Positions 1 to 64,000 of a stretch of DNA of 64,000 nt are shown here, piece after piece. The position numbers were made by a program, and so were the translations under genes. This stretch comes from an uncultured bacterium (GTDB taxonomy: Bacteria; Abyssobacteria; SURF-5), in NCBI GenBank assembly GCA_964607485.1, contig CAZSKP010000003.1, positions 134,622 to 198,621 of the forward strand. The letters are read 5' to 3'. Position 1 is the stretch's first letter. Each line of letters begins with the position of its first letter. A model generated the notes under the pieces. It made no database searches and was not told where the DNA came from. It saw only the letters and a list, made by a program, of their open reading frames with translations.

Positions 1-1543
1 CGAAGACGGTCTCGACCAGCCCCCTCAGAGGAGGCAGTTCGGGCGGGCGGCCCCGACGGGTGAAGGGAGCGGCCTCCTCAGCCTTGGGCGCACCGGGGAT
101 ATCGTCCAGCGAAAGCCCTTTGTCGTTGACGTCTCTCACGATTTCTTCCGCCCTTGTTTTCGCCATCTCCAGAGCCTTCTCCGTTGTGACCGCCGCTCGG
201 ACTTCTTGTTCAACTTCCGACAGTTCCGGTATCCGTTCCGGTATCCGCTTCGTGAGCTGTACCACGTAAAAGGCGTTTTTCGTTTCGATCACGTCCGAGA
301 CGGCCCCCTCGCCCAGCCCGGGGAGTATTTCAGTTATTTCGGGCACCGGCCCGATGTTGGGAATGGCGGCGCTGTTCTCGACAAACTCGGGCGTGGTTGA
401 AACGTTCAGTTTCAGTGCCGATGCCGCCTGTTCGAGCGAGGAATTCTGCGCGTCGAGCGCCAGTCGCGCGGCCTTTTCCTCGAGCGAAAGGAGCGTATCG
501 TCGCTCGGTTCGACCTTGATGAGGATGTGACGTGCGCGGACCTCCTTATTCTTGCCCTCGCCCCTCGTTTCCTCAACCTTGATGATATGGTAGCCGAACG
601 GGGTTTGTATCACGTCGCTTATCTCGCCGGGTTTCATCGAGAAGGCCGCGTCTTCGAACGCTTTCACCATGCGTCCCCTGGGGAAGAAACCCAGGTCGCC
701 CCCTTTCGACGCCGTGGCGTCGTCGTCGGAATATTTCTCCGCCAGTTCGGCAAAGTCGTCGCCCGCGCGCGCTCTCTCCAGAACGCTCTCGGCAAACCGT
801 TTCACGTCGGCGTAGTCGAGCGGGCTTGGTTCTTTCTTCAACTCGACATATGAGAGCTTGACCCGGGCAGGCTCGGCGTATCGCTTCTTGTTCTGCTCGT
901 AATAAGAGGCGAGGTCGTCCTGTGTGATTTTCACTTTGTCGATGAGGTCGGCTGCCTTGAGCGCTATGAATTCGACCCGTACCTTTTCGTGTTGGCGTCG
1001 ATATTCATTCCGTATCTCATCTTCCGTCACGCGGGCCTCGGAACTGACCATATCCGCGAGCCTCTGAATTTTCAGATTTTCCCTTTCCTGCTCGACAAGC
1101 TGGGGCCAGTTGATGCGGGGATTGTTGAGCGATGCGTTCCATTTGGCGGGGTCGAATTTGCCGTCGGTGTAAAAGACCGGGTTCTTCTTCAGCGTATCCT
1201 GCACCTCTTCGTCCGAGACGACGATGCCCAGGCGGTCGACCTGCTGTCTGAGCACTATGTCGCGCACCATCCTGTCCAATGCCTGCTGCTTGAGGTTCAG
1301 GAGCTTCTCCAATTCGGGCGTATAGTTGGAGCCGAAGTTGGCTCGGGCGGTTTCGCGGAGGTTGTGGAAATAGGCTACGAATTGCTCCAGCGAAACTTTC
1401 TGGTCGCCCACCTTGATCAGCGTGCGTTTCTCCTTACTGCCCATCGTCGGGAATGCGCCCCACAGGATGAACGCCGGCACTACGAGCACAATAATGGCGA
1501 TGAGGAAATTCCTCGTGTTTCTCCGCATGAAATCAAGAAGCAT
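1..1543 (-). CDS. PpiD/SurA-like peptidyl-prolyl isomerase (3' end runs off window)
   Basis: Hand translation of the minus strand from ATG 1543: MLLDFMRRNTRNFLIAIIVLVVPAFILWG (N-terminal anchor), a SurA-N-like helical region, then the parvulin motif KGGDLGFFPRGRMVKAFEDAAFSMKPGEISDVIQTPFGYHIIKV. Not in the ORF track because it is truncated. Confidence 0.88.
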   Translation of the reverse strand, partial: MLLDFMRRNTRNFLIAIIVLVVPAFILWGAFPTMGSKEKRTLIKVGDQKVSLEQFVAYFHNLRETARANFGSNYTPELEKLLNLKQQALDRMVRDIVLRQQVDRLGIVVSDEEVQDTLKKNPVFYTDGKFDPAKWNASLNNPRINWPQLVEQERENLKIQRLADMVSSEARVTEDEIRNEYRRQHEKVRVEFIALKAADLIDKVKITQDDLASYYEQNKKRYAEPARVKLSYVELKKEPSPLDYADVKRFAESVLERARAGDDFAELAEKYSDDDATASKGGDLGFFPRGRMVKAFEDAAFSMKPGEISDVIQTPFGYHIIKVEETRGEGKNKEVRARHILIKVEPSDDTLLSLEEKAARLALDAQNSSLEQAASALKLNVSTTPEFVENSAAIPNIGPVPEITEILPGLGEGAVSDVIETKNAFYVVQLTKRIPERIPELSEVEQEVRAAVTTEKALEMAKTRAEEIVRDVNDKGLSLDDIPGAPKAEEAAPFTRRGRPPELPPLRGLVETVF

Positions 1544-1749
1544 AGTGAGTTTATCTCCGAATTGCTGCCTGCGATAAATAACCGTTACGTATCCTGAATA
1601 CGATGTTATTATAGCTTTTCAACGATGCTTTTGCAATCTCTCAATCGGTCCCACCGCTCCGAAGATTGCTGTGCCGATTGAAATTTGGCTGCGACAGTGC
1701 TAGAATGACGCCCGTCGCGCAAGACACAAACCATACCGGAGAACCCGTC

Positions 1750-2205
1750 ATGACAATAAAGGAAAAGGTCGAGGCCGGAATAAAGGACGCGATGAAACAC
1801 AAGCAGCAGGAACGACTCTCCGCCCTGAGAATGATCAAAGCCGAATTCCTGCTGAAGGAAAAGGAAGCGGGCAAATCTCTGGACGATTCCGCCGCCGACC
1901 AGGCGCTTCAAAAGATGCTCCGGAAATACAAGAAGGCGAAGGAAGAATACGTTTCGCTCGGCAAACGCGACGAGGCCGAGCACTACGAGCGCGACATGAA
2001 GGTCATCGAGAGTTTCATGTCGGCTCCGATGATGGATGAGGGCCAGATAAAACAGGCGCTGGAGGCTCTCGTGACCGAGCTGAACGCGACCGGGCCCAAA
2101 GATTTCGGCAGCGTAATGAAGGCGTTCATGTCCGCTCATTCCAACGCGGACGGCAGAGCTGTCTCGTCAATGCTGAAAGAAATCTTGAACAAGAAATCGG
2201 AGTAG
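1750..2205 (+). CDS. GatB/YqeY domain protein
   Basis: [16 protein letters not shown]...[10 protein letters not shown]...KDFGSVMK...ADGRAVS pattern of YqeY. Confidence 0.85.
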
Positions 2206-2255
2206 CGCGCGGCCCGACTATCGGGCAGATTCATTTCTCCTGTTTTCAATCGCCC

Positions 2256-3911
2256 ATGAAAACGTACGATCCGCAGAAGGTGTACCTTCGAGCCCTCTAC
2301 AAGGCGGCCGGATATTCCGACGAAGATTTGAAGAAACCGCTGATAGCGGTCGCCAACTCCTGGTCGGAACTGAACCCCGGCCACTCTCATCTCCGAGAAA
2401 TCGCCGACCGGGTGAAAGAGGGCATATGGGAAGCGGGCGGCATGCCCGCCGAATTCAATACCATCGGCCCATGCGACGGCATCGCGCAGGGTCGGGGGAT
2501 GCACTGCGTGCTTCCGTCGCGCGACGTCGTGGCGGCCTCGGTAGAACTGATGGCGGGCGCTCACCGGGCCGACGGGCTGGTGCTCATCGGCTCATGCGAC
2601 AAGATCATCCCCGGCATGCTCATGGCCGCGCTTCGGCTCGACGTTCCCTCCATTTTCTTCACGGGCGGCATCATGCAGCCGCGCGGCGACATGGTGACCT
2701 GCGACATCAAGGAAGCCATCGGAGAGTTCTCCGCCGGAAAGATAACCCGAGAGGAACTCGAAGAGATCGAATCGACCACGTGCGCCAGCGTCGGCGCGTG
2801 CAACATGATGGGGACCGCCAGCACGATGTGCTGTCTGCTCGAGGCCTTGGGGCTCGCGCTTCCCGGAACGGCCACCCTTTCCGCCGTTGACCCCGCCCGG
2901 TCGCGGCTGGCGCGCGCGGCCGGAAAGCAAATCGTCGGGCTCGTCAAGAAGAAGATGAAGCCATTGAGCATCGTGACGCGTGCGTCGCTTGAGAATGCAA
3001 TCCGCGTGCTTCTCGCATTCGGGGGCTCGACAAACGCGCTGCTGCATCTGCCGGCCATCGCCGCCGAACTTGGCATAAAACTGTCGCTGGACGAATTCGA
3101 CCGGCTCAGCCGGTCCACCCCGCTGCTGTGCAGGTTCAAGCCCGCCTCGCCGTTCAATCTGCTCGACTTCCACGAGGCCGGCGGCATGCCCGCGCTGATG
3201 CGGGAGCTCGCGCCTCTCCTCCATCTGGACCGGATGACCGTCTCGGGAAGAACGCTGAAACAGATTACTCGCTCCGCGCGCGTGCACGTGAGAGAGGTCA
3301 TCGCTTCTCTCGACAGGCCCCTGGCGAAAGAGGGCGGCATCGCCATCCTTCGCGGCAACCTCGCGCCGGAGGGCGCCGTCGTCAAGACGAGCGGCGTCGG
3401 CCGGAAGATGCTGACGCACAGAGGGCCCGCCGTGGTGTTCGAATGCGAGGAGGACGTGCGCGACCACTTGATGAAGCGCCGGGTGAAGCCGGGCAGCGTG
3501 CTCGTCATAAGGTATGAAGGTCCGAAGGGAGGTCCGGGCATGCGAGAGATGTCCATTCCAGCGGCGATGCTCGTCGGAATGGGACTGAGCGACTCGGTCG
3601 CGATGGTGACCGATGGACGCTATTCGGGCGCGACACGCGGGCCGTGCATCGGCCACGTGTGCCCCGAGGCGGCAAGCGGAGGCCCGATAGCAATTGTCAG
3701 GAACGGCGACATGATCGAGATCGACATTCCGGGAAGAAAACTCAACGTCGATCTCACGAGATCCGAAATCTCGAAGCGGCTGAAGAAATGGAAACCGCCG
3801 GAGCCGAAAATGGACAAGGGGTTCCTAGGCATCTATCAGCAAATTGTCGGAAGCGCGTCGGATGGCGCACGGCTCGGCGAGGCACATCCAAAGCGGAGGT
3901 CCAAGAAATGA
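2256..3911 (+). CDS. IlvD/Edd family dehydratase
   Basis: [48 protein letters not shown] motifs. Confidence 0.92.
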
Positions 3912-5707
3912 AGATGACCGGTGGCGAAATCGTCGTCGAATATCTGGTGAGAGAAAACGTGCCCTACGCCGTCGGAATACCCGGCCACGGATGCCTCGCG
4001 CTCGTTGACGCGCTGATGAAGGCGAAAGAGAAAATCTCCGTGCTGCAGGTGCGTCAGGAGATGAGCGCCGTCCACCTGGCCGACGGCTACTACCGCGTCT
4101 CGGGCAAGCCGCTGGCCGTGTTCACCTCCATCGGGCCGGGCGCGATCAACACCGCCATCGGACTCGCGACGGCGTTCGTCGATTCGACCGCCGTGCTCGC
4201 GCTCACGGGCGACACGCACGTGCACATGTTCGGGCGGGGCGTCCTGCAGGAAATCGAGCGCACGCACAGCGCGAACTTTCCGCGAGTGCTCGAGCCGATT
4301 GTCAAGCGCTACTGGCAGGCGGTGAGCGCCGAGCAGTTACCGCACATCATGCAGCGCGCCTTCAGCCAGATGCTCTGCGGGCGGCGAGGGCCGGTGCTCA
4401 TCGACCTTCCGATGGATGTGCAGGCGGATTCGGCGGACGTGAAAATGCCAAGCCCCGGGGAACGCAAGTGCTCCGCGCGGGTGAAGCCCGACCCGGCGTC
4501 CATCGAGCAGGCCGCTCGTCTGCTGCTCTCGGCAAAGAGGCCGGTGATACTCGCCGGCGGCGGAGTGATCGCGTCGGAGGCGTGGGAGGAATTGAAGACG
4601 CTGGCCGAATACATCGGCGCCGCCGTCGTGACGACGATGATGGGCAAGAGCTGTTTTCCCGAAAATCATCCGCTCTACGGATGGCATGCCGGCAGCAAGG
4701 GCACGACGGTCGGCAACACGCTGTGCTCGCGGGCCGACGTGTTGCTCGCGGTCGGTTGCCGCTTCGCGGACGAGACGGCGTCGTCGTACCGGCACGGCGT
4801 GAGCTTCGCCATTCCGCCGACGAAATTGATACACGCCGACATCGACGCCGCGGAGATCGGAAAAAATTATCCCGTCGAGGTCGGCATCGTCGGCGACGCC
4901 AAGAGCACCCTGACCGACCTGCTCAACGCCATCGTCCGGGAAGCCCCGAAGCGCATCAAGAAGAAAGCGGAATACTACGGCGAGATACAGGCGCTCAGGA
5001 AGAAATGGCTGACCGCCGTCGCCAAGCTGCAGAACGCCGACCGCACGCCGCCGACCATCTCGCGCGCGCTCAAGGAACTGCGGGATGAATTGCCGGAGGA
5101 GGCGATCGTCGCGTGCTCGTCGGGCAACTCGCAGGCGCAGATTCTGCAGGAATTCCCTTTCACGAAGCCGAAGACGCTGCTGACGACGGGCGGCTTCTCG
5201 ACGATGGGCTGGGCGCTGCCCGCCGCGATGGGCGCGAAACTCGCCAAGCCCGACGTGCCCGTGGTGGCCGCCATCGGCGACGGCGACTTCATGATGACGA
5301 TGCAGGAGATGGCGACTGCCGTGCAGTACGGCATCCCCGTCGTCGTGTTCCTCGTGAACAATTCCGGCTGGATTTCGATCAAGGATTTGCAGATGGCCGC
5401 ATTCGGCAAGGACCGCGCGTATGCGACCGATTTCGAGAAGGGCGGCAAGCCGTACACGCCCGATTTCAGGAAGGTCGCCGAGGCGTTCGGCTGTCACGCC
5501 GAGCGTGCGGAGAAGGCCGCGCAGATACGGCCGGCGCTCAAGCGCGCGCTCGCGAGCGGCAAGCCGGCCGTCGTCGAGGTCATCGTCAACCGCCAGTATC
5601 CGCACACCGGCAGCCCGGCCGTCGGCTGGTGGGACGTACCCATCCCGACCTACCTCAGGGCCCAGCGCAAGGAATACGAGAAAGCACGCAAGGAAGAGGT
5701 GCTTTGA
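3908..5707 (+). CDS. Thiamine-diphosphate enzyme (acetolactate synthase superfamily, IolD-like features)
   Basis: GDGDF...NN TPP motif; GIPGHG, TSIGPGA, C-terminal WWDVP; ATG overlaps the upstream stop. Confidence 0.88.
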
Positions 5708-5779
5708 TGCTTACAGAAACCAAACCTTCGAGTTACTGGGTCTCCATCCGCGGATTTCGCAGATCGACGCAGATTCTGC

Positions 5780-6394
5780 ATGGCTAATCCCTGGGATGAC
5801 ATATTCAAGAAAGAGGGGGCATTCTTCGTCGAGCCGCATGAGGACATACCGGGAATTGTCGACCTGTTGAAGCAAAATGCGGCGGATACCGTGCTGGACC
5901 TTGGTTGCGGCTCGGGGAGGCACACCGTGTATCTCGCAAAGAGCGGATTTTCAGTCTTCGGCCTGGATGAGTCACCGGAGGGAATCGAGATAACCTGCAG
6001 ACGGCTTGCCAACGAGGGGCTCGCCGCCGACCTGCAGATCCGGAGCATGACCGAGAAGCTACCCTATGACAACGCATCTTTAGACGCGGTCATTTCCGTA
6101 CAGGTCATTCATCACGCCAGGGTGGCGGCAATCAGGGGTATCGTCGGCGAGATAGCGCGCGTGCTCAAGAGAGGCGGATTCGTGTTCGTTACGGTTCCGA
6201 AAATCAGGGTTCAAGGAATAACATTCAAGGAAGTCGAGCCTGGCACGTTCATCCCGCTCGATGGCATAGAGAAAGGGCTGCCACACCACTACTTCACAGC
6301 CGAAGAACTCCGTGAGCTATTCAGCGACTTCAACGTGACGGACATCCATCTTGACACGACGGCCCACTATTGCCTGTCGGCGTTCAAGCAGTGA
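5780..6394 (+). CDS. Class I SAM-dependent methyltransferase
   Basis: VLDLGCGSGRH motif I; EIARVLKRGG. Confidence 0.88.
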   Translation: MANPWDDIFKKEGAFFVEPHEDIPGIVDLLKQNAADTVLDLGCGSGRHTVYLAKSGFSVFGLDESPEGIEITCRRLANEGLAADLQIRSMTEKLPYDNASLDAVISVQVIHHARVAAIRGIVGEIARVLKRGGFVFVTVPKIRVQGITFKEVEPGTFIPLDGIEKGLPHHYFTAEELRELFSDFNVTDIHLDTTAHYCLSAFKQ

Positions 6395-6405
6395 TATCGG
6401 CGGTC

Positions 6406-6864
6406 TCACTGCTCCCATTTCTGCAGCTCTATGATGTTGCCTTCGGGGTCAGCGAGATAGACGAAGGTGATCTTGCCTGCCTCGGGAATCTCGGTGGTCA
6501 CGATTTTCCCGACATCCCTGCCACCAGTGGCGAGGACGGCGTCACGTGCGGCCTGCACGTCATCAACGGCGAACGCGATATGTCCGAAGCCGGGCCGATT
6601 GGCGGCGGTCTGCTGTCCCGGCGCGGCATTGGCGTACTGGAACACCTCGAGCGTCGGGCCTTCGTCACCGAAGCCGGGAAGCCGGAGATGCACGCCTTTG
6701 ATCTCGGCGTCGGCGACACCCGTGGCATCATCGAGCCATCGCCCGCTTATCTTTCTCTCCGGGGGCACAGGCTTGCAGCCGAAAACCCGCACATAGAACT
6801 CGGCGAGCTTTCTCCAGTCCCTCGCGACGAGATTGGTATGGACGTATTTCGCCTTAATGCCCAA
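6406..6864 (-). CDS. VOC/glyoxalase family protein
   Basis: HTNLV...LEVFQY...GFGHIAFAVDD...YLADPEGNIIEL. Confidence 0.88.
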   Translation of the reverse strand: MGIKAKYVHTNLVARDWRKLAEFYVRVFGCKPVPPERKISGRWLDDATGVADAEIKGVHLRLPGFGDEGPTLEVFQYANAAPGQQTAANRPGFGHIAFAVDDVQAARDAVLATGGRDVGKIVTTEIPEAGKITFVYLADPEGNIIELQKWEQ

Positions 6865-6892
6865 TCCCGATTCCCCTCTCAGCGCCGCCGGC

Positions 6893-8068
6893 TCAATGAT
6901 CGATTATCGTGGTTTCGATCTGGGTTTTGGTAAGGACCTCGCTGCCGTCGTTGGTGATGACGACGGGGCATTCGAGACGCATGCCGCCGACGCCCGGCCT
7001 GTTTATCACGAGCGCCGCCACCTCGGCCATGTTGGGCTCGAAGGTGAGGTGAGCGAACTCCTCGCCGCTCGTTATTGCGGGATACCACTCGTGGCCGACG
7101 ATGCCGATGCCGTGGCCGAACGCGGCGAGCGCGTACTGGACGTAGCCGATGGAGCTCAGGTGGTCCATCATCTCCTGCCAGATGTCGCCGATGCGCGCGC
7201 CTTTCGTGATCTTCTTGAGCAACAGGCTGGCCGTGCCCTCGTATGCCTTCGCGAGGTCTTCCTGCTCCTTGGTGGGTGTGCCGATGATGTAGTTGTGCGA
7301 GAGGTCGGCGTAGTAGTGGCCGTAGGTGCTGTGGAGATCGACGAGCAGGTTGTCGCCCGGCTGAAGGATGCGGTCGGTTGGCGGAGTGCAGCCGCACTGC
7401 GTGTAGGCGGTCCGCTCGCCCGAAGCGATCTCGTTGCTGCCGGTGATGGGCCAGTGAAATTCGCTGCCGAGTTGACGCATCGCGAGCTCGCCGATGCCGG
7501 CTACCTCGAGCTCGGTCAGGCCCGGGCGCAGGTGTTCCTTCACCACTTCCTGAGCGGCGTCGCATATGGCGGCCGCGCGCTTCATCAGCGCTATCTCGCC
7601 CGGCTCCTTCACGACGGAGACCTTGTCGATGACGCTGAGCGCGTCCGCGAACCGCGCCTTCGGCAAGTCTCTCCGCAGCATGTCGTATTCGGTCGCCCAC
7701 AGGTATCCGGCGGCAAGCCGGGGCGACTGGCCCAGCTCGACCCCGACCGTCTTCTCAGCGTAGCCCCAGTCCTTGATGCGCGCGATCGCCTGCTCCATCA
7801 GTGAGAAACCGGGCATGACGGGCCCGGAGCCGACGACTTGCTCGCCCAGCCATGACTCGGCCTTCACACGCTCGAAGTCCATGAGGAGCGTGTTCACCTC
7901 GATGCGTCCGTCCGAGGCGACGAGCGCGTAACTCCTCCACGGGACGAATGCGCCGCTTATGTAGCAGACGCTCTTCTCGCGGGTCGCGAGCAGTATGTCC
8001 ACACCCTCCTCGGCCATCTGCCTGCGTATTCGTTCCATTCGCGCGGGGTAGTCGAGATATATCTGCAT
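6893..8068 (-). CDS. M24 (Xaa-Pro peptidase/creatinase) family protein
   Basis: Creatinase-N-like domain plus pita-bread domain: VDL..Y.ADL, GHGIG..GHE, GMRLE. Confidence 0.85.
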   Translation of the reverse strand: MQIYLDYPARMERIRRQMAEEGVDILLATREKSVCYISGAFVPWRSYALVASDGRIEVNTLLMDFERVKAESWLGEQVVGSGPVMPGFSLMEQAIARIKDWGYAEKTVGVELGQSPRLAAGYLWATEYDMLRRDLPKARFADALSVIDKVSVVKEPGEIALMKRAAAICDAAQEVVKEHLRPGLTELEVAGIGELAMRQLGSEFHWPITGSNEIASGERTAYTQCGCTPPTDRILQPGDNLLVDLHSTYGHYYADLSHNYIIGTPTKEQEDLAKAYEGTASLLLKKITKGARIGDIWQEMMDHLSSIGYVQYALAAFGHGIGIVGHEWYPAITSGEEFAHLTFEPNMAEVAALVINRPGVGGMRLECPVVITNDGSEVLTKTQIETTIIDH

Positions 8069-8275
8069 ATGAGAGTCCTCCTCCAGAGGAAGCTTGTTCG
8101 GGCTGGGACAAGAGTTCGGTGGGTCAGCGCGATTATACCACGCCGCGGGCCGGTTTTCAATACTTTCGCCGTCGGGATTGAACGCGCCGGGCCAATGTGC
8201 TAACGTTTCTGCTGGAGGGAATGGCCTCGTCCTCCAGAGTTGGATATGGTCTCACGGCTCGGTCTATAGCAAGAT

Positions 8276-8375
8276 TGTCATTCTGAGTGCAGCGAAGAAT
8301 CTCTGTTGAACCAACGCATTCGAGATGAACATGAGATCCTTCACTCGGGCCTGTGGCCCTTCGTTCAGGATGACA
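8276..8375. repeat. REP-like palindrome, family A (TGTCATTCTGAG...CAGGATGACA)
   Basis: Inverted arms; related copies at 33546, 46172 and 47205. Confidence 0.8.
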
Positions 8376-8427
8376 ACAGCGGTTGAGGTGTGACGACACG
8401 CTGCCACAAGAGCACTTTCGAAACGCT

Positions 8428-9408
8428 ATGCATCCACGGTACGTGTTCATCGTAAATCCCCGTTCCGGCGCGGGCAAGGGTGAGAGAGTCGCTGAGACGC
8501 TCGACAAGGTGCTCGCCGAGCACCCCATCCTCCGTGAGGGGATGGGGCAGATATTCACGGTTGATGAGCTCGACGCCGGCAGGCTGTGCCGTGTCCTGGC
8601 GGGCGCTGAGGCGGTCGTCGCGGTGGGCGGCGACGGAACCGTCAGCTATCTCCTGCCCCACATCCTGGCGTGCGAATCGCCGCCGGCGCTCGGCCTGATC
8701 CCTCTGGGAACGAGCAACGACCTCGCACGGGCGCTCGGCGTGTCCGTACGCGCCGACTACACCGACGCCGAGACCCTCCGGAGGACGCTCGACGGATTTT
8801 TGGATGCCCGCCACGAAAACCTCGACGTGCTGAGCGTGAACCAGGGGAGATTTTTCTGCAACTATCTCGGCATCGGCTTCGACGCCGCCATCGTGAGGGA
8901 TTTCGACGACGTTCGCACTTCGCGCTTGGCGAAACTGCTTCCGCCCGGCCGGCTCACGAACAATCTGTTGTACTTCCTTTTGGGACTAAAGAACGCCGGT
9001 TTCTACCTGAAGCCGCCCGTGGAAATCGCTTACGGCAACGAGCAGGGAGACCATCGCACGGGAATAGATTCTCCGTGCCGAGCGATAATCGTCAGCAACC
9101 TGCCGGTGTACGCAGGCGGATGTCCCATCAGTCCCGACGCCAGAACGGATGACGGTCTCTTCGAGATGACGCTCGTCCGCACTATCTGGCAATTCATACT
9201 GCTGATACTCAGCAGGTTCCTTCCATTCGTGCGCCTTCCGCGCCGCGTGGCGCGGTATCGGGCGCGGTGGGCGACAATTCGCCTCACTTCGCCTGCGCCG
9301 TTCCAGATCGACGGTGAGAAAGGTTCCGACGCCGACGCCCTCATGCCCAGCCTGAACATATCTATCCACGCCAGCCTGCATGTTCTGACGCCCCGCCGGC
9401 CTATGTAA
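8428..9408 (+). CDS. Diacylglycerol/lipid kinase family (YegS/DgkB-like)
   Basis: NPRSG, GGDGT, PLGTSNDLAR, GIGFDA, DDGLFE, QIDGE. Confidence 0.88.
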   Translation: MHPRYVFIVNPRSGAGKGERVAETLDKVLAEHPILREGMGQIFTVDELDAGRLCRVLAGAEAVVAVGGDGTVSYLLPHILACESPPALGLIPLGTSNDLARALGVSVRADYTDAETLRRTLDGFLDARHENLDVLSVNQGRFFCNYLGIGFDAAIVRDFDDVRTSRLAKLLPPGRLTNNLLYFLLGLKNAGFYLKPPVEIAYGNEQGDHRTGIDSPCRAIIVSNLPVYAGGCPISPDARTDDGLFEMTLVRTIWQFILLILSRFLPFVRLPRRVARYRARWATIRLTSPAPFQIDGEKGSDADALMPSLNISIHASLHVLTPRRPM

Positions 9409-9494
9409 GCATGATTACAGAACGAATCGCCCAAATGTTTGAAACTGAGTAGTGAAGAGCACAATGATTTTCATAAGAATAAGGTGATTTATAG

Positions 9495-9992
9495 ATGCTG
9501 TCATTCATAAACATGACATGTCCGGCGTGCGAATCGGTGTACACGCTATCTATTGAAGAACTGAACGTCCTCGTGCTCTTCAAATGCTTCGAGTGCGGGC
9601 AGCACAACCTGTATGTGGCCGGGCACGTCCTCGAACTCGACCAGCAGATAATGAACGAAGGCACCGACGAGGAAAAGAGAAATCATGTCGTTGAAACCGC
9701 CCAGTTCTTCGCCTGCGATTTTGCCGGAAACGTGCTGAGCAATGTTGACCGCGTGGTAAACGTCAATGTGGAAATCGCCCTGCAAGAGGCCAAGCAGCCC
9801 AAGAAGAAACGGGTCAAGAAGAAGAGCGAGCGAAGAAAGAAGATTTCGGCGCCACAGCTTCTGCCCTCGGTCAAACACGCCGATGCCCCCATGATCACCA
9901 TCGAAGAAGTGCGCGACTTTGTGAAAATCGACCTGCAACTCATCGACAAAGAGTGTTACTTCAACAAATTCTTTGGCGGCGAGAACAATTAG
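9495..9992 (+). CDS. Hypothetical protein with CxxC..CxxC zinc ribbon and basic patch
   Basis: CPAC/CFEC; RBS-like AAGGTG upstream; KKKRVKKKSERRKK. Confidence 0.65.
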   Translation: MLSFINMTCPACESVYTLSIEELNVLVLFKCFECGQHNLYVAGHVLELDQQIMNEGTDEEKRNHVVETAQFFACDFAGNVLSNVDRVVNVNVEIALQEAKQPKKKRVKKKSERRKKISAPQLLPSVKHADAPMITIEEVRDFVKIDLQLIDKECYFNKFFGGENN

Positions 9993-10134
9993 TCTCCTTC
10001 CATTTGCCAAGACCATCCCTTGAAGCTTCGAGCCGAGCGCCATATGTGAGAATCGGCCCCACAAGCCCGAGACGCTCTCTGTTGCAACCATCCATTGTCA
10101 AAGGCGTTAGCCAATTTCGCGATTTCAGAGCAAT

Positions 10135-10163
10135 TTGACAAATTACCGGGGCGTGGCTATAAT
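10135..10163 (+). promoter_or_regulatory. sigma70 promoter of the yicC-gmk operon
   Basis: TTGACA-N17-TATAAT perfect consensus. Confidence 0.8.
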
Positions 10164-10212
10164 CCATTGTGCTGGCAACCGTGTTGATTGTCTGTACTTG
10201 TCGGAGAGACGC

Positions 10213-11097
10213 ATGATACGCAGTATGACCGGGTTCGGTCAGGGAACGGCCGAAGCCGAGGGTATAACTGTCTGGGCCGAAATATCTTCGCTGAATCACA
10301 GATACCTCGACATCGGCGTCAGACTTTCCTCGCCCTTGAACGTATTCGAGAACAACGTACGAAAATTGGTGCAGTCGCATTTCGAGCGGGGACGGGTGAA
10401 TGTTTCGCTGAGTTCCGAGGGGAATTTGCCCGAAGCGAGCCAGGTTGAATTCAACCAGAATCTGGCTCAGCAGTATGTGGACGCGGCGCGTGCGTTCGCG
10501 GAGCAGGCGGAATTCAAAGACGACCTCGGCACGACCTCGATCCTTCGGCTCGGGCCGGTGTGGTCGCAGAAGTCCCCCCGCCCGGATGAGATCGCGAAGC
10601 TGTGGGAACTGGCCGAGAAAGCGCTCACGGCGGCCGTCGAGCAATTGTCGGAAATGCGAAAAGCCGAGGGCGCCCATATCTGGGCCGACCTCTCCGACAG
10701 GCTTCAGCAGATAGACACGGTCACGAAGGACATCGCCGCTCGCGCTCCCGTGGTGGTGGACGAATACCGTGAGAAGCTCAGAGAACGCATCGCCTCGATA
10801 TCGCCGCCCGGCGCCGAGCTGGATGAGCAGAGGCTGCTCACCGAGGTGGCTTTCTTTGCGGACAAAGCCGACATCTCTGAGGAGCTGGTGCGCATACGGA
10901 GCCACCTCGAACAGTTCAAATCGCTGGCCCAGCAGGAGTCCAATGTCGGGCGCAGGCTCGATTTTCTGCTTCAGGAAATGTTCAGAGAAGTGACCACGAT
11001 AGGCTCAAAGGCGCGCGACGTCCAGATAGCCCACGCCGTCGTCGAGGTGAAGGGCCAACTGGAGAAGATGCGCGAACAGGTTCAAAACGCCGAGTAA
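10213..11097 (+). CDS. yicC: YicC/YloC family endoribonuclease
   Basis: MIRSMTGFG...GRRLDFLLQEMFRE..TIGSK...EKMREQVQN. Confidence 0.93.
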   Translation: MIRSMTGFGQGTAEAEGITVWAEISSLNHRYLDIGVRLSSPLNVFENNVRKLVQSHFERGRVNVSLSSEGNLPEASQVEFNQNLAQQYVDAARAFAEQAEFKDDLGTTSILRLGPVWSQKSPRPDEIAKLWELAEKALTAAVEQLSEMRKAEGAHIWADLSDRLQQIDTVTKDIAARAPVVVDEYREKLRERIASISPPGAELDEQRLLTEVAFFADKADISEELVRIRSHLEQFKSLAQQESNVGRRLDFLLQEMFREVTTIGSKARDVQIAHAVVEVKGQLEKMREQVQNAE

Positions 11098-11135
11098 CAG
11101 GGGAATGCCGAGGGATATCCGTAGAGAGAACAGAT

Positions 11136-11381
11136 GTGGCAGGCATGATAAGCATTGGATTCGGCGGCGCGGTCATGGTGGATAAGATAGTGGCCATCGT
11201 GCTGCCCGACTCGAAGCCGTCGATCCGTCTGCGCGACGCTGCAAGGGCCGAGAACAGGCTGATCGACGCCACGCAGGGGCACAAGACGCGGGCGATCATC
11301 GTCACTGCGAGCAATCACGTCATCCTCTGCGGCATCAATCCCGAAACTCTGGCGCAAAGAATAAAGGAAAGCGACGCCTGA
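11136..11381 (+). CDS. remA: DUF370 / RemA-like protein
   Basis: ISIGFG...LIDATQGHKTRAII...ETLAQR; conserved position between yicC and gmk. Confidence 0.85.
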   Translation: MAGMISIGFGGAVMVDKIVAIVLPDSKPSIRLRDAARAENRLIDATQGHKTRAIIVTASNHVILCGINPETLAQRIKESDA

Positions 11382-11385
11382 GAGA

Positions 11386-12051
11386 GTGGCCTCGGAGCGA
11401 GCGAACCCCAACGAAATAGACTCAGCCGTCTCATCCCTGCGTTCTCGGCGGGGGTTGATGATAGTCGTGTCGGCGCCGTCGGGAACGGGAAAGACGACGG
11501 TCTGTGATAAGCTGCTGGCCGAGATGACCGACATGCGGCGGTCAATCTCTTTCACCACCCGCCGGCCGAGGAAGGGTGAGAGAGAGGGGCAGCACTACCA
11601 TTTCGTCACGAGGAAGCAATTTCAGGAGGAGCGGGATAAGGGTCGCTTCGTGGAATGCGCGGAGGTGCACGGAAACCTGTACGGGACGCCTCGCGATTTT
11701 CTCGAGAAACGGCTGCGGGCAGGCAAAGACACCGTGTTCGTCATAGACGTGCAGGGAGCGCGCTCGATCAAGGAAGCGTTTCCCGAGGCCGTCCTCGTTT
11801 TCCTCCTGCCGCCGTCGTTCAAGGAATTGAAAAGAAGGCTGAAGACGAGGGGTTCCGTGGACCCCAAAGAGATGGATATCAGGCTCAGAAACGCGGCCGC
11901 CGAGTTCAGTTGCTACCGCGCGTATGATTACCTGGTCGTGAACGACGACGTGGCCGAGGCCGCCGAAATTTTGAAGGCGATAGTGACGGCCGAGAGATGT
12001 CGCGCGAGCCGTCTGAACCCCGAATCGTCCCCAAAAATGAACACGAAGTAG
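11386..12051 (+). CDS. gmk: Guanylate kinase
   Basis: SAPSGTGKTT, TTRRPRKGE, YGTP, IDVQGA; exact start uncertain. Confidence 0.95.
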   Translation: MASERANPNEIDSAVSSLRSRRGLMIVVSAPSGTGKTTVCDKLLAEMTDMRRSISFTTRRPRKGEREGQHYHFVTRKQFQEERDKGRFVECAEVHGNLYGTPRDFLEKRLRAGKDTVFVIDVQGARSIKEAFPEAVLVFLLPPSFKELKRRLKTRGSVDPKEMDIRLRNAAAEFSCYRAYDYLVVNDDVAEAAEILKAIVTAERCRASRLNPESSPKMNTK

Positions 12052-12063
12052 GGAGAGAGCGAT

Positions 12064-12279
12064 ATGTTCAAGGTGTCATCCGAAAAATTGTTGAAAAATG
12101 CGGGCGGTCAGTACACTCTGCTCATGATGGCCTTTCAGAGGACACACCAGTTGAACAACGGAATGCCCCCGGTCATCAAACCACCGTCGAAGAAGAACGT
12201 GACCATCGCGCTTGAGGAAATAGCCGAAGGGAAAGTCCGGGCGATAGAGGATGAAGAAGAGTCCGCAGACACTGAATGA
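12064..12279 (+). CDS. rpoZ: RNA polymerase omega subunit
   Basis: YTLLMMAFQRTHQL...KNVTIALEEIAEGK; position after gmk. Confidence 0.88.
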   Translation: MFKVSSEKLLKNAGGQYTLLMMAFQRTHQLNNGMPPVIKPPSKKNVTIALEEIAEGKVRAIEDEEESADTE

Positions 12280-13459
12280 CAAAGAGGTGGTCCTGGGAGT
12301 CTGCGGCGGAATCGCGGCGTACAAGGCATGCGATCTCGCCAGCAAGCTCAGGCAGTCGGGCGCCGAGGTAACCGTCGTGATGACGAACGCGGCCCAGCAG
12401 TTCGTCACGCCGCTCACGTTTCAGTCGCTCGTCCACCGGCCGGTCATCACGAGCCTGTTCACTCCCATCGAGGAGTGGGAGATCGAGCACATATCCGTGG
12501 CCAAGAGGGCGTCGGTCACCGTGATAGCGCCCGCCACCGCGAACATTATCGGCAAGCTCGCGTGCGGCATCGCGGACGATTTTCTCACCACGCTTGTGCT
12601 GGCGACGCGCGCGCCCATCCTGATCTGTCCCGCCATGAATCGCGACATGTACGCCAATCGGGTCGTGCAGGAAAACATCGACCGTCTCCGGGCCAGGGGC
12701 TTTCACATTCTGGAACCCGAGGAGGGCTCGCTCGCGTGCGGCGACGTGGGCAAAGGCCGGCTGGCGGGCGTCGAAGCGATCTTCGAGCGTATCCTCTCGC
12801 TGGTGTGCCGGCCCCGCGATTTCAGCGGAATCAAGGTACTGGTGACGGCCGGCCCGACACACGAACACATCGACCCCGTCCGCTACATCACGAACCCATC
12901 GACGGGCAAGATGGGCTATGCCCTCGCGCAAGCCGCTAGAGAGCGCGGGGCGGACGTCATCCTGATTTCGGGGCCAGTAAGCCTTCCTTCGCCCGACGGC
13001 GTTGAAACCATCCGGGTAAGGACAGCCGCCGAGATGGCCAAGGCCGTGACGGATAAGTCGAAGGGATGCAAGGTCGTCATAGGCGCCGCCGCGGTGGGCG
13101 ACTACGCTCCGGCACGGACGTCGGGCGAGAAGATTAAGAAAGAAGCCTCCGAGTTCACGCTCAAGCTGAAGCCCACGGTGGACATCATGGCCGAGCTGGG
13201 CAGGCGCAAGGGCAGACGGGTTCTGGTCGGGTTCTCGGTTGAAACTCGCGACCTGATACAAAACTCGATAGAGAAGCTGAAATCAAAGCATCTCGACATG
13301 ATAGTGTGTAATGACGTCACCCAGACGGGGGCCGGCTTCGCGACCGATACGAACATAGTAACGATTCTCGACAAGAAAGGCCGCTCCGAGAAATTGCCCC
13401 GGCTGACCAAGCTGGAAACAGCCCACAGAGTTCTTGACAGAATCCGCGCACTCCTGTGA
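12251..13459 (+). CDS. coaBC: Phosphopantothenoylcysteine decarboxylase/ligase
   Basis: GGIAAYK, APATAN, PAMN, LACGDVGKGRL, TAGPT.E.IDPVRYITNPSTGKMG. Confidence 0.96.
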   Translation: MKKSPQTLNDKEVVLGVCGGIAAYKACDLASKLRQSGAEVTVVMTNAAQQFVTPLTFQSLVHRPVITSLFTPIEEWEIEHISVAKRASVTVIAPATANIIGKLACGIADDFLTTLVLATRAPILICPAMNRDMYANRVVQENIDRLRARGFHILEPEEGSLACGDVGKGRLAGVEAIFERILSLVCRPRDFSGIKVLVTAGPTHEHIDPVRYITNPSTGKMGYALAQAARERGADVILISGPVSLPSPDGVETIRVRTAAEMAKAVTDKSKGCKVVIGAAAVGDYAPARTSGEKIKKEASEFTLKLKPTVDIMAELGRRKGRRVLVGFSVETRDLIQNSIEKLKSKHLDMIVCNDVTQTGAGFATDTNIVTILDKKGRSEKLPRLTKLETAHRVLDRIRALL

Positions 13460-13498
13460 CCCGTTGTCTGCCATCCACATAATAAAAGAACCCGGTCG

Positions 13499-14947
13499 AT
13501 GAACGTCCCATCCTTCCAATCGAACTCTGGTCGGCTCGGCAGATTCGTCGCCTCAAGGGCAGGCGTGGTTGCCGCCTGTGTATTCATCATCGCACTGGAC
13601 TTCGTTCTCTTCCGCAAATCGCTGAGCCTCTATTTCATCCAGGACGATTTCTGGTACCTGTGGCTGACCAGCGACCAGAGCATCCGCGGGTTCGCAAAAC
13701 TGTTCACGACACCGACCCCCTTCTATCGTCCGATATCGAATTCCTTGTATTTCTTTTTCATGCAATTGGTCTTCGGCGTCAATCCCCTCCCCTACCATGT
13801 GGCCAACCTGCTTGCCCACGCCTTCAATTCGCTGGCCGTCGGCTACCTGGTGTATCTTCTGACCGAAAATCGGGCGCTGGCGTTCGTGTCGTCCGTCATA
13901 TTCACCTCACGGGTGGGGCACGTCATCGCTGTGTACTGGATTTGCGTGACCACCCAGAGCTGGCCTCTGATGTTCTTCCTGATTTCGTTGATATTGTACA
14001 TTCACTATCACAGAAGCGCGCGGCCCGGCTTGCTCGCCGGTTCCTATTTCTGCTTCGCCCTCTGCGCCTTCTCCAACATAAACGGCCCGACGCTCGTGTT
14101 GCTCATTACCTTGTACGACCTGCTGATGCGTGAGGGGCGCTCGCTCCTGTCCATTGCCAGGCGGGAAGCCGGTTTCTATGCGATAGTCCTGGTGTTTCTG
14201 ATTCTGCAATTCGTCATATTCAAATATCCCGAGCACGGCGAATATCACGTCAGCGCCGGGCCGGCGGCGCTGAAAGTTTTCGGTATCATAAACGTGTACG
14301 CGTTCAATCTCCTGTACCTGATAAGTTATCTCACCGACGGTCCGGCCTGGATGGTCGCGGTGAGCATCCTGGTGGGGCTTGCCGTCATCTCGTTCGCGCT
14401 GCTTGCGTTCATCAGAGCCGCGAGAAGAAAGCAGTCGTCGCAGGGACGGCTCTATCTCTTCTTCGGGTTCTGGTACATCTGGGGTTTCGCGCCCCACCTT
14501 GGCTTGACCGGGCACATATGGCCGCAGTACATCACAGTCGCGGCCGTGGGCTTGTCGTTTCTTCTCGCCAGCCTGCTGGTGAGGTTCCTGAGGCCCAAAG
14601 CCCTGGCGGCGGCGCTCTGCCTGATTCTGGCGCTCTCGTTTTTCTCCGTAAGACTGTTCGAAAAAGAGGAATACGATGCCAAGGGAATAATATACAAATC
14701 GGAGCTGGCTCGGAACATAATTTCCGACCTCCGGGAAGACCTGAAGCGCGACCCGGGCGTCGAAACGATCATCATCCTCAACGGCCAGGTCGAGCTTTGG
14801 TGGATTCTGCGTTACGGAAGGAACGCCGAGGTGTTCGTGGACAAGTTCAGGCCGATATTTTATCTCTACTCGGCCGACGGGGCGACGACGGATTCCTCCA
14901 CGCTCGTTCTGCGATACGACAACATGCATCTGTACGTAGTGCGCTGA
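13499..14947 (+). CDS. Polytopic membrane protein, GT-C glycosyltransferase-like
   Basis: DD after the first TM helix (IQDDF), YRP, PLPYHVANLLAH; about 11 hydrophobic segments. Confidence 0.65.
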   Translation: MNVPSFQSNSGRLGRFVASRAGVVAACVFIIALDFVLFRKSLSLYFIQDDFWYLWLTSDQSIRGFAKLFTTPTPFYRPISNSLYFFFMQLVFGVNPLPYHVANLLAHAFNSLAVGYLVYLLTENRALAFVSSVIFTSRVGHVIAVYWICVTTQSWPLMFFLISLILYIHYHRSARPGLLAGSYFCFALCAFSNINGPTLVLLITLYDLLMREGRSLLSIARREAGFYAIVLVFLILQFVIFKYPEHGEYHVSAGPAALKVFGIINVYAFNLLYLISYLTDGPAWMVAVSILVGLAVISFALLAFIRAARRKQSSQGRLYLFFGFWYIWGFAPHLGLTGHIWPQYITVAAVGLSFLLASLLVRFLRPKALAAALCLILALSFFSVRLFEKEEYDAKGIIYKSELARNIISDLREDLKRDPGVETIIILNGQVELWWILRYGRNAEVFVDKFRPIFYLYSADGATTDSSTLVLRYDNMHLYVVR

Positions 14948-14972
14948 CGACTCACTTTCATGGAGGCGGCGA

Positions 14973-16103
14973 ATGATGGAACTGACGAGGAGGGGCTTCA
15001 TCGGCAGAGCCGCCATAGCGGCGGCATGTGCCGCAAGCTGCGGATGTGCGCTGACCGCGTGCGGGGGAATGAAACGCGCCGAAGTCGGCCCCGGCGGACC
15101 CGAATTCGAGACAATCCCGAGCGTGCCCGACGAACTTGTCGAAGTCCTCTATTACGCCTCGCTCGCGCCAAGCGGACATAACGCACAGCCGTGGTACGTG
15201 AAGGTAGTGGATGAGAATACATGGATCATCGGCTCGGATCCCCTGCGAAGGCTGCCGGCCGTGGATCCGAACAATCGAGAAGCCCTGCTGTCCATCGGCA
15301 CATTTGTCGAGAATCTCTCGCTCGCAGCCGGAGCCAAAGGGTATGAGACAAACATGGAAGTGTTGGCCGCCAGCCCGTCCGACGAAGAGGTGCTCAGAGT
15401 CTCATTACAAAAGGCAAATCCAACCGGATATCCGCTGAATCGGCTTCTGACCAGAAGGACGACGAGGGGAGGCCATCGTGTGACCGAGCTGAGAAGCGAT
15501 GATGTCAAGTCATTGTCGGAACCTCTGGAAGGCCGCCTCTTCTATTTTCCTCGCGGCTCAGACCATTCCAATTGTATTGCCGAGGGCACGGTCGAAGCCT
15601 TCCGCGCGCAGACCTATCGCGATGAGGCACAGTCTGAGCTTGCCGAATGGATACGATTCAGCAACAGAGATGCGAGGCAGCACAGAGACGGACTGACGAC
15701 CGAAAGCATGGAAATCGGCGGCCTGGCCGGCTGGTATGTTCGAAACTTCATGGATAAGACCAACGTGATGAAAAAGAGTTTCAGGGAGCAAGGAATAAAG
15801 GGCACGGCCAAGATCGCTCATGAGGGTGGCGGATGGTTTGTAATAACCAGCAAAGGGAATAGCGTGGCCGACCTGGTCGAAACAGGGCGAGTGGTTGAGA
15901 GGATGTGGCTCACCGCCAGGGAACGCATGATTGCCATTCATCCCATGACGCAGATGCTCGAGGAAAAAGAATGGCTGGACGAAATCGCCTCGGAGCACGA
16001 CCCCGGCATGATTCCCCAGTTCATTCTTCGGGTCGGATACCTGGATTCGTATCCAGCGCCCGTCTCTCTTCGCCGCCCCGTGAGCTGGTTCCTGCGAACG
16101 TAG
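14973..16103 (+). CDS. Tat-exported Acg-type nitroreductase family protein
   Basis: TRRGF twin-arginine signal, LTAC lipobox candidate, APSGHNAQPW, LRVGY...SLRRP. Confidence 0.85.
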   Translation: MMELTRRGFIGRAAIAAACAASCGCALTACGGMKRAEVGPGGPEFETIPSVPDELVEVLYYASLAPSGHNAQPWYVKVVDENTWIIGSDPLRRLPAVDPNNREALLSIGTFVENLSLAAGAKGYETNMEVLAASPSDEEVLRVSLQKANPTGYPLNRLLTRRTTRGGHRVTELRSDDVKSLSEPLEGRLFYFPRGSDHSNCIAEGTVEAFRAQTYRDEAQSELAEWIRFSNRDARQHRDGLTTESMEIGGLAGWYVRNFMDKTNVMKKSFREQGIKGTAKIAHEGGGWFVITSKGNSVADLVETGRVVERMWLTARERMIAIHPMTQMLEEKEWLDEIASEHDPGMIPQFILRVGYLDSYPAPVSLRRPVSWFLRT

Positions 16104-16316
16104 TCCTGCGATTCGACCCCATGCATCTGCACGCGGCCCGCTGACAGCGGGCTCTCGTCCCTGCGGACCACGTCGGAACAACTCCCCCGCCCGGTGTCAG
16201 GATTCTTTACAAGCTGTAAGAATTTCCGGCAGTCACCCCGCCGGTCTTTTGCATCCCATCCCTGAAAAACCGCCGTTTTGACGCTGCTCAGTTGCCTGTT
16301 TGACCCCATCCGCACT

Positions 16317-16332
16317 CGGCACAGTATTTGCT
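16317..16332 (+). promoter_or_regulatory. sigma54 (-24/-12) promoter
   Basis: CGGCACAGTATTTGCT = GG-N10-GC, near consensus; imperfect palindrome TTACA-AGC-TGTAA about 100 bp upstream. Confidence 0.65.
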
Positions 16333-16411
16333 CATCCTCCCTCACGCACAGGGCATCGGTCACAGGGGGAGGTCTCCTGCATGGGCTGGAGGCTCGATTA
16401 GAAGGAGAGAG

Positions 16412-16738
16412 ATGATGGGGGAATACGGAAAGCAGTTTTTCGACCAATGTCTCATGGCAATCGTCTCGGAACTCGTCCGGGCGGAGGAAAAGCATCCCGA
16501 CTGGCCCGACGACGTGGCCGATGCCGCAAAGATCGTTTCCGATCAGGCGGTGGGGCTCGTGTCGGCCTCGGCCGACTTCCGCGACGGAACCGAAAGGGAC
16601 GACGCGCGGATTCTGGAAGAAGCGCTCCAGACCGGAGCAATGGCGCTGAGGTTCTTGTTGAACATGCACCCTGCGCCACGGTACGAAATGGCCGCAATCG
16701 AAGAATGGGAGATGTACGAGCCTCAGTTGCTCGATTGA
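16412..16738 (+). CDS. MazG-like all-alpha hypothetical protein (phage-type), degenerate acidic motif
   Basis: RBS AAGGAG; ELVRAEEKHPDWP...EEALQTGAMALRFL. Confidence 0.6.
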   Translation: MMGEYGKQFFDQCLMAIVSELVRAEEKHPDWPDDVADAAKIVSDQAVGLVSASADFRDGTERDDARILEEALQTGAMALRFLLNMHPAPRYEMAAIEEWEMYEPQLLD

Positions 16739-16752
16739 AGGAAGCGATAAGG

Positions 16753-17055
16753 ATGAAACTACCGGCTCAAGTCAAACTCATGTTGGAACTGCATAAGTTG
16801 GAGACCAATGGCAACGGTGTCGATAGGGCCCGGGCCTTCAAGAAGCTGGAGAAGCGCCTGGACCCCGACCTCCTGAAACACTATTGCAGGCTGAAAGAGA
16901 GAAAGGGCAGAGGAACCGCGGTACTGAAAGATAGAGCGTGCAGCGAATGCATGATCATCTATCCGGAAACTCACGAGATCCTCCGCTACAAGAACTCCGT
17001 CCGACTCTGTGAGTTTTGCGGAAGGCTTCTCGTAATCGCCGAAGAGGCGGCCTGA
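16753..17055 (+). CDS. C4 zinc-ribbon protein (CT398/HP0958/DUF164-like, minimal)
   Basis: LDPDLLKHYCRLKERKGRGTAVLKDRACSEC...CEFCGRLL. Confidence 0.78.
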   Translation: MKLPAQVKLMLELHKLETNGNGVDRARAFKKLEKRLDPDLLKHYCRLKERKGRGTAVLKDRACSECMIIYPETHEILRYKNSVRLCEFCGRLLVIAEEAA

Positions 17056-17212
17056 CCCACACCGGCGAGGCCATCGCCCGTGTTCTCAGAATGAGAGCAC
17101 ATTCGCCGCGTCTTTCCGAGCTCGGCTTCCGTTAAGAGATAGACCCGCCCAAAAAAGGCTTGTGACGGCGGCAACGAGCCACTGGCACAAGCCGGCGTTC
17201 GTCACGATGAAT

Positions 17213-17244
17213 TGGTCGGGGCGACTGGATTTGAACCAGCGACC
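17213..17244 (-). repeat. Duplicated 3' end of tRNA-Pro (att core)
   Basis: TGGTCGGGGCGACTGGATTTGAACCAGCGACC identical to 29207-29238. Confidence 0.93.
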
Positions 17245-18211
17245 AGCAAAGCGCAAACTATTGAAAATAAAGAGGGTTCTGAGCCCCGCCTGCCGGATGC
17301 TAACGAATATGCTAAAGTCTTCGTCGAGGCTCTCGCTGAGAGGCTTGCAGAAGCATGGAACAAGCTCTCCCCGGACATTCGGGATGCGGTAATCAATCTC
17401 CTTGATAAGGTTCTTCAACAGACATAATCGAAGAGGGTCGGAGAGGGTGGGTGGTGTACATCTTGGAAAGTGCAATTTCGGTCTCGATGTTGCACACTAT
17501 CTATCCGCTATCGTTAAAGGAACCTCTCTTAGCAGGGGTGGAGTGCGAATACTAATCCCGCCAGACCCTTTCTCTGATCCATTTTTCCCAAACCTGCCCC
17601 GCGAAACCTTTCAAGAAGGATGAAATTCATAAAGGCGTCGTATGGCGTGTGCATCGATAACAGGTTTTCGGACCCTCGTCAACTAGACAAGTTCGTGATG
17701 AAAGTGTTGACTGCTACTTTGACGGAAGTAAGTGTGGTTATGGGAGGGAAGCTGCACTTATAAATAGGCGCTTACGCTAAGTGATCCTGGCTTTAGCTTG
17801 TCAAGTGTGTAGGTCTGACCCCGTTACTTCCCCGGGAGAGAGAGCCATGACCTGAATGACATTATTCCATCTCCGAATGAGACCCCATAGGTTTCGCCTG
17901 CAAAAACAGTATATCATGGGCGACACCTATCCCATTCACTCTGCACGGGGTCTTTGCATCCTTTGCGGCATGATTTCTTGAAAGAACAAATCGGCTTTTG
18001 CGTCTGCGGTCAACAATCAAAACTTTGCTTCCCGGCATTTCTCTGCGACTTGGTGTCTTTGCGCGAGGCAATCTTCTTTTTTGATTGCGGCTTCGCCACG
18101 CTGCGCATCCACGAGCGCACGATTGCCTGTTTCCAATCCGAAATATTTTTTTCTTGACAGAGACCGCCGCTCTGGTATATGAGTATATGCGCGTAAAGGA
18201 GGGGATACGCT

Positions 18212-18826
18212 TTGTCGGATCAGACTGCCGCAACAATCGGAAAGAGGCTTATGCACGCCCGCGAGTCGATGCGGCTCACACTCCAGCAACTCTCCCGCCT
18301 ATCTGGTGTCGCCCCGAGCACCATTCAGAAAATTGAAGCGGGCACCATGATGCCGTCCGTCGCAGTCATGATGAAGATCGCGCGCGGGCTCCACAAGAAG
18401 ATAGGCTTTTTCCTTGACGAGGACGAATCGAGCGTCGAGGTTGCAGTGGTCCGCAAGCGCGACCGCACACGGGCGAGCATGCAGGAGAGCGGCTATTCGG
18501 TGCAAAGCCTTTCGGCGGAACTTCTCGATGCGGAGATAAACGGTTTTATCCTTGTTGTGCCGCCAGGCGGAAACAGCGGTGAGGAACCGCTCCACCATCG
18601 CGGCGACGAATTGGTGTATTGCGTACGCGGCAGAGTGACATTCACTGTGGGCGGTAAGGATTATGCAGTCGGCGCCGGGGACAGCTTGCATTTCAAGTCG
18701 GAACTCCCTCACTCGTGGAAGAATTCCGGCCGCTCGAATGCGGAGCTGGTCATTGTCTGTTCGCTGCCTGCGCTCGCAGAGAAATCGGTCTTTCGGCAAG
18801 GCGCAAGCTTGAGCCGAAGGAGGTGA
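18212..18826 (+). CDS. XRE-family HTH + cupin transcriptional regulator
   Basis: IGKRL..ARES..LTLQQLSRLSGVAPSTIQKIE; H.GDE...GDSLHFKSELPHSWKN; TTG start with GGAGG RBS. Confidence 0.9.
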   Translation: MSDQTAATIGKRLMHARESMRLTLQQLSRLSGVAPSTIQKIEAGTMMPSVAVMMKIARGLHKKIGFFLDEDESSVEVAVVRKRDRTRASMQESGYSVQSLSAELLDAEINGFILVVPPGGNSGEEPLHHRGDELVYCVRGRVTFTVGGKDYAVGAGDSLHFKSELPHSWKNSGRSNAELVIVCSLPALAEKSVFRQGASLSRRR

Positions 18827-18830
18827 CTGA

Positions 18831-20930
18831 ATGCCGTACTACGTCGGGACCGACATCGGCGGCACCTTCACGGATTGTGTGGTTCTTGATGAGACCGGAA
18901 ACATCGTCATAAGCAAGTCTCCGTCCACTCCTCCCGATTTCGCCCAGGGTCTCATGAATTCGCTTCTCGACGCGGCCGCCCAACTTGACCTGTCGGTTTC
19001 CGCTCTTCTCTCGCGGACGAAGCTCTTTTCCCACGGCTGCACCGTTGCCACAAATACGCTGATCAACCAATCCGGCGCAAAGGTGGGGGTCATAACGACA
19101 AGAGGCTTTGAAGAAACGCTTTATATCATGCGCGGTTCGGCCTATTGTCAGGGCCTCCTGGTCAGTGACTGGTATCACAAGCCACAGAATGAGCGGCCTT
19201 TCGAGATTGTTCCACTGTCGCGCATTGTTGGGATTACGGAACGCGTGGATAAAGCTGGTGATGTAATCGTGGCCATGAATGAGGACGAAGTCAGGAGGAC
19301 TGCCGAGTTTCTCATCAATGCGTGCGGCTGTGAAGCTATTGCGATTGCCTTTTTGTGGTCTTTTGTGAATCCGGCTCATGAGAGCCGGGCCAAAAATATA
19401 ATCGAGCGGGAGTTTCCCAACGTCTGTGTAAACACCAGCGCCGAGGTGGTAGCGCTGATAGGAGAATATGAGCGGTTCAGCACGGCGGTACTGAATTGCT
19501 ATCTGCGTCCTGAGGTCGATACATACGTTCACGACCTGAAAGCCCGCCTCTCCGAGAGAGAACTGGCGGCGTCATTTCTTATCATGCAGGCGCATGGCGG
19601 TTTGGCGCCGTGGGAATCGGCGGCCGGGCGCGCGGTGGCTATGCTGCAGTCGGGACCGACGGGCGGGGTCATAGCGGGTAAAGCTATCGGCTCGCTCATC
19701 AGGAAAGAGAACATTATCACCGCCGACATGGGCGGCACCTCATTCGACATCAGCCTGATTGCAGAAAGCAAACTTCGCTACACGACCAAATCTTATCATT
19801 CGCGACACGTGGTGGCGGCGCCGATGGTGGATATCGAATCCATAGGCGCGGGCGGCGGCAGCATCGCCTATGTTGATCGGAACGTCTGCAAGGTAGGCCC
19901 GCAGAGTGCAGGCGCCGATCCCGGCCCGGTTTGCTACTCGAGGGGCGGAAGCAGGCCCACTGTCACAGACGCGAACCTGGTCCTGGGTTATCTGAACCCG
20001 GAATTCTTCCTTGGCGGTAAAATGAAACTTGACACCGAGGCCGCCCGTAATGCGATCAAACGCGACGTCGCCGATCCGCTCGGCCTGACTGTGACTGAGG
20101 CCGCCTACGGCATTCATCGAATCGTCAATGCGCACATGTCCGATGCCGTCCGTTTCCATGTGCTTCACCGAGGGTATGACCCGCGCGATTTTCACCTGCT
20201 CCTGTTCGGCGGCGCCACACCGGTTCATGCCGCGGACATTGGCGAAGACCTCGAAGTCAGGTCCATCATTATTCCACTTGCAGGAATAGCGACTGTTCTT
20301 TCGGCATTCGGCATTGTCAATACGGATGTAGTGCGTACATACTCCGCCTCTCTGTCACTCCCGCTCGAACCGGATAGCATGGAAAGACTTGAGGAGCAAT
20401 ATCGGCTGCTCGAGGAACAGGGGCTTGCGGAGCTTGAGGCGGACGGATTCGAGAGGCCGAACATCGTGCTCGAACGAAGAGCAAACATCCGTTATCACCT
20501 CCAGCTTACCGAGGTCGACATTGAGCTTTCGCGAGACCCGCTTGGTGGAGATGCAGCGATAGATATCACTGAACGGTTTGACAAGCGCTACGCCGACCTG
20601 TATGGCGAAAACGCCGGATTCAAGGAGGCAGGACGCGATATCATCAGCCAGTTTGTCCGCGCCATGGCGAAAACGCCGAAAGTGAAACTCAAGAAGGCGG
20701 AGCAAAATCATTCCGGCCTTGAGTCGGCACGAAAAGGCACTCGAAACGTCTGCTTTGACGGAACGAACTTCGTGGCTGCGGATACATACGATGGTGATCT
20801 TCTGCCCGCTTACGGACAGGTATCCGGCCCAGCCGTCCTGGAAATGGCCGGAACTACCGTGCTGATTCCACCCACCTACAGAGCCGAAATGGATGCGTAT
20901 CGCAACATCTTCTTGAGGAAGAGAGGCTGA
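18831..20930 (+). CDS. Hydantoinase/oxoprolinase A (ATP-binding subunit; acetone carboxylase beta-like)
   Basis: GTDIGGTFTD, SGPTGG, DMGGTSFD, IGAGGGS, GPQSAGADPGP, TVTDAN. Confidence 0.93.
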   Translation: MPYYVGTDIGGTFTDCVVLDETGNIVISKSPSTPPDFAQGLMNSLLDAAAQLDLSVSALLSRTKLFSHGCTVATNTLINQSGAKVGVITTRGFEETLYIMRGSAYCQGLLVSDWYHKPQNERPFEIVPLSRIVGITERVDKAGDVIVAMNEDEVRRTAEFLINACGCEAIAIAFLWSFVNPAHESRAKNIIEREFPNVCVNTSAEVVALIGEYERFSTAVLNCYLRPEVDTYVHDLKARLSERELAASFLIMQAHGGLAPWESAAGRAVAMLQSGPTGGVIAGKAIGSLIRKENIITADMGGTSFDISLIAESKLRYTTKSYHSRHVVAAPMVDIESIGAGGGSIAYVDRNVCKVGPQSAGADPGPVCYSRGGSRPTVTDANLVLGYLNPEFFLGGKMKLDTEAARNAIKRDVADPLGLTVTEAAYGIHRIVNAHMSDAVRFHVLHRGYDPRDFHLLLFGGATPVHAADIGEDLEVRSIIIPLAGIATVLSAFGIVNTDVVRTYSASLSLPLEPDSMERLEEQYRLLEEQGLAELEADGFERPNIVLERRANIRYHLQLTEVDIELSRDPLGGDAAIDITERFDKRYADLYGENAGFKEAGRDIISQFVRAMAKTPKVKLKKAEQNHSGLESARKGTRNVCFDGTNFVAADTYDGDLLPAYGQVSGPAVLEMAGTTVLIPPTYRAEMDAYRNIFLRKRG

Positions 20931-20931
20931 G

Positions 20932-23289
20932 ATGGCGCCAAAACTCAAGGAATTTGGGCGGCCCCATCCGAATCTGCCGAAGCCGCATGCGCTGCGGGCG
21001 CCGTTCACAGTGCCTGAACCGCCGGTCGAGGTGGACCCGATCACCTACGAAATCATAAAGCACCGCATCTGGTATGCCGGCCTTTCGCTCGGTGAAACGC
21101 TCAAGAAAGTATCGGGCACCATTGTCACGGCGGAGGCCAATGACATGAGTTCCTACATAACCTTGGAGGACGGCGCACCGGTCTTCATCGGGCCTTACGT
21201 CATCTTTCATTCGGGCAATTCCGACCTCATCATTTCGAATGTCATAAGGCTCAATAAGGAAGACCCCGGGATATATGACGGCGACATGTTTTTTGTGAAC
21301 GACCCCTGGCTCGGACCGGCGCATCAGCCGGATTGCGCGATCGTTGCACCAATATTCCTTGACGACAAGCTTTTCTGCTGGACCGGCCTCACGGTACACC
21401 AACTCGATCTTGGCGGCGTCGATCCCGGCGGCCTGTGCCCGAATGCTCGCAATGTCTATGCCGAGCCGACGCTGTTCCCGGCCGTCAAGATCGTCGAGCG
21501 CGGGAAATTTCGAACCGATTTCGACCGCCTGCTCCGAAGGAACTCGCGAATGCCCGGCATCGTGGCCCTGGATATCAGGTCGATGATTGCCGGCAACAAC
21601 GCCTGCCGACGGGATATCCTGAAGCTGGTTGCCCAATACGGCAAGGAAGCAGTCAAATCGGTAATGATCATGATGATCAGGAAGACCTCGGAAAAATTTA
21701 AAGAACGGCTGCGGGAGTTGCCTCGCGGGACGTTTCGATGCCGCGACTGGAACGAGATTGGTGGAGCCGCCCCCGAACTGCAGGACGAGGTCTACCAGAT
21801 GGAGTGCACGCTCACGAACACGGGCGAAAAATTGATATTCGACTTCTCCGGAACCTCTGTCCAGTGCACCGGCTTCGCCAATTGCGGAGTGGGCGGCATG
21901 CGGAGCGGCGTCATATCCGGGTTCGCGGAGCCGGTGGCTTTTGATATCCCTTGGAATGCGGGAATCCTGGAGAACGTGGAAATCATTTCACAGGAAGGCA
22001 CCATCAACAATCCCAAATATCCCGCTGCGCTCTCCGACGGGATAACTGAAGGCGCTATCGTGACGGCGGCCGCTTCGGCCGGCGCTGTTATGAGGATGGT
22101 GCTCGGCCACCGGGAACTTCGCGACAAGACGCTCATCAACAGCGGCGCGGCTTTCCTTGGCAACACGCTTGGAGGCATGAACGAGAAGGGAGAGTTCTGG
22201 GGCACCTTGCTAATGGATGTCATCGGAATGTGTTCCATGCCGACGGGTGTTCGCGACGGTAGGGACATCACGGGCTCGGGCGGGATACCGTACACACAGT
22301 TTTCCAATGTCGAAACGAATGAATTGCATTATCCGATGCTCTACTTGTACCGAAGGCTTGGAAAAGACGCCTGGGGCCATGGATACCACCGCGGCGGGCG
22401 CTCGATCGAGCTTGCGTTCAAGCCGCACAAGACGGGAGCAATATACATGCTCCTGTGGAACCACGGCGCTGAATTCTCAAACAGCGTGGGTCTCTCCGGC
22501 GGCCTGGGAGCCAGCGCTGTCCGGTTCAAGGTGGCCCGGAATACCGACATCGAAGAAAGATTCCTGGCAGGCTCCCTGCCTGTGAGCATCGATGAATTTC
22601 CAACGCAGGCGCTAAAGGCCAAAAGTGAAAACCTGCTCGGTTGCGATGACTTGATCTATTTCGGAGTGCCCGGTGGAGGCGGATACGGCGACCCGTTGAA
22701 GCGCGAACCCGAACGAGTCCTCGCCAATATCAAGGAAGGGATACTCACCGCTCAGGATGCACTCAAGTTTTATGGGGTTGTCGTCAAAGGGGAAGAGCCG
22801 GAAGTCGATCTTGAGGCCACCCAGGCGGAGCGGGCGCGAATACGGAAGGCGCGACTTGCTTACGGCCGATATCTCGATGAATGGGATGAGTTGACGCCTC
22901 GGGAGAACGCATCGCCGGTTTCCCCGAGACCTGTGCGCCAGAAATGCACGCCGGCAGATCCCGTTCGAGATTTGATTGCAGTGGGAATGGGATTAAAAAT
23001 CGTTCGCGACGGCGCAAGCAGGCACTGGTGGGCGTGCTCCGATTGCGGGCACGTGTACTGTGCGGCCGAGGACAATCCGAAGCATGCGGCGCTCATGCAG
23101 GTAGGATATCTTTCCCAGATTTCTCACCCGACCGCAGAGATGGCCAGGCGCGACCCCCCGCGCTTCTTTCTCCGACAATTCTATTGCCCTGTTTGCGCTC
23201 TTACGTTTGCAAACGAGATGGCGCGCGCGGACGACCCGGTACTCGATGATATTGATTACGACCCTGCCTGGCTGGCGGCACAAGAATGA
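20932..23289 (+). CDS. Hydantoinase B/oxoprolinase subunit with C-terminal acetone-carboxylase-gamma-like Zn domain
   Basis: VDPITYEII, NDPWLGPAHQPD, HQLDLGG, GGGGYGDP; C-terminal CSDCGH...RQFYCPVC. Confidence 0.9.
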   Translation: MAPKLKEFGRPHPNLPKPHALRAPFTVPEPPVEVDPITYEIIKHRIWYAGLSLGETLKKVSGTIVTAEANDMSSYITLEDGAPVFIGPYVIFHSGNSDLIISNVIRLNKEDPGIYDGDMFFVNDPWLGPAHQPDCAIVAPIFLDDKLFCWTGLTVHQLDLGGVDPGGLCPNARNVYAEPTLFPAVKIVERGKFRTDFDRLLRRNSRMPGIVALDIRSMIAGNNACRRDILKLVAQYGKEAVKSVMIMMIRKTSEKFKERLRELPRGTFRCRDWNEIGGAAPELQDEVYQMECTLTNTGEKLIFDFSGTSVQCTGFANCGVGGMRSGVISGFAEPVAFDIPWNAGILENVEIISQEGTINNPKYPAALSDGITEGAIVTAAASAGAVMRMVLGHRELRDKTLINSGAAFLGNTLGGMNEKGEFWGTLLMDVIGMCSMPTGVRDGRDITGSGGIPYTQFSNVETNELHYPMLYLYRRLGKDAWGHGYHRGGRSIELAFKPHKTGAIYMLLWNHGAEFSNSVGLSGGLGASAVRFKVARNTDIEERFLAGSLPVSIDEFPTQALKAKSENLLGCDDLIYFGVPGGGGYGDPLKREPERVLANIKEGILTAQDALKFYGVVVKGEEPEVDLEATQAERARIRKARLAYGRYLDEWDELTPRENASPVSPRPVRQKCTPADPVRDLIAVGMGLKIVRDGASRHWWACSDCGHVYCAAEDNPKHAALMQVGYLSQISHPTAEMARRDPPRFFLRQFYCPVCALTFANEMARADDPVLDDIDYDPAWLAAQE

Positions 23290-23311
23290 CTATCGAAGGG
23301 AGGGGCGAGCC

Positions 23312-24820
23312 ATGAATCTCATGAGGGATTTCGCGAACTGGGTCGAGCGCAGACCGGAGGCGCCCGCGCTCATCCATGAAGACAGGGTCTATTCCTACGG
23401 CGAACTCATGCAGCTTATCGACAAATGTGGGCTGGCCATGAAGAAGTTGGGAGTGGGACCCGGCGAACGGGTGGCGCTCATGATGAACAATCGGCCCGAA
23501 TTCGTAGTGGCCTATCAGGCGACGGTAAAGATTGGGGCAATTATCGTTCCGATCAACACATTTCTCAAGGAGGCTGAACTGCTGCATCAGGTGAATGATG
23601 TCGGCGCCAGAGTCTTTATCGGAAACGATTGGGCCGCCGCGCCAGTGAGCGGCATCAAAGACAAACTCGAAACCGTCGAACAAATCATCCTCACCGGAGT
23701 TGAAGGGTACGCGGATTTTCAGGATTTCATCGGGTCTGAGCGAGGCGTACTTGAGATGTACGATGCACATGATGACGACGTGGCCGTGATCAAATATACC
23801 GCCGGCACCACCGGCAGACCAAAGGGCGTGATGCAGACGCACGGCAGTATCTATCGCTTCATGCGCGACACCATGAACATTCGCTCCATCGAGTCTGAGC
23901 ATTGTATTCTCCTGTTCGTTCCGATGTTTCATGGGTTTGGGGACCATTGCTGCATGAATCCGGTCCTCATGTGCGGCGCCAGCTTTGTGATCATGGACCC
24001 TTTTCATCCGGATGAGATTTTTCAGGCGATTCAAGGTTACAAATGTAGATATTTCGGCTGCACCCCTTCGATGTTGTATGGCCTCATGCATTCCGCCGAT
24101 GCCGAGAAATATGACCTCTCCAGTCTTGATCAGGTTTTGACGGGAGGCGGACCGGTAACGCGTGATATCGCCGAGGGCTTCGAGCGGAAGTTCGGCATAA
24201 AAGTACTGCAGGGCTATGGCCTCTCCGAAGGGACGGCGGGGTACACCTATACCAGGCTGGACATGCCGTTCAAAGAAGGTTCATGCGGAATTCCACTGCC
24301 CGGCGTTGAATTGAAGATTGTGGACGAGCAGGGCGCTGAAGTTCCCGTTGGCCAACCCGGCGAGGTCGTGGCAAGAAGCAGCTACAACATGAAAGGATAC
24401 TGGAATAATCCGGGAGAGACCGAAAAGACGATCAGGAACGAGTGGCTGCACACCGGCGACGTCGGCCGCCTGGATGAAGAAGGCTACCTGTATGTGATGG
24501 ATCGCAAGAAAGACATGATCATCATGAGCGGCGAGAATATCTATCCGGTCGAGATCGAGGAGATCCTTCTGCAACATCCCGCCGTGGCTCAAGCCGCCGT
24601 AATCGGTGCGCCGGAACCCAGGCGAGGCGAAGTTCCATGCGCGGTCGTGGTGCTCCATCCGGGCGCAAGCCTGACGGAACATGAACTGATCGAGTTCTGC
24701 AAGCCGAAGATGGCCTCTTTCAAGGTTCCGCGCATGGTCAAGTTCCGAGACAGCATGCCTTTGAGCGCGCAGTTCAAGGTCCTAAAGAGAGAGCTTCGAA
24801 GCGAGTACTTCGGCTCTTGA
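23312..24820 (+). CDS. AMP-forming acyl-CoA ligase
   Basis: YTAGTTGRPKG, QGYGLSE, TGD, DRKKDMII.SGENIYP.EIE. Confidence 0.93.
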   Translation: MNLMRDFANWVERRPEAPALIHEDRVYSYGELMQLIDKCGLAMKKLGVGPGERVALMMNNRPEFVVAYQATVKIGAIIVPINTFLKEAELLHQVNDVGARVFIGNDWAAAPVSGIKDKLETVEQIILTGVEGYADFQDFIGSERGVLEMYDAHDDDVAVIKYTAGTTGRPKGVMQTHGSIYRFMRDTMNIRSIESEHCILLFVPMFHGFGDHCCMNPVLMCGASFVIMDPFHPDEIFQAIQGYKCRYFGCTPSMLYGLMHSADAEKYDLSSLDQVLTGGGPVTRDIAEGFERKFGIKVLQGYGLSEGTAGYTYTRLDMPFKEGSCGIPLPGVELKIVDEQGAEVPVGQPGEVVARSSYNMKGYWNNPGETEKTIRNEWLHTGDVGRLDEEGYLYVMDRKKDMIIMSGENIYPVEIEEILLQHPAVAQAAVIGAPEPRRGEVPCAVVVLHPGASLTEHELIEFCKPKMASFKVPRMVKFRDSMPLSAQFKVLKRELRSEYFGS

Positions 24821-24835
24821 GGAGGTGGATTCACG

Positions 24836-26494
24836 ATGGAACAGAATGAACGAAGAATCGCCGAGGAAAAAGAGAGATGGGAGCGCGAGCAGAAAATACA
24901 TGATATTCCGCCGTTGAATACCGACACAATGGGGTACGAACATAAGGTGGTTTACACTCCCGCCGATGTCGATCCTTCTTCCTATCTCGGACAGGTGGGT
25001 TTCCCGGGCGAATTTCCGTACACTCGCGGCGTGTATCCCGCCATGTACCGAAAGGCACTCATGCGATTTCCCCAGTACTCGGGATTCGGCACGCCGGAGG
25101 ATACGAACAACCGCTGGAAATACCTCATCAGTCACGGGCAGATGACGGTGAACCTTGCTTTTGATCTTCCGACTCACATCGGTCACGATTCGGACGATCC
25201 GGAGATCGAGGACGAAGTGGGCAGGGTCGGCGTAGCTATCGATTCGCTGCGCGATTTCGAGGTGCTTTTTGATGGAATCCCGCTCGTGCCCGCCTTTTTC
25301 AATACGATGGGGCCGGCATCGATCCTGCTGGCTATGTACATCGCGATGGGAGAGAAGAAGGATATTCCTCCTTCCAGTGTAATGGGCGCTTTCACCAACG
25401 ACCCGATTGCCGTATGCGCATGCAGGGGAAACTGGGTCTTTCCGATCAAACCCAGCCTGCGGCTCGTCACCGACATGATCGAGTATTGCTGCAAGAACAT
25501 GCCCCGTTTTTATCCCATGAACATCCAGGGCGTCTTTTATCGTGCTGTTGGAGGTTCGATCCCGCAGGAGGTCGGTTACACCTATGCGGCGGCGCTCACG
25601 TATATTAACAGCGCATTGGAAAGAGGACTCAGCATAGACGACTTCGCTCCACGTCTGAGTTTTTTCATTTCGTGCGGGCCGGAGTTTTTGGCCGAATGCG
25701 CCAAATTCAGGGCTGCGCGCCGCCTATGGGCAAGACTGATGCGGGACCGATATGATGCAAAAGACAAGAACTCGCTCCGCGCCCGCATGACCAGCGCGAC
25801 CGGCGGTTCCTATTTTCAGGCAATAGAGCCGCTGAACAACCTGATGCGCGGCGCGTATGCGATATTGGGAGCGGCGCTCGGCGGCGCGCAGGCATTGTTC
25901 ATTGCCGGATATGACGAGGCCTATGCGATTCCCACAGAGGAGACGGCGCGTCTCGGCCTGCGAACGACCCAAATATTGGCGGAAGAAACCGATGTCTGCC
26001 GCACGGTAGACCCGCTTGCAGGCTCCTACTATATCGAGGACCTCACTAACTTCATCGAAAAGGAAGCCGAGCGGTATCTCAAGGATATCGAAGAACATGG
26101 CGGCGCAGCGGAGGCAGTCGATTCGGGTTACATGCGTCGCGAGCTCGACCGTGTTTTCAAGACGCAGCACGAGAAACGTCTTTGCGGAGAAATACCTATA
26201 GTGGGCGTCACCAAACATAAACACGAAGGCGAGCAGGAAAAGGAAATCGAAATTCATCAGCCCAGCCCCGAGGCTCTGCGCCTGCAAATTGAACGGCTCA
26301 AACAGGTGAAGGCTGAGCGCGACGCCGCCGAGGTGAAAAGACGGCTTCAGCGCGTGAGAACGGCCGCGAAAGGCGAGGAAAATCTGATCCCGATTTTCAT
26401 TGACGCGGTCAAGGCGTATTGCACGCTGGGCGAAATCATGGGAGTGCTCAAGGAAGAATTCGGGGAATTCAAAGAGCCGAGATACAGCGCCTGA
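24836..26494 (+). CDS. B12-dependent acyl-CoA mutase, substrate-binding large subunit (divergent)
   Basis: [46 protein letters not shown]. Confidence 0.92.
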   Translation: MEQNERRIAEEKERWEREQKIHDIPPLNTDTMGYEHKVVYTPADVDPSSYLGQVGFPGEFPYTRGVYPAMYRKALMRFPQYSGFGTPEDTNNRWKYLISHGQMTVNLAFDLPTHIGHDSDDPEIEDEVGRVGVAIDSLRDFEVLFDGIPLVPAFFNTMGPASILLAMYIAMGEKKDIPPSSVMGAFTNDPIAVCACRGNWVFPIKPSLRLVTDMIEYCCKNMPRFYPMNIQGVFYRAVGGSIPQEVGYTYAAALTYINSALERGLSIDDFAPRLSFFISCGPEFLAECAKFRAARRLWARLMRDRYDAKDKNSLRARMTSATGGSYFQAIEPLNNLMRGAYAILGAALGGAQALFIAGYDEAYAIPTEETARLGLRTTQILAEETDVCRTVDPLAGSYYIEDLTNFIEKEAERYLKDIEEHGGAAEAVDSGYMRRELDRVFKTQHEKRLCGEIPIVGVTKHKHEGEQEKEIEIHQPSPEALRLQIERLKQVKAERDAAEVKRRLQRVRTAAKGEENLIPIFIDAVKAYCTLGEIMGVLKEEFGEFKEPRYSA

Positions 26495-26520
26495 ATCGGA
26501 AGCGAGTATGGAGGTCTGAG

Positions 26521-26919
26521 ATGGAAAGGAAATTGAGAGTTCTGGTAGCCAAGCCTGGCCTGGACGGGCACGACATGGGCGCCAGACTCATATGCCAGAT
26601 TCTGCGGGACGCAGGTGTCGAGGTGATATACACCGGCCTCAGACAAAGCGTCGACGCTATTGTCACTTCGGCGATACAGGAGGATGTGGACGTCGTTGGC
26701 CTGAGCATCCTTTCGGGAGCGCACCTGGGGCTGACTCGCAAAATCATCAGTGGACTCAATGCCGCCAAGGCCGGAGACAAGGCTGTTATCGTTGGAGGGC
26801 TCATTCTCAAGGGAGACGAGGCCAAACTCAAAGAGATGGGCGTCAAAGCGGTATTTCCCTCGGCGACGCCGTATGACGAAATCAGGAAATATTTTCAAAA
26901 CTACAGGACATCAGATTAA
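26521..26919 (+). CDS. Cobalamin-binding small subunit of acyl-CoA mutase
   Basis: AKPGLDGHDMG (DxHxxG), GLSILSGAH, GG. Confidence 0.93.
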   Translation: MERKLRVLVAKPGLDGHDMGARLICQILRDAGVEVIYTGLRQSVDAIVTSAIQEDVDVVGLSILSGAHLGLTRKIISGLNAAKAGDKAVIVGGLILKGDEAKLKEMGVKAVFPSATPYDEIRKYFQNYRTSD

Positions 26920-26974
26920 GGACCATTCGGCTGAACGACATAAACAAACCGGGAGACGCCGAAAGGAGAGGGCC

Positions 26975-28126
26975 ATGAACTTTGAAATACCCGAAGAGAC
27001 GAGACAATTGCGGGACGCGTTGCGGCGATTTATCGAAAAGGAAATCAGGCCGCTCGACGAGCAAGTCAGAGAGCAAGATGACATACCTCTCGACCTTATT
27101 ACCGAGGCCAGACGGCGAGGCGTCGCTGCAGGTTTCTACGGCATGTTCATGCCGGAGGAGGTCGGCGGCGGCGGGCTCTCGATCCTTCCGACGACGCTTG
27201 TTTTCGAAGACATTGCCATGCAGGGCTCGCGAATGGCTCGTTTTGCGCTCGGGGCGCATGGTGGCCCCACACCGATCCTGCTAGCGTGCAACGAAGAGCA
27301 GCGCGAGCGTTTCCTCATGCCGGTGATGCGGGGCGAGAAGACCAACTGCTTTGCTTTGACCGAGCCGGGCGCCGGTTCCGACGCCGCGGCCATTCAGACC
27401 ACCGCCGTGAAAGACGGCGACAAGTACGTGATCAATGGAGTCAAGCACTTCATTACCAACGGCCCGTATGCAGACTTTGCGATGGTGTACGCGATCACGG
27501 ATAAAGAACTCGGCGCGCGCGGAGGAGTGACATGTTTTCTCGTTGAAAAAGGGACGCCCGGTTTTTCCGTTGCGCGCGTTCAAGAGACGATGGCAGGCGA
27601 CAACCTGCAGGCCGAACTCGCGTTTGAGGATTGTGTGGTTCCCGAAAAGAATATCCTGGGTGAACCTGGACAGGGATTCCTGCTGGCAATGCGGTGGATC
27701 GGACATGGGCGGCTTCTTATCGGCGCCATGTGTGTCGGAGTGTCGGAACTGCTGCTCAGAATGTCAACCGATTATGCAAAGCAGCGCGAGCAGTTCGGAA
27801 AGCCGATCTCGAGCAAACAGGCGATACAGTGGATGCTCTCGGATTCGGCAACTGAAATATATGCGGGCCGGATGATGCTGTACAATGCGGCGTGGAAAGC
27901 CGATCAGGGCGAGAACATCATCAAGGAAACCTCAATGGTCAAGCTGTATGCGACCGAGATGGTAAATCGGATAGCCGATCGCGCGCTCCAGATTCACGGC
28001 GGCATGGGCTACATGCGCGAGTTTCCCATTGAGCGCATCTTCCGAGAGGTGCGCGTGCTCCGTATCGTCGAGGGCACTTCCGAAATCCAGCGGTTCATCA
28101 TTTCGAGGTTCCTGCTGAACGGATGA
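26975..28126 (+). CDS. Acyl-CoA dehydrogenase
   Basis: FALTEPGAGSD, NGVKHFITN, REQFGKPI, QIHGGMGY, RIVEGTSE. Confidence 0.94.
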   Translation: MNFEIPEETRQLRDALRRFIEKEIRPLDEQVREQDDIPLDLITEARRRGVAAGFYGMFMPEEVGGGGLSILPTTLVFEDIAMQGSRMARFALGAHGGPTPILLACNEEQRERFLMPVMRGEKTNCFALTEPGAGSDAAAIQTTAVKDGDKYVINGVKHFITNGPYADFAMVYAITDKELGARGGVTCFLVEKGTPGFSVARVQETMAGDNLQAELAFEDCVVPEKNILGEPGQGFLLAMRWIGHGRLLIGAMCVGVSELLLRMSTDYAKQREQFGKPISSKQAIQWMLSDSATEIYAGRMMLYNAAWKADQGENIIKETSMVKLYATEMVNRIADRALQIHGGMGYMREFPIERIFREVRVLRIVEGTSEIQRFIISRFLLNG

Positions 28127-28220
28127 TTTGAGCGGCCGTCAGGGAAAGCAGGGAACGCGTCGCCGCCGCGGGAGGGCACAACGTGCTCATGTGACCGTCT
28201 CCGGTAACTGGAGACCTTTG

Positions 28221-28376
28221 ATGCGCAGTTCTATCAGAAGAAAAAAACTGTTGGCATTGATCGCGGTCGTTATCATAATATCAATGCTCTTGCTGTTTCT
28301 GGCTGGATATATCTTAGGACCTGATAGAATATGGTATCCTGCCCCCAGGTTCCAAACTTCTAATCCAGAAAAATAG
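28221..28376 (+). CDS. Possible small single-TM protein
   Basis: MRSSIRRKKLLALIAVVIIISMLLLFLAGYILG; GGAG upstream; AT-richer than flanks. Confidence 0.35.
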   Translation: MRSSIRRKKLLALIAVVIIISMLLLFLAGYILGPDRIWYPAPRFQTSNPEK

Positions 28377-28401
28377 AGCAAGAATGGAGGGTTAAACCCT
28401 A

Positions 28402-28500
28402 TATAACATTCTCTTGATAGTCCCGCCCGGCTCGGGCAAGACGATGCTGACTAAACGTCTTGCGACCACCCTTCCCGACATGAACTCCAACAACACCTGA
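28402..28500 (+). pseudogene. comM: comM/yifB (Mg-chelatase-like ATPase) Walker A fragment
   Basis: Translates YNILLIVPPGSGKTMLTKRLATTLPDM, matching the ComM pattern HN.L..GPPGSGKTMLA.RL..ILP. Confidence 0.7.
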
Positions 28501-28547
28501 AAGATTTTCTGGACCACCTGAAGGACCGTGGAGTCGGTTCAAGGTAC

Positions 28548-29162
28548 TTGCTGGCGTGTTCCAGCAAGCTGACCCTCGCCTTCGAACACATGGGAGCTGT
28601 GTGTTTGGCAGACCTGTCAAGCGACAGGGCAGAAAAATTCCTGCTCTGGCTCGTTGAGAAGAAGAAGGCCTGGCGGGTGCTTCAGGGCAAGAGATTGGGA
28701 AGAGAGGTAAGCCTTGCAGAGCCGGTGTTCAACATGTCCCGGCATATACTCGAGCACTTCCGGAGGGACTGCCTCGCAGCAAGCATCCCGCTCAAAGACG
28801 ATTCGGGACGCATTGTGGACTTCCATTGCCTGCGTCACACCACCGCCAGCCTTCTGAGCAGAGCAAAGGTTGCGCCGCGAGCCGCGCAGGCGCGTCTGCG
28901 CCATTCCGACATCAGGCAGACCATGAAGACGTACACCCACCCGGAACTAGTCGACAGGACAGCGGCAGCGGAGACCTTTCCTGTTTTCACTATGGATAGA
29001 GAAGTTGAGAATGACGAAGTGAAACTTTCGCTAACATGTTTACTAACATATATGCTAAAGAAATCTGGCTCTGCGGGGCCGGAAAAGGCGGAGCCTGACA
29101 GAGAGAGACAGGCAAGGCCCTTTAGAAGAAGACCCGCAAATCCCTACAAAAAAGGCTTGTGA
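28548..29162 (+). pseudogene. Truncated tyrosine recombinase/integrase (C-terminal catalytic part)
   Basis: GRIVDFHCLRHT...AQARLRHSDIRQTMKTYTH (HxxR, H, Y); N-terminal domains and the first catalytic Arg region not recognisable. Confidence 0.85.
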
Positions 29163-29206
29163 CAGCGGCAACAAGCCACTTGCACAAGCCGGCATTCCTC
29201 ATATGT

Positions 29207-29282
29207 TGGTCGGGGCGACTGGATTTGAACCAGCGACCTCACGGTCCCGAACCGTGCGCGCTACCCCCTGCGCTACGCCCCG
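29207..29282 (-). tRNA. tRNA-Pro (anticodon CGG)
   Basis: CGGGGCG...CACGG-TTCGGGA-CCGTG...GCTGGTTCAAATCCAGT-CGCCCCG-ACCA cloverleaf, 76 nt, encoded CCA. Confidence 0.96.
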
Positions 29283-29310
29283 GCGTTTCAATTTCCCGCC
29301 TGCGTGTGCT

Positions 29311-29339
29311 ATTATAGCAACCGTGCGCCTGTTCGTCAA
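29311..29339 (-). promoter_or_regulatory. sigma70 promoter of tRNA-Pro
   Basis: TTGACG-N17-TATAAT on the minus strand. Confidence 0.7.
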
Positions 29340-29431
29340 CCGCGTAGCGACTGGCTCGTCCGTGCCGTCGCTCCGGCGGTAATCGGACGAAAACCTTCAA
29401 CGAAGCGCCGTCTCGGAAGCTGCGGTGACAG

Positions 29432-30127
29432 ATGAAAGCGTGCGCGATCATTCCGTGCTACAACGTCGGCGACCTGTGCGTGCCCGTGATAGAGCAGACG
29501 CGGAATTTCGTGGAGGGTATCATCGCCGTCGATGACGGCTCGACCGACGACACTCCCGCCCATCTGGCAAAAACGGGCGCGACGGTGCTCACTCACGAGC
29601 AAAACGCCGGCAAAGGCGCGGCGCTGCTGACGGCGTTTCGGCATTTTCTCGACAGCCCGGAGTGGAAGGACTACGACTCCGTTCTCACCATCGACGGCGA
29701 CGGTCAGCATAATCCGCAGGAGATCCGTCGCCTGCTCGACGCTTATGCCGCCGACCCCGGCTGCGTTGTGGTGGGCACGCGCGAGGTTGACCGGCCCGAC
29801 ATCAAGTTCCGCCGCCGCCTGGGCAACATCATCAGCCGCTACTTCATCTCGAAGGCGTGCGGTCAATACATCCCCGACACGCAGTCGGGCTTCAGGGTGT
29901 TCTCGCGGGAGGTGCTGCGCAAAATCATGCCCCGCCTTAGGCCCGGCCGCTACGAAATGGAGACGGCCTTTCTGATTCTCGCGGCCCGCTCGGGCCACCG
30001 GATAGCGCCGGTCAGCATCAGCACCATCTACACCGACGAGGCGGAGCGCGTCTCCTCGTTCGACCCCTACCTCGACACTTACCTCGTCTTCAAAGTCGTC
30101 GCCAAGAGCATCCTCTTCGGGAAATAG
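29432..30127 (+). CDS. Glycosyltransferase family 2 (DPM1-like)
   Basis: IIPCYN, VDDGSTD, NAGKGAA, DGDGQH, DTQSGFR. Confidence 0.92.
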   Translation: MKACAIIPCYNVGDLCVPVIEQTRNFVEGIIAVDDGSTDDTPAHLAKTGATVLTHEQNAGKGAALLTAFRHFLDSPEWKDYDSVLTIDGDGQHNPQEIRRLLDAYAADPGCVVVGTREVDRPDIKFRRRLGNIISRYFISKACGQYIPDTQSGFRVFSREVLRKIMPRLRPGRYEMETAFLILAARSGHRIAPVSISTIYTDEAERVSSFDPYLDTYLVFKVVAKSILFGK

Positions 30128-30164
30128 GGATCGATTGGAACGAGAGGTGCCCAAGTGGTTCCGA

Positions 30165-30268
30165 GTCATTGCGAGGGAGACTCATGGACTCGACCGAAGC
30201 AATCTCGGAGGCGTTTCCCCCATGCCATCGGGATTGCTTCGTCGCTCTGCTCCTCGCAATGACGAGGC
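30165..30268. repeat. REP-like palindrome, family B (GTCATTGCGAG...CTCGCAATGAC)
   Basis: Inverted arms; right arm is the exact reverse complement of 33541-33574. Confidence 0.78.
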
Positions 30269-30304
30269 CGAGTTCGCTGAGGTCATCGCTGAGGTTACAT
30301 CGCT

Positions 30305-30354
30305 GGGACCAGGTCTCGCAATGCGGCATTTGTTATGATGTGAGACCTGACCCC
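30305..30354. repeat. REP-like hairpin, family C (GG..CAGGTCT...AGACCTGACCCC)
   Basis: GGGACCAGGTCTCGCA ... TGTGAGACCTGACCCC; related arms at 17811, 33283, 33460 and 33652. Confidence 0.65.
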
Positions 30355-30362
30355 ATTCTCAC

Positions 30363-31418
30363 CTAAAGCTCTTCCTTGTACTTCCTGTAGAGGCCGCGGA
30401 ACTGATGATATGTGAGCCCAAGAACGCGCGCGGCTTTCTTCTGGTTGAACTTGGCGTCTTTGAGGGCTGTCCGCAAAAAATCCAGTTCCAGTTCGTGAAC
30501 GACATCGGCCAATGGTTTGTCGATTCGCTTCCTTGGTGATGAACCGCCTTCGGACACCGTCGCTTTCTTCTCTCCTGCTCCTTCGGGGACAGTCTTTTCC
30601 CTGTACGGCGAGCGGAAAGGATCGAAGTCAATATCGGTGACCAGCGGCGAATCGGAACGATAGACGGCGCGCTCGACGACGTTTTTCAGTTCGCGTACAT
30701 TCCCCGGCCAGGAGTAGCCTTCGAGCGCATCCATGGCCTCGTCGCTGAATTCGGGAACCTCCTCGCGTCCCATCTCATATGACATCCGGGCCGCGAAATG
30801 GTTCGCGAGCAGCATGATGTCCTCCCTGCGCTCTCGCAACGGCGGCAGAAAGAGCACCTCGAATGATAGCCGGTCAAGCAGGTCGCGCTTGAATTTGCCC
30901 TCGGCCATCAGGGTCGGCAGGTCCGCGTTCGTGGCCCCGATAATCCGCACGTCCACTCGTATCGGCTGCGAGCTGCCCACCTGCTCAAAGGTTCCGTATT
31001 CCACCACGCGCAGTATCTTTTCCTGCACCTCTATCGGGATGATTCCAATTTCATCGAGAAACAAGGTGCCGCCGTCGGCGGTCTCGAATCTGCCTTTCCG
31101 ACGTCTCGTTGCGCCGGTGAATGCCCCCTCCTCATGACCGAACAATTCAGACTCGATGAGCGTCGGCGCGAGCGCCGCGCAGTTAAGCGCAACCAGCGGC
31201 CCCTGCCACCGGCCGGAGAGGTAGTGCAGCTTTGAAACGGCCAGTTCCTTGCCCGTTCCCCGCTCCCCTATGAGAAGCACGGGTCGGTCAACCTGGGCAA
31301 CGCGGGACAGGCGCTCCTTAAATTCGAGGAATATCTCCGACCGCCCCAGTGCCTCTCCCACAGGCACATGCTGACCCGGAGCGGGCTTCTCTTCACCAGT
31401 TTTCCTTGCGCCATTCAT
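30363..31418 (-). CDS. pspF: Phage shock protein operon activator (sigma54 EBP)
   Basis: GERGTGKE, GAFTGA, LFLDE, WPGNVREL, C-terminal HTH YHQFRGL; no N-terminal sensor; divergent from pspA. Confidence 0.93.
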   Translation of the reverse strand: MNGARKTGEEKPAPGQHVPVGEALGRSEIFLEFKERLSRVAQVDRPVLLIGERGTGKELAVSKLHYLSGRWQGPLVALNCAALAPTLIESELFGHEEGAFTGATRRRKGRFETADGGTLFLDEIGIIPIEVQEKILRVVEYGTFEQVGSSQPIRVDVRIIGATNADLPTLMAEGKFKRDLLDRLSFEVLFLPPLRERREDIMLLANHFAARMSYEMGREEVPEFSDEAMDALEGYSWPGNVRELKNVVERAVYRSDSPLVTDIDFDPFRSPYREKTVPEGAGEKKATVSEGGSSPRKRIDKPLADVVHELELDFLRTALKDAKFNQKKAARVLGLTYHQFRGLYRKYKEEL

Positions 31419-31473
31419 GGTATTATTTCCTAAATAATAGTCTATTCTACTACTATTTGCTAAATTATACCAT
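31419..31473. promoter_or_regulatory. Candidate PspF upstream activator sites
   Basis: AT-rich imperfect inverted pair TGGTATTATTTCCTAA / TTGCTAAATTATACCA, 70-120 bp upstream of the -24/-12 site. Confidence 0.5.
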
Positions 31474-31538
31474 AATGATTTTTCTTTGTCAAGTCCATAA
31501 GCTATTTAAGAAAAAGAGCTTACATATCCCCGCCGATT

Positions 31539-31555
31539 TTGGCATGCCTTGTGCT
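31539..31555 (+). promoter_or_regulatory. sigma54 promoter of pspA
   Basis: TTGGCATGCCTTGTGCT, GG-N10-GC. Confidence 0.8.
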
Positions 31556-31594
31556 TAATAGCCCGCCAAGGATGAACGAAACGGAGGAGACATC

Positions 31595-32272
31595 ATGGGA
31601 ATATTCACGAGGTTTCGAGATATCATAAGCTCCAACATCAACGCGATGCTGGACAAGGCGGAGGACCCGGAGAAGCTCATCAGGCTCATGATTCAGGAGA
31701 TGGAGGATACGCTCGTCGAAATCAGGGCCTCATGCGCCGACGCCATGGCAACAAAAAAGAGGGTTCAGCGCGCACAGGAAGGAGCGCGAGCACGCGCAAA
31801 GGACTGGGGCGAGCGCGCGCAGCTCGCGGTTGACAAAGGCCGCGAAGACCTGGCCCGCGAGGCACTCATCGAGAGACGCAACTACCAGGAGCATGCAGAC
31901 GCCATGGAGGGTGAGCTGAAACAGTGCGATGCTCTCATCTATCAATACCAGGCAGATATCGTACAGCTCGAAAATAAGCTGCGTTCGGCTCGCGAGAAGC
32001 AGCGTGTTCTTGTCCAACGTCACCTGCATGCTCGCAACAAGAAACGGGCCCAGTTGGATATTCGCAAGGTCGAGACCTCAGACGCGTTCATCCGCTTCGA
32101 CCAGTTCGAGAACCGAATCGAGCGGATGGAGGCCGAGGCAGACCTCGTTAACTACGGCCGCAGGCCCACGTTGGAAGATGAGATCAACTCGCTCAGAACC
32201 GACGAAGAGATCGAGAACGAATTGCAGAACCTCAAAGCTTCTACGGAAAAGAAACCCGAGGAAAAGTCATAA
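31595..32272 (+). CDS. pspA: Phage shock protein A
   Basis: MGIFTRFRDIISSNINAMLDKAEDPEKLIRLMIQEMEDTLVE. Confidence 0.96.
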   Translation: MGIFTRFRDIISSNINAMLDKAEDPEKLIRLMIQEMEDTLVEIRASCADAMATKKRVQRAQEGARARAKDWGERAQLAVDKGREDLAREALIERRNYQEHADAMEGELKQCDALIYQYQADIVQLENKLRSAREKQRVLVQRHLHARNKKRAQLDIRKVETSDAFIRFDQFENRIERMEAEADLVNYGRRPTLEDEINSLRTDEEIENELQNLKASTEKKPEEKS

Positions 32273-32340
32273 TACCACAGCAGGCAGCGTGCCTCGCCCG
32301 GTTGCGCCCGGCGCGCCGGCGAACGACGGGAACAGACGCC

Positions 32341-32595
32341 ATGAAGAAACAAATCGATCCCTCAAATCCGGTAAACCTTGATTCCGGACAGCGCAAACAG
32401 TTAACATATATTATCGAGAGCCTGAGAAAGAATATCCGGACGCCGAAGAAGAGGAGCGAAGGGGAAACGAATCCCCCAAGAAAAGAGAGCGAGCGAGAAC
32501 ATGCTTCCCGCGGCAGTCGGCCTTCGGCGTCGGACCGACACGCGACAGCGGTTGACCGGAATCTGTCGGTGATCGCCGAAAAAATTCCTGCTTAA
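32341..32595 (+). CDS. Possible small basic hypothetical protein between pspA and pspB
   Basis: 84-aa open frame filling the gap; weak RBS. Confidence 0.35.
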   Translation: MKKQIDPSNPVNLDSGQRKQLTYIIESLRKNIRTPKKRSEGETNPPRKESEREHASRGSRPSASDRHATAVDRNLSVIAEKIPA

Positions 32596-32616
32596 ACCCA
32601 AACGGGAGCCCTGGAC

Positions 32617-32883
32617 ATGACAGCCGTGCTCATCGTAGCAATTGTATTTGGTTCGATTATCACGTTCTTTATGATAATCTTCGGATTCGTCCTGGCAATG
32701 AAAAAAATACAGATAGGTGGTTCGATGCGCGACAGTGGACGACTCAGCGAGAAGGAAACACGCCTCATACAAGAGATCCATCAGGGGCTGACAAAGATGG
32801 AAGAGCGTGTCGATGCTTTGGAGATGATCCTGTCCGACCGTGAAGAGAAGAAAAAGGAAAGGAAAGTGACGGACGATGCGTAG
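32617..32883 (+). CDS. pspB: PspB-like membrane protein
   Basis: N-terminal TM, then ...LTKMEERVDALEMIL; position in the psp operon. Confidence 0.78.
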   Translation: MTAVLIVAIVFGSIITFFMIIFGFVLAMKKIQIGGSMRDSGRLSEKETRLIQEIHQGLTKMEERVDALEMILSDREEKKKERKVTDDA

Positions 32884-33262
32884 ATACGAAAAACTGCGTG
32901 GCGGCATCTATCGTTCGCGCAATGGCATCATATTCGGCGTCTGCAAGGGTCTGGCGGACCATTTCGATGTCTCCGTATTCTGGACGAGAATCGTAGCCGT
33001 CGCATTGTTGGTATTCACGGGATTCTGGCCGATAGGCATTCTCTATATCGTGGCGGCGCTTCTCATGAAGCCCGAGCCGGTGCTTCCGCTCGAGACCGAG
33101 GAGGCGCAGGAATTCTACAATTCCTATGTGTCGTCGAGCAACCTTGCGCTGCATCGCCTGAAGCGCACGTTCGACAATCTCGACCGCCGCATCCAGCGCA
33201 TCGAAAGCACCGTCACGGCACGCGAGTATGAATGGGACCGCCGACTGAACGAAGGCGCTTGA
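32876..33262 (+). CDS. pspC: Phage shock protein C
   Basis: IYRSRNGIIFGVCKGLADHFD...RRIQRIESTVT. Confidence 0.92.
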   Translation: MRRYEKLRGGIYRSRNGIIFGVCKGLADHFDVSVFWTRIVAVALLVFTGFWPIGILYIVAALLMKPEPVLPLETEEAQEFYNSYVSSSNLALHRLKRTFDNLDRRIQRIESTVTAREYEWDRRLNEGA

Positions 33263-33332
33263 AGAATCCGAGAATCCGAAGAGGGGTCAGGTCTCGCCGG
33301 CCTGTTGCCGAAACCAATCAGGACGTTCTTTT

Positions 33333-33422
33333 TTGTAGGGGCAGGCCCCCGTGCCTGCCCAATTGAAGACCAACCACGCCGTTTCCCCCGCCTTGGGCAG
33401 GCACGGGGGCCTGCCCCTACAA
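33333..33422. repeat. GTAG-type REP doublet (REPIN-like)
   Basis: Perfect 30-bp inverted repeat TTGTAGGGGCAGGCCCCCGTGCCTGCCCAA with a 30-bp spacer. Confidence 0.85.
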
Positions 33423-33540
33423 GAAGATGCGGTCGATTCTCATTTGGGCAAAGCAGGAAGGAGTCAGGTCCTGCAGTTCCACATTTGCTGTAATGTATCG
33501 GCGTGCTGCCCAAGAGATTCTTCGCCAACAGCGTTCTCCT

Positions 33541-33618
33541 GCCTCGTCATTGCGAGGAGCAGAGCGACGAAGCATGAGATCCTTCACTCGGGCCTGCGGC
33601 CCTTCGTTCAGGATGACA
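33541..33618. repeat. Chimeric REP-like element (family B left arm, family A right arm)
   Basis: Left arm is the reverse complement of 30235-30268; right arm matches 8330-8375 with one mismatch. Confidence 0.8.
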
Positions 33619-33675
33619 TAAGTGATGAGTGTTTCATGCTCTCCGGAGCATATTGCAGGAACTGACGCCAGGCAG

Positions 33676-34524
33676 CTATGCCAGCAGGTCGAGCAGGATG
33701 CCGGTGCGTTGATTGGAAATGTTCTGGGCGAGGATGCCGGCCTGCAGACGAATGCGGGAGAGAACCGACTCACCCGAGGTGCTCGCGAAGTTGGTGTCGC
33801 GGATAGTCGAGTCGGAAGCGAGAAGATTTTCGCGGTTAAGCTGAAGATTGCGGACGGCGGATTCGAGCACGTTTTTCTGAAACGCGCCGAGGTCGCCCCG
33901 TACGCGGGAGACGTCGTTGATGGCGGCGTCCACGACCGCGAGCGCATCGGCAGCGCCCTGCGGAGTTCGGACGTCGATATCGGCGAGGCTCTCGAAACCA
34001 CTCACGTTTTCGACGCCCCGGCCAAGCTCGCCGGCCGCAAGGCTGGGGATGGTGAGCCGCGCGGGCTCGCCCTCGCCCACCACGAACTGCTCATCGCGAA
34101 ACGTCCCATCCAATAGCGGCCTGTTCGCAAATTGCGTCGTCTGCGCGATTCGGTTGATGCTCTCGGTCGCGTTGGCTATCTGGTCCTGAATGGCCTGCAG
34201 GCCGGTTTCTCCCAACACCGCAGTGTTGCCGGCCTGAACCGCCAGGCCGCGTATTTCCGAAAGCTGCGTGTTGACCTCGGCCAGCGCCCCCTCGGCGGTC
34301 TGCACCAGATTGACGGCGCGCGATGCGTTCGTCGTCATCGCGCCCAGGCCGGCGATGCGCCCCCTCAACTGCTCGGAGATGGCAAGGCCCGCCGGGTCGT
34401 CCGCCGCAGAATTCAGCTTGAGCGCTGACGAAAGTTTTTCGAGCTGCGTTTGCAATTCCGCCTGCTGGAGCAAAATGCTGCGCTGCGCGGCCAGCGGCGT
34501 CGAAGAACCGATTCTCAGGCCCAA
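33676..34524 (-). CDS. Orphan minimal flagellin (D0/D1 only)
   Basis: EKLSSALKLNSAADDPAGLAISE...QTAEGAL; RGDLGAFQ...ENLLASDSTIRDTNFA; TTG start with AAGGAG RBS. Confidence 0.9.
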   Translation of the reverse strand: MGLRIGSSTPLAAQRSILLQQAELQTQLEKLSSALKLNSAADDPAGLAISEQLRGRIAGLGAMTTNASRAVNLVQTAEGALAEVNTQLSEIRGLAVQAGNTAVLGETGLQAIQDQIANATESINRIAQTTQFANRPLLDGTFRDEQFVVGEGEPARLTIPSLAAGELGRGVENVSGFESLADIDVRTPQGAADALAVVDAAINDVSRVRGDLGAFQKNVLESAVRNLQLNRENLLASDSTIRDTNFASTSGESVLSRIRLQAGILAQNISNQRTGILLDLLA

Positions 34525-34568
34525 AAAACGCTCTCCTTATCCCCTGTATTCGCGGTAAACTTTCTAAA

Positions 34569-34597
34569 ATTATACCATGCGCTCACGAAACCGTCAA
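34569..34597 (-). promoter_or_regulatory. sigma70-type promoter upstream of flagellin
   Basis: TTGACG-N17-TATAAT with TG extended -10. Confidence 0.7.
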
Positions 34598-34654
34598 CGA
34601 ATTCGCGGCGTGAAATTGTCCTCCTTCTTGCTTTATCAGCCATTACGTGGCGAA

Positions 34655-34711
34655 GGGGACTGTCCCAGAATTACGGACGCGAAGCGTCGTAGATTCGGGA
34701 CTGTCCCAGAA
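34655..34711. repeat. GGGACTGTCCC-type REP-like element
   Basis: Two GGGACTGTCCCAGAA copies around the hairpin GACGCGAAGCGTC. Confidence 0.65.
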
Positions 34712-34764
34712 GCGTGTACAAGCACAAATTCTATTAAGCAACTCTGAACTCGGAACCCTGGGCC

Positions 34765-35685
34765 CTAAACTTTGGACTCGTGCACGGCATAGAATCCGAC
34801 CCATTCGCCGTCCTGCAGAGTCTTCTCAAAGCGCCAACCGCGGAGCCGCATTTCGCGCTTGAATTCCACGGCAGATTTCGCAGTGAGTCCCGAGGCGATA
34901 AGCCTCTTGCCGTCGAGCACGCGCGTGATGCCGGAAACGAGCGGCAGCATCTCGTGACCGAGCATATTGCAGATGCCGAGGTCGAATGCTCTGCGAAGTT
35001 GCCGCGAGCCAAACCGCTCGCAAAGAATCTCGACTTTTGAGAGCACCCGGTTGAACCTGCAATTTTCCGTGGCGTTCTCGATGGCCTGCTCGTCCATCTC
35101 GACCGCGACAACCTTTCGCGCGCCGAGCTTGACGGCGGCGATGGCGAGTATGCCGCTTCCCGAGCCGATGTCGAGCACGCGCGCGCCTTCGGCCATGCAG
35201 CGCTCGATCAGCTTCAAACATATCTGAGTCGTGGGATGAGCGCCCGTGCCGAACGCCATCCGGGGATAAATGTAGATGACGGTTTGGCCGGGCGAAGCGG
35301 GGAACTTCTCCCACGAAGGACAGACGACGAGCCGCTCGGTGACCCTCACTGGTTTCCAGTTTCGCCGCCACTCCTCCGCCCAGTCTTCCTCGGGCACGGT
35401 CTCGATGGCGCCCAACCGCAGCCTGCGAGCGCTGGTGGCCGGGCCGCCCGCGGCCGAGATCAGCTCCGCGATGATTTCAAGGTGCGCTTTGAGCGCGGCG
35501 GGCTCTATTGCGTCGTCGAAATAGGCGTCGAGGTGCTCGCGTCCTTTCCCCTCGTCCTCCGATTGGATTCCGCAGCAGTGAAACGACTGGATTGCGCGGC
35601 GGACCATGTCGGCGTCGTCCTTCGCGACCGACATGGTGACCTTGTGCCAGATTTTGCCGGTCGCTTTGTGGTCGGCCTTCTTCAT
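34765..35685 (-). CDS. prmA: Ribosomal protein L11 methyltransferase
   Basis: EEDWAEEW, PRMAFGTGAHPTT, VLDIGSGSGILAIAA. Confidence 0.93.
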   Translation of the reverse strand: MKKADHKATGKIWHKVTMSVAKDDADMVRRAIQSFHCCGIQSEDEGKGREHLDAYFDDAIEPAALKAHLEIIAELISAAGGPATSARRLRLGAIETVPEEDWAEEWRRNWKPVRVTERLVVCPSWEKFPASPGQTVIYIYPRMAFGTGAHPTTQICLKLIERCMAEGARVLDIGSGSGILAIAAVKLGARKVVAVEMDEQAIENATENCRFNRVLSKVEILCERFGSRQLRRAFDLGICNMLGHEMLPLVSGITRVLDGKRLIASGLTAKSAVEFKREMRLRGWRFEKTLQDGEWVGFYAVHESKV

Positions 35686-35801
35686 CGCTTTTTAGTATAG
35701 CATCCTTGGCCGCCGGGACAAAGGATGTTGGCGGCCGCGCAATTTCGGGCCGGCAAGAAGAAGCCTGTAAGGGGTAAATAACGAATCCATAGCGAATCCA
35801 C

Positions 35802-35855
35802 TTGACAAGGTGCCGTACCGGCGGTATAATAACTGTACTAATACAAATAGTACAG
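35802..35855 (+). promoter_or_regulatory. sigma70 promoter plus YtrA-type operator
   Basis: TTGACA-N17-TATAAT followed by the palindrome CTGTACTA-ATACAAA-TAGTACAG. Confidence 0.85.
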
Positions 35856-35869
35856 CACGAGAACGAGTC

Positions 35870-36262
35870 ATGCTGCCGAAAATCGACCCTGCAAAGAGTG
35901 AGCCTATCTACATCCAGTTTATGAATGGAATCAAGTACTTCGTCGCCACGGGCATGCTGGCGCCGGGCGAGGCGTTGCCGTCGGTCAGGGAAATGGCGGT
36001 CAAGTTGAGAATAAATCCGAACACGGTCGCGCGTGCGTACCGGGCGCTGGAGCGCGAAGGTGTAGTCGTAACCATTCGCGGCAAGGGCGTTTACGTTTCC
36101 GACGCGCCCCGTCGTTCCGACAGGGAGCGCGCTCTGTTGAAACTCACGGAAACGCTCGACGGAATATTGGTGGAGGCATTCCATAAAGGAATCACAGCCG
36201 ATGAAGTGCAACAGTTGCTGAAGGGGAGGATCGAAGACCTGAAGAAGAAGAGGGAGGAGTAG
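35870..36262 (+). CDS. GntR family regulator, YtrA subfamily
   Basis: PIYIQ...LPSVREMA..LRINPNTVARAYRALEREG...RGKG. Confidence 0.93.
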   Translation: MLPKIDPAKSEPIYIQFMNGIKYFVATGMLAPGEALPSVREMAVKLRINPNTVARAYRALEREGVVVTIRGKGVYVSDAPRRSDRERALLKLTETLDGILVEAFHKGITADEVQQLLKGRIEDLKKKREE

Positions 36263-37150
36263 ATGGAATACGCCATCGAAACCCAAGCGCTGACGAAACG
36301 ATTCCGGAGGCTCGTCGCCGTAAACGAAATCGACCTGCGGGTGCCGTGGGGGAGCGTGTACGGATTCCTCGGCCGCAACGGCGCGGGCAAGACAACGACG
36401 ATTCTCATGCTGCTCGGCCTTCTCCGGCCAACGTCCGGCGGCGCGACGGTGCTTGGATATTCATCGAAGGTCGAGCCAGTGAGAATCCGGGCAGAGGTCG
36501 GCTACGTGCCGGAAAAGCAGACGGCGTATGACTGGATGACGGTAAGGGAACTCCTCTGGTTCACGGGCAAGTTCTACAAGACCTGGAACCAGAAGCTCGC
36601 CGAGGAACTCGTCGAGAGGTTCGGACTCGACCCGAACAGAAAGCTCAAGCATCTCTCGCGCGGCATGGTCGCTGAAGTCTTTCTGATACTCGCGCTCGCG
36701 CCCGAGCCGAGGCTGCTGATACTCGACGACCCCACATCGGGCATGGACCCGGTTGTGCGCCGCGAGTTCCTTGAGAACGTGGTGGACATAGTGCGGGACC
36801 GCAAGCGCACCGTGTTCTTCTCCTCTCACATCCTCTCCGATATCGAGCGCGTGGCCGACTGGGTCGGCATTTTGAAAGACGGCCGCCTGCTCATCCAGAG
36901 CGAAGTGGACAAGCTGAAGCTCAGGATGCGAAAGGTCATCGCCAGGTTCGAGGCTGAGCCGCCGCGCGAATTGACGTTCGGCGGGCCGCTGTCGGTGCGG
37001 AGGGACGGGACCACGCTGGAAGTGGTCTTCTCACAGTACGAGAACGACATCCCGGACCGGCTGAGAGGACTGGGGGCCACCGCGGTCGAGGTGATAGACC
37101 TGTCGCTCGACGACATATTCGTGGAACACCTAGGGCCGGAGAAATCGTGA
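36263..37150 (+). CDS. ABC transporter ATP-binding protein (YtrB-like)
   Basis: GRNGAGKTT, LSRGM, LILDDPTSG, FSSH. Confidence 0.93.
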   Translation: MEYAIETQALTKRFRRLVAVNEIDLRVPWGSVYGFLGRNGAGKTTTILMLLGLLRPTSGGATVLGYSSKVEPVRIRAEVGYVPEKQTAYDWMTVRELLWFTGKFYKTWNQKLAEELVERFGLDPNRKLKHLSRGMVAEVFLILALAPEPRLLILDDPTSGMDPVVRREFLENVVDIVRDRKRTVFFSSHILSDIERVADWVGILKDGRLLIQSEVDKLKLRMRKVIARFEAEPPRELTFGGPLSVRRDGTTLEVVFSQYENDIPDRLRGLGATAVEVIDLSLDDIFVEHLGPEKS

Positions 37151-39075
37151 TGTTTCGCGCGCTTCTGTGGAAAGAATGGCGGGAGCTGTGGATATTGCCG
37201 GTGGCGGCTGCGCCGCTGACTGCCGTGATCCTCCTTCTCACACAACCAAGACAGCGACCTCTTGATCCAGAAACATGGATTCTGGCATTTGCCATGCTAT
37301 TGCTGCTGGCAGCGCTTTTTATTCCGACCATCCTCTATGCCCGTGGCAGAAATATCCATGACTCTCAGTTTCCCCTGCTCATACCCCTGGACAGGTTTCG
37401 GCGCTGGTGGTTCATGTTGATAATCGGCCTGTCGATTGTTGCCGCCGTCGGAGTGGTCCTCTACGGGACAACAACCGTTCTTACCCACTTCTATCGCAGG
37501 CTCCCCGCCTTTGAGCACAGGCTGACAGAGATGACTTTGACCGTCATCTGTATCGCTGTTTCTCTCTTCAGTTTCTCGGCATTCATCTCGGCCTTTTTCA
37601 AGAAGCAAGTGCCTGCAAGTGTTGCCGTCATGCTGGCCGTGTTCGTTTTGTGGGTGTCGTGGCTTATCGTTTCCGTCGGGGTCGAACCTGTTAAGACACT
37701 CGTTAAGACCTTTGAAAAAGACCCGAACTATTGGCGGGTCTGCTTCCTTGTGTTCTGCCCCGGCCTGCTGTTTGCTTCCATGGCGGTCTATGTGCGAAAG
37801 GACTTCCGAAAAAGAACCCGCCGGCGGGTGGCTCTCGGATACTCGGCGGCAGCGCTCGCCGCTCTCGTGCCGACCGCCGCCGGGGCAGCTTACCTTTCGA
37901 GGGGAATCATGGAAGCATTCAAACCCTCGCCCCCAAGAATCATGGGCATGGATATTTCCGGGGACGGAAACCGCATGGTATTTAACATTTCGCCCGGCAA
38001 GGTGCTCATTTCTGTGGACCTGATAAAGCGGCGGGCCTATCGCATTGACAAGGGAGGCTCTTTCGACGTTCGGATGAAAGATAGAGGCGACGCATTCGTA
38101 TATTCAAAAACAAAATCTATCCTTTCGTCCAAGGTAATCCTGTCGAATTTTGAGGGAACCCGCAAGAAAATTGTGTCCACGAATAGTTTTCTCTCTTATA
38201 TCTCTGTCGGCTTTTGGTCAAAGGATGGAGCGTATTTCGGAATGATAAATTCTGAAGGAATGCTAACTGGAGGAAGGAAAACAGTCGTTATATGCGATTC
38301 TACCGGAAAAATATTGGGTGAATATGAATTTCCAGCTCTCGAGGAGGCCTGGATTTTTCCGATAGGCTGGGACAACAAACAGAGATTCTATTTCTTTAAG
38401 AACCTCAACAAACGCGGCACGACTATCACAACTTACTGGCGCGTTAAGCCTGATGACATTGCGCCCGAACAAGTATCATTCTTACGTCAAGATCACTCCT
38501 ACTACATGTGGCTGTCTCCCGATGGAAGATGGGCTACTGGTTCGAGAAGACTTGACGATTCAGGAAAACGAGAGTTGTGGCTCTATGATATTGCACAAGA
38601 AACGAGCCTCCTTGTCTCCCAGAACTGGGCAAGCTTCAAGTGGTCTCACGATGGCGCAATATTCGCCTTTCTCGAAGACGTGGTCGAGCAAGACGATGAA
38701 GACGCGACCGAGGAACTCCCGCGTCGGCTGATACTCTACAGACCGGAGACGGGTGCGCGCACGTCGGTCTTGCTCGGAGACGCACTGGAAATCGATAGCA
38801 TCCAGTCATGGTCCCTGTCGAACGCTCACCTGCTTTTAATATCCAAAGGATACAAAAGAAGATATGTCTTTTCGATCGACACGAAGCTATTTCAGGAAAT
38901 TCCTCGCCCGAGCGACAAGTTCATCTATTTGCCGAAAGCTTGGATTGCGGATGAACGACTGCTGTGGATCGCAAAGACCGGACTGGTCGCCACGGAATAC
39001 GACGGCTCTAATCCAAAGGAAATCTTCAGGGTGGAAGGCGGCAAATTCTACTTTGACGGGAAGGAGAAGCCTTGA
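37150..39075 (+). CDS. ABC-2-type permease with C-terminal TolB-like beta-propeller
   Basis: RALLWKEWRE start, about 7 TM segments, then SGDGNR/WSKDG/SPDGRW/WSHDG repeats. Confidence 0.72.
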   Translation: MFRALLWKEWRELWILPVAAAPLTAVILLLTQPRQRPLDPETWILAFAMLLLLAALFIPTILYARGRNIHDSQFPLLIPLDRFRRWWFMLIIGLSIVAAVGVVLYGTTTVLTHFYRRLPAFEHRLTEMTLTVICIAVSLFSFSAFISAFFKKQVPASVAVMLAVFVLWVSWLIVSVGVEPVKTLVKTFEKDPNYWRVCFLVFCPGLLFASMAVYVRKDFRKRTRRRVALGYSAAALAALVPTAAGAAYLSRGIMEAFKPSPPRIMGMDISGDGNRMVFNISPGKVLISVDLIKRRAYRIDKGGSFDVRMKDRGDAFVYSKTKSILSSKVILSNFEGTRKKIVSTNSFLSYISVGFWSKDGAYFGMINSEGMLTGGRKTVVICDSTGKILGEYEFPALEEAWIFPIGWDNKQRFYFFKNLNKRGTTITTYWRVKPDDIAPEQVSFLRQDHSYYMWLSPDGRWATGSRRLDDSGKRELWLYDIAQETSLLVSQNWASFKWSHDGAIFAFLEDVVEQDDEDATEELPRRLILYRPETGARTSVLLGDALEIDSIQSWSLSNAHLLLISKGYKRRYVFSIDTKLFQEIPRPSDKFIYLPKAWIADERLLWIAKTGLVATEYDGSNPKEIFRVEGGKFYFDGKEKP

Positions 39076-41021
39076 CACGAGCCATCATCTGGAAGGAATG
39101 GAAACGGCTCAGAGGATTGCTTCTCGCGTTCTTGCTGGCTGCGATACTTATCCCTGCAATCCCCGGCCAACTCCTCCCAAATGAGGGTGAGACCGCCCAG
39201 ACTTTGATCCTTTTCATGTTCACGTTGTTCTGCCTTTTCAGTGGCATAATCTTCTATGAACAGAAAAGGCGCGGCACGATTCACTTCCTTCTCTCCAGGC
39301 CCGCGACAAAGCCTTATCTGTTCGTCACGCATTATCTGAGCTACGCGCTCATGCTTGCGGCCCTGCTTATCATTTCTCTTTCCGCGCATTACGTTCACAT
39401 GACTTTTCGATTTCCGCATTTCTCCCCGCTGGATATGTTGCTCGAGCCCGAACTGGTTATCGACCTTGCCCTCTGCCTGTTTTTTCTGTCACTTTCACTG
39501 TTCGTGGCCAATTCGGCTATCACCTTCGGCTCCACGACGGTCGGAATCGCTTTCATCATCATGCTTGTGCTGCCTTTCGTCTTTCACAAACAGGTGTCAT
39601 CCTTTGCCTCCAGCGTGCCTCCCCTGGGACCTCGCGAATCGCCCGTTACTTTTCTTTGGCTCCTCCTTTGCGGCGGCGTATTCCTCGGCGTATTGAGCCT
39701 GTGGGAAATCGCGTTTGACGAGTTGCGGGACGCGAAGAACGCAAGGTGGATTCGCGCGCTCGTTTCGGCTTCCGCTCTGTCTGTAATCATGATAGCGGTG
39801 GCGGCGCATCTGGTCGCTCGGGCGACGGTGAGCCCTTCCGAAAAAAGAATCCAGGAGGTCATCGCCACCGGTGTTGGGAAATATCCCGTCGCATGTGTCG
39901 TCTCGGATGGACGCAGGGAGAACGGTCTCGTCGTTGTCAAGGGGCCGCCGTATTTTTTGCGCGGAAAATTCATAGAAAGGAAGGGAAATGAGTCACCTGT
40001 TGTGAAGAGCGGGGACGCAGCCGGCCGATTCTTCGTGCCTGTGGTCGAAAGGAGGTATCAGGCGTCGCTTCTGAAATTCGCTTATTTTTCCGACAAACCC
40101 ATCCTTGGGCAGGAAATACGCGCCATGGGTGCAAACCTTTCGAGGGTGAATACGATCTCTCCCAAGCATTACTCCCGCAGGGAGTCCTTTGGTCCTCCAT
40201 TTCCTTCGCCCGACGGCGATAGGGTCGCATACCTCAAGACGAGTTCTTCCAGATTTGGGAAAGAGTCATCCGCAAGCCTCTGGATCACAAAATTATATTA
40301 CACGTCGGTAAGCGACTTTGTTGACTTGCCGAATGATGCCGAGAGTACCTTCGAACCCATAGGCTGGACGCCGGATGGATATGACTTCATGTTGAGAGAG
40401 AAGGGGCCGAAAGGACCGCGGATATGGGCCGTGGACTGGGTTGCGACCGGCATTCGTCCGTTCCTCGACGAATTCCCCGACGCGGTTATAACCGGACACG
40501 ACCTGCCGAAAGCAGGTGAATGGATGTCGCTGCTCAGGAAGGAAACACGCAGAGAGTGGGCCATGTGGCTGGTGAACTACCGCTCGGGCGAGAGCAAAAA
40601 GCTGGGCGCCTTCAAGCAGCCTCCCCTCAGGGCCTGGACGCCGTACGGCAATTGGTTTGCTTATTGGACGCCGGAGAGCGGACTCGTCACGTACAATGTA
40701 TCAGAAGACGCCCGGCAGCCGGCAGTGTGCCCGCACGCGCCTTCAATCCGACAAATGAAATGGTCTCCTCCGCCCGGGTCTTCCTTGGCAATTGTCGCAG
40801 TCGAGCCCGAAGAGCCACATGCGAAAGCGTACGTCGCGCTGTTCAACCCGACGAACTGCAGCGTCATCAAACTCATCGATGGTTTTGCCGCACCCGAAAA
40901 GAAATGGGGCTGGCTGAGCAGTCAGGCGATCGTCTATGCCGACGGCGGTGAGCTATGGCAGGTCGATCTCCTCGGCAAACGAACCCTCATCTCGTCCACC
41001 ATCGTATCATCCAAGAACTAG
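39072..41021 (+). CDS. Second ABC-2-type permease with C-terminal TolB-like beta-propeller
   Basis: RAIIWKEWK start, GTIHFLLSRP, TM segments, then SPDGDR/WTPDG/WTPYG/WSP repeats. Confidence 0.72.
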   Translation: MTRAIIWKEWKRLRGLLLAFLLAAILIPAIPGQLLPNEGETAQTLILFMFTLFCLFSGIIFYEQKRRGTIHFLLSRPATKPYLFVTHYLSYALMLAALLIISLSAHYVHMTFRFPHFSPLDMLLEPELVIDLALCLFFLSLSLFVANSAITFGSTTVGIAFIIMLVLPFVFHKQVSSFASSVPPLGPRESPVTFLWLLLCGGVFLGVLSLWEIAFDELRDAKNARWIRALVSASALSVIMIAVAAHLVARATVSPSEKRIQEVIATGVGKYPVACVVSDGRRENGLVVVKGPPYFLRGKFIERKGNESPVVKSGDAAGRFFVPVVERRYQASLLKFAYFSDKPILGQEIRAMGANLSRVNTISPKHYSRRESFGPPFPSPDGDRVAYLKTSSSRFGKESSASLWITKLYYTSVSDFVDLPNDAESTFEPIGWTPDGYDFMLREKGPKGPRIWAVDWVATGIRPFLDEFPDAVITGHDLPKAGEWMSLLRKETRREWAMWLVNYRSGESKKLGAFKQPPLRAWTPYGNWFAYWTPESGLVTYNVSEDARQPAVCPHAPSIRQMKWSPPPGSSLAIVAVEPEEPHAKAYVALFNPTNCSVIKLIDGFAAPEKKWGWLSSQAIVYADGGELWQVDLLGKRTLISSTIVSSKN

Positions 41022-41033
41022 TAACTTTTCGGC

Positions 41034-42683
41034 TCAGAAGATCTTCGGCTCTTCCCATTTGCCGTAAACGTCGCGCAGCACGTCGCAGATCTCACCCTTC
41101 GTGGCGAGCGAGCGGGCGCACTCGACGATTCTCGGCATGACGTTGTCGGACCCTCGGGCGGCATCGGCGAGGGCCTCGAGGCTGCGCCTCACTTTGTCGT
41201 TGTCCCGCCTCTCGCGAAGGTCGCGCAGGTGTTCCCTCTGCTCCCGCTCCACGCTCGGGTCGATTTTCAGCAGGGGTATCTCGACCTTTTCGTGCTCAAG
41301 GACAAGGTCGTTCACGCCGATGACTATTCGTTCGTTCGTCTCGATTTCGCGCTGATAGCGCTTGGCCGCCTCGGCGATCTCTCTCTGGAAGAAGCCGAGC
41401 TCGATGGCCTTTATCACTCCGCCCAGCTTCTCTACCTGTTCGAAATATTCGTATGCGCCGCGCTCCATCTTGTCGGTCAACGCCTCGACGCAATACGAGC
41501 CCGCCAGCGGGTCGATCGTGTTGGACACGCCCGATTCGTGCGCGATGAGCTGCTGCGTGCGGAGCGCTATCCTGACGGCTTTCTCCGTCGGGAGCGCGTA
41601 GGTTTCGTCCATCGAGTTGGTGTGGAGCGATTGCGTGCCTCCCATCACCGCCGCGAGCGCCTGGTAGGCGGTGCGCACGATGTTATTCTCGGGCTGTTGC
41701 GCGGTGAGGCTGCAGCCGGCCGTCTGCGTGTGGAACCGGAGGAGCCACGAGCGCGGGTCTTTGGCCTTGTACCTGTCGCGCATCTCCCTCGCCCAGATGC
41801 GTCTGGCGGCGCGGTACTTCGCGATTTCCTCGAAGAAGTCGTTGTGCGCGTTGAAGAAGAACGACAGCCGTGGAGCAAACGCATCGACGTCGAGGCCCGC
41901 CTTGATGCCCGCCTCGACGTAGGCGAAGCCGTCGGCAAGCGTGAACGCCAGCTCCTGGAGCGCGGTCGAGCCGGCCTCGCGGATGTGGTAGCCGCTGATG
42001 CTTATCGTGTTCCACTTGGGAACGTGGTCGGAGGCGAACGCCATGATGTCGGTGATGATGCGCATCGAGGGCGCCGGCGGCACGAGCCACGACTTCTGTG
42101 CGATGTATTCCTTGAGGATATCGTTCTGTATCGTTCCCCTCAGTTTCTCCGACGGCACCCCCTGCCTTTCGCCCACGGCGATGTAGAAGGCGAACAGCAC
42201 GGCGGCCGGGCCGTTGATGGTCATCGAGGTCGAGATCCTGTCGAGCGGTATTTCGTCGAACAGCAGGCTCATGTCCTCGACCGAATCGATCGCGACGCCG
42301 CAGATGCCCACCTCGCCCTCGGAGAACGGGTGGTCGGAGTCGTAGCCCATGAGCGTCGGCATGTCGAAGGCGACCGACAGGCCGGTCTGGCCGTGGTCGA
42401 TGAGGAAATGAAACCTCTCGTTCGTGTCGCGCGCGCTGCCCAGGCCCGCGAACTGGCGCATCGTCCAGAGCTGGCCGCGGTACATCGTGGGATACACGCC
42501 GCGCGTGAACGGAAACTGGCCCGGGTAGCCGAGGTCGCCCTCGTAATCGAAATCGGTCAAGTCGTCGGGCGAGTAAAGAGGATTCACCGTCTCGCCGGAG
42601 GCGGTGGTGAAGGTGGAATCGCGCTTCTTCTCGCGCGCGTACTGCTTCTCCCACTTCGCGCGCCCGTCACGTTCTGTTGTCAT
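41034..42683 (-). CDS. icmA: Acyl-CoA mutase large subunit, isobutyryl-CoA mutase type
   Basis: WTMRQFAG (Phe) and KEYIAQK (Gln) at the two specificity positions; SGYHIREAG and QSLHTNS intact. Confidence 0.8.
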
Positions 42684-43523
42684 GGATGTGACTCCTCAAT
42701 CAACATCTTGCTTGGAAGGATGCAAAGCCTGGGCGGTTCACGAGCCGCCCGTGCGATAATCACGTGTCCGCTTACTGCATTATAGCATCGGGCACAAGCG
42801 GATGTCTAACCTGCTTGGCCAGTGTAATGACGTAATATACCCACGCCTTGTTTGCGCTGGGTGTGAGGGAGGTGTGTTGGGTTTTCTTCTATCGAGAGGC
42901 TCAAGAGAAAAGAATCAGAGATTTGTGACTTCTTATTGTCGCAACCCTGGCAACAGGCGCGTCATTTGCGCTACAACTTCTCTATTCTTCCGCAAGTCAC
43001 CAATCGAGAAAGACAGGCAAACGGAATGAGAACGTCGATAATCCTATCGCTTTCAGAGAGTCAACAGATCGTTTTCTCGGCTGCCCCGTCCAACGGTGCC
43101 AATGTCGCGCTCCGGCTGCCCCCTCAGAAATTCAAGAATGCCCTCGGCTCTCATCAAAGCCTGACTCGTCTCTGCCGGGTGATTCTGAATTGCCTTGTTG
43201 AAATATGTTTGACGAATTGTCAATTATGTGATTAAATGTTTATTACATCACATCAGACCTCACTCGATGCGTTCCCTTGAACGACATGCCTACCTGAGAG
43301 AAGAGAGGGCGCACGCGGCTTTCAAGTGCCGCAGAACATATGGCATCACCGCGTTCATAACGCATACCCATGTCCTCTGAAGCATCTGGCAATATTTCGC
43401 ACGCGTTGCATTTACTGGTGCCTGACAGGCCAAACAACATTACCGCTTCCTTTTCTGACAATCCATTGTTATCAAACCGAGGGCGTTAGGCAAAGGCGAA
43501 GGAAAGAAGGGGAGGCATGAAGC

Positions 43524-44048
43524 ATGCGGTCGGCGGGAGACAGGAACAAGATGAAGTTGGCTCTCGATCTCGGAGAAGAAATTTCGCTGGATAAATTCGA
43601 GGTTTTTAGAGGATTGAGCGGATCGGACATCGGGCGTATTGTCGATGCGGGCGTCATACGATCCGTTGGCGGCGGGAAATTGCTGTTTCGGAAGGGCGAA
43701 ATAGGCAAGAACGTGTTTCTTATCCTGAAGGGAAAGGTTCAGCTTGTGGACGAATACGATACTCACAAAAAAGTTCTTGCCGAATTGGGTCCGGGTGAGT
43801 TCTTTGGGGAGATGTCGATGGTCGAGAAAGTCCATACACACTCGCTTCATGCCGTCGTGAAAGAGCCATCGCAAATTCTCGTGCTAAGGAATCATATCTT
43901 AGATAAACTGATTGATGATAAACTGCCCAAGCGCTTTCTTAAGAATATTATCGGCGTGCTCTGCAATCGAATTCACGCAAACAAAGACATGTATATGCGT
44001 GCCAGATACTACGATAAATCCTCAAGAGAAGTGAAATGGCAGGGTTGA
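43524..44048 (+). CDS. Cyclic nucleotide-binding (Crp-like) domain protein, no clear HTH
   Basis: LFRKGE...FLILKGKV...LGPGEFFGEMS. Confidence 0.8.
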   Translation: MRSAGDRNKMKLALDLGEEISLDKFEVFRGLSGSDIGRIVDAGVIRSVGGGKLLFRKGEIGKNVFLILKGKVQLVDEYDTHKKVLAELGPGEFFGEMSMVEKVHTHSLHAVVKEPSQILVLRNHILDKLIDDKLPKRFLKNIIGVLCNRIHANKDMYMRARYYDKSSREVKWQG

Positions 44049-44199
44049 GAAGCTAAGGCTCCTTTTCTCAAGCCTGAACCTCTCGAACGACGAATTAACC
44101 CGGCAAAACCTTTAGTGGGAAGGAAGGGTAGCGGCGGGGTTGGGCTTGGGAACGAGGGGAAAAGAAATCTTGCCTTCTCTGCGCCCCGGCAGGTGAATA

Positions 44200-44697
44200 T
44201 CAGTTCCCCATATCTGCCGAGATGGCCACTATCAATTTGCCCGTGTGGTAGTCGTATCCGCCAATGACGATCGTGCCGCCTTTGACTATTCTGAACTCCG
44301 TGTCCAGGACGTTTCGCTCGGGCCCGCGCATCGGCTTCTCGATTATCTTGACCTTGAGCTTTATCCGGCCATCCTCGCGCCCGCGCGCATACAGTTTCAA
44401 TTCGCGCAGGCCGGGCAGAGCTATCTTTTCGTCGCTGCCGACGCGTACCTTTTTAGGGATTCTCGAGACAAGCCTGTACGTGGAATAGCGGAAAGGACCC
44501 TGAAACTGTTTGACGATGTCCCTTATTTCGGGATCGACTCCCGGGACGCCGTCCGATGCCTCGATCAGGTACACGACAATTCGCATGCTGCCGTCGCGAC
44601 CGTTATTCTGAGCCGACGCTTTAGGGCTGACCGAGAAGAGGACACACAAAACCATTGCAAGAGCGACGAAGGCTTTCCACACGGAGGTGTTCGTCAT
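44200..44697 (-). CDS. Secreted hypothetical protein in the ECF operon
   Basis: Signal peptide ending ASA|Q; overlaps the anti-sigma stop. Confidence 0.65.
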   Translation of the reverse strand: MTNTSVWKAFVALAMVLCVLFSVSPKASAQNNGRDGSMRIVVYLIEASDGVPGVDPEIRDIVKQFQGPFRYSTYRLVSRIPKKVRVGSDEKIALPGLRELKLYARGREDGRIKLKVKIIEKPMRGPERNVLDTEFRIVKGGTIVIGGYDYHTGKLIVAISADMGN

Positions 44698-45221
44698 AGA
44701 GTCACTCCTTTATCCCCTTTCGCTTTCCCGGCGTCCTGCTCCGTCACCCAGATGACTTTCATCTTGGTATCGCCGACCTCGTACACCATGACGCAGTCGT
44801 CCGCCGCATCCACGCTGTCTATTATACAATCGTTCGCCGCCACTATCGGCGCCTGATTTCCCGGCAGATAGGCAAGGACCAAAACGAGCGCGACCGCCAC
44901 GATTCCGACCGCCGCCCACGCGGGCTTCGGCAGCCAGAATATCCTCGCAAGCTTTTCTCTGAAAGGCGCCGGTTCGGGCGCGGCGGGTTCCTCGATGGCG
45001 GCACACACCCGCCCCCACACAGCGGAGAGGTCCTCCGAGCCTGCGAGTTCCTCGCAATGGGCCTTGAGCATCCGGCCCATTCGTTCGAGCTTTTCGAGCT
45101 CGCTCGAGCAATTTTCGCATCCACGCAGATGTTCGCTCACGGCCTCCAGCTTTTTGCCGCGAAGCTCGTGGTCGTAGAATCTGTCGAGCAACTCTCTCAC
45201 TTTTTCGCAGCGGATGGTCAT
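44694..45221 (-). CDS. zf-HC2 anti-sigma factor
   Basis: CEKVRELL...HLRGCENC, followed by a TM helix. Confidence 0.85.
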   Translation of the reverse strand: MTIRCEKVRELLDRFYDHELRGKKLEAVSEHLRGCENCSSELEKLERMGRMLKAHCEELAGSEDLSAVWGRVCAAIEEPAAPEPAPFREKLARIFWLPKPAWAAVGIVAVALVLVLAYLPGNQAPIVAANDCIIDSVDAADDCVMVYEVGDTKMKVIWVTEQDAGKAKGDKGVTL

Positions 45222-45261
45222 CTTCTTTAACATCTCCTTCAGTCGAATATCCCGGAGCTTC

Positions 45262-45831
45262 TCAATCCAGGTGCGGCCCCAGCAGCTCCTGCAATTTCTT
45301 CCGGCCATAGTGAAGCCGCGACATCACCGTCCCCTCGGAGCAGCGCATCACCTTGGCGATTTCCTTGTAGGAAAGTCCTTCGACTTCCCGAAGCACGATC
45401 GCCGTGCGCTGGTCGGGAGGCAGCTTCTGTATGGCGTCGTCGATGAGGCCGCCGAGTTCCTTTCTCATCAGTTGATCCGAAGGGCTCTCCGAGGACGGAG
45501 CCACCGGATACTCCCCCTTCTCCTCTTCCGGCTCGATTTCTTCACGAAGCTCGACCTCATCGCGCCGGCCCGCCTTCCTCGCAAGGTCTATGGCCGCGTT
45601 GAATGTAATCCTGTAGAGCCACGTATAGAGGCTTGCCTGGCCCTTGAACCTGGCCAGCGAGCGGTACGCCTTGACAAACGCCTCCTGGACGGCGTCGAGC
45701 GCATCCTCACGGTTCCCCAGCACTCCGTACGCCACTCCATACATCCTCCGCTGGTATTTCTCGACCAACGCCTGAAACGCCGCCCGCTCGCCCCGTCGAA
45801 TCTGCTCTATCAGTTCCTCGTCAGAGGGCAT
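45262..45831 (-). CDS. ECF RNA polymerase sigma factor (RpoE-like)
   Basis: DAVQEAFVKAY..L..F.G...YTWLYRI; LREVEGLSYKEIA...GTVMSRL. Confidence 0.93.
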   Translation of the reverse strand: MPSDEELIEQIRRGERAAFQALVEKYQRRMYGVAYGVLGNREDALDAVQEAFVKAYRSLARFKGQASLYTWLYRITFNAAIDLARKAGRRDEVELREEIEPEEEKGEYPVAPSSESPSDQLMRKELGGLIDDAIQKLPPDQRTAIVLREVEGLSYKEIAKVMRCSEGTVMSRLHYGRKKLQELLGPHLD

Positions 45832-46171
45832 GCGCTTGCCTGGCTCCTAAGAATTAGACGCCTCCAATGGGCGAATATTCAACAAATTTCAGCAAAAATC
45901 GCGACCAGCGGAGGACGAAAACCTTCCCAATTTCTGCCTCTACAGTTCCGATTTACGGACGCGGCCGGCAGGGCAACGAGTTGGCCCCTGAGCGTGAGAA
46001 ATACGACAAAACCGAGATCCGCGATTCAATATAATCATTTATTTGTCAATATGTTACGAAGTTTTCGCCGGGGCGGAGCATACTTCACCCCCACGTCAGA
46101 TGCTCCATGGGCAGCCAGATTCCAAGGGCCTGCTGCCGAACGGAAGCCCCCCTTGACAACCTTATCAGAAA

Positions 46172-46276
46172 TGTCATTCTGAGGAGCGAAGGGTCGCACC
46201 CCGCGACGAAGAATCTCTATTTTCGGGCGAATTTATGTCCGTCATCAGGAGATTCTTCGCTTCGCTCAGAATGACA
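46172..46276. repeat. REP-like palindrome, family A
   Basis: TGTCATTCTGAG...GAAGAATCTC / GAGATTCTTCGCTTCGCTCAGAATGACA. Confidence 0.82.
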
Positions 46277-46337
46277 AATAGGCAATTGCCGCTTGGGCAA
46301 TAGGTCGGCAAGACACAAATTCGGCGTTGAAAAGGCA

Positions 46338-47060
46338 TTAATTTTCCGGAGCGGAATGCTTGAGGGCCGAAGCGACCTCCCTGGGCACCTCTGCCTTGCC
46401 TTCCTTGTCGAAGACAATCAATTGACGGCTCAGCAGCGAATCGAGCACCTTGGGGGTCGCGCCAAAGCTGGTGAAGGAATGCTTCTCAAAGAATCTCGGG
46501 TCCTGCGAGAGTTTGAGCAGGACGGCATATTCGATGTCGCTGAGGGCGGACAGCTTGCGGGAGACGTCCGGGCCCTGGAAATTGAAGTTGAGCTGTTCGT
46601 TCAGCCTGCCCAGCGTTTTCTCGAGCGCCTTTATCTTGTTCTCTGTCTCGGTGATGCTATCGACAATCCTGTTGACATTCCTCGAGGATGCCTCCGATTG
46701 AGGCCTGGTTGAGCGGCGATCCCTCACCCTGGCCACCTCGGTCTCATGGGCGAGAAAATCTTTCAGGTCATAGATGAGCTCCACCACTTTCCGATGAAGC
46801 TCGGTCGTCGTCGCCGTTATCTCGCGGCTCAGGCGGACGGTGTCCAGGTAATACCGATGCGATTGCCAGAGCGTGAATCCGGAGACGACGAGTATGCAGA
46901 CGCTCAGCAGAAACGATACGAGAAGCAGAGATGTGGCGAGGTTTGTCTGGTCGGCGACCTGCGCCGAAGCGGCGGAACACGGGACGAGAGTCACGACAAG
47001 AGCCAGGAGAATGGCTATGAAGAGTGTCTTCGCAGCGCCAGCCCGCTCCGGTCGAAGCAT
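46338..47060 (-). CDS. Hypothetical membrane protein (signal/TM, coiled coil, possible winged helix)
   Basis: Start re-called at ATG 47060 with GGAG RBS; two hydrophobic segments; heptad-rich middle. Confidence 0.6.
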   Translation of the reverse strand: MLRPERAGAAKTLFIAILLALVVTLVPCSAASAQVADQTNLATSLLLVSFLLSVCILVVSGFTLWQSHRYYLDTVRLSREITATTTELHRKVVELIYDLKDFLAHETEVARVRDRRSTRPQSEASSRNVNRIVDSITETENKIKALEKTLGRLNEQLNFNFQGPDVSRKLSALSDIEYAVLLKLSQDPRFFEKHSFTSFGATPKVLDSLLSRQLIVFDKEGKAEVPREVASALKHSAPEN

Positions 47061-47204
47061 TATCCACTCCCCGCTCAGAAGATAGAGACCCACGAATGCC
47101 CGTTGAGTCATATCATTATACAGCCTGCCCCAAGCACTGTCAAACGCAAATCTTGGGAAGAGTTTCGTCATTTTCTCTGCCCCCATTCTTCCGTTACGAA
47201 TGGA

Positions 47205-47279
47205 TGTCATGCTGAGCGCAGCGAAGCATCTCGTTCTGGGCCGACGCAACAGAGATTCTTCGCTTCGCTCAGAATGACA
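47205..47279. repeat. REP-like palindrome, family A
   Basis: TGTCATGCTGAGCGCAGCGAAGCATCTC / GAGATTCTTCGCTTCGCTCAGAATGACA. Confidence 0.82.
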
Positions 47280-47409
47280 ACTGTTATCTGCTCCCGGTAG
47301 CTAGCCCGGCACAAGGCGGCTGGCATCTGACCTGCGAATGATATATACTCCGGTAAGGAGCGTTATGGGAATTCCCGCGTCATCCGCACACCATTTCAAC
47401 GAGGGTCTC

Positions 47410-49353
47410 ATGAAGCGGTTCGTTCGAACCATTGCCTCCGCGGGCGTTGCATTAAGCCTTCTCCTTCTCGCCATGGCGGCGTGCTCCAAGCGGCCGGATA
47501 ACGATGTGCAGGCCGGCACGGACGGGGACAAGACAGTTGGGACAGGCGAATGGACGCCGCATGTGGTGCCGTACCTTGACAGCGTTCCGTCGAGTATCGA
47601 CGGCCAGGGCAGCGCGGTATTGAAGCCCGCCGGGCCGCTCCCGGTGAGTTCGCGGGGAGATTTCGAGATAACCTTCACGGTGGGCGAGGCGGGTGTTGCG
47701 GCCGGCGGGTTCGTCATGCTGCAGGTCTCGCCCTGGTGGGGCTGGAGTCAGGCGCAGACAGTGTACCCCGTCAGGCCGGGATACACGGTGGTGAAGACGT
47801 CCTTTTCCGATCCATCGCTTAGGGTCACGACCCTTCCGCTCAACCGGATCGTCGTGTCTTCCCGAGAGCGTGCCTTCGCGCCGGGCGACAAGATTACCTT
47901 CGAATACGGCAATGGCGCACAGGTGGACAGGTTTGCCGAGTCGGCGGAACCGTTCCAGATTTTCGTGGACGCCGACGGCGACGGACACTCGGCCTGCATC
48001 GCCGACCCGCCCACTCTGCGCACGCTGGCGCGAGCGCCGTCGCACCTGAACGTGACTGCGCCCTCGCAGGTCGCCCCGGGCACGCTCATAGAGGTGCGCG
48101 CGGCGCCGCTCGACGGGCTCGGCAACTGGAGCGAATGCTCGAAGGGGACATACTCGCTCGAGGTCACGCGCGACGGCCAAAAGGTGGGCAATTCGACGCT
48201 CGAAGCCAGCGGCGGCGAAAAGACAATCGCCTTCACGTACACGCCCGCCGAGGAAGGCATCTATTTTTTCAACGTGGAAGGTCCGTCGGGGATTCGGGGC
48301 AGGAGCAACGTCGCGCTCTGCCAGAAGGGGGTTCCGCAGCTTAAGCTCTATTTCGGCGACATTCACGGACACTCGGAAATATCCGACGGAACCGGCACGC
48401 CCGAGGACTACTACCGCTATGCGCGGGACGTCTCGGGGCTGGACATCGCCGCGCTCACCGACCACGCCGATTTCGGGACCATACCGGTGAAGGGCAAGGT
48501 ATGGGAACGCATCAAACGCGCCGCCAACGAGGCGAACGAGCCGGGCCGCTTCGTCACGTTCCTGGGATTCGAGTGGACCAACTGGGTGTACGGCCACCGG
48601 AACGTCTATTACCGCGACGGCGACGGTCCCGTGTTCCGCTCTATCGACCCCCAGAGCGATACCCCGCAGGAGCTGTGGGCGCTCATCGAGCCCTACAAGG
48701 CCATGACCGTGGCCCACCACGTGGGCGGCGGGCCGAAGGCCACCGACTGGACCGTGCCGCCCGGGCCGAAAGAATGGCTGGTCGAGATATGCTCGATTCA
48801 CGGCTCGTCGGAGTACCTGGGCGGCGAGGCCTCCATCTACCACCCCGTCAAGGGCGCGTTCGTGAGGGATGCGCTAGCGCGCGGCTACAAGCTGGGCATC
48901 ATCGGCTCGGGCGACACGCACGACGGCCACCCGGGCCAGCGCAGCGTCGGCGCCGTCGTGAACGGTATCGTGGGGGTCTATAGCCCCGAGCTGACGCGCG
49001 AGGCCATATGGGAAGCCTTTCGGAAGAGGCACGTCTATGCGACCAGCGGCCCGAAGATCATCCTGAATTTCCGTGTGGCCGACTCGCCCATGGGTTCAGA
49101 GGCCACGTGGGCCGCCTCCAAGGGGCCGGTCCCTCTGGCGATTAGAGCAGTGGCCTGCGACGATATCGCCTCCGTCGAGATCATCCGCAACGGCGAGACG
49201 GTGTTCGCTGAGAAGGGCGAGGGCCCGTTCGCCCAGTTTCTGCTCGAGGACTCGAAGCCGCCCGCCGGCACGTCATGGTACTACGCCCGCATCGTGCAAA
49301 AAGACGGCAACATGGCTTGGTCCAGCCCCATCTGGCTGACCATCGAAGATTGA
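47410..49353 (+). CDS. Lipoprotein with PHP-fold metallohydrolase (DUF3604 / CehA-McbA-like)
   Basis: MAAC lipobox; YFGDIHGHS, TDH, GFEW, GHRNV, SGDTH; WYYARI..AWSSPIW. Confidence 0.8.
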   Translation: MKRFVRTIASAGVALSLLLLAMAACSKRPDNDVQAGTDGDKTVGTGEWTPHVVPYLDSVPSSIDGQGSAVLKPAGPLPVSSRGDFEITFTVGEAGVAAGGFVMLQVSPWWGWSQAQTVYPVRPGYTVVKTSFSDPSLRVTTLPLNRIVVSSRERAFAPGDKITFEYGNGAQVDRFAESAEPFQIFVDADGDGHSACIADPPTLRTLARAPSHLNVTAPSQVAPGTLIEVRAAPLDGLGNWSECSKGTYSLEVTRDGQKVGNSTLEASGGEKTIAFTYTPAEEGIYFFNVEGPSGIRGRSNVALCQKGVPQLKLYFGDIHGHSEISDGTGTPEDYYRYARDVSGLDIAALTDHADFGTIPVKGKVWERIKRAANEANEPGRFVTFLGFEWTNWVYGHRNVYYRDGDGPVFRSIDPQSDTPQELWALIEPYKAMTVAHHVGGGPKATDWTVPPGPKEWLVEICSIHGSSEYLGGEASIYHPVKGAFVRDALARGYKLGIIGSGDTHDGHPGQRSVGAVVNGIVGVYSPELTREAIWEAFRKRHVYATSGPKIILNFRVADSPMGSEATWAASKGPVPLAIRAVACDDIASVEIIRNGETVFAEKGEGPFAQFLLEDSKPPAGTSWYYARIVQKDGNMAWSSPIWLTIED

Positions 49354-49385
49354 AGGAAGATAGTCAAACCGCGTGAATACAGCTT

Positions 49386-51320
49386 CTATTTCGCGTGGGC
49401 GATTTCGTCGATGGCATCGGGGTTCTCGACCGAGGCGACGTCGCCGACCTCTTTGCCGAGCCATTTCTTCCTGATGACGCCCCGCACTATCTTCGCTGAA
49501 CGCGTCTTCGGCAGCGCCTTGACGAACCGAACGTCCTCCGGCCGGAGCGTCTTGCCCATTATCTTGACGACCTGCTGCTTCAGCTCGCCTCGCAGCTCTT
49601 CGCCCGGCTCGTAGCCCGGCTGGAGCACGACGAAGCAGACGACCGACTCGCCCTTTATCTCGTGGGGCACGCCTATCGCCGCCGCCTCGGAGACGGCGGG
49701 GTGCTCGATGAGAGCCGCCTCGATCTCCGCCGGCCCGGTTCGCCGGCCCGACACCTTTATCGTGTCGTCGGCGCGCCCGTGGAGGAACCAGAAGCCGTCG
49801 TCGTCCACGTGCGCCCAGTCGCCGTGATACCACACGCCCGGCCAGCGGGAGAAGTAAGTGGCGATATAGCGGTCGGGGTCTTTCAGGAATCCCTTCGTCA
49901 TCGACGGCGCGGGCTTCTTGCACACGAGATGCCCGATGCCCCCGCGGATGGGCTTGCCGTCGTCGTCGTACACGTCGATATCCATCGCCAGTCCCGGCCC
50001 GCGCAGCGTGCAGGGTTTCAGCTTTGTGATGGGCAGCGGCGAGAGCAGACAGCCGACAATCTCGGTGCCGCCCGATATGTTGATGATCGGGCACCGTCCG
50101 CCGCCGACGTTTTTGAAGAACCACTCGTACGATTCGGGGTCCCACGGCTCGCCGGTCGAGCCGAGAATCCTGATTTTCGAGAGATCGTGCCTCTTCACCC
50201 AATCGACGTCGGAGCGCATGAGCAGTCGTATCGCTGTGGGCGATATTCCCAGGATGGTGACGCCGTGCCGCTCGCACACGTCCCACAGGCGGTCCGGCTC
50301 GGGATAGTCGGGCGCGCCCTCGAATATCAGGTACGTCCCGCCGAAATTCTGGACGCCGATAATTTCCCACGGCCCCATCATCCAGCCGATGTCGGTCACC
50401 CAGAAGAACGTGTCCTCTTCCTTGACATCGAAATAATAGCCCAATTCCTTCGTCATCTGGGCAAGGCAACCGGCATGGGTGTGCACGGTGCCCTTCGGCT
50501 TGCCGGTCGTGCCCGACGTGTAGATGATCATCGAATAATCCTCGGCGTCGAGCCGCTCGGTCTCGCAGCGGGGCGACTGCTTCGGCACGATGTCGTGCCA
50601 CCACAGGTCGCGGCCGTCGGTCCACGGTATCTCGTTGCCCATGCGCCGGAGCGTTACGACGTTCTTCACGGTGGGCGTCATCTTGACCGCCTCATCGGCC
50701 TCTTTCTTTATCTGGACGAGCTTGCCGCGCCGGGCGGAGCCGTCGGCGGTGAAAAGCAGCTTGGCCTCGGCATCGGCCAGCCGCGTGGCGAGTGCCGTCG
50801 CGCCGAAGCCGGAGAATACGGGGATGGCGACCGCTCCGACCTTCAGGCACCCCATCAGCACGGTCACTATCTCCGGCACCATCGGCATATAGATGCCGAC
50901 CGTGTCGCCCTTCCGAATGCCCAGGCTCTTGAGGGCGTTGGCGAGCCGGTTCACCTCGTTGTAGAGCTGCCAGTACGAAACAGTGCGCACGGAGCCGTCG
51001 TCGCCCTCCCATATGACCGCCAGCTTGTTCCGCCGCCAGCTTTGGGCGTGCCGGTCGAGACAGTTGTGGACGATGTTTATCTTGCCGCCGACAAACCACT
51101 TAGCCCACGGGAACCCGCCGGAGTCGTCGAGCACCTTCGTGTAAGGCTCGTACCATTCGACGCCGAGGTCCTCCAGCGCGGCTTGCCAGAACCACTCGGT
51201 GTCCCCTATCGACCTCTGTATGAGTTCGTCGTAATTCTTGATCTTGTGCTTTCGCATGAACCGCCTGATGTTGCTCTTGGTCTTGTACTCGCCATACGGC
51301 TTCCATATGATGTTCTTCAT
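49386..51320 (-). CDS. acs: Acetate/short-chain acyl-CoA synthetase (AMP-forming)
   Basis: YTSGTTGKPKG, DIGWMMG, GRADDTIK, LPKTRSAK. Confidence 0.88.
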   Translation of the reverse strand: MKNIIWKPYGEYKTKSNIRRFMRKHKIKNYDELIQRSIGDTEWFWQAALEDLGVEWYEPYTKVLDDSGGFPWAKWFVGGKINIVHNCLDRHAQSWRRNKLAVIWEGDDGSVRTVSYWQLYNEVNRLANALKSLGIRKGDTVGIYMPMVPEIVTVLMGCLKVGAVAIPVFSGFGATALATRLADAEAKLLFTADGSARRGKLVQIKKEADEAVKMTPTVKNVVTLRRMGNEIPWTDGRDLWWHDIVPKQSPRCETERLDAEDYSMIIYTSGTTGKPKGTVHTHAGCLAQMTKELGYYFDVKEEDTFFWVTDIGWMMGPWEIIGVQNFGGTYLIFEGAPDYPEPDRLWDVCERHGVTILGISPTAIRLLMRSDVDWVKRHDLSKIRILGSTGEPWDPESYEWFFKNVGGGRCPIINISGGTEIVGCLLSPLPITKLKPCTLRGPGLAMDIDVYDDDGKPIRGGIGHLVCKKPAPSMTKGFLKDPDRYIATYFSRWPGVWYHGDWAHVDDDGFWFLHGRADDTIKVSGRRTGPAEIEAALIEHPAVSEAAAIGVPHEIKGESVVCFVVLQPGYEPGEELRGELKQQVVKIMGKTLRPEDVRFVKALPKTRSAKIVRGVIRKKWLGKEVGDVASVENPDAIDEIAHAK

Positions 51321-51498
51321 CGCACGCTCCCTTTCGACATTGCCGGGCCCCTTCGCTGAAACGCGGACATTATACCACAGCCGCCAAGAAACGCCAGACA
51401 GCAGCGTCCCATCATCCGGCGAGCAGCCGGGCCCTGACGATGAAAAAAGGACAGGTCAAGACGCTAAGCACCAGCACTAAGCGCAAGAGGAAATCTTG

Positions 51499-51527
51499 TT
51501 GACAGATGGGAAATTGCAGTATACCAT
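51499..51527 (+). promoter_or_regulatory. Candidate sigma70 promoter of the AT-rich gene pair
   Basis: TTGACA-N17-TACCAT. Confidence 0.5.
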
Positions 51528-51580
51528 AACGGATAGGTGTATCCAAATTAGGCAGCGCGAGAGGAAAATGGAACCACAAG

Positions 51581-52258
51581 ATGTTGAAGAATGCAGTCAA
51601 TAGGTCGGACATCATCAGTGGGGTCGCCGCACTTGTAGCTCTTCTAAGCCTATTAGTGAGTGCGAAGACATGCAGTATACAGGAGAAGAGATTTAGAGAA
51701 GATACTAGAATCGACCTCGCAATAGGTGTCAAAGATATTAGGTTGCCACTATTGAAACTATCTGATGGGGAGGTCGCGACTTTGTTGGCAAGAGCGTATG
51801 AACTCTCTCAGGTAAAGGCAAAGGGAGCATTGTCTGTGGAGCAACAGCGAATTTGGGATAGCATCAGGGAGAAATGTCGTGGAAGTCTGGATTTGGAATT
51901 GATGAATCCGACTCGAACTCCAAATACCGTCAGGAGTATTGACATCATAGCCACGCCAGTTATCATGAGAGATGAAGAGGAGACAGAAATCCAGAATGCG
52001 CGGCGAAACCTCGCGACTGCACTTGGTTTGCATTCCGTCAAATTTCACACAGTTTTCCGTGAAGGCCAATTTCCGGTCTATTTGCAACCGATGCAAGGGA
52101 CCACCGTAAGAAATATCGCATTTGAGGTCGACCCGTTAAGAGATATCCCTCAACTGAGAAAGGGTTGGTTACTAGATTTCGAGATATTGGATGTCCAGGG
52201 GGCACGAGGTTTTTATCGTCTCGGCTACTTTTTCCCGGGTAAGAAACCAGGCACCTAG
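51581..52258 (+). CDS. AT-rich hypothetical protein with N-terminal TM
   Basis: 225-aa ORF, IISGVAALVALLSLLVS; atypical composition. Confidence 0.65.
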   Translation: MLKNAVNRSDIISGVAALVALLSLLVSAKTCSIQEKRFREDTRIDLAIGVKDIRLPLLKLSDGEVATLLARAYELSQVKAKGALSVEQQRIWDSIREKCRGSLDLELMNPTRTPNTVRSIDIIATPVIMRDEEETEIQNARRNLATALGLHSVKFHTVFREGQFPVYLQPMQGTTVRNIAFEVDPLRDIPQLRKGWLLDFEILDVQGARGFYRLGYFFPGKKPGT

Positions 52259-52285
52259 GTCAGAATCTACTGTGGAAAGCAGAAA

Positions 52286-53056
52286 ATGATGGATAAGGTA
52301 TTTATATGGTTTGGACCTATAGGTTTCTTGGTTACGCTTGCTGCTCTCATATTCTCGGTAATTGTTTATCGTAGATCCCGCCGCTTTCGTGAACCTATCT
52401 ACTATGTGTATCCGGCTCGAACGGAGATTGTATCTCAGGAAAAGACTTCGTGGATGCCGCTGCAAATCAGTTACTTGAACGGCTCACCGCTAGAGAAAGA
52501 TGTTACAGCTGTAAATTTTGCCTTTTGGAATAAAGGGCGTCGTGAAATAAGACCAGAGGATATCCTTGAACCAATCAAGGTAAAGATTTATGGCGAGGGT
52601 TGTAAAATACTTGCCTTAAGAGTCATAAATATGTCCAGAGATGTAGTCAATTTTGATTTTGGGACAAGCGCTAATGATCCTGATAGTGAAGCTCTCATAA
52701 CCTTTCGAATACTTGAAAGAGAAGATGGGGCGCTGTGCCAAATACTGTATGAGGGTGACCCAGAGGCAGAAGTCAAGGTTGAAGGCACGGTTGTGGGAGG
52801 GAAGGTCTCTGAGGCGATGATGTCGACCGATAAGAAAAGAACTAGGCAAGTTGCTCTCTCGATGGGATTATTACTTACGATAGGAATCTTGACAGCATTA
52901 GGGAAGTCGATAGCAAGGCTTATTACGGATGAAGGCCTTTATTCGTTAATCTACTTATCCGCGGCAGTCCTGCTAATTTTCATTTATATCTGGTTATCGG
53001 AAAAAAGCGAGAGACCTACATTCCCAAGAGCTTTGTATAGAAAGGAACCTCCATAA
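52286..53056 (+). CDS. AT-rich hypothetical membrane protein (1+2 TM)
   Basis: 256-aa ORF; N-terminal TM, FWNKG...I...DI soluble domain, two C-terminal TMs. Confidence 0.7.
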   Translation: MMDKVFIWFGPIGFLVTLAALIFSVIVYRRSRRFREPIYYVYPARTEIVSQEKTSWMPLQISYLNGSPLEKDVTAVNFAFWNKGRREIRPEDILEPIKVKIYGEGCKILALRVINMSRDVVNFDFGTSANDPDSEALITFRILEREDGALCQILYEGDPEAEVKVEGTVVGGKVSEAMMSTDKKRTRQVALSMGLLLTIGILTALGKSIARLITDEGLYSLIYLSAAVLLIFIYIWLSEKSERPTFPRALYRKEPP

Positions 53057-53372
53057 TGTGCGACACCCTCAGCTGGCCGCCTCAACCTTGTTCAATGCTT
53101 GGATGGGAAGAGGGTTAAACCATATATAACGTTCTCATGATCCGTCCGCCCGGCTCGTGCAAGGCGATGCCGGCCAAGCGTCCCGCGGCCGCTCCTCTTT
53201 TCCTCTTGGTCAGCCATATATTGATTATTGTATGGCATAACCGTTCAAACATCATCAAGGGGGGCTAAGATACCCCCCCTCTTTCAAAGTAGCCCCCATC
53301 CGCTCGGGAAAGAACTTGCAATTTTCCCCGCCCGTGTAGTATACTGAATGCAGAACGAGCCGCCATTTACTT

Positions 53373-53397
53373 AGAGTGGGTCGCCGCCCACTCTTTT
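53373..53397 (+). promoter_or_regulatory. rimP leader hairpin / attenuator-like
   Basis: AGAGTGGG-TCGCCG-CCCACTCT-TTT downstream of TTGCAA-N18-TATACT. Confidence 0.65.
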
Positions 53398-53511
53398 GCA
53401 TTGATAGGGCAGGCTCACTTGCGGCGTTGTGAGAAGAGATGTACCGGGGCGGCTTGTGCCGCCTTTATTGTAGGATAAGTGTCTTAAGCGGCGAGAAAAC
53501 ACGTTGCGCCG

Positions 53512-53979
53512 ATGAGTTCGATCGACGATAAGGCCGTCCGGATTGTCGAGCCCGCCGTCGAGGCCGAAGGATACTCGCTCGTGGACCTGGAATTCAGGCG
53601 CGAGGCCGGCGGGGAAGTGCTGAGGCTCTTTATCGACAAGCCCGGCGGGGGCATCACTCTCGATGACTGTCAAAAGGTCAGCGAGCTCCTGAGCCCGCTC
53701 CTGGATGTGGAAAACGTCGTCCAAGGGCGATATTTCCTCGAAGTTTCGTCGCCGGGGATCAACCGGCGGATTAAGAAGCGGGCCGATTTTGAGGCGTTCG
53801 CCGGCAGCAAAGTGAAGATGCACCTGCGTTCGCCCGTGGACGGACGCCGGAAGATAACCGGAATCATCGAACGGGTCGAAGGCGGAGACGTCGTCATCCG
53901 CGACGAACGGCCCGGCTCGGAAAAGCTCAGCAGGGTTCCGCTCGCGAGCATCTTACGCGCGAACCTTCAGGTAATGTGA
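53512..53979 (+). CDS. rimP: Ribosome maturation factor RimP
   Basis: LRLFIDKPGGGITLDDC...LEVSSPGINR. Confidence 0.95.
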   Translation: MSSIDDKAVRIVEPAVEAEGYSLVDLEFRREAGGEVLRLFIDKPGGGITLDDCQKVSELLSPLLDVENVVQGRYFLEVSSPGINRRIKKRADFEAFAGSKVKMHLRSPVDGRRKITGIIERVEGGDVVIRDERPGSEKLSRVPLASILRANLQVM

Positions 53980-54019
53980 AGAAGCGACGGTGAATCTGTC
54001 TCACGGTCGCCGTTGAATC

Positions 54020-54047
54020 GTAGGGGCGCAGCATGCTGCGCCCGTAC
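54020..54047. repeat. GTAG-type REP singlet
   Basis: GTAGGGGCGCAGCATGCTGCGCCCGTAC palindrome between rimP and nusA. Confidence 0.7.
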
Positions 54048-54160
54048 AAAGATTGGGCAATCGCGGGACAGTCTCACTGCCCCCGGAGCAACAACGTACC
54101 TGTGGACAGAAACACATTGTCCCCCGGGCGCTAACGTGTAAGGCAAGGAGGGGCTCTTAC

Positions 54161-55444
54161 ATGAAGGCAGACTTAATGCCTATCTTCGAGCAATTGCAGA
54201 GTGAGCGCAATATCGACAAGAACGTGCTCATCGAGGCAATACGCTCGGCCATTGAGACCGCCAGCAAGAAGAGCTTCCACAATTACGGCAACGTGGAAAT
54301 CTGCTTCGACGAGGAGAAGTGGGACATCCGCGTCTATCAGAAGAAGGAAGTGGTCGAGAGGCCCGAGAACCACAAGACCCAGATATCTCTCGAAGACGCC
54401 CGTTCCATCGACGACGAGGCCGAGATCGGAGGCGAAGTTCGCATCGAGATAGCTCCGGGCAAGTTCGGCCGCATCGCCGCGCAGACGGCCAAGCAGGTGA
54501 TCATTCAGAAGATAAAAGAGGCCGAGCGGAAGAACATCTTCGCCGAATTCAAGAAGCGGGAGAAAGACATCATCGCCGGCGTGGTGAAGAAACAGTCGCA
54601 CGGCAACGTCATCGTGGACCTCGGAAGAACCGAGGGGATCGTCCCGTTCAAAGAACAGTCTCCGCGCGACTCCTACAGATTCGGAGAGCGGATGAAACTC
54701 TTCGTGCTGGAGGTCTCCGAGAATGAGCGCGGGCCTCAGATCATCCTCTCGCGCGCGGCGCCGGAGCTGGTGCGCCTGCTGTTCGAGTTGGAGGTTCCCG
54801 AGATATACGACGGCATCGTCGAGATACGCTCGCTCGCGCGGGAGGCGGGCTACAGGACGAAGATAGCCGTCGTCTCGCACGATTCGAACGTGGACGCCGT
54901 CGGCGCGTGCGTCGGCATGAAGGGCATGCGTGTGCGGACGGTCGTCGATGAGCTGCGGGGCGAAAAGATAGACGTCATCAAGTGGAGCGACGACATCAAG
55001 ACGTTCATCGCGAACGCGCTCAGCCCGGCCGAGATATCCGCCATCATGGTCGATGAAAAGCTGAAGAGCATCCTGGTGACGGTCTCGCACGACCAGCTCT
55101 CGCTCGCCATTGGCAAACGCGGCCAGAACGCGCGGCTGGCATCCAAGCTCACCGATTGGAAAGTTGATATAATCGACGAAAAGAGGCTCAAGGAGGAGAC
55201 CGCTCTGTTCGAGAGCGACATAATAGAGGAACTCATGGAGCTGCCCGGCGTGGGCGAGAAAACCGCCCAGTTGCTCAGGGAGGCGGGCTACACCAATCCG
55301 CGAAAGATAGCGAACGCGTCCGCCGAGGACATCGCCGCGCTTCCGGGCATCGGCATAAAGACCGCCGAAAAGATGATCGAGGCAGCAGCCGACCGGCTGG
55401 CCTCGCTCGAAGACGATGAGAGGGAGGAGATACCTGATGAATAA
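54161..55444 (+). CDS. nusA: Transcription factor NusA (with C-terminal HhH repeats)
   Basis: [40 protein letters not shown]. Confidence 0.97.
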
Positions 55445-57875
55445 GGTACGCGTCTTCGAACTTGCGAAGGAGCTCGGGCTCTCAAGCAAGGAGCTCATGG
55501 CGAAACTCCAGGAGCTTGGGTTCGCCATAACCTCCCACATGTCCACCCTTGAAGAAAAAGAGATCAAGCTCGTCGAAAAAAAGCTCGGCCACCTGAAACG
55601 CGAAAAGAAGGTCGCGGCCAAGAAGGCCAGACCAACGAAGAAGAAAAAGAAGGAAGAAGAGAAGAAACCTCCGAAGGCCGAAAAGGCAAAACCGAAAAAG
55701 AAAAAGGAAAAACCTCCGAAGGCAGATAAAGAAAAGCCAAAGAAGAAAAAGAAAGAGCCGGCCATAGAGAAAACCGAACCCGAAAAACTCCCGGCTGCGG
55801 CAGCCTCCACTGCCGTGGTAGAGCCTCCGAAGCCCAAAGAGCCCAAGGGCGGCGTCCGGCCCGTCGAGGAAATCGTCGAAAAAAAGCCAGCGCCACCACC
55901 GCCACCGCCCAAGCCCAAGCCCGACGAATCGGCGGTGGAAGACGAGACCGACCTGCTCCTGGAAGAAAAGCGACGGATTGAGCGAAGGACGAAGCAGCGG
56001 GACCGGAAGAAGCGCAGACGCGAGCGCGAACGGGAACGCCTGAGGAAGCTGGAAGAGCAGAAGGTGGCCGAAGCGCCGCCTCCGTCGGAGCGACTGCTCC
56101 GGCGCAAGGCGCGCGGCCCTCGCAGACCCGTCATCAGCGTTGACGAAGTGATAACCGTGGACGAGCTGGCCAGAAACCTCAAGATGAAGGCCGCCGCCCT
56201 CATTCTCGAACTCATGCAGATGAACGTCATGGCCACGAAGAACCAGCCGCTCGAGCTGGAGATAGTGGAGAAGATAGCCGAGAAATACGGCTACGACGTA
56301 CAGGTCGCAACTTCGCCCGAGGACCTGCTGGAGGAAGGCGAGGAGGAAGAAACTCCTCAGAACCTCGAACGCCGGGCGCCTGTGGTCACGGTCATGGGAC
56401 ACGTGGACCACGGAAAGACCGCCCTGCTCGATGCCATCCGGCAGACCAACGTGATGGGAGGAGAGGCCGGGGGCATCACGCAGCACATCGGCGCTTACGA
56501 CGTGGAGCTGGATAAAGGCCATGTCGTGTTTCTCGACACCCCCGGACACGAGGCGTTCACCGCGATGCGCGCTCACGGGGCACAGGTGACCGACGTGGTC
56601 GTGCTGGTCGTCGCGGCCGACGACGGGGTCATGCCCCAGACCGTCGAGGCGGTGAATCATGCCCGCGCGGCAAGCGTGCCGATTGTGGTCGCCATCAACA
56701 AGATAGACAAACCGGACGCCAACGTTGACCGTGTGAAGCAGCAGTTGGGCACGCTGGACCTGCTTCCCGAGGATTGGGGCGGCAAAACCATAACGGTGCC
56801 CGTATCGGCAAAGACCAAGGAGGGCCTGAACGAACTCCTGGAGATGCTGCTCCTGGAGGCCGAACTGCTCGAACTCAAGGCCAACCCGAACAAACAGGCG
56901 CGCGGCATCGTGCTCGAGGCCAAGCTCGACAGGGGACGGGGCGCAGTCGCCACTGTCCTGGTGCAGAGCGGCACGCTGCGCGTGGGCGACGCGTTCGTCG
57001 CCGGAACCCAGCACGGCAAGGTGCGCGCACTGCTGAACGACAAGGGAAAGAATATCACCGACGCCGGCCCATCCATCCCCGCCGAGGTGCTTGGCTTCAC
57101 AGGGGTCCCCCGGGCGGGCGACGCCTTCATCACGCTCGAAGACGACAAGAAGGCGCGTCAAATAGCCGACGCCCGCGCGCTGAAGCAGCGCCAGAAGGAA
57201 ATGATACGCCAGAAACGCATCACGCTGGAAGACCTGTACGAACAAATCAAGGCGGGCGAGCTCAGGGAACTCAATATCGTCGTCAAGGGCGATGTGCAGG
57301 GGTCGGTAACTGCGCTGCAGGACTCGCTCCAAAAACTGCCGACCGACAGCATCAAACTGAACGTGATACACACGGGCGTGGGCGGAATCAACGAGTCCGA
57401 CGTCATCCTCGCCTCCGCGTCCAACGCGCTGCTCATCGGGTTCAACGTGAGGCCCGACGCGAAGGCGCGCGACCTGGCCGAGAAAGAGGGAGTCGATTAC
57501 AGGCTCTACCGCGTGATCTACGACGTCATAGACGATGTGCGCGCCGCCATGGAAGGGCTGCTCGAACCGGAAAAAAGAGAGGTGTTTCTGGGCCGCGCCG
57601 AGGTGATTCAGACTTTCAAGGTAAGCTCCGTCGGCACGGTGGCCGGCAGCCGCATCATGGAAGGCGAAATTGTGGCCAATGGAAGGATCAGGCTCGTCAG
57701 AGACGGCGTCATCGTGTACGACGGAAAGATCGCTTCACTGAAACGATACAAGGACTTTGTCCATTCGGCACCGGCCGGAACGGAATGCGGCATCGGACTT
57801 GAAAGGTTCGACGACGTCAAGGCCGGTGACGTGCTCGAGTGTTACCGCATCGAGGAAATCGCTCGAAAACTCTAA
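55437..57875 (+). CDS. infB: Translation initiation factor IF-2
   Basis: [32 protein letters not shown]. Confidence 0.97.
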
Positions 57876-57878
57876 GAA

Positions 57879-58160
57879 ATGTTCGTCGGCGTTCTCCAGA
57901 TGGACCTCCTGCTTCGGGGAAATACGTCGCTGAAATCGAAGCGGCAGGTGCTCAGAAGCATTAAGGACAGGACCCGCCGACGATTCAACGTTTCCATCGC
58001 GGAGGTCGGCCACAACGACCTTTGGCAGCGCGCGACGCTGGGTGTCTGTTGCGCCTCGAACGACAAGGTGCACGCAAACCAGGTGCTTTCCGAGGTCGTC
58101 AAGTTCATCGACGGAAATTTTCCGACCGAGCTTCTTGACTACAGCATCGAAATCCTGTAG
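57879..58160 (+). CDS. ylxP: DUF503 (YlxP) family protein
   Basis: SLKSKRQV...FNVSIAEV...DLWQR. Confidence 0.9.
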   Translation: MFVGVLQMDLLLRGNTSLKSKRQVLRSIKDRTRRRFNVSIAEVGHNDLWQRATLGVCCASNDKVHANQVLSEVVKFIDGNFPTELLDYSIEIL

Positions 58161-58237
58161 GAACGGACGAAGCAGAAGCCGCCTCAACAAGCGTTCGGAC
58201 GCAAGAATCCCAGGCTCAAAGGCGCAGATGACAAGCC

Positions 58238-58603
58238 ATGGAAAATCGACAAAGACGTCTCGGAGAGCTGCTCAAGCACGAAATAAGCGACCTGATCCTG
58301 CGGGAGATCAAGGACCCGCGCATCGGCTTCGTGTCCATCACCTCGGTGGAGGTTACCTCCGACCTCCGTCATGCAAAGGTGTACGTCAGCGTACTCGGAA
58401 GCGAGCACGAGAGGAAATCGTCGCTTGCGGGGCTCCGCAGCGCGTCGGGCTTCATCAAACGCGAGCTGGGGCATCGGCTGCGGCTGAAATACATGCCTGA
58501 AATCAGCATTTTCTATGACAATTCCATAGAACACGGCTCGCACATCATCGAGCTCATAGACTCGGTCGTTCAAGAGAAAAACAGCACCTCTGATGACGAA
58601 TGA
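58238..58603 (+). CDS. rbfA: Ribosome-binding factor A
   Basis: IKDPRIG...VTSDLRHAKVYVS...LKYMPE. Confidence 0.96.
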   Translation: MENRQRRLGELLKHEISDLILREIKDPRIGFVSITSVEVTSDLRHAKVYVSVLGSEHERKSSLAGLRSASGFIKRELGHRLRLKYMPEISIFYDNSIEHGSHIIELIDSVVQEKNSTSDDE

Positions 58604-59573
58604 ATTCACGCAGCTTGTCGAACACATCGACAGACATGAAAGCTTTCTCCTGCTTTCGCACATCGACCCCGACGGCGATGCGATAGGCTCGCTCATTGCG
58701 CTGCAACTTCTGCTGAGACGAAAAGGGAAAGAGGTCGTCGCATACGACCGCGACGGCGTTCCCGAAATCTACCGATTCCTCAAGGGCTCCGACCAGATTG
58801 TCTCCACGATATCGTCCTCCGAGCGGTTCGACGTGGCGGTATTTCTCGAGTGTCCCACCCCGCAGCGCGCCGGAGAAGAGTGCCAGCCTCTGCTCGCGAA
58901 CATCCCCGTGTGGATCAACATAGACCACCACATGGAGAATTCCGCGTACGGGCATCTCAACATGATTGACGCCGAGCTGTGCGCGATCGCTCAGGTCCTC
59001 TTCGACCTCTTCGCCGCGATGAACGAACCGGTTGACCCGATAGCCGCCGAGGCGATCTATGCGGCGATCATGACCGATACCGGCTCTTACAAATTCGGCA
59101 ACACGACGCCGCGTGCGCACGAAATATCGGCGCGCCTGATCGAGCAGGGTGTGAATCCCTACGAGATGTACCAGAAGATATACGAAAACGTCGAGACCTC
59201 GGCCGCGCTGATTGCCGCACGCGCGCATTCAACGCTCGAGATCGACGACGGCATCTCGTGCATAACGATAACGCGCGCCATGCTAGACGAAACGGGCGCA
59301 ACGGCGGAGGACACACACGACATAATCAGCCTTGGCAGGGGCATAAAGGGCGTCGAGGTGGCGCTGCTTTTCAGAGAGACCGAGAACGGCGTCAAGGTCA
59401 GCCTCCGGTCGCGGAACCGCGTGAATGTGAACAAGATCGCCGTTGGGTTCGGCGGTGGCGGCCACTTGAGGGCGGCCGGCTGCACGATAAAGGGCGACAT
59501 GAAGCAGGCCAAGGAACAGATATACGCCGCCGTCAGAAAAGCCCTCGCCGATGCCCGCAGGGCCGAGGTTTAA
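58593..59573 (+). CDS. nrnA: DHH/DHHA1 oligoribonuclease / pAp phosphatase
   Basis: HIDPDGDAIGS, IDHH, TDTG, SLRS, GGGGH. Confidence 0.92.
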   Translation: MTNEFTQLVEHIDRHESFLLLSHIDPDGDAIGSLIALQLLLRRKGKEVVAYDRDGVPEIYRFLKGSDQIVSTISSSERFDVAVFLECPTPQRAGEECQPLLANIPVWINIDHHMENSAYGHLNMIDAELCAIAQVLFDLFAAMNEPVDPIAAEAIYAAIMTDTGSYKFGNTTPRAHEISARLIEQGVNPYEMYQKIYENVETSAALIAARAHSTLEIDDGISCITITRAMLDETGATAEDTHDIISLGRGIKGVEVALLFRETENGVKVSLRSRNRVNVNKIAVGFGGGGHLRAAGCTIKGDMKQAKEQIYAAVRKALADARRAEV

Positions 59574-59592
59574 GGAGCCGAGGCAGACGAAA

Positions 59593-60522
59593 ATGAGGGC
59601 TGAGCGACGCGTTCGCTCCGGCGGAATACTGCTCGTCGATAAGCCGGGCGGCATGACTTCGCACGACGTGGTGGCCGCGATAAGAAAGCATGTGAGGCCC
59701 CTTCGTGTCGGACACACGGGCACGCTCGACCCCCTCGCCGACGGGCTCTTGATTCTGTGCGTGGGCGAGGCCACCAAGATCGCCGGCTTCGTCGAGGCGC
59801 AGCACAAGCTCTACCGTGCCGTCGCGCTGCTGGGAGTCGAGACCGACACACAGGACGTCACGGGCAAGATAGTCGCTCAAACGCCGGTCGAGAACATAAC
59901 GGGGGACCGCGTCCGCGAGGCCGCCCGCTCGTTCGTCGGCACGATAGAGCAGACGCCGCCCGCATACTCGGCGGTCAAGGTCGGCGGAGTGAGCGCGCAC
60001 AAGTTGGCGAGACGGGGAAAGAGCGTCAGGCTTGAGCCCAGGCGAATCGAGATAAGGCGTCTCGAGATCGAACGCGTCGACCTCCCCAGGGTCCAGTTCT
60101 CTGTCGAATGCTCGAAGGGCACGTACGTGCGCACGCTCGCGAGCGACATGGGGAAATCGCTCGGCGTCGGGGGATGCCTGGAGTCGCTCAGGCGGCTCGC
60201 GGTCGGCCGGTTCGAGGTAGCCGATGCCAAGCCGCTTGCGGAATTGAGCTCGAAGGAAATGATAATGCAGGCTCTGTTGCCCGCCTCGGAGGCGCTCACG
60301 CACATGCCCGCCCTCAGATGCAGCGAGGAGCAGGCCGCGCAGCTTGCGCACGGCGTGGCGCTCACGGTCGGCGAGCAAATCGAACTCTCCGAGCAAGTGG
60401 GCCCATGGGCCCAGGCTTTGGGGCCGGAGGGCGGGCTGCTGGCCGTGGGCAGGCTCGTTCGGAACGGCGATAAGGTTTTGTTTCATCCCAAAAGAGTGCT
60501 GATAAACGGCAAAGGACGATAA
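59593..60522 (+). CDS. truB: tRNA pseudouridine(55) synthase
   Basis: DKPGGMTSHDVV, VGHTGTLDP, CSKGTYVR. Confidence 0.96.
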   Translation: MRAERRVRSGGILLVDKPGGMTSHDVVAAIRKHVRPLRVGHTGTLDPLADGLLILCVGEATKIAGFVEAQHKLYRAVALLGVETDTQDVTGKIVAQTPVENITGDRVREAARSFVGTIEQTPPAYSAVKVGGVSAHKLARRGKSVRLEPRRIEIRRLEIERVDLPRVQFSVECSKGTYVRTLASDMGKSLGVGGCLESLRRLAVGRFEVADAKPLAELSSKEMIMQALLPASEALTHMPALRCSEEQAAQLAHGVALTVGEQIELSEQVGPWAQALGPEGGLLAVGRLVRNGDKVLFHPKRVLINGKGR

Positions 60523-60554
60523 CCGCGCGGCTTCGGCCGCATTTGACGACCGCG

Positions 60555-61496
60555 ATGCTAATATTCACCAACGAGGACAAACAGATTCCCCCTTTGCGCT
60601 CGGTGTGTCTCACGCTGGGCATATTCGACGGGCTTCACCTCGGGCACCAGAGAATCATCCGGAGGGTGATCGAAAGGGCGAACCGCCTGGGTGGAACAAG
60701 CTGTGTGGTCACGTTCGACCCGCATCCCCGCGAGGTGCTGAGCCCCGAGGCCGCGCCCGACCTGCTCACCTCCACGGAGAAGAAGTCGCAACTGATACAG
60801 AGCCTCGGCGTCGAAGCCCTGTGCCTGATACGGTTCACGCCCGAATTCGCCAATATCGAGGCGCGCGCCTTCGTCAGAGATTTCCTCATCGGAACGCTCC
60901 ACATGAAGGCAATCGTCGTGGGATACGACTGGCGATTCGGGAAAGACCGCAAGGGCGACGTTCATCTGCTCAGGAAGATGAACGAGGGGAACGGATACGA
61001 CGTCGAGCAGGTGGACCGCATCGAGGTGGACGGTCAGCCGGTCAGCAGCACGCTCATCAGGGAGCTGGTGCTCGAAGGCGACCTGAAGCGCGTGGCCAAG
61101 TATCTGGGCCGGAGATACTCTATCACCGGCACCATTGTCGGAGGCGCCAAGTTTGGCAGGGAAATGGGTTTTCCGACCGCCAACATAGAGCCGCATCACG
61201 AGGCCGTTCCGCCCAACGGCATCTACGCCGTCTGGGTGGACATGGGCGATATCCGAAAACCGGGCACGCTCAACATAGGCTACAGGCCGACCGTGTCCAC
61301 CGAGAAGAAGAGGACGGTCGAAGTGCACATCATGGATTTTTATCACGATATTTACGACCAGCAGATCGAGGTCACCTTCGTTGAGAAATTGAGGGAGGAA
61401 AAGAAGTTTCCCTCGACGGACGCCCTGGCCGAGCAAATCAAGAAGGATGTCGAACGAGCGCGGAACATTTTGGTTGAACAAAGCGGCGGCTTGTGA
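60555..61496 (+). CDS. ribF: Riboflavin kinase / FAD synthetase
   Basis: GIFDGLHLGH, VSSTLIR, GFPTAN, IGYRPT. Confidence 0.96.
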   Translation: MLIFTNEDKQIPPLRSVCLTLGIFDGLHLGHQRIIRRVIERANRLGGTSCVVTFDPHPREVLSPEAAPDLLTSTEKKSQLIQSLGVEALCLIRFTPEFANIEARAFVRDFLIGTLHMKAIVVGYDWRFGKDRKGDVHLLRKMNEGNGYDVEQVDRIEVDGQPVSSTLIRELVLEGDLKRVAKYLGRRYSITGTIVGGAKFGREMGFPTANIEPHHEAVPPNGIYAVWVDMGDIRKPGTLNIGYRPTVSTEKKRTVEVHIMDFYHDIYDQQIEVTFVEKLREEKKFPSTDALAEQIKKDVERARNILVEQSGGL

Positions 61497-61545
61497 TATA
61501 ATTTCGCGCAACTGTCGATGACATATCGTGTTGAGGAGAGACAAG

Positions 61546-62319
61546 TTGAAGGCAATGATAATCGCCGGAAACTGGAAGATGCACAAGCTCACCGGCGAGG
61601 CCCGCACGCTTGCATCTGACCTGAAAGCAAGGCTTTCCGGGCTCGATTCGCCGGTCAAAGTTGTGCTGTGTCCGCCCTTCACCGCGCTGGCCGAGGTCGC
61701 CTCCGCCATTGCGGGCACGGACATCCTGCTGGGCGGTCAGAACGTGTACTGGGAAGAAAAGGGCGCCTACACGGGCGAGGTGTCTCCCTCGATGCTGAGA
61801 GACGCCGGCTGTGCCGTTGTCATCATCGGTCACTCTGAACGCCGCCACTTCTTCGGGGAAACGGACGAAACCGTCAGCAAGAAAATTCACGCGGCGCTCA
61901 AGGCGGGTCTCAAGCCGATTGTTTGCGTCGGCGAAACCGAGAGCCAGAGGGATCGGGGCAAGACAGATACGGTGATAGTCGGACAGATTCAAAACGGGCT
62001 GGCAAACCTGAGCCGTGAAGCGGCGGCAAAAATCATAATCGCGTATGAGCCGGTCTGGGCGATCGGCACGGGCAAAAACGCGACCCCCGAACAGGCGCAG
62101 GAAGTGCACGCGCTGATACGAAACCTGCTCGCCGATGCATTCAACCGGTCCGCCGCCTCATCGCTGCCCATTTTGTACGGGGGCAGCGTCAAACCCGACA
62201 ACGCGGACGAGCTGCTGGCTCAGCCCGATATCAACGGGGCGCTCGTGGGCGGGGCCAGTCTGGACGGCGACTCGTTCGAGAAGATTGTGCGCGCGGGCGT
62301 CAGGGCCGCGGGCAAGTGA
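61546..62319 (+). CDS. tpiA: Triosephosphate isomerase
   Basis: AGNWKM, GHSERR, AYEPVWAIGTG, YGGSV, LVGGASL. Confidence 0.97.
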   Translation: MKAMIIAGNWKMHKLTGEARTLASDLKARLSGLDSPVKVVLCPPFTALAEVASAIAGTDILLGGQNVYWEEKGAYTGEVSPSMLRDAGCAVVIIGHSERRHFFGETDETVSKKIHAALKAGLKPIVCVGETESQRDRGKTDTVIVGQIQNGLANLSREAAAKIIIAYEPVWAIGTGKNATPEQAQEVHALIRNLLADAFNRSAASSLPILYGGSVKPDNADELLAQPDINGALVGGASLDGDSFEKIVRAGVRAAGK

Positions 62320-62344
62320 ACACGAATCAAGGAGAAGACGAGTA

Positions 62345-62824
62345 ATGAATTGGGTCGGAATTCTTCTGTTAGCCATACACGTCCTTGCCTGCTTCGGAGT
62401 CATACTCATTGTGCTGTTGCAAACGGGAAAGGGCGCCTCGTTGGGAGCCGCGTTCGGCGGCGGCGCGAGCCAGACGGTTTTCGGAGCGCGAAGCGCAACT
62501 TTTATCGGCAGATTCACGTGGGTGCTCGCAGCCGCGTTCATGCTGACCTCGCTTCTTTTGACGATGATCTCTCCATGGCACAAGGCCGAGGGCGAGAAGG
62601 GCTCGACCATCCTTCATGAAGAGCCGGTCGCAACGCCGCCGGTGGGAGAAACCACTCAGCCGGAACTGCCGGGGACGATACCGCCGGCGGAGAATGTGCC
62701 CGAAACCGCCGGAGAAACACAGCAAGCACAACCGGCCGAACAGCCCATTCCGCCGGCTGAAAGTCAGGCGCAGCCGGAACCGGAGCCGCCGCACCCGACA
62801 CCGGAAACGCAGACACAGCCCTGA
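62345..62824 (+). CDS. secG: Preprotein translocase SecG with P/Q/E-rich tail
   Basis: IVLLQTGKGASLGAAFGGGASQTVFG; follows tpiA. Confidence 0.93.
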   Translation: MNWVGILLLAIHVLACFGVILIVLLQTGKGASLGAAFGGGASQTVFGARSATFIGRFTWVLAAAFMLTSLLLTMISPWHKAEGEKGSTILHEEPVATPPVGETTQPELPGTIPPAENVPETAGETQQAQPAEQPIPPAESQAQPEPEPPHPTPETQTQP

Positions 62825-62838
62825 GCACTCGTTCGGCT

Positions 62839-62880
62839 GCGGGAAAAGGACCATGCGCGCTTTTCCCATCCCGCTTTTTT
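62839..62880 (+). terminator. Possible intrinsic terminator after secG
   Basis: GCGGGA...TCCCGC followed by T6. Confidence 0.45.
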
Positions 62881-62914
62881 CATTCCCGACACGAAAGAAC
62901 TCTGAGGAATTCGT

Positions 62915-64000
62915 ATGGACGCCTTTGTAATCCGGGGCGGACGCCCCCTCAAGGGAAGGGTCAAGGTCAGGGGAGCAAAGAACGCCGTGCTGCCCATCAT
63001 GGCCGCCTCCCTGTTGGCCGATAAACCGTGTGTGATCGAGAACGTCCCCGTCCTGCGCGACATCGTCACAATGAGCAGGGTGCTCGAGCACATGGGCGCG
63101 AAAGTCCACGACGTGGGCACCGGCACGCTGACCATCGACGGGAGCGGGCTCAACGACCACGTCGCCCCTTACGAACTCGTGCGAACGATGAGGGCCTCCG
63201 TGCTGGCGATGGGACCGCTTCTGGCGAGGCTCGGCAAGGCCAAGGTCGCGCTGCCCGGCGGATGCGCCATCGGGCTGCGCCCCATCGACATTCACCTGAA
63301 GGGTATCGAGGCGCTCGGCGCGAAAGTGAAGATTGGGCGAGGATACGTGCAGGTGTCGGCCAAGAGCCTCAAGGGCGCCGAGGTGTATCTCGACTACCCG
63401 AGCGTCGGAGCGACGGAGAACATGATGATGGCGAGCGTGCTGGCTCAAGGGACGACCGTCATCGACAACGCCGCGCGCGAGCCCGAAATACAGGACCTGG
63501 CAAAGTTTCTCCGAGCGCTGGGCGCAAAGATAGAAGGTGAGGGCACGCAGAAGATAACCATCGAAGGAGTGAAACGCCTCGGCTCCGTCACGCACTGCGC
63601 GATTCCGGACAGGATTGAGGCCGGCACGTACCTCGTCGCGGGCGTGATCACGAAGGGAAGCGTCACGGTGGACGGCGTAATCGAGGAACACTTGAGACCG
63701 ATAATCTCGAAACTCGCGGAGACGGACTCGGACATCAGAGTCGAAGGCCCCTCGATAACCGCCTCGGCCTCGCGACACCTGCGACCGGTTGACCTTCGAA
63801 CGATGCCCTACCCGGGCTTCCCGACCGACATGCAGGCGCAGTTCATGACGCTGATGACCGTCACGCCGGGCGCGAGCTCGATCACGGAGACGGTGTTCGA
63901 AAACCGATTCATGCAGGTGGCCGAACTCAACCGGATGGGAGCCGACATCAGGATCGAGGGCAACACGGCGATTATCAACGGCGTTGCTCATCTCTCGGGG
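62915..64000 (+). CDS. murA: UDP-N-acetylglucosamine 1-carboxyvinyltransferase (partial)
   Basis: GAKNAVLP, MRAS, PGGCAIGLRPIDIH, PSVGATEN, YPGFPTDMQ; runs off the window. Confidence 0.96.
   Translation, partial: MDAFVIRGGRPLKGRVKVRGAKNAVLPIMAASLLADKPCVIENVPVLRDIVTMSRVLEHMGAKVHDVGTGTLTIDGSGLNDHVAPYELVRTMRASVLAMGPLLARLGKAKVALPGGCAIGLRPIDIHLKGIEALGAKVKIGRGYVQVSAKSLKGAEVYLDYPSVGATENMMMASVLAQGTTVIDNAAREPEIQDLAKFLRALGAKIEGEGTQKITIEGVKRLGSVTHCAIPDRIEAGTYLVAGVITKGSVTVDGVIEEHLRPIISKLAETDSDIRVEGPSITASASRHLRPVDLRTMPYPGFPTDMQAQFMTLMTVTPGASSITETVFENRFMQVAELNRMGADIRIEGNTAIINGVAHLSG

Follow-up and report, generated by a model that had tools for sequence, protein, structure and literature searches.

The window, the whole 64,000-nucleotide stretch of DNA that was analysed, contains seven full-length genes, all on the + strand between positions 18212 and 28126, as delineated by open reading frame calls and by Pfam and NCBIfam profiles. 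The seven genes were confirmed to occupy a genomic island of about 12.0 kb inserted at a tRNA-Pro gene, with the following features:

17150..17244, no strand: left direct-repeat copy of the island (repeat search families D1 and D3; pairwise alignment)
17245..18211, no strand: island interior 5' of the regulator, no gene assigned (Pfam, Rfam, tblastx, blastn)
18212..18826, + strand: XRE-family HTH and cupin regulator, 204 aa (Pfam HTH_3 44.6 bits, Cupin_2 65 bits)
18831..20930, + strand: HydA, ATP-binding subunit of the hydantoinase A/acetone carboxylase beta type, 699 aa (three Pfam domains)
20932..23289, + strand: HydB-gamma, hydantoinase B/carboxylase catalytic subunit with a gamma (Cys4) domain, 785 aa (Pfam)
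23312..24820, + strand: acyl-CoA ligase, 502 aa (AMP-binding 311 bits, AMP-binding_C 78 bits; Pfam, both full length)
24836..26494, + strand: non-canonical B12-dependent acyl-CoA mutase, large subunit, 552 aa (Pfam MM_CoA_mutase 541 bits)
26521..26919, + strand: small B12-binding mutase subunit, 132 aa (B12-binding 79 bits; DGHDMG)
26975..28126, + strand: acyl-CoA dehydrogenase (ACAD), 383 aa, IVEGT motif (three ACAD domains, Pfam)
28455..29162, + strand: tyrosine-recombinase (integrase) remnant (partial Phage_integrase match)
29147..29238, no strand: right direct-repeat copy; it overlaps the tRNA's 3' part (repeat search, pairwise alignment)
29207..29282, - strand: tRNA-Pro (CGG), the integration target (ARAGORN; Rfam tRNA 65.4 bits)

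On the basis of the reading frame, the ribosome-binding site and the length of orthologues, three starts were re-set, to ATG 23312 for the ligase, ATG 26521 for the mutase small subunit and ATG 26975 for the ACAD. With the corrected starts, the intergenic gaps are 4, 1, 22, 15, 26 and 55 nt, which recovers the seven close, co-directional genes with gaps of 1–55 bp described in the original prediction; the gene set and the HydB-gamma fusion given there likewise agree with the Pfam and NCBIfam domains. The spacing suggests that the seven genes are co-transcribed, while promoter and terminator signals in the operon region did not exceed the shuffled expectation. The arrangement goes beyond chance, because the order repeats in unrelated genomes and metagenome contigs. 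None of the operon's proteins reaches an NCBIfam equivalog cut-off, in keeping with the expectation that they are not close orthologues of characterised families. The regulator scores 70 bits against the PuuR model (NCBIfam cut-off 211) and has a paralogue of 64% identity on G000:C57; a regulator gene of the same type, with 36–39% identity, lies upstream of HydA in two related loci, L002 and L018.

The island-borne nature of the genes, proposed at the outset, is borne out by a direct repeat of about 95 nt containing the tRNA-Pro 3' end and by the integrase remnant. Positions 17212–17244 are an exact 33-nt copy of the tRNA-Pro 3' end, positions 17150–17204 match the 55-nt stretch downstream of tRNA-Pro at 91% identity, and in the pairwise alignment the homology ends abruptly at 17244/29238. 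The GC content of the island (0.55–0.57) is no different from that of the flanks, which counts against a foreign island. Between 17245 and 18211 there was no Rfam match and no similarity to related loci by tblastx and blastn, and a 124-aa ORF at 17862–18236(-) had no match in the Pfam search. The integrase remnant matches the Phage_integrase profile only at positions 127–168 of 172 (29.7 bits), and its frame has stops upstream and no start codon before 28548; owing to this decay, the island is now fixed. The decayed integrase, the lack of the hydratase, Amidohydro_2 and thiolase genes found in fuller versions such as that of G041 and a clearly broken second related cluster on G000:C57, where the mutase large subunit is cut to residues 35–108 and contains a stop, could together mean that the island copy, too, is incomplete and in decay and can no longer sustain a pathway. 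We consider this very improbable, given seven full-length ORFs with intact motifs, an Amidohydro_2 orthologue retained on another contig of this genome (69% identical to that of L002) and a read depth of the island equal to that of the flanks in one run, the sole one holding the full island.

Together, HydA and HydB-gamma would make up an ATP-dependent enzyme of two polypeptides, built like the acetone and acetophenone carboxylases. HydA contains full-length Hydant_A_N, Hydantoinase_A and Hydant_A_C domains (Pfam), and its ATP motifs DIGGTFTD, DMGGT and GADPGP are all intact. In HydB-gamma, Hydantoinase_B covers residues 35–588 (324 bits, Pfam) and Acetone_carb_G (PF08882) residues 682–777 (38.6 bits, cut-off 21; CSDC...CPVC), with C702, C705, C752 and C755 invariant across 5 orthologues. 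The B subunit is extended, aligning to ApcD through residue 655, and the gamma part matches AcxC (5svb_C) with 26 bits in the PDB search. The scores of the pair do not tell a carboxylase from a hydrolase, because CapA gives the top NCBIfam score of HydA (578 bits, cut-off 1000, compared to 399 bits for ApcC) and ApcD (5l9w_A, 158.5 bits) is nearly level with N-methylhydantoinase (7hk5, 157.3 bits) for HydB, followed by CapB (125) and AcxA (122). PDB matches of HydA are 7hk5 and 6yra (395 bits), 5l9w_B (375) and 5m45_B (340). As for the gamma domain, its homologues are presented as restricted to Apc and Acx in section 2.5 of PMC13677872, and CapB (581 aa) and IaaE (564 aa), both lactamases, appear without one in Table 1 of PMC8453981.

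The best structural matches of the ligase are the feruloyl/fatty-acyl-CoA synthetases 8wev/8weu (277 bits). The mutase large subunit scores 436 bits against the MCM equivalog (NCBIfam cut-off 876), 419 bits against HCM (4r3u) and 361 against human MCM in the PDB; the small subunit scores 123 bits against TIGR00640 (cut-off 57). As in MCM, the large subunit has Y81 (QYSGF), R197 (CRGNW) and an Ala at the position of HCM Asp117, and the carboxylate-binding Tyr and Arg of MCM (equivalents of Tyr89 and Arg207) are retained. T187, V233 and F234 replace MCM Gln197, Tyr243 and His244, and in the alignment of the best 120 matches, P0001–P0039, a few fragments included, carry a QGV[FY]x-type motif rather than the canonical GYH. 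The loss of Gln197, Tyr243 and His244 with retention of Tyr and Arg places the mutase in an uncharacterised clade, and the claim of a novel mutase is thus upheld by an active-site signature distinct from those of characterised mutases. A sister clade lies at 47–49% identity; its gene order is CoA-transferase-mutL-mutS-ACAD in L107, and in L108 and L109 a CoA-transferase adjoins mutL with the ACAD 1.7–4 kb downstream. TRAP carboxylate-transporter genes are present in all three sister-clade genomes examined, and the ACADs of these loci carry a GEG motif, which the IaaF paper assigns to methylsuccinyl-CoA dehydrogenases (PMC8360864 Discussion).

The ACAD of the island best matches the MCAD/Bcd-like structures 1ukw, 4l1f and 5ol2 (286–302 bits). 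Its identity is 86% with G000:C12:100700-101842 and 84% with the copies of G009 and G001, but only 40–41% with the ACADs at the closest module loci; it is a host-lineage paralogue and did not belong to the module ancestrally. Its catalytic-Glu motif is VEG, listed for benzylsuccinyl-CoA and long-chain dehydrogenases (PMC8360864), whereas GGG marks the decarboxylating IaaF (PMC8360864 Discussion), so that the parallel originally drawn to a decarboxylating ACAD is weakened. The ACAD type varies from locus to locus, and an IaaF-like GGG motif is found in L019 and L021. The non-ancestral ACAD, along with the absence of hydratase and Amidohydro_2 genes from the island, was counted against the four-step reading given below.

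Among the related loci, the ligase follows HydA-HydB-gamma in all 14 that reach far enough (the contigs of L003, L018 and L026 end too early and were left out). Eleven loci extend beyond the ligase, and 6 of them have a mutase of the same clade after it, in three host lineages, with 54–85% identity parallel to that of HydB-gamma. The near-identical L022 and L023 (2/11) have a different, fused mutase, and at 3/11 loci a FadH/OYE-like reductase takes its place, with no mutase in the covered region. The synteny recurs elsewhere, but the six enzymes do not form a single conserved unit: HydA-HydB-gamma-ligase is its only constant part. A stand-alone pathway is also doubtful, as an enoyl-CoA hydratase, an Amidohydro_2 enzyme and a thiolase are further encoded at related loci; genes for the first two, absent from the island, are found in 5–8 related loci, and L002 additionally encodes an F420-dependent LLM oxidoreductase. 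On Rhodococcus opacus pCP105, a fused but distant homologue sits in the order SDR-HydA-HydB-SDR-acyl-CoA ligase, which fits a series from alcohol through ketone and keto-acid to CoA-ester and is comparable to the ped/apc/bal arrangement in ethylbenzene degradation.

One could argue from the three loci without a mutase, the host-lineage origin of the ACAD and the 5 mutase large-subunit paralogues and 19 crotonase-family model matches of the genome that there is no single pathway: only HydA-HydB-gamma-ligase would be a unit (ketone carboxylase and keto-acid ligase), and the mutase and ACAD, recruited separately, would serve other acyl-CoA metabolism in a host rich in such enzymes. The same-clade mutase after the ligase in three host lineages speaks against this, as do the gaps of 15–55 nt with a terminator signal not above chance, and we regard it as improbable.

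The core has moved between phyla, because its similarity conflicts with that of housekeeping genes: HydB-gamma is 82% identical in G043, 69% in G041 and 60% in G042, where CoaBC reaches just 48–64%, and in the same-family genome G001 the values are 57% and 78%, respectively. An orthologue occurs in one of nine same-family genomes and in one of 301 genomes of G041's class, and in G041 a DDE transposase borders one side of the cluster, a resolvase plus an integrase the opposite side. By these comparisons, the operon is rare and its core has spread horizontally.

In the reading that we prefer, with a probability of roughly 55%, the ~12-kb island, integrated into tRNA-Pro at its 3' end, carries one regulated catabolic operon working via a four-step route, whose steps and order we infer as follows. 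HydA/HydB-gamma would, most likely, phosphorylate and carboxylate a carbonyl compound to a carboxylic acid, and the ligase would turn a pathway acid into its CoA thioester. The B12 mutase would then shift the CoA-carbonyl between adjacent carbons of an acyl-CoA that keeps a free carboxylate, interconverting a 2-substituted succinyl-CoA with a substituted malonyl-CoA, the substituent being bulkier than in methylmalonyl-CoA. Finally, the ACAD, its catalytic Glu intact, would make the alpha,beta double bond, and host beta-oxidation enzymes would complete the breakdown. Within this reading, carboxylation by HydA/HydB-gamma has an even chance, and ATP-dependent opening of a cyclic amide is a somewhat less probable variant. 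Simple ketone carboxylation would feed the mutase poorly, because it yields a beta-keto monoacid without a free carboxylate after CoA ligation; a carboxymethyl-bearing lactam, as in iaa, would feed an Arg-retaining mutase directly, which counts against carboxylation.

The lactam could also enter a shortened iaa-like route, which we consider possible but unlikely. HydA/HydB-gamma would produce a substituted succinate by opening a carboxymethyl lactam (e.g. 2-oxindole-3-acetate or an aliphatic analogue), and ligase activation and the mutase would lead to a substituted malonyl-CoA, followed by decarboxylation and dehydrogenation. This would provide the free carboxylate implied by the conserved Arg of the mutase, and it agrees with the caprolactamase model as HydA's top score, with the GGG-motif ACADs mentioned above and with the enoyl-CoA hydratase that L002, L016 and L027 carry beside the small mutase subunit. 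This hydratase might be an alkylmalonyl-CoA decarboxylase of the crotonase type, comparable to E. coli ScpB; the island itself, however, has no decarboxylase candidate, and its ACAD has VEG, not GGG. The enzyme families match IaaCE, IaaB, IaaGH and IaaF (PMC8360864 Introduction, Fig. 1 legend), but a gamma domain and a B subunit of such length are traits of carboxylases, absent from IaaE and other lactamases as far as PMC8453981 Table 1 and PMC13677872 section 2.5 describe them. In none of the 5 carrier genomes does BamA/Oah, which marks the benzoyl-CoA pathway fed by iaa, exceed its cut-off (best score 126 bits, cut-off 464), and this disfavours an aromatic product funnelled to benzoyl-CoA.

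The iaa cluster of Aromatoleum aromaticum and the island both combine a CoA ligase and an ACAD with a hydantoinase-like pair and a two-subunit B12 mutase (PMC8360864). The likeness asserted in the original prediction is sound for these four enzyme families; the analogy is weakened by the gamma domain, VEG and the missing BamA. HydB-gamma has 785 aa with a gamma domain, whereas IaaE, in Table 1 of PMC8453981, has 564 aa without one, and the island is without a Mo-hydroxylase, the IaaL CoA-transferase and a binding protein, the first two absences having been correctly predicted. Identity with iaa was rejected on the gamma domain of the B subunit, VEG versus GGG, and the lack of Mo-hydroxylase/CoA-transferase and BamA, a distinction drawn from published descriptions of Iaa proteins rather than direct sequence comparison. 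The HydA and HydB core is about as similar to CapAB, 5-oxoprolinase and N-methylhydantoinase as to the carboxylases, but these ATP-dependent lactamases have no gamma module and a B subunit shorter than HydB-gamma, and the CapA and CapB cut-offs of 1000 each are unmet (578 and 166 bits).

AcxABC and ApcABCDE-Bal (Xanthobacter, Aromatoleum) resemble the island in the HydA-like ATP-binding subunit, the extended HydB-like subunit and the Cys4 gamma module. In addition, bal follows apc, just as the ligase gene of the island lies directly downstream of HydB-gamma. They differ in that the island has gamma fused to the B subunit, giving two polypeptides instead of three to five, lacks an epsilon or alpha' subunit, stays far from the Apc equivalog cut-offs (185 vs 1500 and 399 vs 1500), and continues with a B12 mutase and an ACAD in place of direct thiolysis. 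Ecm is paired with Mcd (methylsuccinyl-CoA dehydrogenase), and the island mutase is similarly paired with an ACAD in which the Tyr of the YEG motif is altered (classes: PMC8360864). The mutase shares the MM_CoA_mutase fold, the DxHxxG B12 domain and the Tyr89 and Arg207 equivalents with MCM and Ecm; unlike these, it is a two-subunit enzyme with Thr, Val and Phe at the equivalents of Gln197, Tyr243 and His244, and its overall best structural match is 2-hydroxyisobutyryl-CoA mutase.

ORF calling found seven intact ORFs on the + strand of the window at 18212–28126, separated by 1–55 nt, in agreement with the seven closely spaced, co-directional genes of the original prediction, and the module is a real, well-delimited feature.

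Genes of the module (window coordinates, strand, Pfam assignment)
18212–18826, +, regulator, XRE-HTH/cupin
18831–20930, +, HydA, hydantoinase-A type, 3/3 domains
20932–23289, +, HydB-gamma, 785 aa, Hydantoinase_B at residues 35–588 and Acetone_carb_G (PF08882) at 682–777 (38.6 bits, cut-off 21)
from ATG 23312 (corrected), +, CoA ligase, AMP-binding
24836–26494, +, mutase large subunit, MM_CoA_mutase, 541 bits
from ATG 26521 (corrected), +, mutase small subunit, B12-binding, 79 bits
from ATG 26975 (corrected), +, acyl-CoA dehydrogenase (ACAD)

The ligase ATG at 23312 is preceded by the ribosome-binding site GAAGGGAGGGG, and orthologue lengths agree with all three moved starts (ligase, small mutase subunit and ACAD), which leave intergenic gaps of 4, 1, 22, 15, 26 and 55 nt. 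Motifs are intact in HydA (the ATP motifs DIGGTFTD, DMGGT and GADPGP), the gamma domain (CSDC...CPVC), the small mutase subunit (DGHDMG) and the ACAD (IVEGT). All seven proteins fall short of every NCBIfam equivalog cut-off; the closest scores against their cut-offs are CapA 578/1000, ApcD 185/1500, methylmalonyl-CoA mutase (MCM) 436/876 and AcrC 344/640 bits. Promoter and terminator scans of the module region gave signals no stronger than in shuffled sequence, and Rfam found no riboswitch or other RNA besides the tRNA at 16000–30000. The four sequencing runs listed for the stretch are all DNA and belong to a single sediment-metagenome study.

The module was proposed to be island-borne, and direct repeats of tRNA-Pro together with an integrase remnant do flank it. 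The last 33 nt of a tRNA-Pro(CGG) gene (29207–29282, − strand; ARAGORN and Rfam), at 29206–29238, are duplicated exactly at 17212–17244, and the 55 nt lying 3′ of the gene (29147–29201) recur at 17150–17204 with 91% identity; in pairwise alignment the homology stops abruptly at 17244/29238, within the tRNA. Such a repeat layout at the tRNA 3′ end is the pattern expected of site-specific integration. Adjoining the tRNA is a tyrosine-recombinase remnant that covers only positions 127–168 of a 172-position profile, in a frame without a start codon before 28548. The ~12.0-kb insert, which holds the seven genes, this remnant and, leftmost, ~1 kb without a gene assignment, has the tRNA border and repeated tRNA 3′ end of a tRNA-integrated island, with the integrase present as a remnant only. 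Patchy distribution and host-discordant similarity likewise mark it as an island, and deviant base composition was not seen (GC 0.554–0.570 in the island vs 0.544–0.584 beside it). In the single run holding the whole stretch, possibly the run from which the assembly was made, read depth of the island unitig (17216–27629) is 9.95 compared with 9.2–11.7 in the flanks, indicating that the island is not a minority variant in that run. An apparent empty-site joint (17245→29215), seen in a single contig of X1 and another of X2, has only 22 letters on its shorter side, falls in conserved tRNA and may derive from the tRNA-Pro of another organism; it was set aside as empty-site evidence. The left-flank gene (14973–16103) matched one of nine family genomes, partially, and provided no syntenic site for an empty-site comparison. 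Other features in and around the island are a short ORF located after the ACAD and before the integrase remnant (28221–28376), which has a hydrophobic stretch and matches no family, a 482-aa ORF at 13499–14947 without a Pfam match at E ≤ 0.001, and divergent genes for a PspF-type sigma-54 activator and the phage-shock protein PspA just past the tRNA (30363–32272).

Orthologues of the module come from metagenomes or metagenome-assembled genomes (MAGs) only. Scanning one genome per species gave four loci with at least 60% identity in three MAGs and one at 31%, and the metagenome scan gave 48 loci, 12 at 51–87% identity and 36 at 41% or less. A search of 5.8 billion clustered proteins showed a sharp edge to the orthologue clade, with identity dropping from at least 46% in the best 44 representatives, the window's included, to at most 37% in the next. 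Their names offer nothing functional beyond an automatic 'N-methylhydantoinase B', and plasmids hold no close relative (HydB-gamma ≤35%, mutase ≤46% identity). Distant HydB homologues (31–36%, eight annotated loci) occur in unrelated contexts, with ligase and mutase absent, and give no clue to the substrate.

The six-enzyme synteny anticipated at other loci was assessed in 18 loci by tblastn with the seven proteins as queries, complemented by Pfam and further tblastn, and was recovered in part. The ligase follows HydB-gamma in all 14 orthologue loci long enough to show it (L003, L018 and L026 end too early to count), and a mutase of the same clade (54–85% identity) is present in 6 of the 11 loci extending past the ligase; the ACAD, on the other hand, is not one orthologous gene. 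The near-identical L022 and L023 carry a different, fused mutase, 35% identical and with Ser at the Arg position, and in L019, L021 and L024 a FadH/OYE-like flavoenzyme takes the place of the mutase. Recurrent neighbours include an Amidohydro_2 enzyme (eight related loci), an orthologous enoyl-CoA hydratase (five) and a thiolase, which is paired with a DUF35 partner in L016, L019 and L024 and stands alone in L002; L002 and L018 also have this type of regulator upstream, as in the window. In L019, the 'unknown' ORF of 556 aa located upstream of HydA was discarded as probably an antisense frame of a gene resembling ADP-forming CoA ligases. Our literature search found no description of this gene combination.

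The conservation of the core does not follow that of its hosts. HydB-gamma is 82, 69 and 60% identical, and the mutase 85, 74 and 65% identical, to the proteins of genomes G043, G041 and G042, respectively, whose CoaBC is only 48–64% identical to that of the host; G001, a genome of the host's own family, has a CoaBC at 78% and a HydB-gamma at only 57%. An orthologue is found in one of nine same-family genomes, the remaining eight having 27–30% paralogues only, and in one of 301 sampled genomes of the class of G041, namely G041 itself, where the cluster, in a version of 12 genes, has resolvase and integrase genes at one end and a DDE transposase gene at the opposite end. The inverted identities, the patchy occurrence and these mobile-element flanks show that the core moves as a cassette. 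Its movement between phyla suggests that the substrate, though patchy, is widespread in anoxic sediments.

Around this core, the island is a mosaic. Its ACAD shares 86% identity with another copy on contig C12 of the window's own genome, 84% with copies in G009 and G001 and 49–60% with copies in all nine family genomes, but only 40–41% with the ACADs of the loci with the closest core (L016, L002 and L027), which have a TEG motif and a preceding hydratase gene. The motif is VEG in the window and L004, TEG in L002, L016 and L027, FEG in L024, YEG in L025 and GGG in L019 and L021. These mixed motifs and identities indicate that the ACAD is a recurrent neighbour, not a single orthologous gene. The GGG-type ACADs (L019, 3485–4672, − strand; L021, ~10700–11800) are in loci with an OYE-like reductase, not a mutase. 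On C12 (99300–104050, equivalent to L087 7297–12049), the gene order is PduO-type cobalamin adenosyltransferase, SDR, ACAD and FadH/OYE-like reductase, possibly another B12-linked acyl-CoA route. Elsewhere in the same genome, contig C6 carries an Amidohydro_2 orthologue (69% identical to that of L002), and contig C57 (L085 5560–12449) a broken relative of the module in which HydA and HydB are missing. The latter retains an XRE-cupin regulator (64% identical to that of the island) and, of the mutase, an intact small subunit (67%) but only residues 35–108 of the large one, with a stop; it also has an enoyl-CoA hydratase, two ligases and an NMO-like gene. We also observed a pair of HydB (29%) and HydA (38%) paralogues on contig C2 (75434–79309), conserved in all nine family genomes.

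The mutase has the MM_CoA_mutase domain and the B12-binding domain with DxHxxG of a B12-dependent acyl-CoA mutase, and its best structure match is 2-hydroxyisobutyryl-CoA mutase (HCM; 419 bits, vs 361 for human MCM). The active site of canonical MCM comprises Tyr89, Gln197, Arg207, Tyr243 and His244, with residue roles known from the MCM/ICM/ECM/HCM literature. With the numbering verified from residue spacing in an alignment with human MCM, the module mutase has Tyr in QYSGF, Arg in CRGNW and Ala at the position of HCM Asp117, which we take to be MCM-type markers of a substrate carboxylate, whereas Thr187, Val233 and Phe234 replace Gln197, Tyr243 and His244. Tyr and Arg are therefore shared with canonical MCM, but the Gln, Tyr and His sites differ, and the MCM equivalog is missed (436 vs 876 bits). 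Isobutyryl-, pivalyl- and 2-hydroxyisobutyryl-CoA mutases have Phe or Ile at 89 and Gln at 207, with Asp117 in HCM, and the Tyr, Arg and Ala found here depart from that signature. The proposal of a novel B12 mutase is supported insofar as this enzyme departs from characterised mutases.

When the best 120 database matches were aligned, P0001–P0039 shared the non-canonical signature of the module mutase, P0040–P0075 mostly had a second non-canonical motif, NIRGIIMREAG, and canonical G-Y-H appeared only from P0078 onward, at 48% identity or less. The module mutase belongs to an uncharacterised acyl-CoA mutase clade with a likewise uncharacterised sister clade. Ecm and Mcd are a mutase/ACAD pair acting on substituted succinyl-CoA. 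The sister clade (47–49% identity), sampled in L107 (genome G537), L108 (G696) and L109 (G730), has in all three genomes an acetyl-CoA hydrolase family CoA-transferase immediately upstream of mutL, as well as TRAP transporter genes and ligases; mutS and ACAD directly follow mutL in L107, and the ACAD lies 1.7–4 kb downstream in L108 and L109. The ACADs of these loci have a GEG motif, which the Discussion of PMC8360864 assigns to methylsuccinyl-CoA dehydrogenases, and VEG to benzylsuccinyl-CoA and long-chain dehydrogenases; these observations fit a mutase/ACAD pair acting on substituted succinyl-CoA.

The window encodes a second acyl-CoA mutase large subunit (41034–42683, − strand; Pfam 759 bits), in which Phe in RQFAGL and Gln in AQKSW indicate the isobutyryl/hydroxyisobutyryl-CoA mutase type, not MCM; among named relatives, Candidatus Abyssobacteria MAGs are the nearest (84–86%). 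At 37147–41021, two ORFs (642 and 649 aa) that follow an ABC ATPase gene lack a Pfam match at E ≤ 0.001. The genome as a whole has five acyl-CoA mutase large-subunit paralogues and one fragment.

By sequence score, the HydA/HydB-gamma pair is intermediate between lactamases and carboxylases; in architecture it resembles a carboxylase. Like ketone carboxylases of the acetone/acetophenone type, it combines a HydA-like ATPase, an extended HydB-like subunit, whose alignment with ApcD runs to residue 655, and a Cys4 gamma module in which all four Cys are invariant, but the gamma module is fused here, and none of the Apc equivalogs is reached (ApcA 245/1250, ApcB 20/250, ApcC 399/1500, ApcD 185/1500 bits). 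ATP-dependent lactamases and hydantoinases (CapAB, OplAB, HyuAB) have two subunits without gamma, in contrast to the pair in the module, which also stays below the CapA and CapB cut-offs (578 and 166 bits, cut-off 1000 each). The gamma module is described as unique to Apc and Acx in section 2.5 of PMC13677872 (2026), and Table 1 of PMC8453981 lists CapB with 581 aa, IaaE with 564 aa and HyuB without a gamma module. The constant downstream ligase is reminiscent of the apc-bal order, and a distantly related homologue, fused as well, is carried by a Rhodococcus plasmid between two SDR genes and a ligase.

The preferred route would start with ATP-dependent activation by HydA/HydB-gamma, with carboxylation favoured by the architecture, and continue with CoA ligation, B12 rearrangement of a carboxylated acyl-CoA whose substituent would be larger than methyl, and dehydrogenation, after which host beta-oxidation could take over. 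The weak point of carboxylation is that a plain ketone, once carboxylated, has no free carboxylate left once ligated. There are three ways around this: the substrate may already be carboxylated, e.g. a keto acid, the ligase may act before carboxylation, or the first step may be a ring opening as in the anaerobic indoleacetate (iaa) pathway. The ring hydrolase BamA/Oah (TIGR03200) was above cut-off in none of five carrier genomes, which are 95–97.5% complete where known (best score 126 vs 464 bits), pointing to a non-aromatic substrate. Quinolinone, coumarin, gamma-lactone/levulinate and maleimide were considered as candidate substrates and set aside.

The module is a horizontally mobile catabolic cassette of known enzyme families, without a characterised counterpart as a whole. 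With a probability of roughly one in three, it combines two activities that lack characterised counterparts, a two-polypeptide fused-gamma ketone carboxylase (or other ATP-dependent activating enzyme) and a B12 mutase without His244/Tyr243 that accepts a bulky carboxylated acyl-CoA, into a novel anaerobic pathway, mobile among uncultured sediment bacteria of several phyla, for a carbonyl or cyclic compound that is not aromatic. If this chemistry is true, it would add a new substrate class for ATP-dependent carbonyl activation and a new specificity class among the few B12 acyl-CoA mutases, enzymes that are sought in biotechnology for carbon-skeleton rearrangements. Considering that the MCM His is regarded as the general acid, a mutase clade without it directly raises the question of mechanism. 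With five core genes in ~8 kb, all intact here, the cassette is small enough to be expressed for testing.

The original prediction likened the module to the iaa core, and this analogy fails in four defining features. According to Table 1 of PMC8453981, IaaE has ~564 aa and no gamma, compared with the 785-aa B subunit with PF08882 of the module. IaaF, in the Discussion of PMC8360864, is a decarboxylating benzylmalonyl-CoA dehydrogenase with GGG for YEG, whereas the island ACAD has IVEGT. Neither a Mo-hydroxylase nor the phenylsuccinyl-CoA transferase IaaL was detected when Pfam was run on the seven island genes, the integrase remnant and four additional ORFs within or next to the island, as the original prediction had stated for a Mo-hydroxylase and a CoA transferase. 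Finally, the iaa product left for the host to degrade is 2-aminobenzoyl-CoA/benzoyl-CoA, and a host benzoyl-CoA pathway, judged by BamA/Oah in the five carrier genomes, was not seen. Together, these differences argue against membership in iaa; compared by published descriptions, the module, which combines the same enzyme families, would work somewhat like iaa as a system of its own.

Follow-up and report, generated by a model that had tools for sequence, protein, structure and literature searches.

A B12-dependent acyl-CoA mutase with a conserved altered substrate pocket, encoded in an operon on a tRNA-Pro island

The question raised by this locus is which substrate is rearranged by an acyl-CoA mutase that retains the carboxylate contacts of methylmalonyl-CoA mutase (MCM) while eight other positions of the pocket are replaced. 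To our knowledge, few substrate specificities are established for acyl-CoA mutases, namely those of MCM, ICM/IcmF, HCM, ECM and PCM, and each new one has given access to a pathway or to a biocatalytic way of making branched or rearranged acids. The large subunit (MutL), its small subunit (MutS) and the surrounding genes were analysed in the window, i.e. the whole stretch of 64,000 nucleotides. The features discussed are as follows.

17150..17244, no strand: left direct repeat, composed of a 55-nt segment and, at 17212-17244, 33 nt identical to the 3' end of tRNA-Pro
18212..18826, + strand: transcription regulator with HTH_3 and cupin domains in a PuuR-like arrangement (Pfam: Cupin_2 5e-18, HTH_3 1.5e-11)
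18831..20930, + strand: HydA, ATPase subunit of the hydantoinase A/oxoprolinase/ketone-carboxylase family (Hydantoinase_A 3.6e-87, N- and C-terminal domains)
20932..23289, + strand: HydB with a fused C-terminal acetone-carboxylase-gamma-like zinc ribbon (Hydantoinase_B 1.5e-96; Acetone_carb_G 1.4e-9 at residues 682-777)
23312..24820, + strand: AMP-forming acyl-CoA ligase (Pfam: AMP-binding 1.1e-92, AMP-binding_C)
24836..26494, + strand: MutL, acyl-CoA mutase large (substrate-binding) subunit (Pfam, NCBIfam, HMMER, AF2, Foldseek)
26521..26919, + strand: MutS, B12-binding small subunit, 132 aa (Pfam: B12-binding 2.7e-22)
26975..28126, + strand: acyl-CoA dehydrogenase (ACAD), 383 aa, catalytic-base motif VEG (three Pfam ACAD domains)
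28455..29162, + strand: tyrosine recombinase (integrase) remnant (Phage_integrase 5.8e-7)
29147..29282, - strand: tRNA-Pro(CGG) gene (29207-29282) and right direct repeat (29147-29238) (ARAGORN and repeat search)
41034..42683, - strand: second mutase large subunit, ICM/PCM-like (TIGR00641, 780 bits)

Family, fold and pocket residues

The MutL frame was translated without a stop into 552 residues and matched positions 5-512 of the 512 positions of PF01642 (E 3e-162), thereby confirming the predicted B12 mutase as a full-length acyl-CoA mutase large subunit. The score against TIGR00641 was 522 bits (cut-off 304), while that against NF006944, the MCM equivalog, was 436 bits and remained below the cut-off of 876. 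The AF2 model reached a pTM of 0.81, and its Foldseek comparison gave a TM of 0.91 to HCM (4R3U) and of 0.86-0.90 to MCM; residues 55-80 and 351-393 of the model, where two of the altered motifs lie, are of low confidence (pLDDT <50). The small subunit, a member of the B12-binding family PF02310, scored 123 bits against TIGR00640 (cut-off 57). The motifs DxHxxG, SxL and GG, which denote base-off/His-on binding of B12, are intact in MutS as LDGHDMG, LSILSG and VGG, and they are kept in all nine related loci that reach the gene. From these features MutL and MutS apparently form a functional AdoCbl-dependent acyl-CoA mutase, which, in the manner of its relatives, would exchange a hydrogen atom with the CoA-thioester carbonyl on the adjacent carbon by a radical mechanism. 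The operon itself holds no MeaB-type chaperone or adenosyltransferase.

The residues of the pocket were counted along chain 1REQ_A, in which the chain index plus one gives the P. shermanii numbering. All the motifs on which the original prediction was based (MRFPQYSG, GAFTND...CACRG, QGVFYRA, RMTSAT and QALFIAGYDEA) were found in the translation, and their placement by eye is in accordance with the HMMER alignments to solved MCM structures. The alignment to 1REQ_A revealed Y81, R197 and E361 as the retained equivalents of Tyr89, Arg207 and Glu370, E361 of YDEA being aligned with the Glu of FDEA/LDEA in MCM. The substitutions were likewise reproduced: T187 stands at Gln197, V233 at Tyr243, F234 at His244, A237 at Glu247, T319 at His328, A321 at Gln330, F355 at His364 and A357 at Asn366. 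Around the migrating group MutL thus carries Thr, Val, Phe and Ala in place of the Gln, Tyr, His and Glu of MCM. At all eight positions, the His244-Glu247 pair and six others, the new residue is smaller or apolar.

In MCM, the Tyr89/Arg207 pair contacts the free carboxylate of the substrate, Glu370 contacts the adenosyl ribose, and His244 is the catalytic acid. Judged by the titles of PDB entries, MCM structures have been solved for the Y89F and H244A variants, which fits the roles of these two residues as carboxylate contact and catalytic acid. In the light of structural work on MCM and of the operon context, the Tyr/Arg pair of MutL may plausibly still hold a free carboxylate, and the space gained by the replacements may plausibly accommodate a large apolar group. 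By this analogy the substrate of MutL is probably a bulky substituted succinyl-/malonyl-CoA pair.

The mutase at 41034-42683 had been put forward as an internal control with intact MCM motifs. This holds for GTIQND, SGYHIRE, RFHTQT and QSLHTN, all of which are kept, but not for WTMRQF and IAQKSW, which place Phe at 89 and Gln at 207. Because of this Phe/Gln set the protein is ICM/PCM-like and does not serve as an MCM-type control. It pairs with an ICM-like representative in the tree (SH-aLRT 97), and no B12-binding domain was found in the ORFs adjoining it within the window.

Conservation and phylogeny of the altered pocket

The conservation of the pocket was analysed in a clade of 38 proteins with at least 52% identity. 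Tyr81, Arg197 and Thr187 are each present in 38/38 members, Val233 in 97% and Phe355 in 95%, and His does not occur at position 234 in any of the 38; in the QGVFFRG subclade (L005-L007) positions 234/235 hold neither His nor Tyr. The comparison with 36 canonical Tyr/Arg/Tyr/His mutases gave 19 fixed differences, including T187, V233 and F355, against 140 positions that are conserved and identical. The pN/pS values of MutL were 0.10/0.81 with L001 (ratio about 0.12) and 0.18/0.75 with L002. The pocket changes are a trait of the clade and not drift; they are fixed or nearly fixed in 38 proteins that are under purifying selection.

In the tree of 65 rows, a superclade without His244 comprised 28 rows (SH-aLRT 100), and nested in it was clade A, which holds MutL and comprised 15 rows (SH-aLRT 100). 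Both stand apart from the MCM-like, ICM/HCM-like and ECM-like rows, the ICM/HCM-like rows including M. petroleiphilum HcmA and the second mutase of the window. The sister clades B and C also keep Tyr81 and Arg197. The claim of a distinct specificity class is upheld as far as a separate, conserved clade is concerned, both by the tree and by the NF006944 score; its substrate part would follow by analogy with MCM.

These results bear on the reading of MutL as a normal MCM whose substitutions are tolerated. Public sources label the relatives of MutL as methylmalonyl-CoA mutase, and Tyr89 and Arg207 are indeed kept. However, MutL has other residues at eight pocket positions conserved among the MCM-like rows, the equivalog score is about half of its cut-off, the clade branches apart from the MCM-like rows, and the genes alongside form a HydAB-ligase-ACAD operon and not a set for propionate metabolism. 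An ordinary MCM is accordingly scarcely credible, and a bulky succinyl-/malonyl-CoA pair stays the preferred substrate.

The members of the clade derive from several phyla. The profile of the sister clades gave matches only from MAGs or metagenomes. Among 428 mutase-bearing plasmid records no clade member was present, all being below 47% identity, and HydB found matches in the plasmid collection only at 35% identity or less. Very many uncharacterised types of mutase pocket occur among the representatives, that of MutL being one of many.

The island, the operon and the proposed pathway

The operon is cargo of an island of about 12 kb that is integrated at tRNA-Pro and was acquired by this genome. 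The repeat segments 17150-17204 and 29147-29201 are 91% identical and the segments 17212-17244 and 29206-29238 are 100% identical, with a spacing of about 11,995 nt and one copy inside the tRNA-Pro gene. Only the C-terminal catalytic part of the integrase is recognisable (profile positions 127-168 of 172, in a stop-to-stop frame of 235 aa). The composition of the island is not unlike that of its flanks, GC being 0.55-0.575 at 18001-30000 and 0.50-0.65 elsewhere in the window.

The order of the operon is regulator, HydA, HydB, CoA ligase, MutL, MutS and ACAD, and all seven genes are open frames. Homologues of the regulator lie upstream of the clade mutases in L007 (66% identity) and L002 (38%). 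Among PDB matches, HydA was almost equally close to N-methylhydantoinase (4e-117), caprolactamase A (6e-117), acetophenone carboxylase gamma (5e-111) and acetone carboxylase beta (2e-100). The top PDB match of HydB was acetophenone carboxylase delta (1.6e-45), and its residues 667-775 matched acetone carboxylase gamma. The window protein and those of L002, L003, L009 and L010 all retain the CxxC...CxxC of this zinc domain, and the presence of the gamma-like domain on HydB points to a putative ketone carboxylase. The ligase frame is open from 23207, with Met 23312 as the likely start and Met 23246 as an alternative; it scored 474.9 bits against PRK06187 (cut-off 476), and the nearest PDB entries to its orthologue in L002 were feruloyl-CoA synthetase and FadD13. 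The dehydrogenase, whose C-terminal sequence is ...RVLRIVEGTSEIQ, is 83% identical to the ACAD that follows MutS in L006. NCBIfam gave no specific name for any member of the operon or for the Amidohydro_2 protein that accompanies its relatives.

The neighbours of the clade mutases in other genomes were obtained by a genome scan with the clade-A alignment, which yielded 73 loci, 10 of the clade and 63 with more distant mutases. MutS was present in nine of the 10 clade loci and ACAD in eight, six of these dehydrogenases carrying VEG, two TEG and none GGG. An Amidohydro_2 protein (54-75% identity) accompanied the mutase in 7/10 loci and a crotonase in 6/10. HydB occurred in 4/10, which is four of the six loci with at least 3.8 kb upstream, and a similar ligase in L001-L003. 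In L006, a locus of clade A, the mutase-ACAD pair stands beside a biotin carboxylase and carboxyltransferases. The Amidohydro_2 and crotonase genes of the relatives were searched by tblastn (E 1e-3) and none was found in the 64-kb window; the pathway encoded here may consequently be incomplete, or be completed elsewhere in the genome. Three further loci (L023, L029 and L033), considered as iaa-like for HydA-like DNA 10 kb downstream, were set aside; their mutase is very different and stands with BcrAD/HGD-D, MeaB and ETF genes, and they are not iaa clusters.

The missing Amidohydro_2 and crotonase genes, the reduced integrase and the loss of His244 and Glu247 would also agree with a MutL gene in decay, carried along by a defunct mobile element and inactive without its catalytic histidine. 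Such decay is very improbable in view of the seven open frames, the pN/pS ratio of about 0.12 to L001, the intact cofactor motifs and the conservation of the same replacements in 38 proteins from several phyla.

For a functional mutase, the scheme that we infer for substrate class, reaction direction and partner roles has four steps. An ATP-dependent HydA/HydB enzyme of the ketone carboxylase or lactam hydrolase type would form an acid, the CoA ligase would activate it, the mutase would interconvert a 2-substituted succinyl-CoA and a substituted malonyl-CoA with a bulky aryl or alkyl group, and the ACAD would begin beta-oxidation. In the relatives the pathway may also involve the crotonase and the Amidohydro_2 protein, perhaps in a decarboxylase or hydratase role. 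No convincing route was found from the product of ketone carboxylation to a substituted succinyl-CoA, which counts against this pathway.

The same gene set could serve a monocarboxylic branched acyl-CoA, e.g. a 2-aryl- or 2-alkyl-propionyl-CoA that is converted to the linear 3-substituted form, with Tyr and Arg binding another polar group or being structural. An acid-forming enzyme, a ligase, the mutase, an ordinary Glu-base ACAD and a crotonase would then suffice with no decarboxylation step; the catalytic Glu of the ACAD is kept, and the gene neighbourhood of L006 resembles that of branched-chain acyl-CoA routes. This reading is nevertheless unlikely, as Tyr81 and Arg197 are invariant in the 38 clade members and kept in clades B and C, while monocarboxylate enzymes differ at these positions, with Phe/Gln in the second mutase of the window and in ICM.

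Taken together, the reading that we favour, with moderate confidence, is that MutL/MutS is a functional AdoCbl mutase of an uncharacterised specificity clade that interconverts a bulky apolar 2-substituted succinyl-CoA and a substituted malonyl-CoA within a catabolic island operon. Points against it are the subclade with neither His nor Tyr at 234/235, the lack of Amidohydro_2 and crotonase genes in the window and of a MeaB-type chaperone or adenosyltransferase in the operon, and the low confidence of the model at two altered motifs. In a wider and tentative view, held to be possible but doubtful, the superclade without His244 may run the rearrangement without the His244-Glu247 acid pair on bulky aryl- or alkyl-dicarboxylyl-CoAs, as part of an undescribed mobile ketone/lactam pathway that would be widespread in uncultured anaerobes (MAGs of Deltaproteobacteria, Dehalococcoidia, Myxococcales, Binatia and Actinomycetota). 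The members of such a pathway would include the HydB-gamma fusion enzyme, a dedicated ligase, the VEG-type dehydrogenase and the conserved Amidohydro_2 protein. The clade pocket, with the carboxylate clamp kept and the catalytic histidine dropped, bears on the importance of His244 for the radical rearrangement. The seven-gene operon is compact, and its joint expression could serve to identify the substrate, and the clade offers an entry point to the very large diversity of uncharacterised mutase pockets in metagenomes. Should the mutase act on an aryl- or alkyl-succinyl-CoA, the system would provide a first tractable model of a step so far only postulated in anaerobic auxin and alkane degradation.

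Comparison with known mutase systems

MCM (P. shermanii 1REQ, human 2XIJ) shares the fold, Tyr89, Arg207 and Glu370 with MutL and differs in the eight replaced residues; its subunits are fused, whereas MutL and MutS are separate. The best match among solved structures was HcmAB (4R3U; sequence E 2.3e-124), also the closest in fold. It is likewise split into a large subunit of about 550 aa and a separate small B12-binding subunit, and its cluster in M. petroleiphilum also holds a CoA ligase, along with MeaB and an adenosyltransferase, both of which the MutL operon lacks. At 89/207, ICM carries Phe/Gln and HCM the Ile/Asp set; no monocarboxylate-type residues of ICM, PCM or HCM are present there in MutL, which keeps Tyr and Arg. 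The sequence of 4R3U has ...MRQIAG... and ...YMAQKEY... at these positions (Ile, Gln) and keeps SGYH, so HCM is a monocarboxylate enzyme with His244, whereas MutL has Tyr/Arg and no His244. HCM also lies in another part of the tree.

In operon logic the nearest analogue is IaaGH of Aromatoleum aromaticum, where, according to PMC8360864, a ligase, a mutase and an ACAD act on an aryl-substituted dicarboxylyl-CoA. IaaGH is described there as the proposed phenylsuccinyl-CoA/benzylmalonyl-CoA mutase of anaerobic indoleacetate degradation, and in that paper benzylmalonyl-CoA was produced with a Ccr variant and not with IaaGH. MutL/MutS could be read as an IaaG/IaaH orthologue in a trimmed iaa cluster, e.g. 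for an already oxidised lactam (oxindole acid). The reaction proposed for IaaG/IaaH is that between (2-aminophenyl)succinyl-CoA and (2-aminobenzyl)malonyl-CoA, and the iaa cluster reportedly (Ebenau-Jehle 2012) contains hydantoinase-like genes. In PMC8360864 the ligase, the mutase IaaGH and the ACAD IaaF are grouped likewise in the iaa operon, and such operons occur in sulfate reducers and an archaeon from environments resembling those of the clade MAGs. However, PMC8360864 states that all IaaF orthologues carry GGG instead of YEG, whereas the window has VEG and the clade loci have VEG or TEG. In addition, no IaaL-type (family-III) CoA transferase or molybdenum hydroxylase was detected by Pfam, either in the operon of the window or among the scanned ORFs of L001-L003 and L005-L010 of the clade. 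None of the 73 scanned mutase loci comes from an iaa cluster, and no Aromatoleum or Ferroglobus protein was named among the homologues of the MutL clade, the sister clades and the neighbouring clade with His244. An iaa orthologue is thus quite improbable, the operon being set apart by gene content and ACAD motif, and a separate clade acting on a bulky substituted succinyl-CoA is retained as the preferred reading. The literature search returned no paper that combines a hydantoinase, an acyl-CoA mutase and a CoA ligase, and none that combines a hydantoinase, a methylmalonyl-CoA mutase, an acyl-CoA dehydrogenase and a CoA ligase.

The last comparison is with the candidate alkylsuccinyl-CoA mutase of anaerobic alkane degraders, which adjoins the ass/mas genes (PMC13685792); no ass genes lie near MutL. 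A clade that includes proteins named from Desulfosarcina sp. BuS5 and Desulfothermus naphthae keeps Tyr243, His244 and Glu247 (CGYHMRE) with a changed 328-330 motif and falls outside the His244-less superclade in the tree; judged by these organism names, it would be the ass-linked mutase. According to PMC13685792, the alkylsuccinyl-CoA mutase is split like MutL/MutS, and the reaction proposed for it leads from a succinyl-CoA with a bulky substituent to a substituted malonyl-CoA. It is also accompanied there by a carboxyl transferase and an enoyl-CoA hydratase, and carboxyl transferases are likewise found beside the clade A mutase of L006.

Identity and altered pocket of MutL

The large subunit of the window's acyl-CoA mutase (MutL) was found in an open frame of 552 codons at 24836-26494 (+). 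The Pfam methylmalonyl-CoA mutase domain spanned it from end to end (E 3e-162), and the NCBIfam model of the acyl-CoA mutase N-terminal domain gave 522 bits against a cut-off of 304. The original prediction had described a mutase with retained dicarboxylate determinants and a rebuilt pocket. All the motifs it quoted were present in the MutL translation, and their line-up with MCM (one of the acyl-CoA mutase specificity classes, with ICM, HCM, ECM and PCM) was reproduced by HMMER alignments to the structures of human MCM, M. tuberculosis MCM, P. shermanii 1REQ chain A and HCM 4R3U. In P. shermanii numbering, which is the 1REQ_A index counted along the chain plus 1, the retained residues were Y81 (Tyr89), R197 (Arg207) and E361 (Glu370), as claimed. 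The eight claimed replacements were likewise recovered: Gln197 to T187, Tyr243 to V233, His244 to F234, Glu247 to A237, His328 to T319, Gln330 to A321, His364 to F355 and Asn366 to A357. For MCM we take Tyr89 and Arg207 to contact the carboxylate, His244 to act as acid towards the thioester carbonyl, and Glu370 to lie at the adenosyl ribose; the PDB holds mutant MCM structures made for Y89F (5REQ) and H244A (1E1C). The MutL residues around the migrating group and adenosine are now smaller or apolar.

The AlphaFold2 model of MutL, with a 33-row clade alignment as input, had a pTM of 0.81 and a mean pLDDT of 75.7, and Foldseek matched it to HCM (TM 0.91) and MCM (0.86-0.90). The barrel was confident; pLDDT fell below 50 at residues 55-80 and 351-393 (window ~24998-25075 and ~25886-26014), the segments which hold the MRFPQY and QALFIAGYDEA motifs. 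This may reflect the shallow 33-row alignment or true mobility of an active-site lid.

Conservation was analysed in the best 120 of 8000 relatives found by a word-indexed search. Among these listed matches the pattern was common to MutL and 37 full-length proteins of 52-86% identity, with Tyr81, Arg197 and Thr187 each present in 38/38, Val233 in 97% and Phe355 in 95%; His was seen at 234 in none of the 38 and one residue later in two. Comparison with 36 listed relatives having Tyr/Arg/Tyr/His at the four key positions revealed 19 fixed differences and 140 positions identical and conserved. The fixed differences take in three positions of the original prediction (T187, V233, F355), the others including K73, N106, L107, H114, N156, T157, Y226, N229 and G358. 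With synonymous sites saturated, pN and pS against MutL were 0.10 and 0.81 for locus L001 and 0.18 and 0.75 for L002, non-synonymous differences being much the rarer in these nearest loci. Judged from the sequences, the pocket changes are not drift. The altered pocket is real and conserved, and belongs to a variant of a known enzyme kind, encoded on a small island.

The second mutase at 41034-42683 (-) had been offered as an internal control with intact motifs, and GTIQND, SGYHIRE, RFHTQT and QSLHTN were all kept. For the five rebuilt motifs it serves fairly as a control, but WTMRQF and IAQKSW put Phe at 89 and Gln at 207, so the enzyme is not of the dicarboxylate type. It paired with an ICM-like representative (SH-aLRT 97 in the tree described below) and is, by these motifs and this placement, ICM/PCM-like. 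No gene for a B12-binding subunit, MeaB or adenosyltransferase was found beside it within the window, and the large subunit appears to be an orphan.

Place in the mutase family

An exhaustive search over 1.84 billion representatives returned 19,262 proteins with E values up to 0.001. When the motifs of the 150 best were tabulated, the pocket residues proved highly varied, so a rebuilt pocket is not rare as such. A tree was built using IQ-TREE in quick mode (LG+G4, support by SH-aLRT only) from 65 rows hand-picked out of the search lists. They comprised 14 rows of the clade, rows from sister groups, representatives of the MCM-, ICM- and ECM-like types, M. petroleiphilum HcmA and the second mutase of the window, with three very divergent loci serving as outgroup; class labels were assigned from motifs, HcmA alone being a named record. 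MutL fell in a 15-row clade (SH-aLRT 100) nested in a 28-row superclade (SH-aLRT 100) in which His244 is absent from all rows, and both were separate from the MCM-like, ICM/HCM-like and ECM-like rows.

Other unusual mutases were also seen. Those of L013, L015, L016 and L019-L022 (Streptomyces, Archangium) have Leu at the Tyr89 position with Arg207 retained, SGGHARE at 243-247 and RxQVNTFG at 328-330, and form a long branch adjoining the ICM/HCM-like rows. Very divergent mutase-like large subunits lacking Tyr89, Arg207 and His244 (e.g. DGYNLGE at 243-247) occur with MutS, the B12-binding small subunit, and MeaB in L023, L029 (a Desulfonema limicola MAG), L033, L041, L012 and L030; we know of no function assigned to them. 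Their neighbours in L023, L029 and L033 are BcrAD/BadFG ATPases, HGD-D dehydratase-like subunits, peptidase U32, FAD/CCG oxidoreductases, ETF and UbiD/UbiA; the L041 mutase adjoins two molybdenum hydroxylases, and L012 has two tandem MutL/MutS pairs.

The operon, its island and related loci

MutL belongs to seven operon genes lying on one strand with short gaps, listed here together with the tRNA gene:

First gene: HTH-cupin regulator
After the regulator: HydA, to which N-methylhydantoinase, caprolactamase, acetophenone carboxylase and acetone carboxylase are about equally close in the PDB
After HydA: HydB with a C-terminal acetone-carboxylase-gamma-like domain; closest PDB entry acetophenone carboxylase delta
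After HydB, ahead of MutL and MutS: AMP-forming CoA ligase
24836-26494 (+): MutL
26521-26919: MutS, B12-binding domain with DxHxxG, SxL and GG motifs
26975-28126: acyl-CoA dehydrogenase (ACAD), catalytic motif VEG
29207-29282 (-): tRNA-Pro(CGG), overlapping the island's right-hand repeat

The MutS motifs were kept in 9/9 related loci extending to MutS, and the CxxC...CxxC of the HydB gamma-like domain in the window and 4/4 relatives examined. The 33 nt of the tRNA-Pro 3' end are copied exactly at 17212-17244, and an adjoining 55-nt repeat (17150-17204 and 29147-29201, ~12.0 kb apart) shows 91% identity. The repeats enclose the seven genes and, beside tRNA-Pro, a frame no longer than 235 aa whose match to tyrosine recombinases is confined to their C-terminal catalytic part; GC content is the same as in the flanks. 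We interpret the island as the product of an old insertion at tRNA-Pro whose integrase has since decayed. Outside it, past tRNA-Pro, lie a GT2 glycosyltransferase ORF (29432-30127) and an ordinary divergent phage-shock pair at 30363-32272, pspF (-) and pspA (+), above the TIGR02974 and TIGR02977 cut-offs respectively.

A scan of genomes that took the clade alignment as its seed gave 73 loci, 10 of them with clade members (51-85% identity, MAGs only). MutS follows the mutase in nine of the ten, the contig of the tenth stopping. ACAD was present in 8/10 (VEG in 6, TEG in 2, GGG in 0), Amidohydro_2 (PF04909; 54-75% identity among themselves) in 7/10, crotonase in 6/10, HydA in 3/10 and HydB in 4/10, that is 4/6 of those with at least 3.8 kb upstream. 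A ligase resembling the window's was found in L001-L003, and HydAB is absent near the mutase of the L005-L007 subclade. Amidohydro_2 and crotonase were not detected anywhere in the 64-kb window (tblastn, E 0.001).

The nearest mutase relatives are L001 (85% identity) and L002 (74%), where crotonase, a TEG-type ACAD and Amidohydro_2 lie 3' of MutS. The window ACAD shares 83% identity with that of L006 (L006:8170-9315), while the mutases of the same pair share only 59%, which makes the operon's right end a mosaic. From these affinities, this end, beside the integrase remnant, looks recombined or replaced. The stretch at 28060-28191 (-), which overlaps the ACAD stop region, weakly resembles (43% over 44 aa, E 7e-5) the C-terminal part of an unknown protein of 536 aa encoded convergently to the L007 cluster, and may be what is left of a lost neighbour gene. 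DUF3604 proteins are encoded both in the window (47338-49353 (+), ~20 kb from the operon) and in L003 (9734-11377, 4 kb downstream of the mutase), probably by coincidence given the weak similarity (35% over 78 aa).

Putative pathway and comparison with known systems

HydAB with ATP would yield a carboxylic acid, either from a ketone by carboxylation or from a lactam or imide by ring opening, which the ligase would convert to its CoA ester. The mutase would then shift the thioester carbonyl to the adjacent carbon, and beta-oxidation would be continued by ACAD, plus crotonase in the relatives. Given the invariance of the Tyr/Arg clamp and the smaller or apolar residues around the migrating group and adenosine, the substrate pair would be a substituted succinyl-CoA and a substituted malonyl-CoA, as originally proposed. 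The malonyl carboxylate could be removed by crotonase or Amidohydro_2, a precedent being the crotonase-family methylmalonyl-CoA decarboxylase adjoining Sbm in E. coli. The reading has three weak points: these two partner genes are missing in the window, the QGVFFRG subclade has no obvious stand-in for His244, and no convincing chemistry was found from a ketone carboxylase product to a substituted succinyl- or malonyl-CoA.

No paper in the accessible literature was found to bring together hydantoinase, methylmalonyl-CoA mutase, acyl-CoA dehydrogenase and CoA ligase. The nearest solved relative of MutL is HCM, which has His244 and is a monocarboxylate enzyme. In operon logic the nearest system is the anaerobic indoleacetate (iaa) cluster. 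PMC8360864 calls its mutase IaaGH a phenylsuccinyl-/benzylmalonyl-CoA mutase, with no assay given there, has benzylmalonyl-CoA produced by a Ccr variant, and reports GGG in all orthologues of the ACAD IaaF, all within iaa operons. The window operon was not filed under iaa because its ACAD and those of the clade lack GGG, and the IaaL-type (CoA transferase) and molybdenum genes are absent; iaa identity was set aside on ACAD motif and gene content.

A neighbouring mutase clade (P0084, P0086, P0382 and P0423) has members whose records name Desulfosarcina sp. BuS5 and Desulfothermus naphthae, the latter an alkane degrader. BuS5 is described as a gaseous-alkane degrader in PMC4402382, and in PMC13685792 the mutase beside the ass genes of alkane degraders is a candidate only. 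This clade may be the candidate alkylsuccinyl-CoA mutase of alkane degraders. It carries CGYHMRE and RVFSGCLA, with Tyr243, His244 and Glu247 kept, and falls outside the His244-less superclade that holds MutL.
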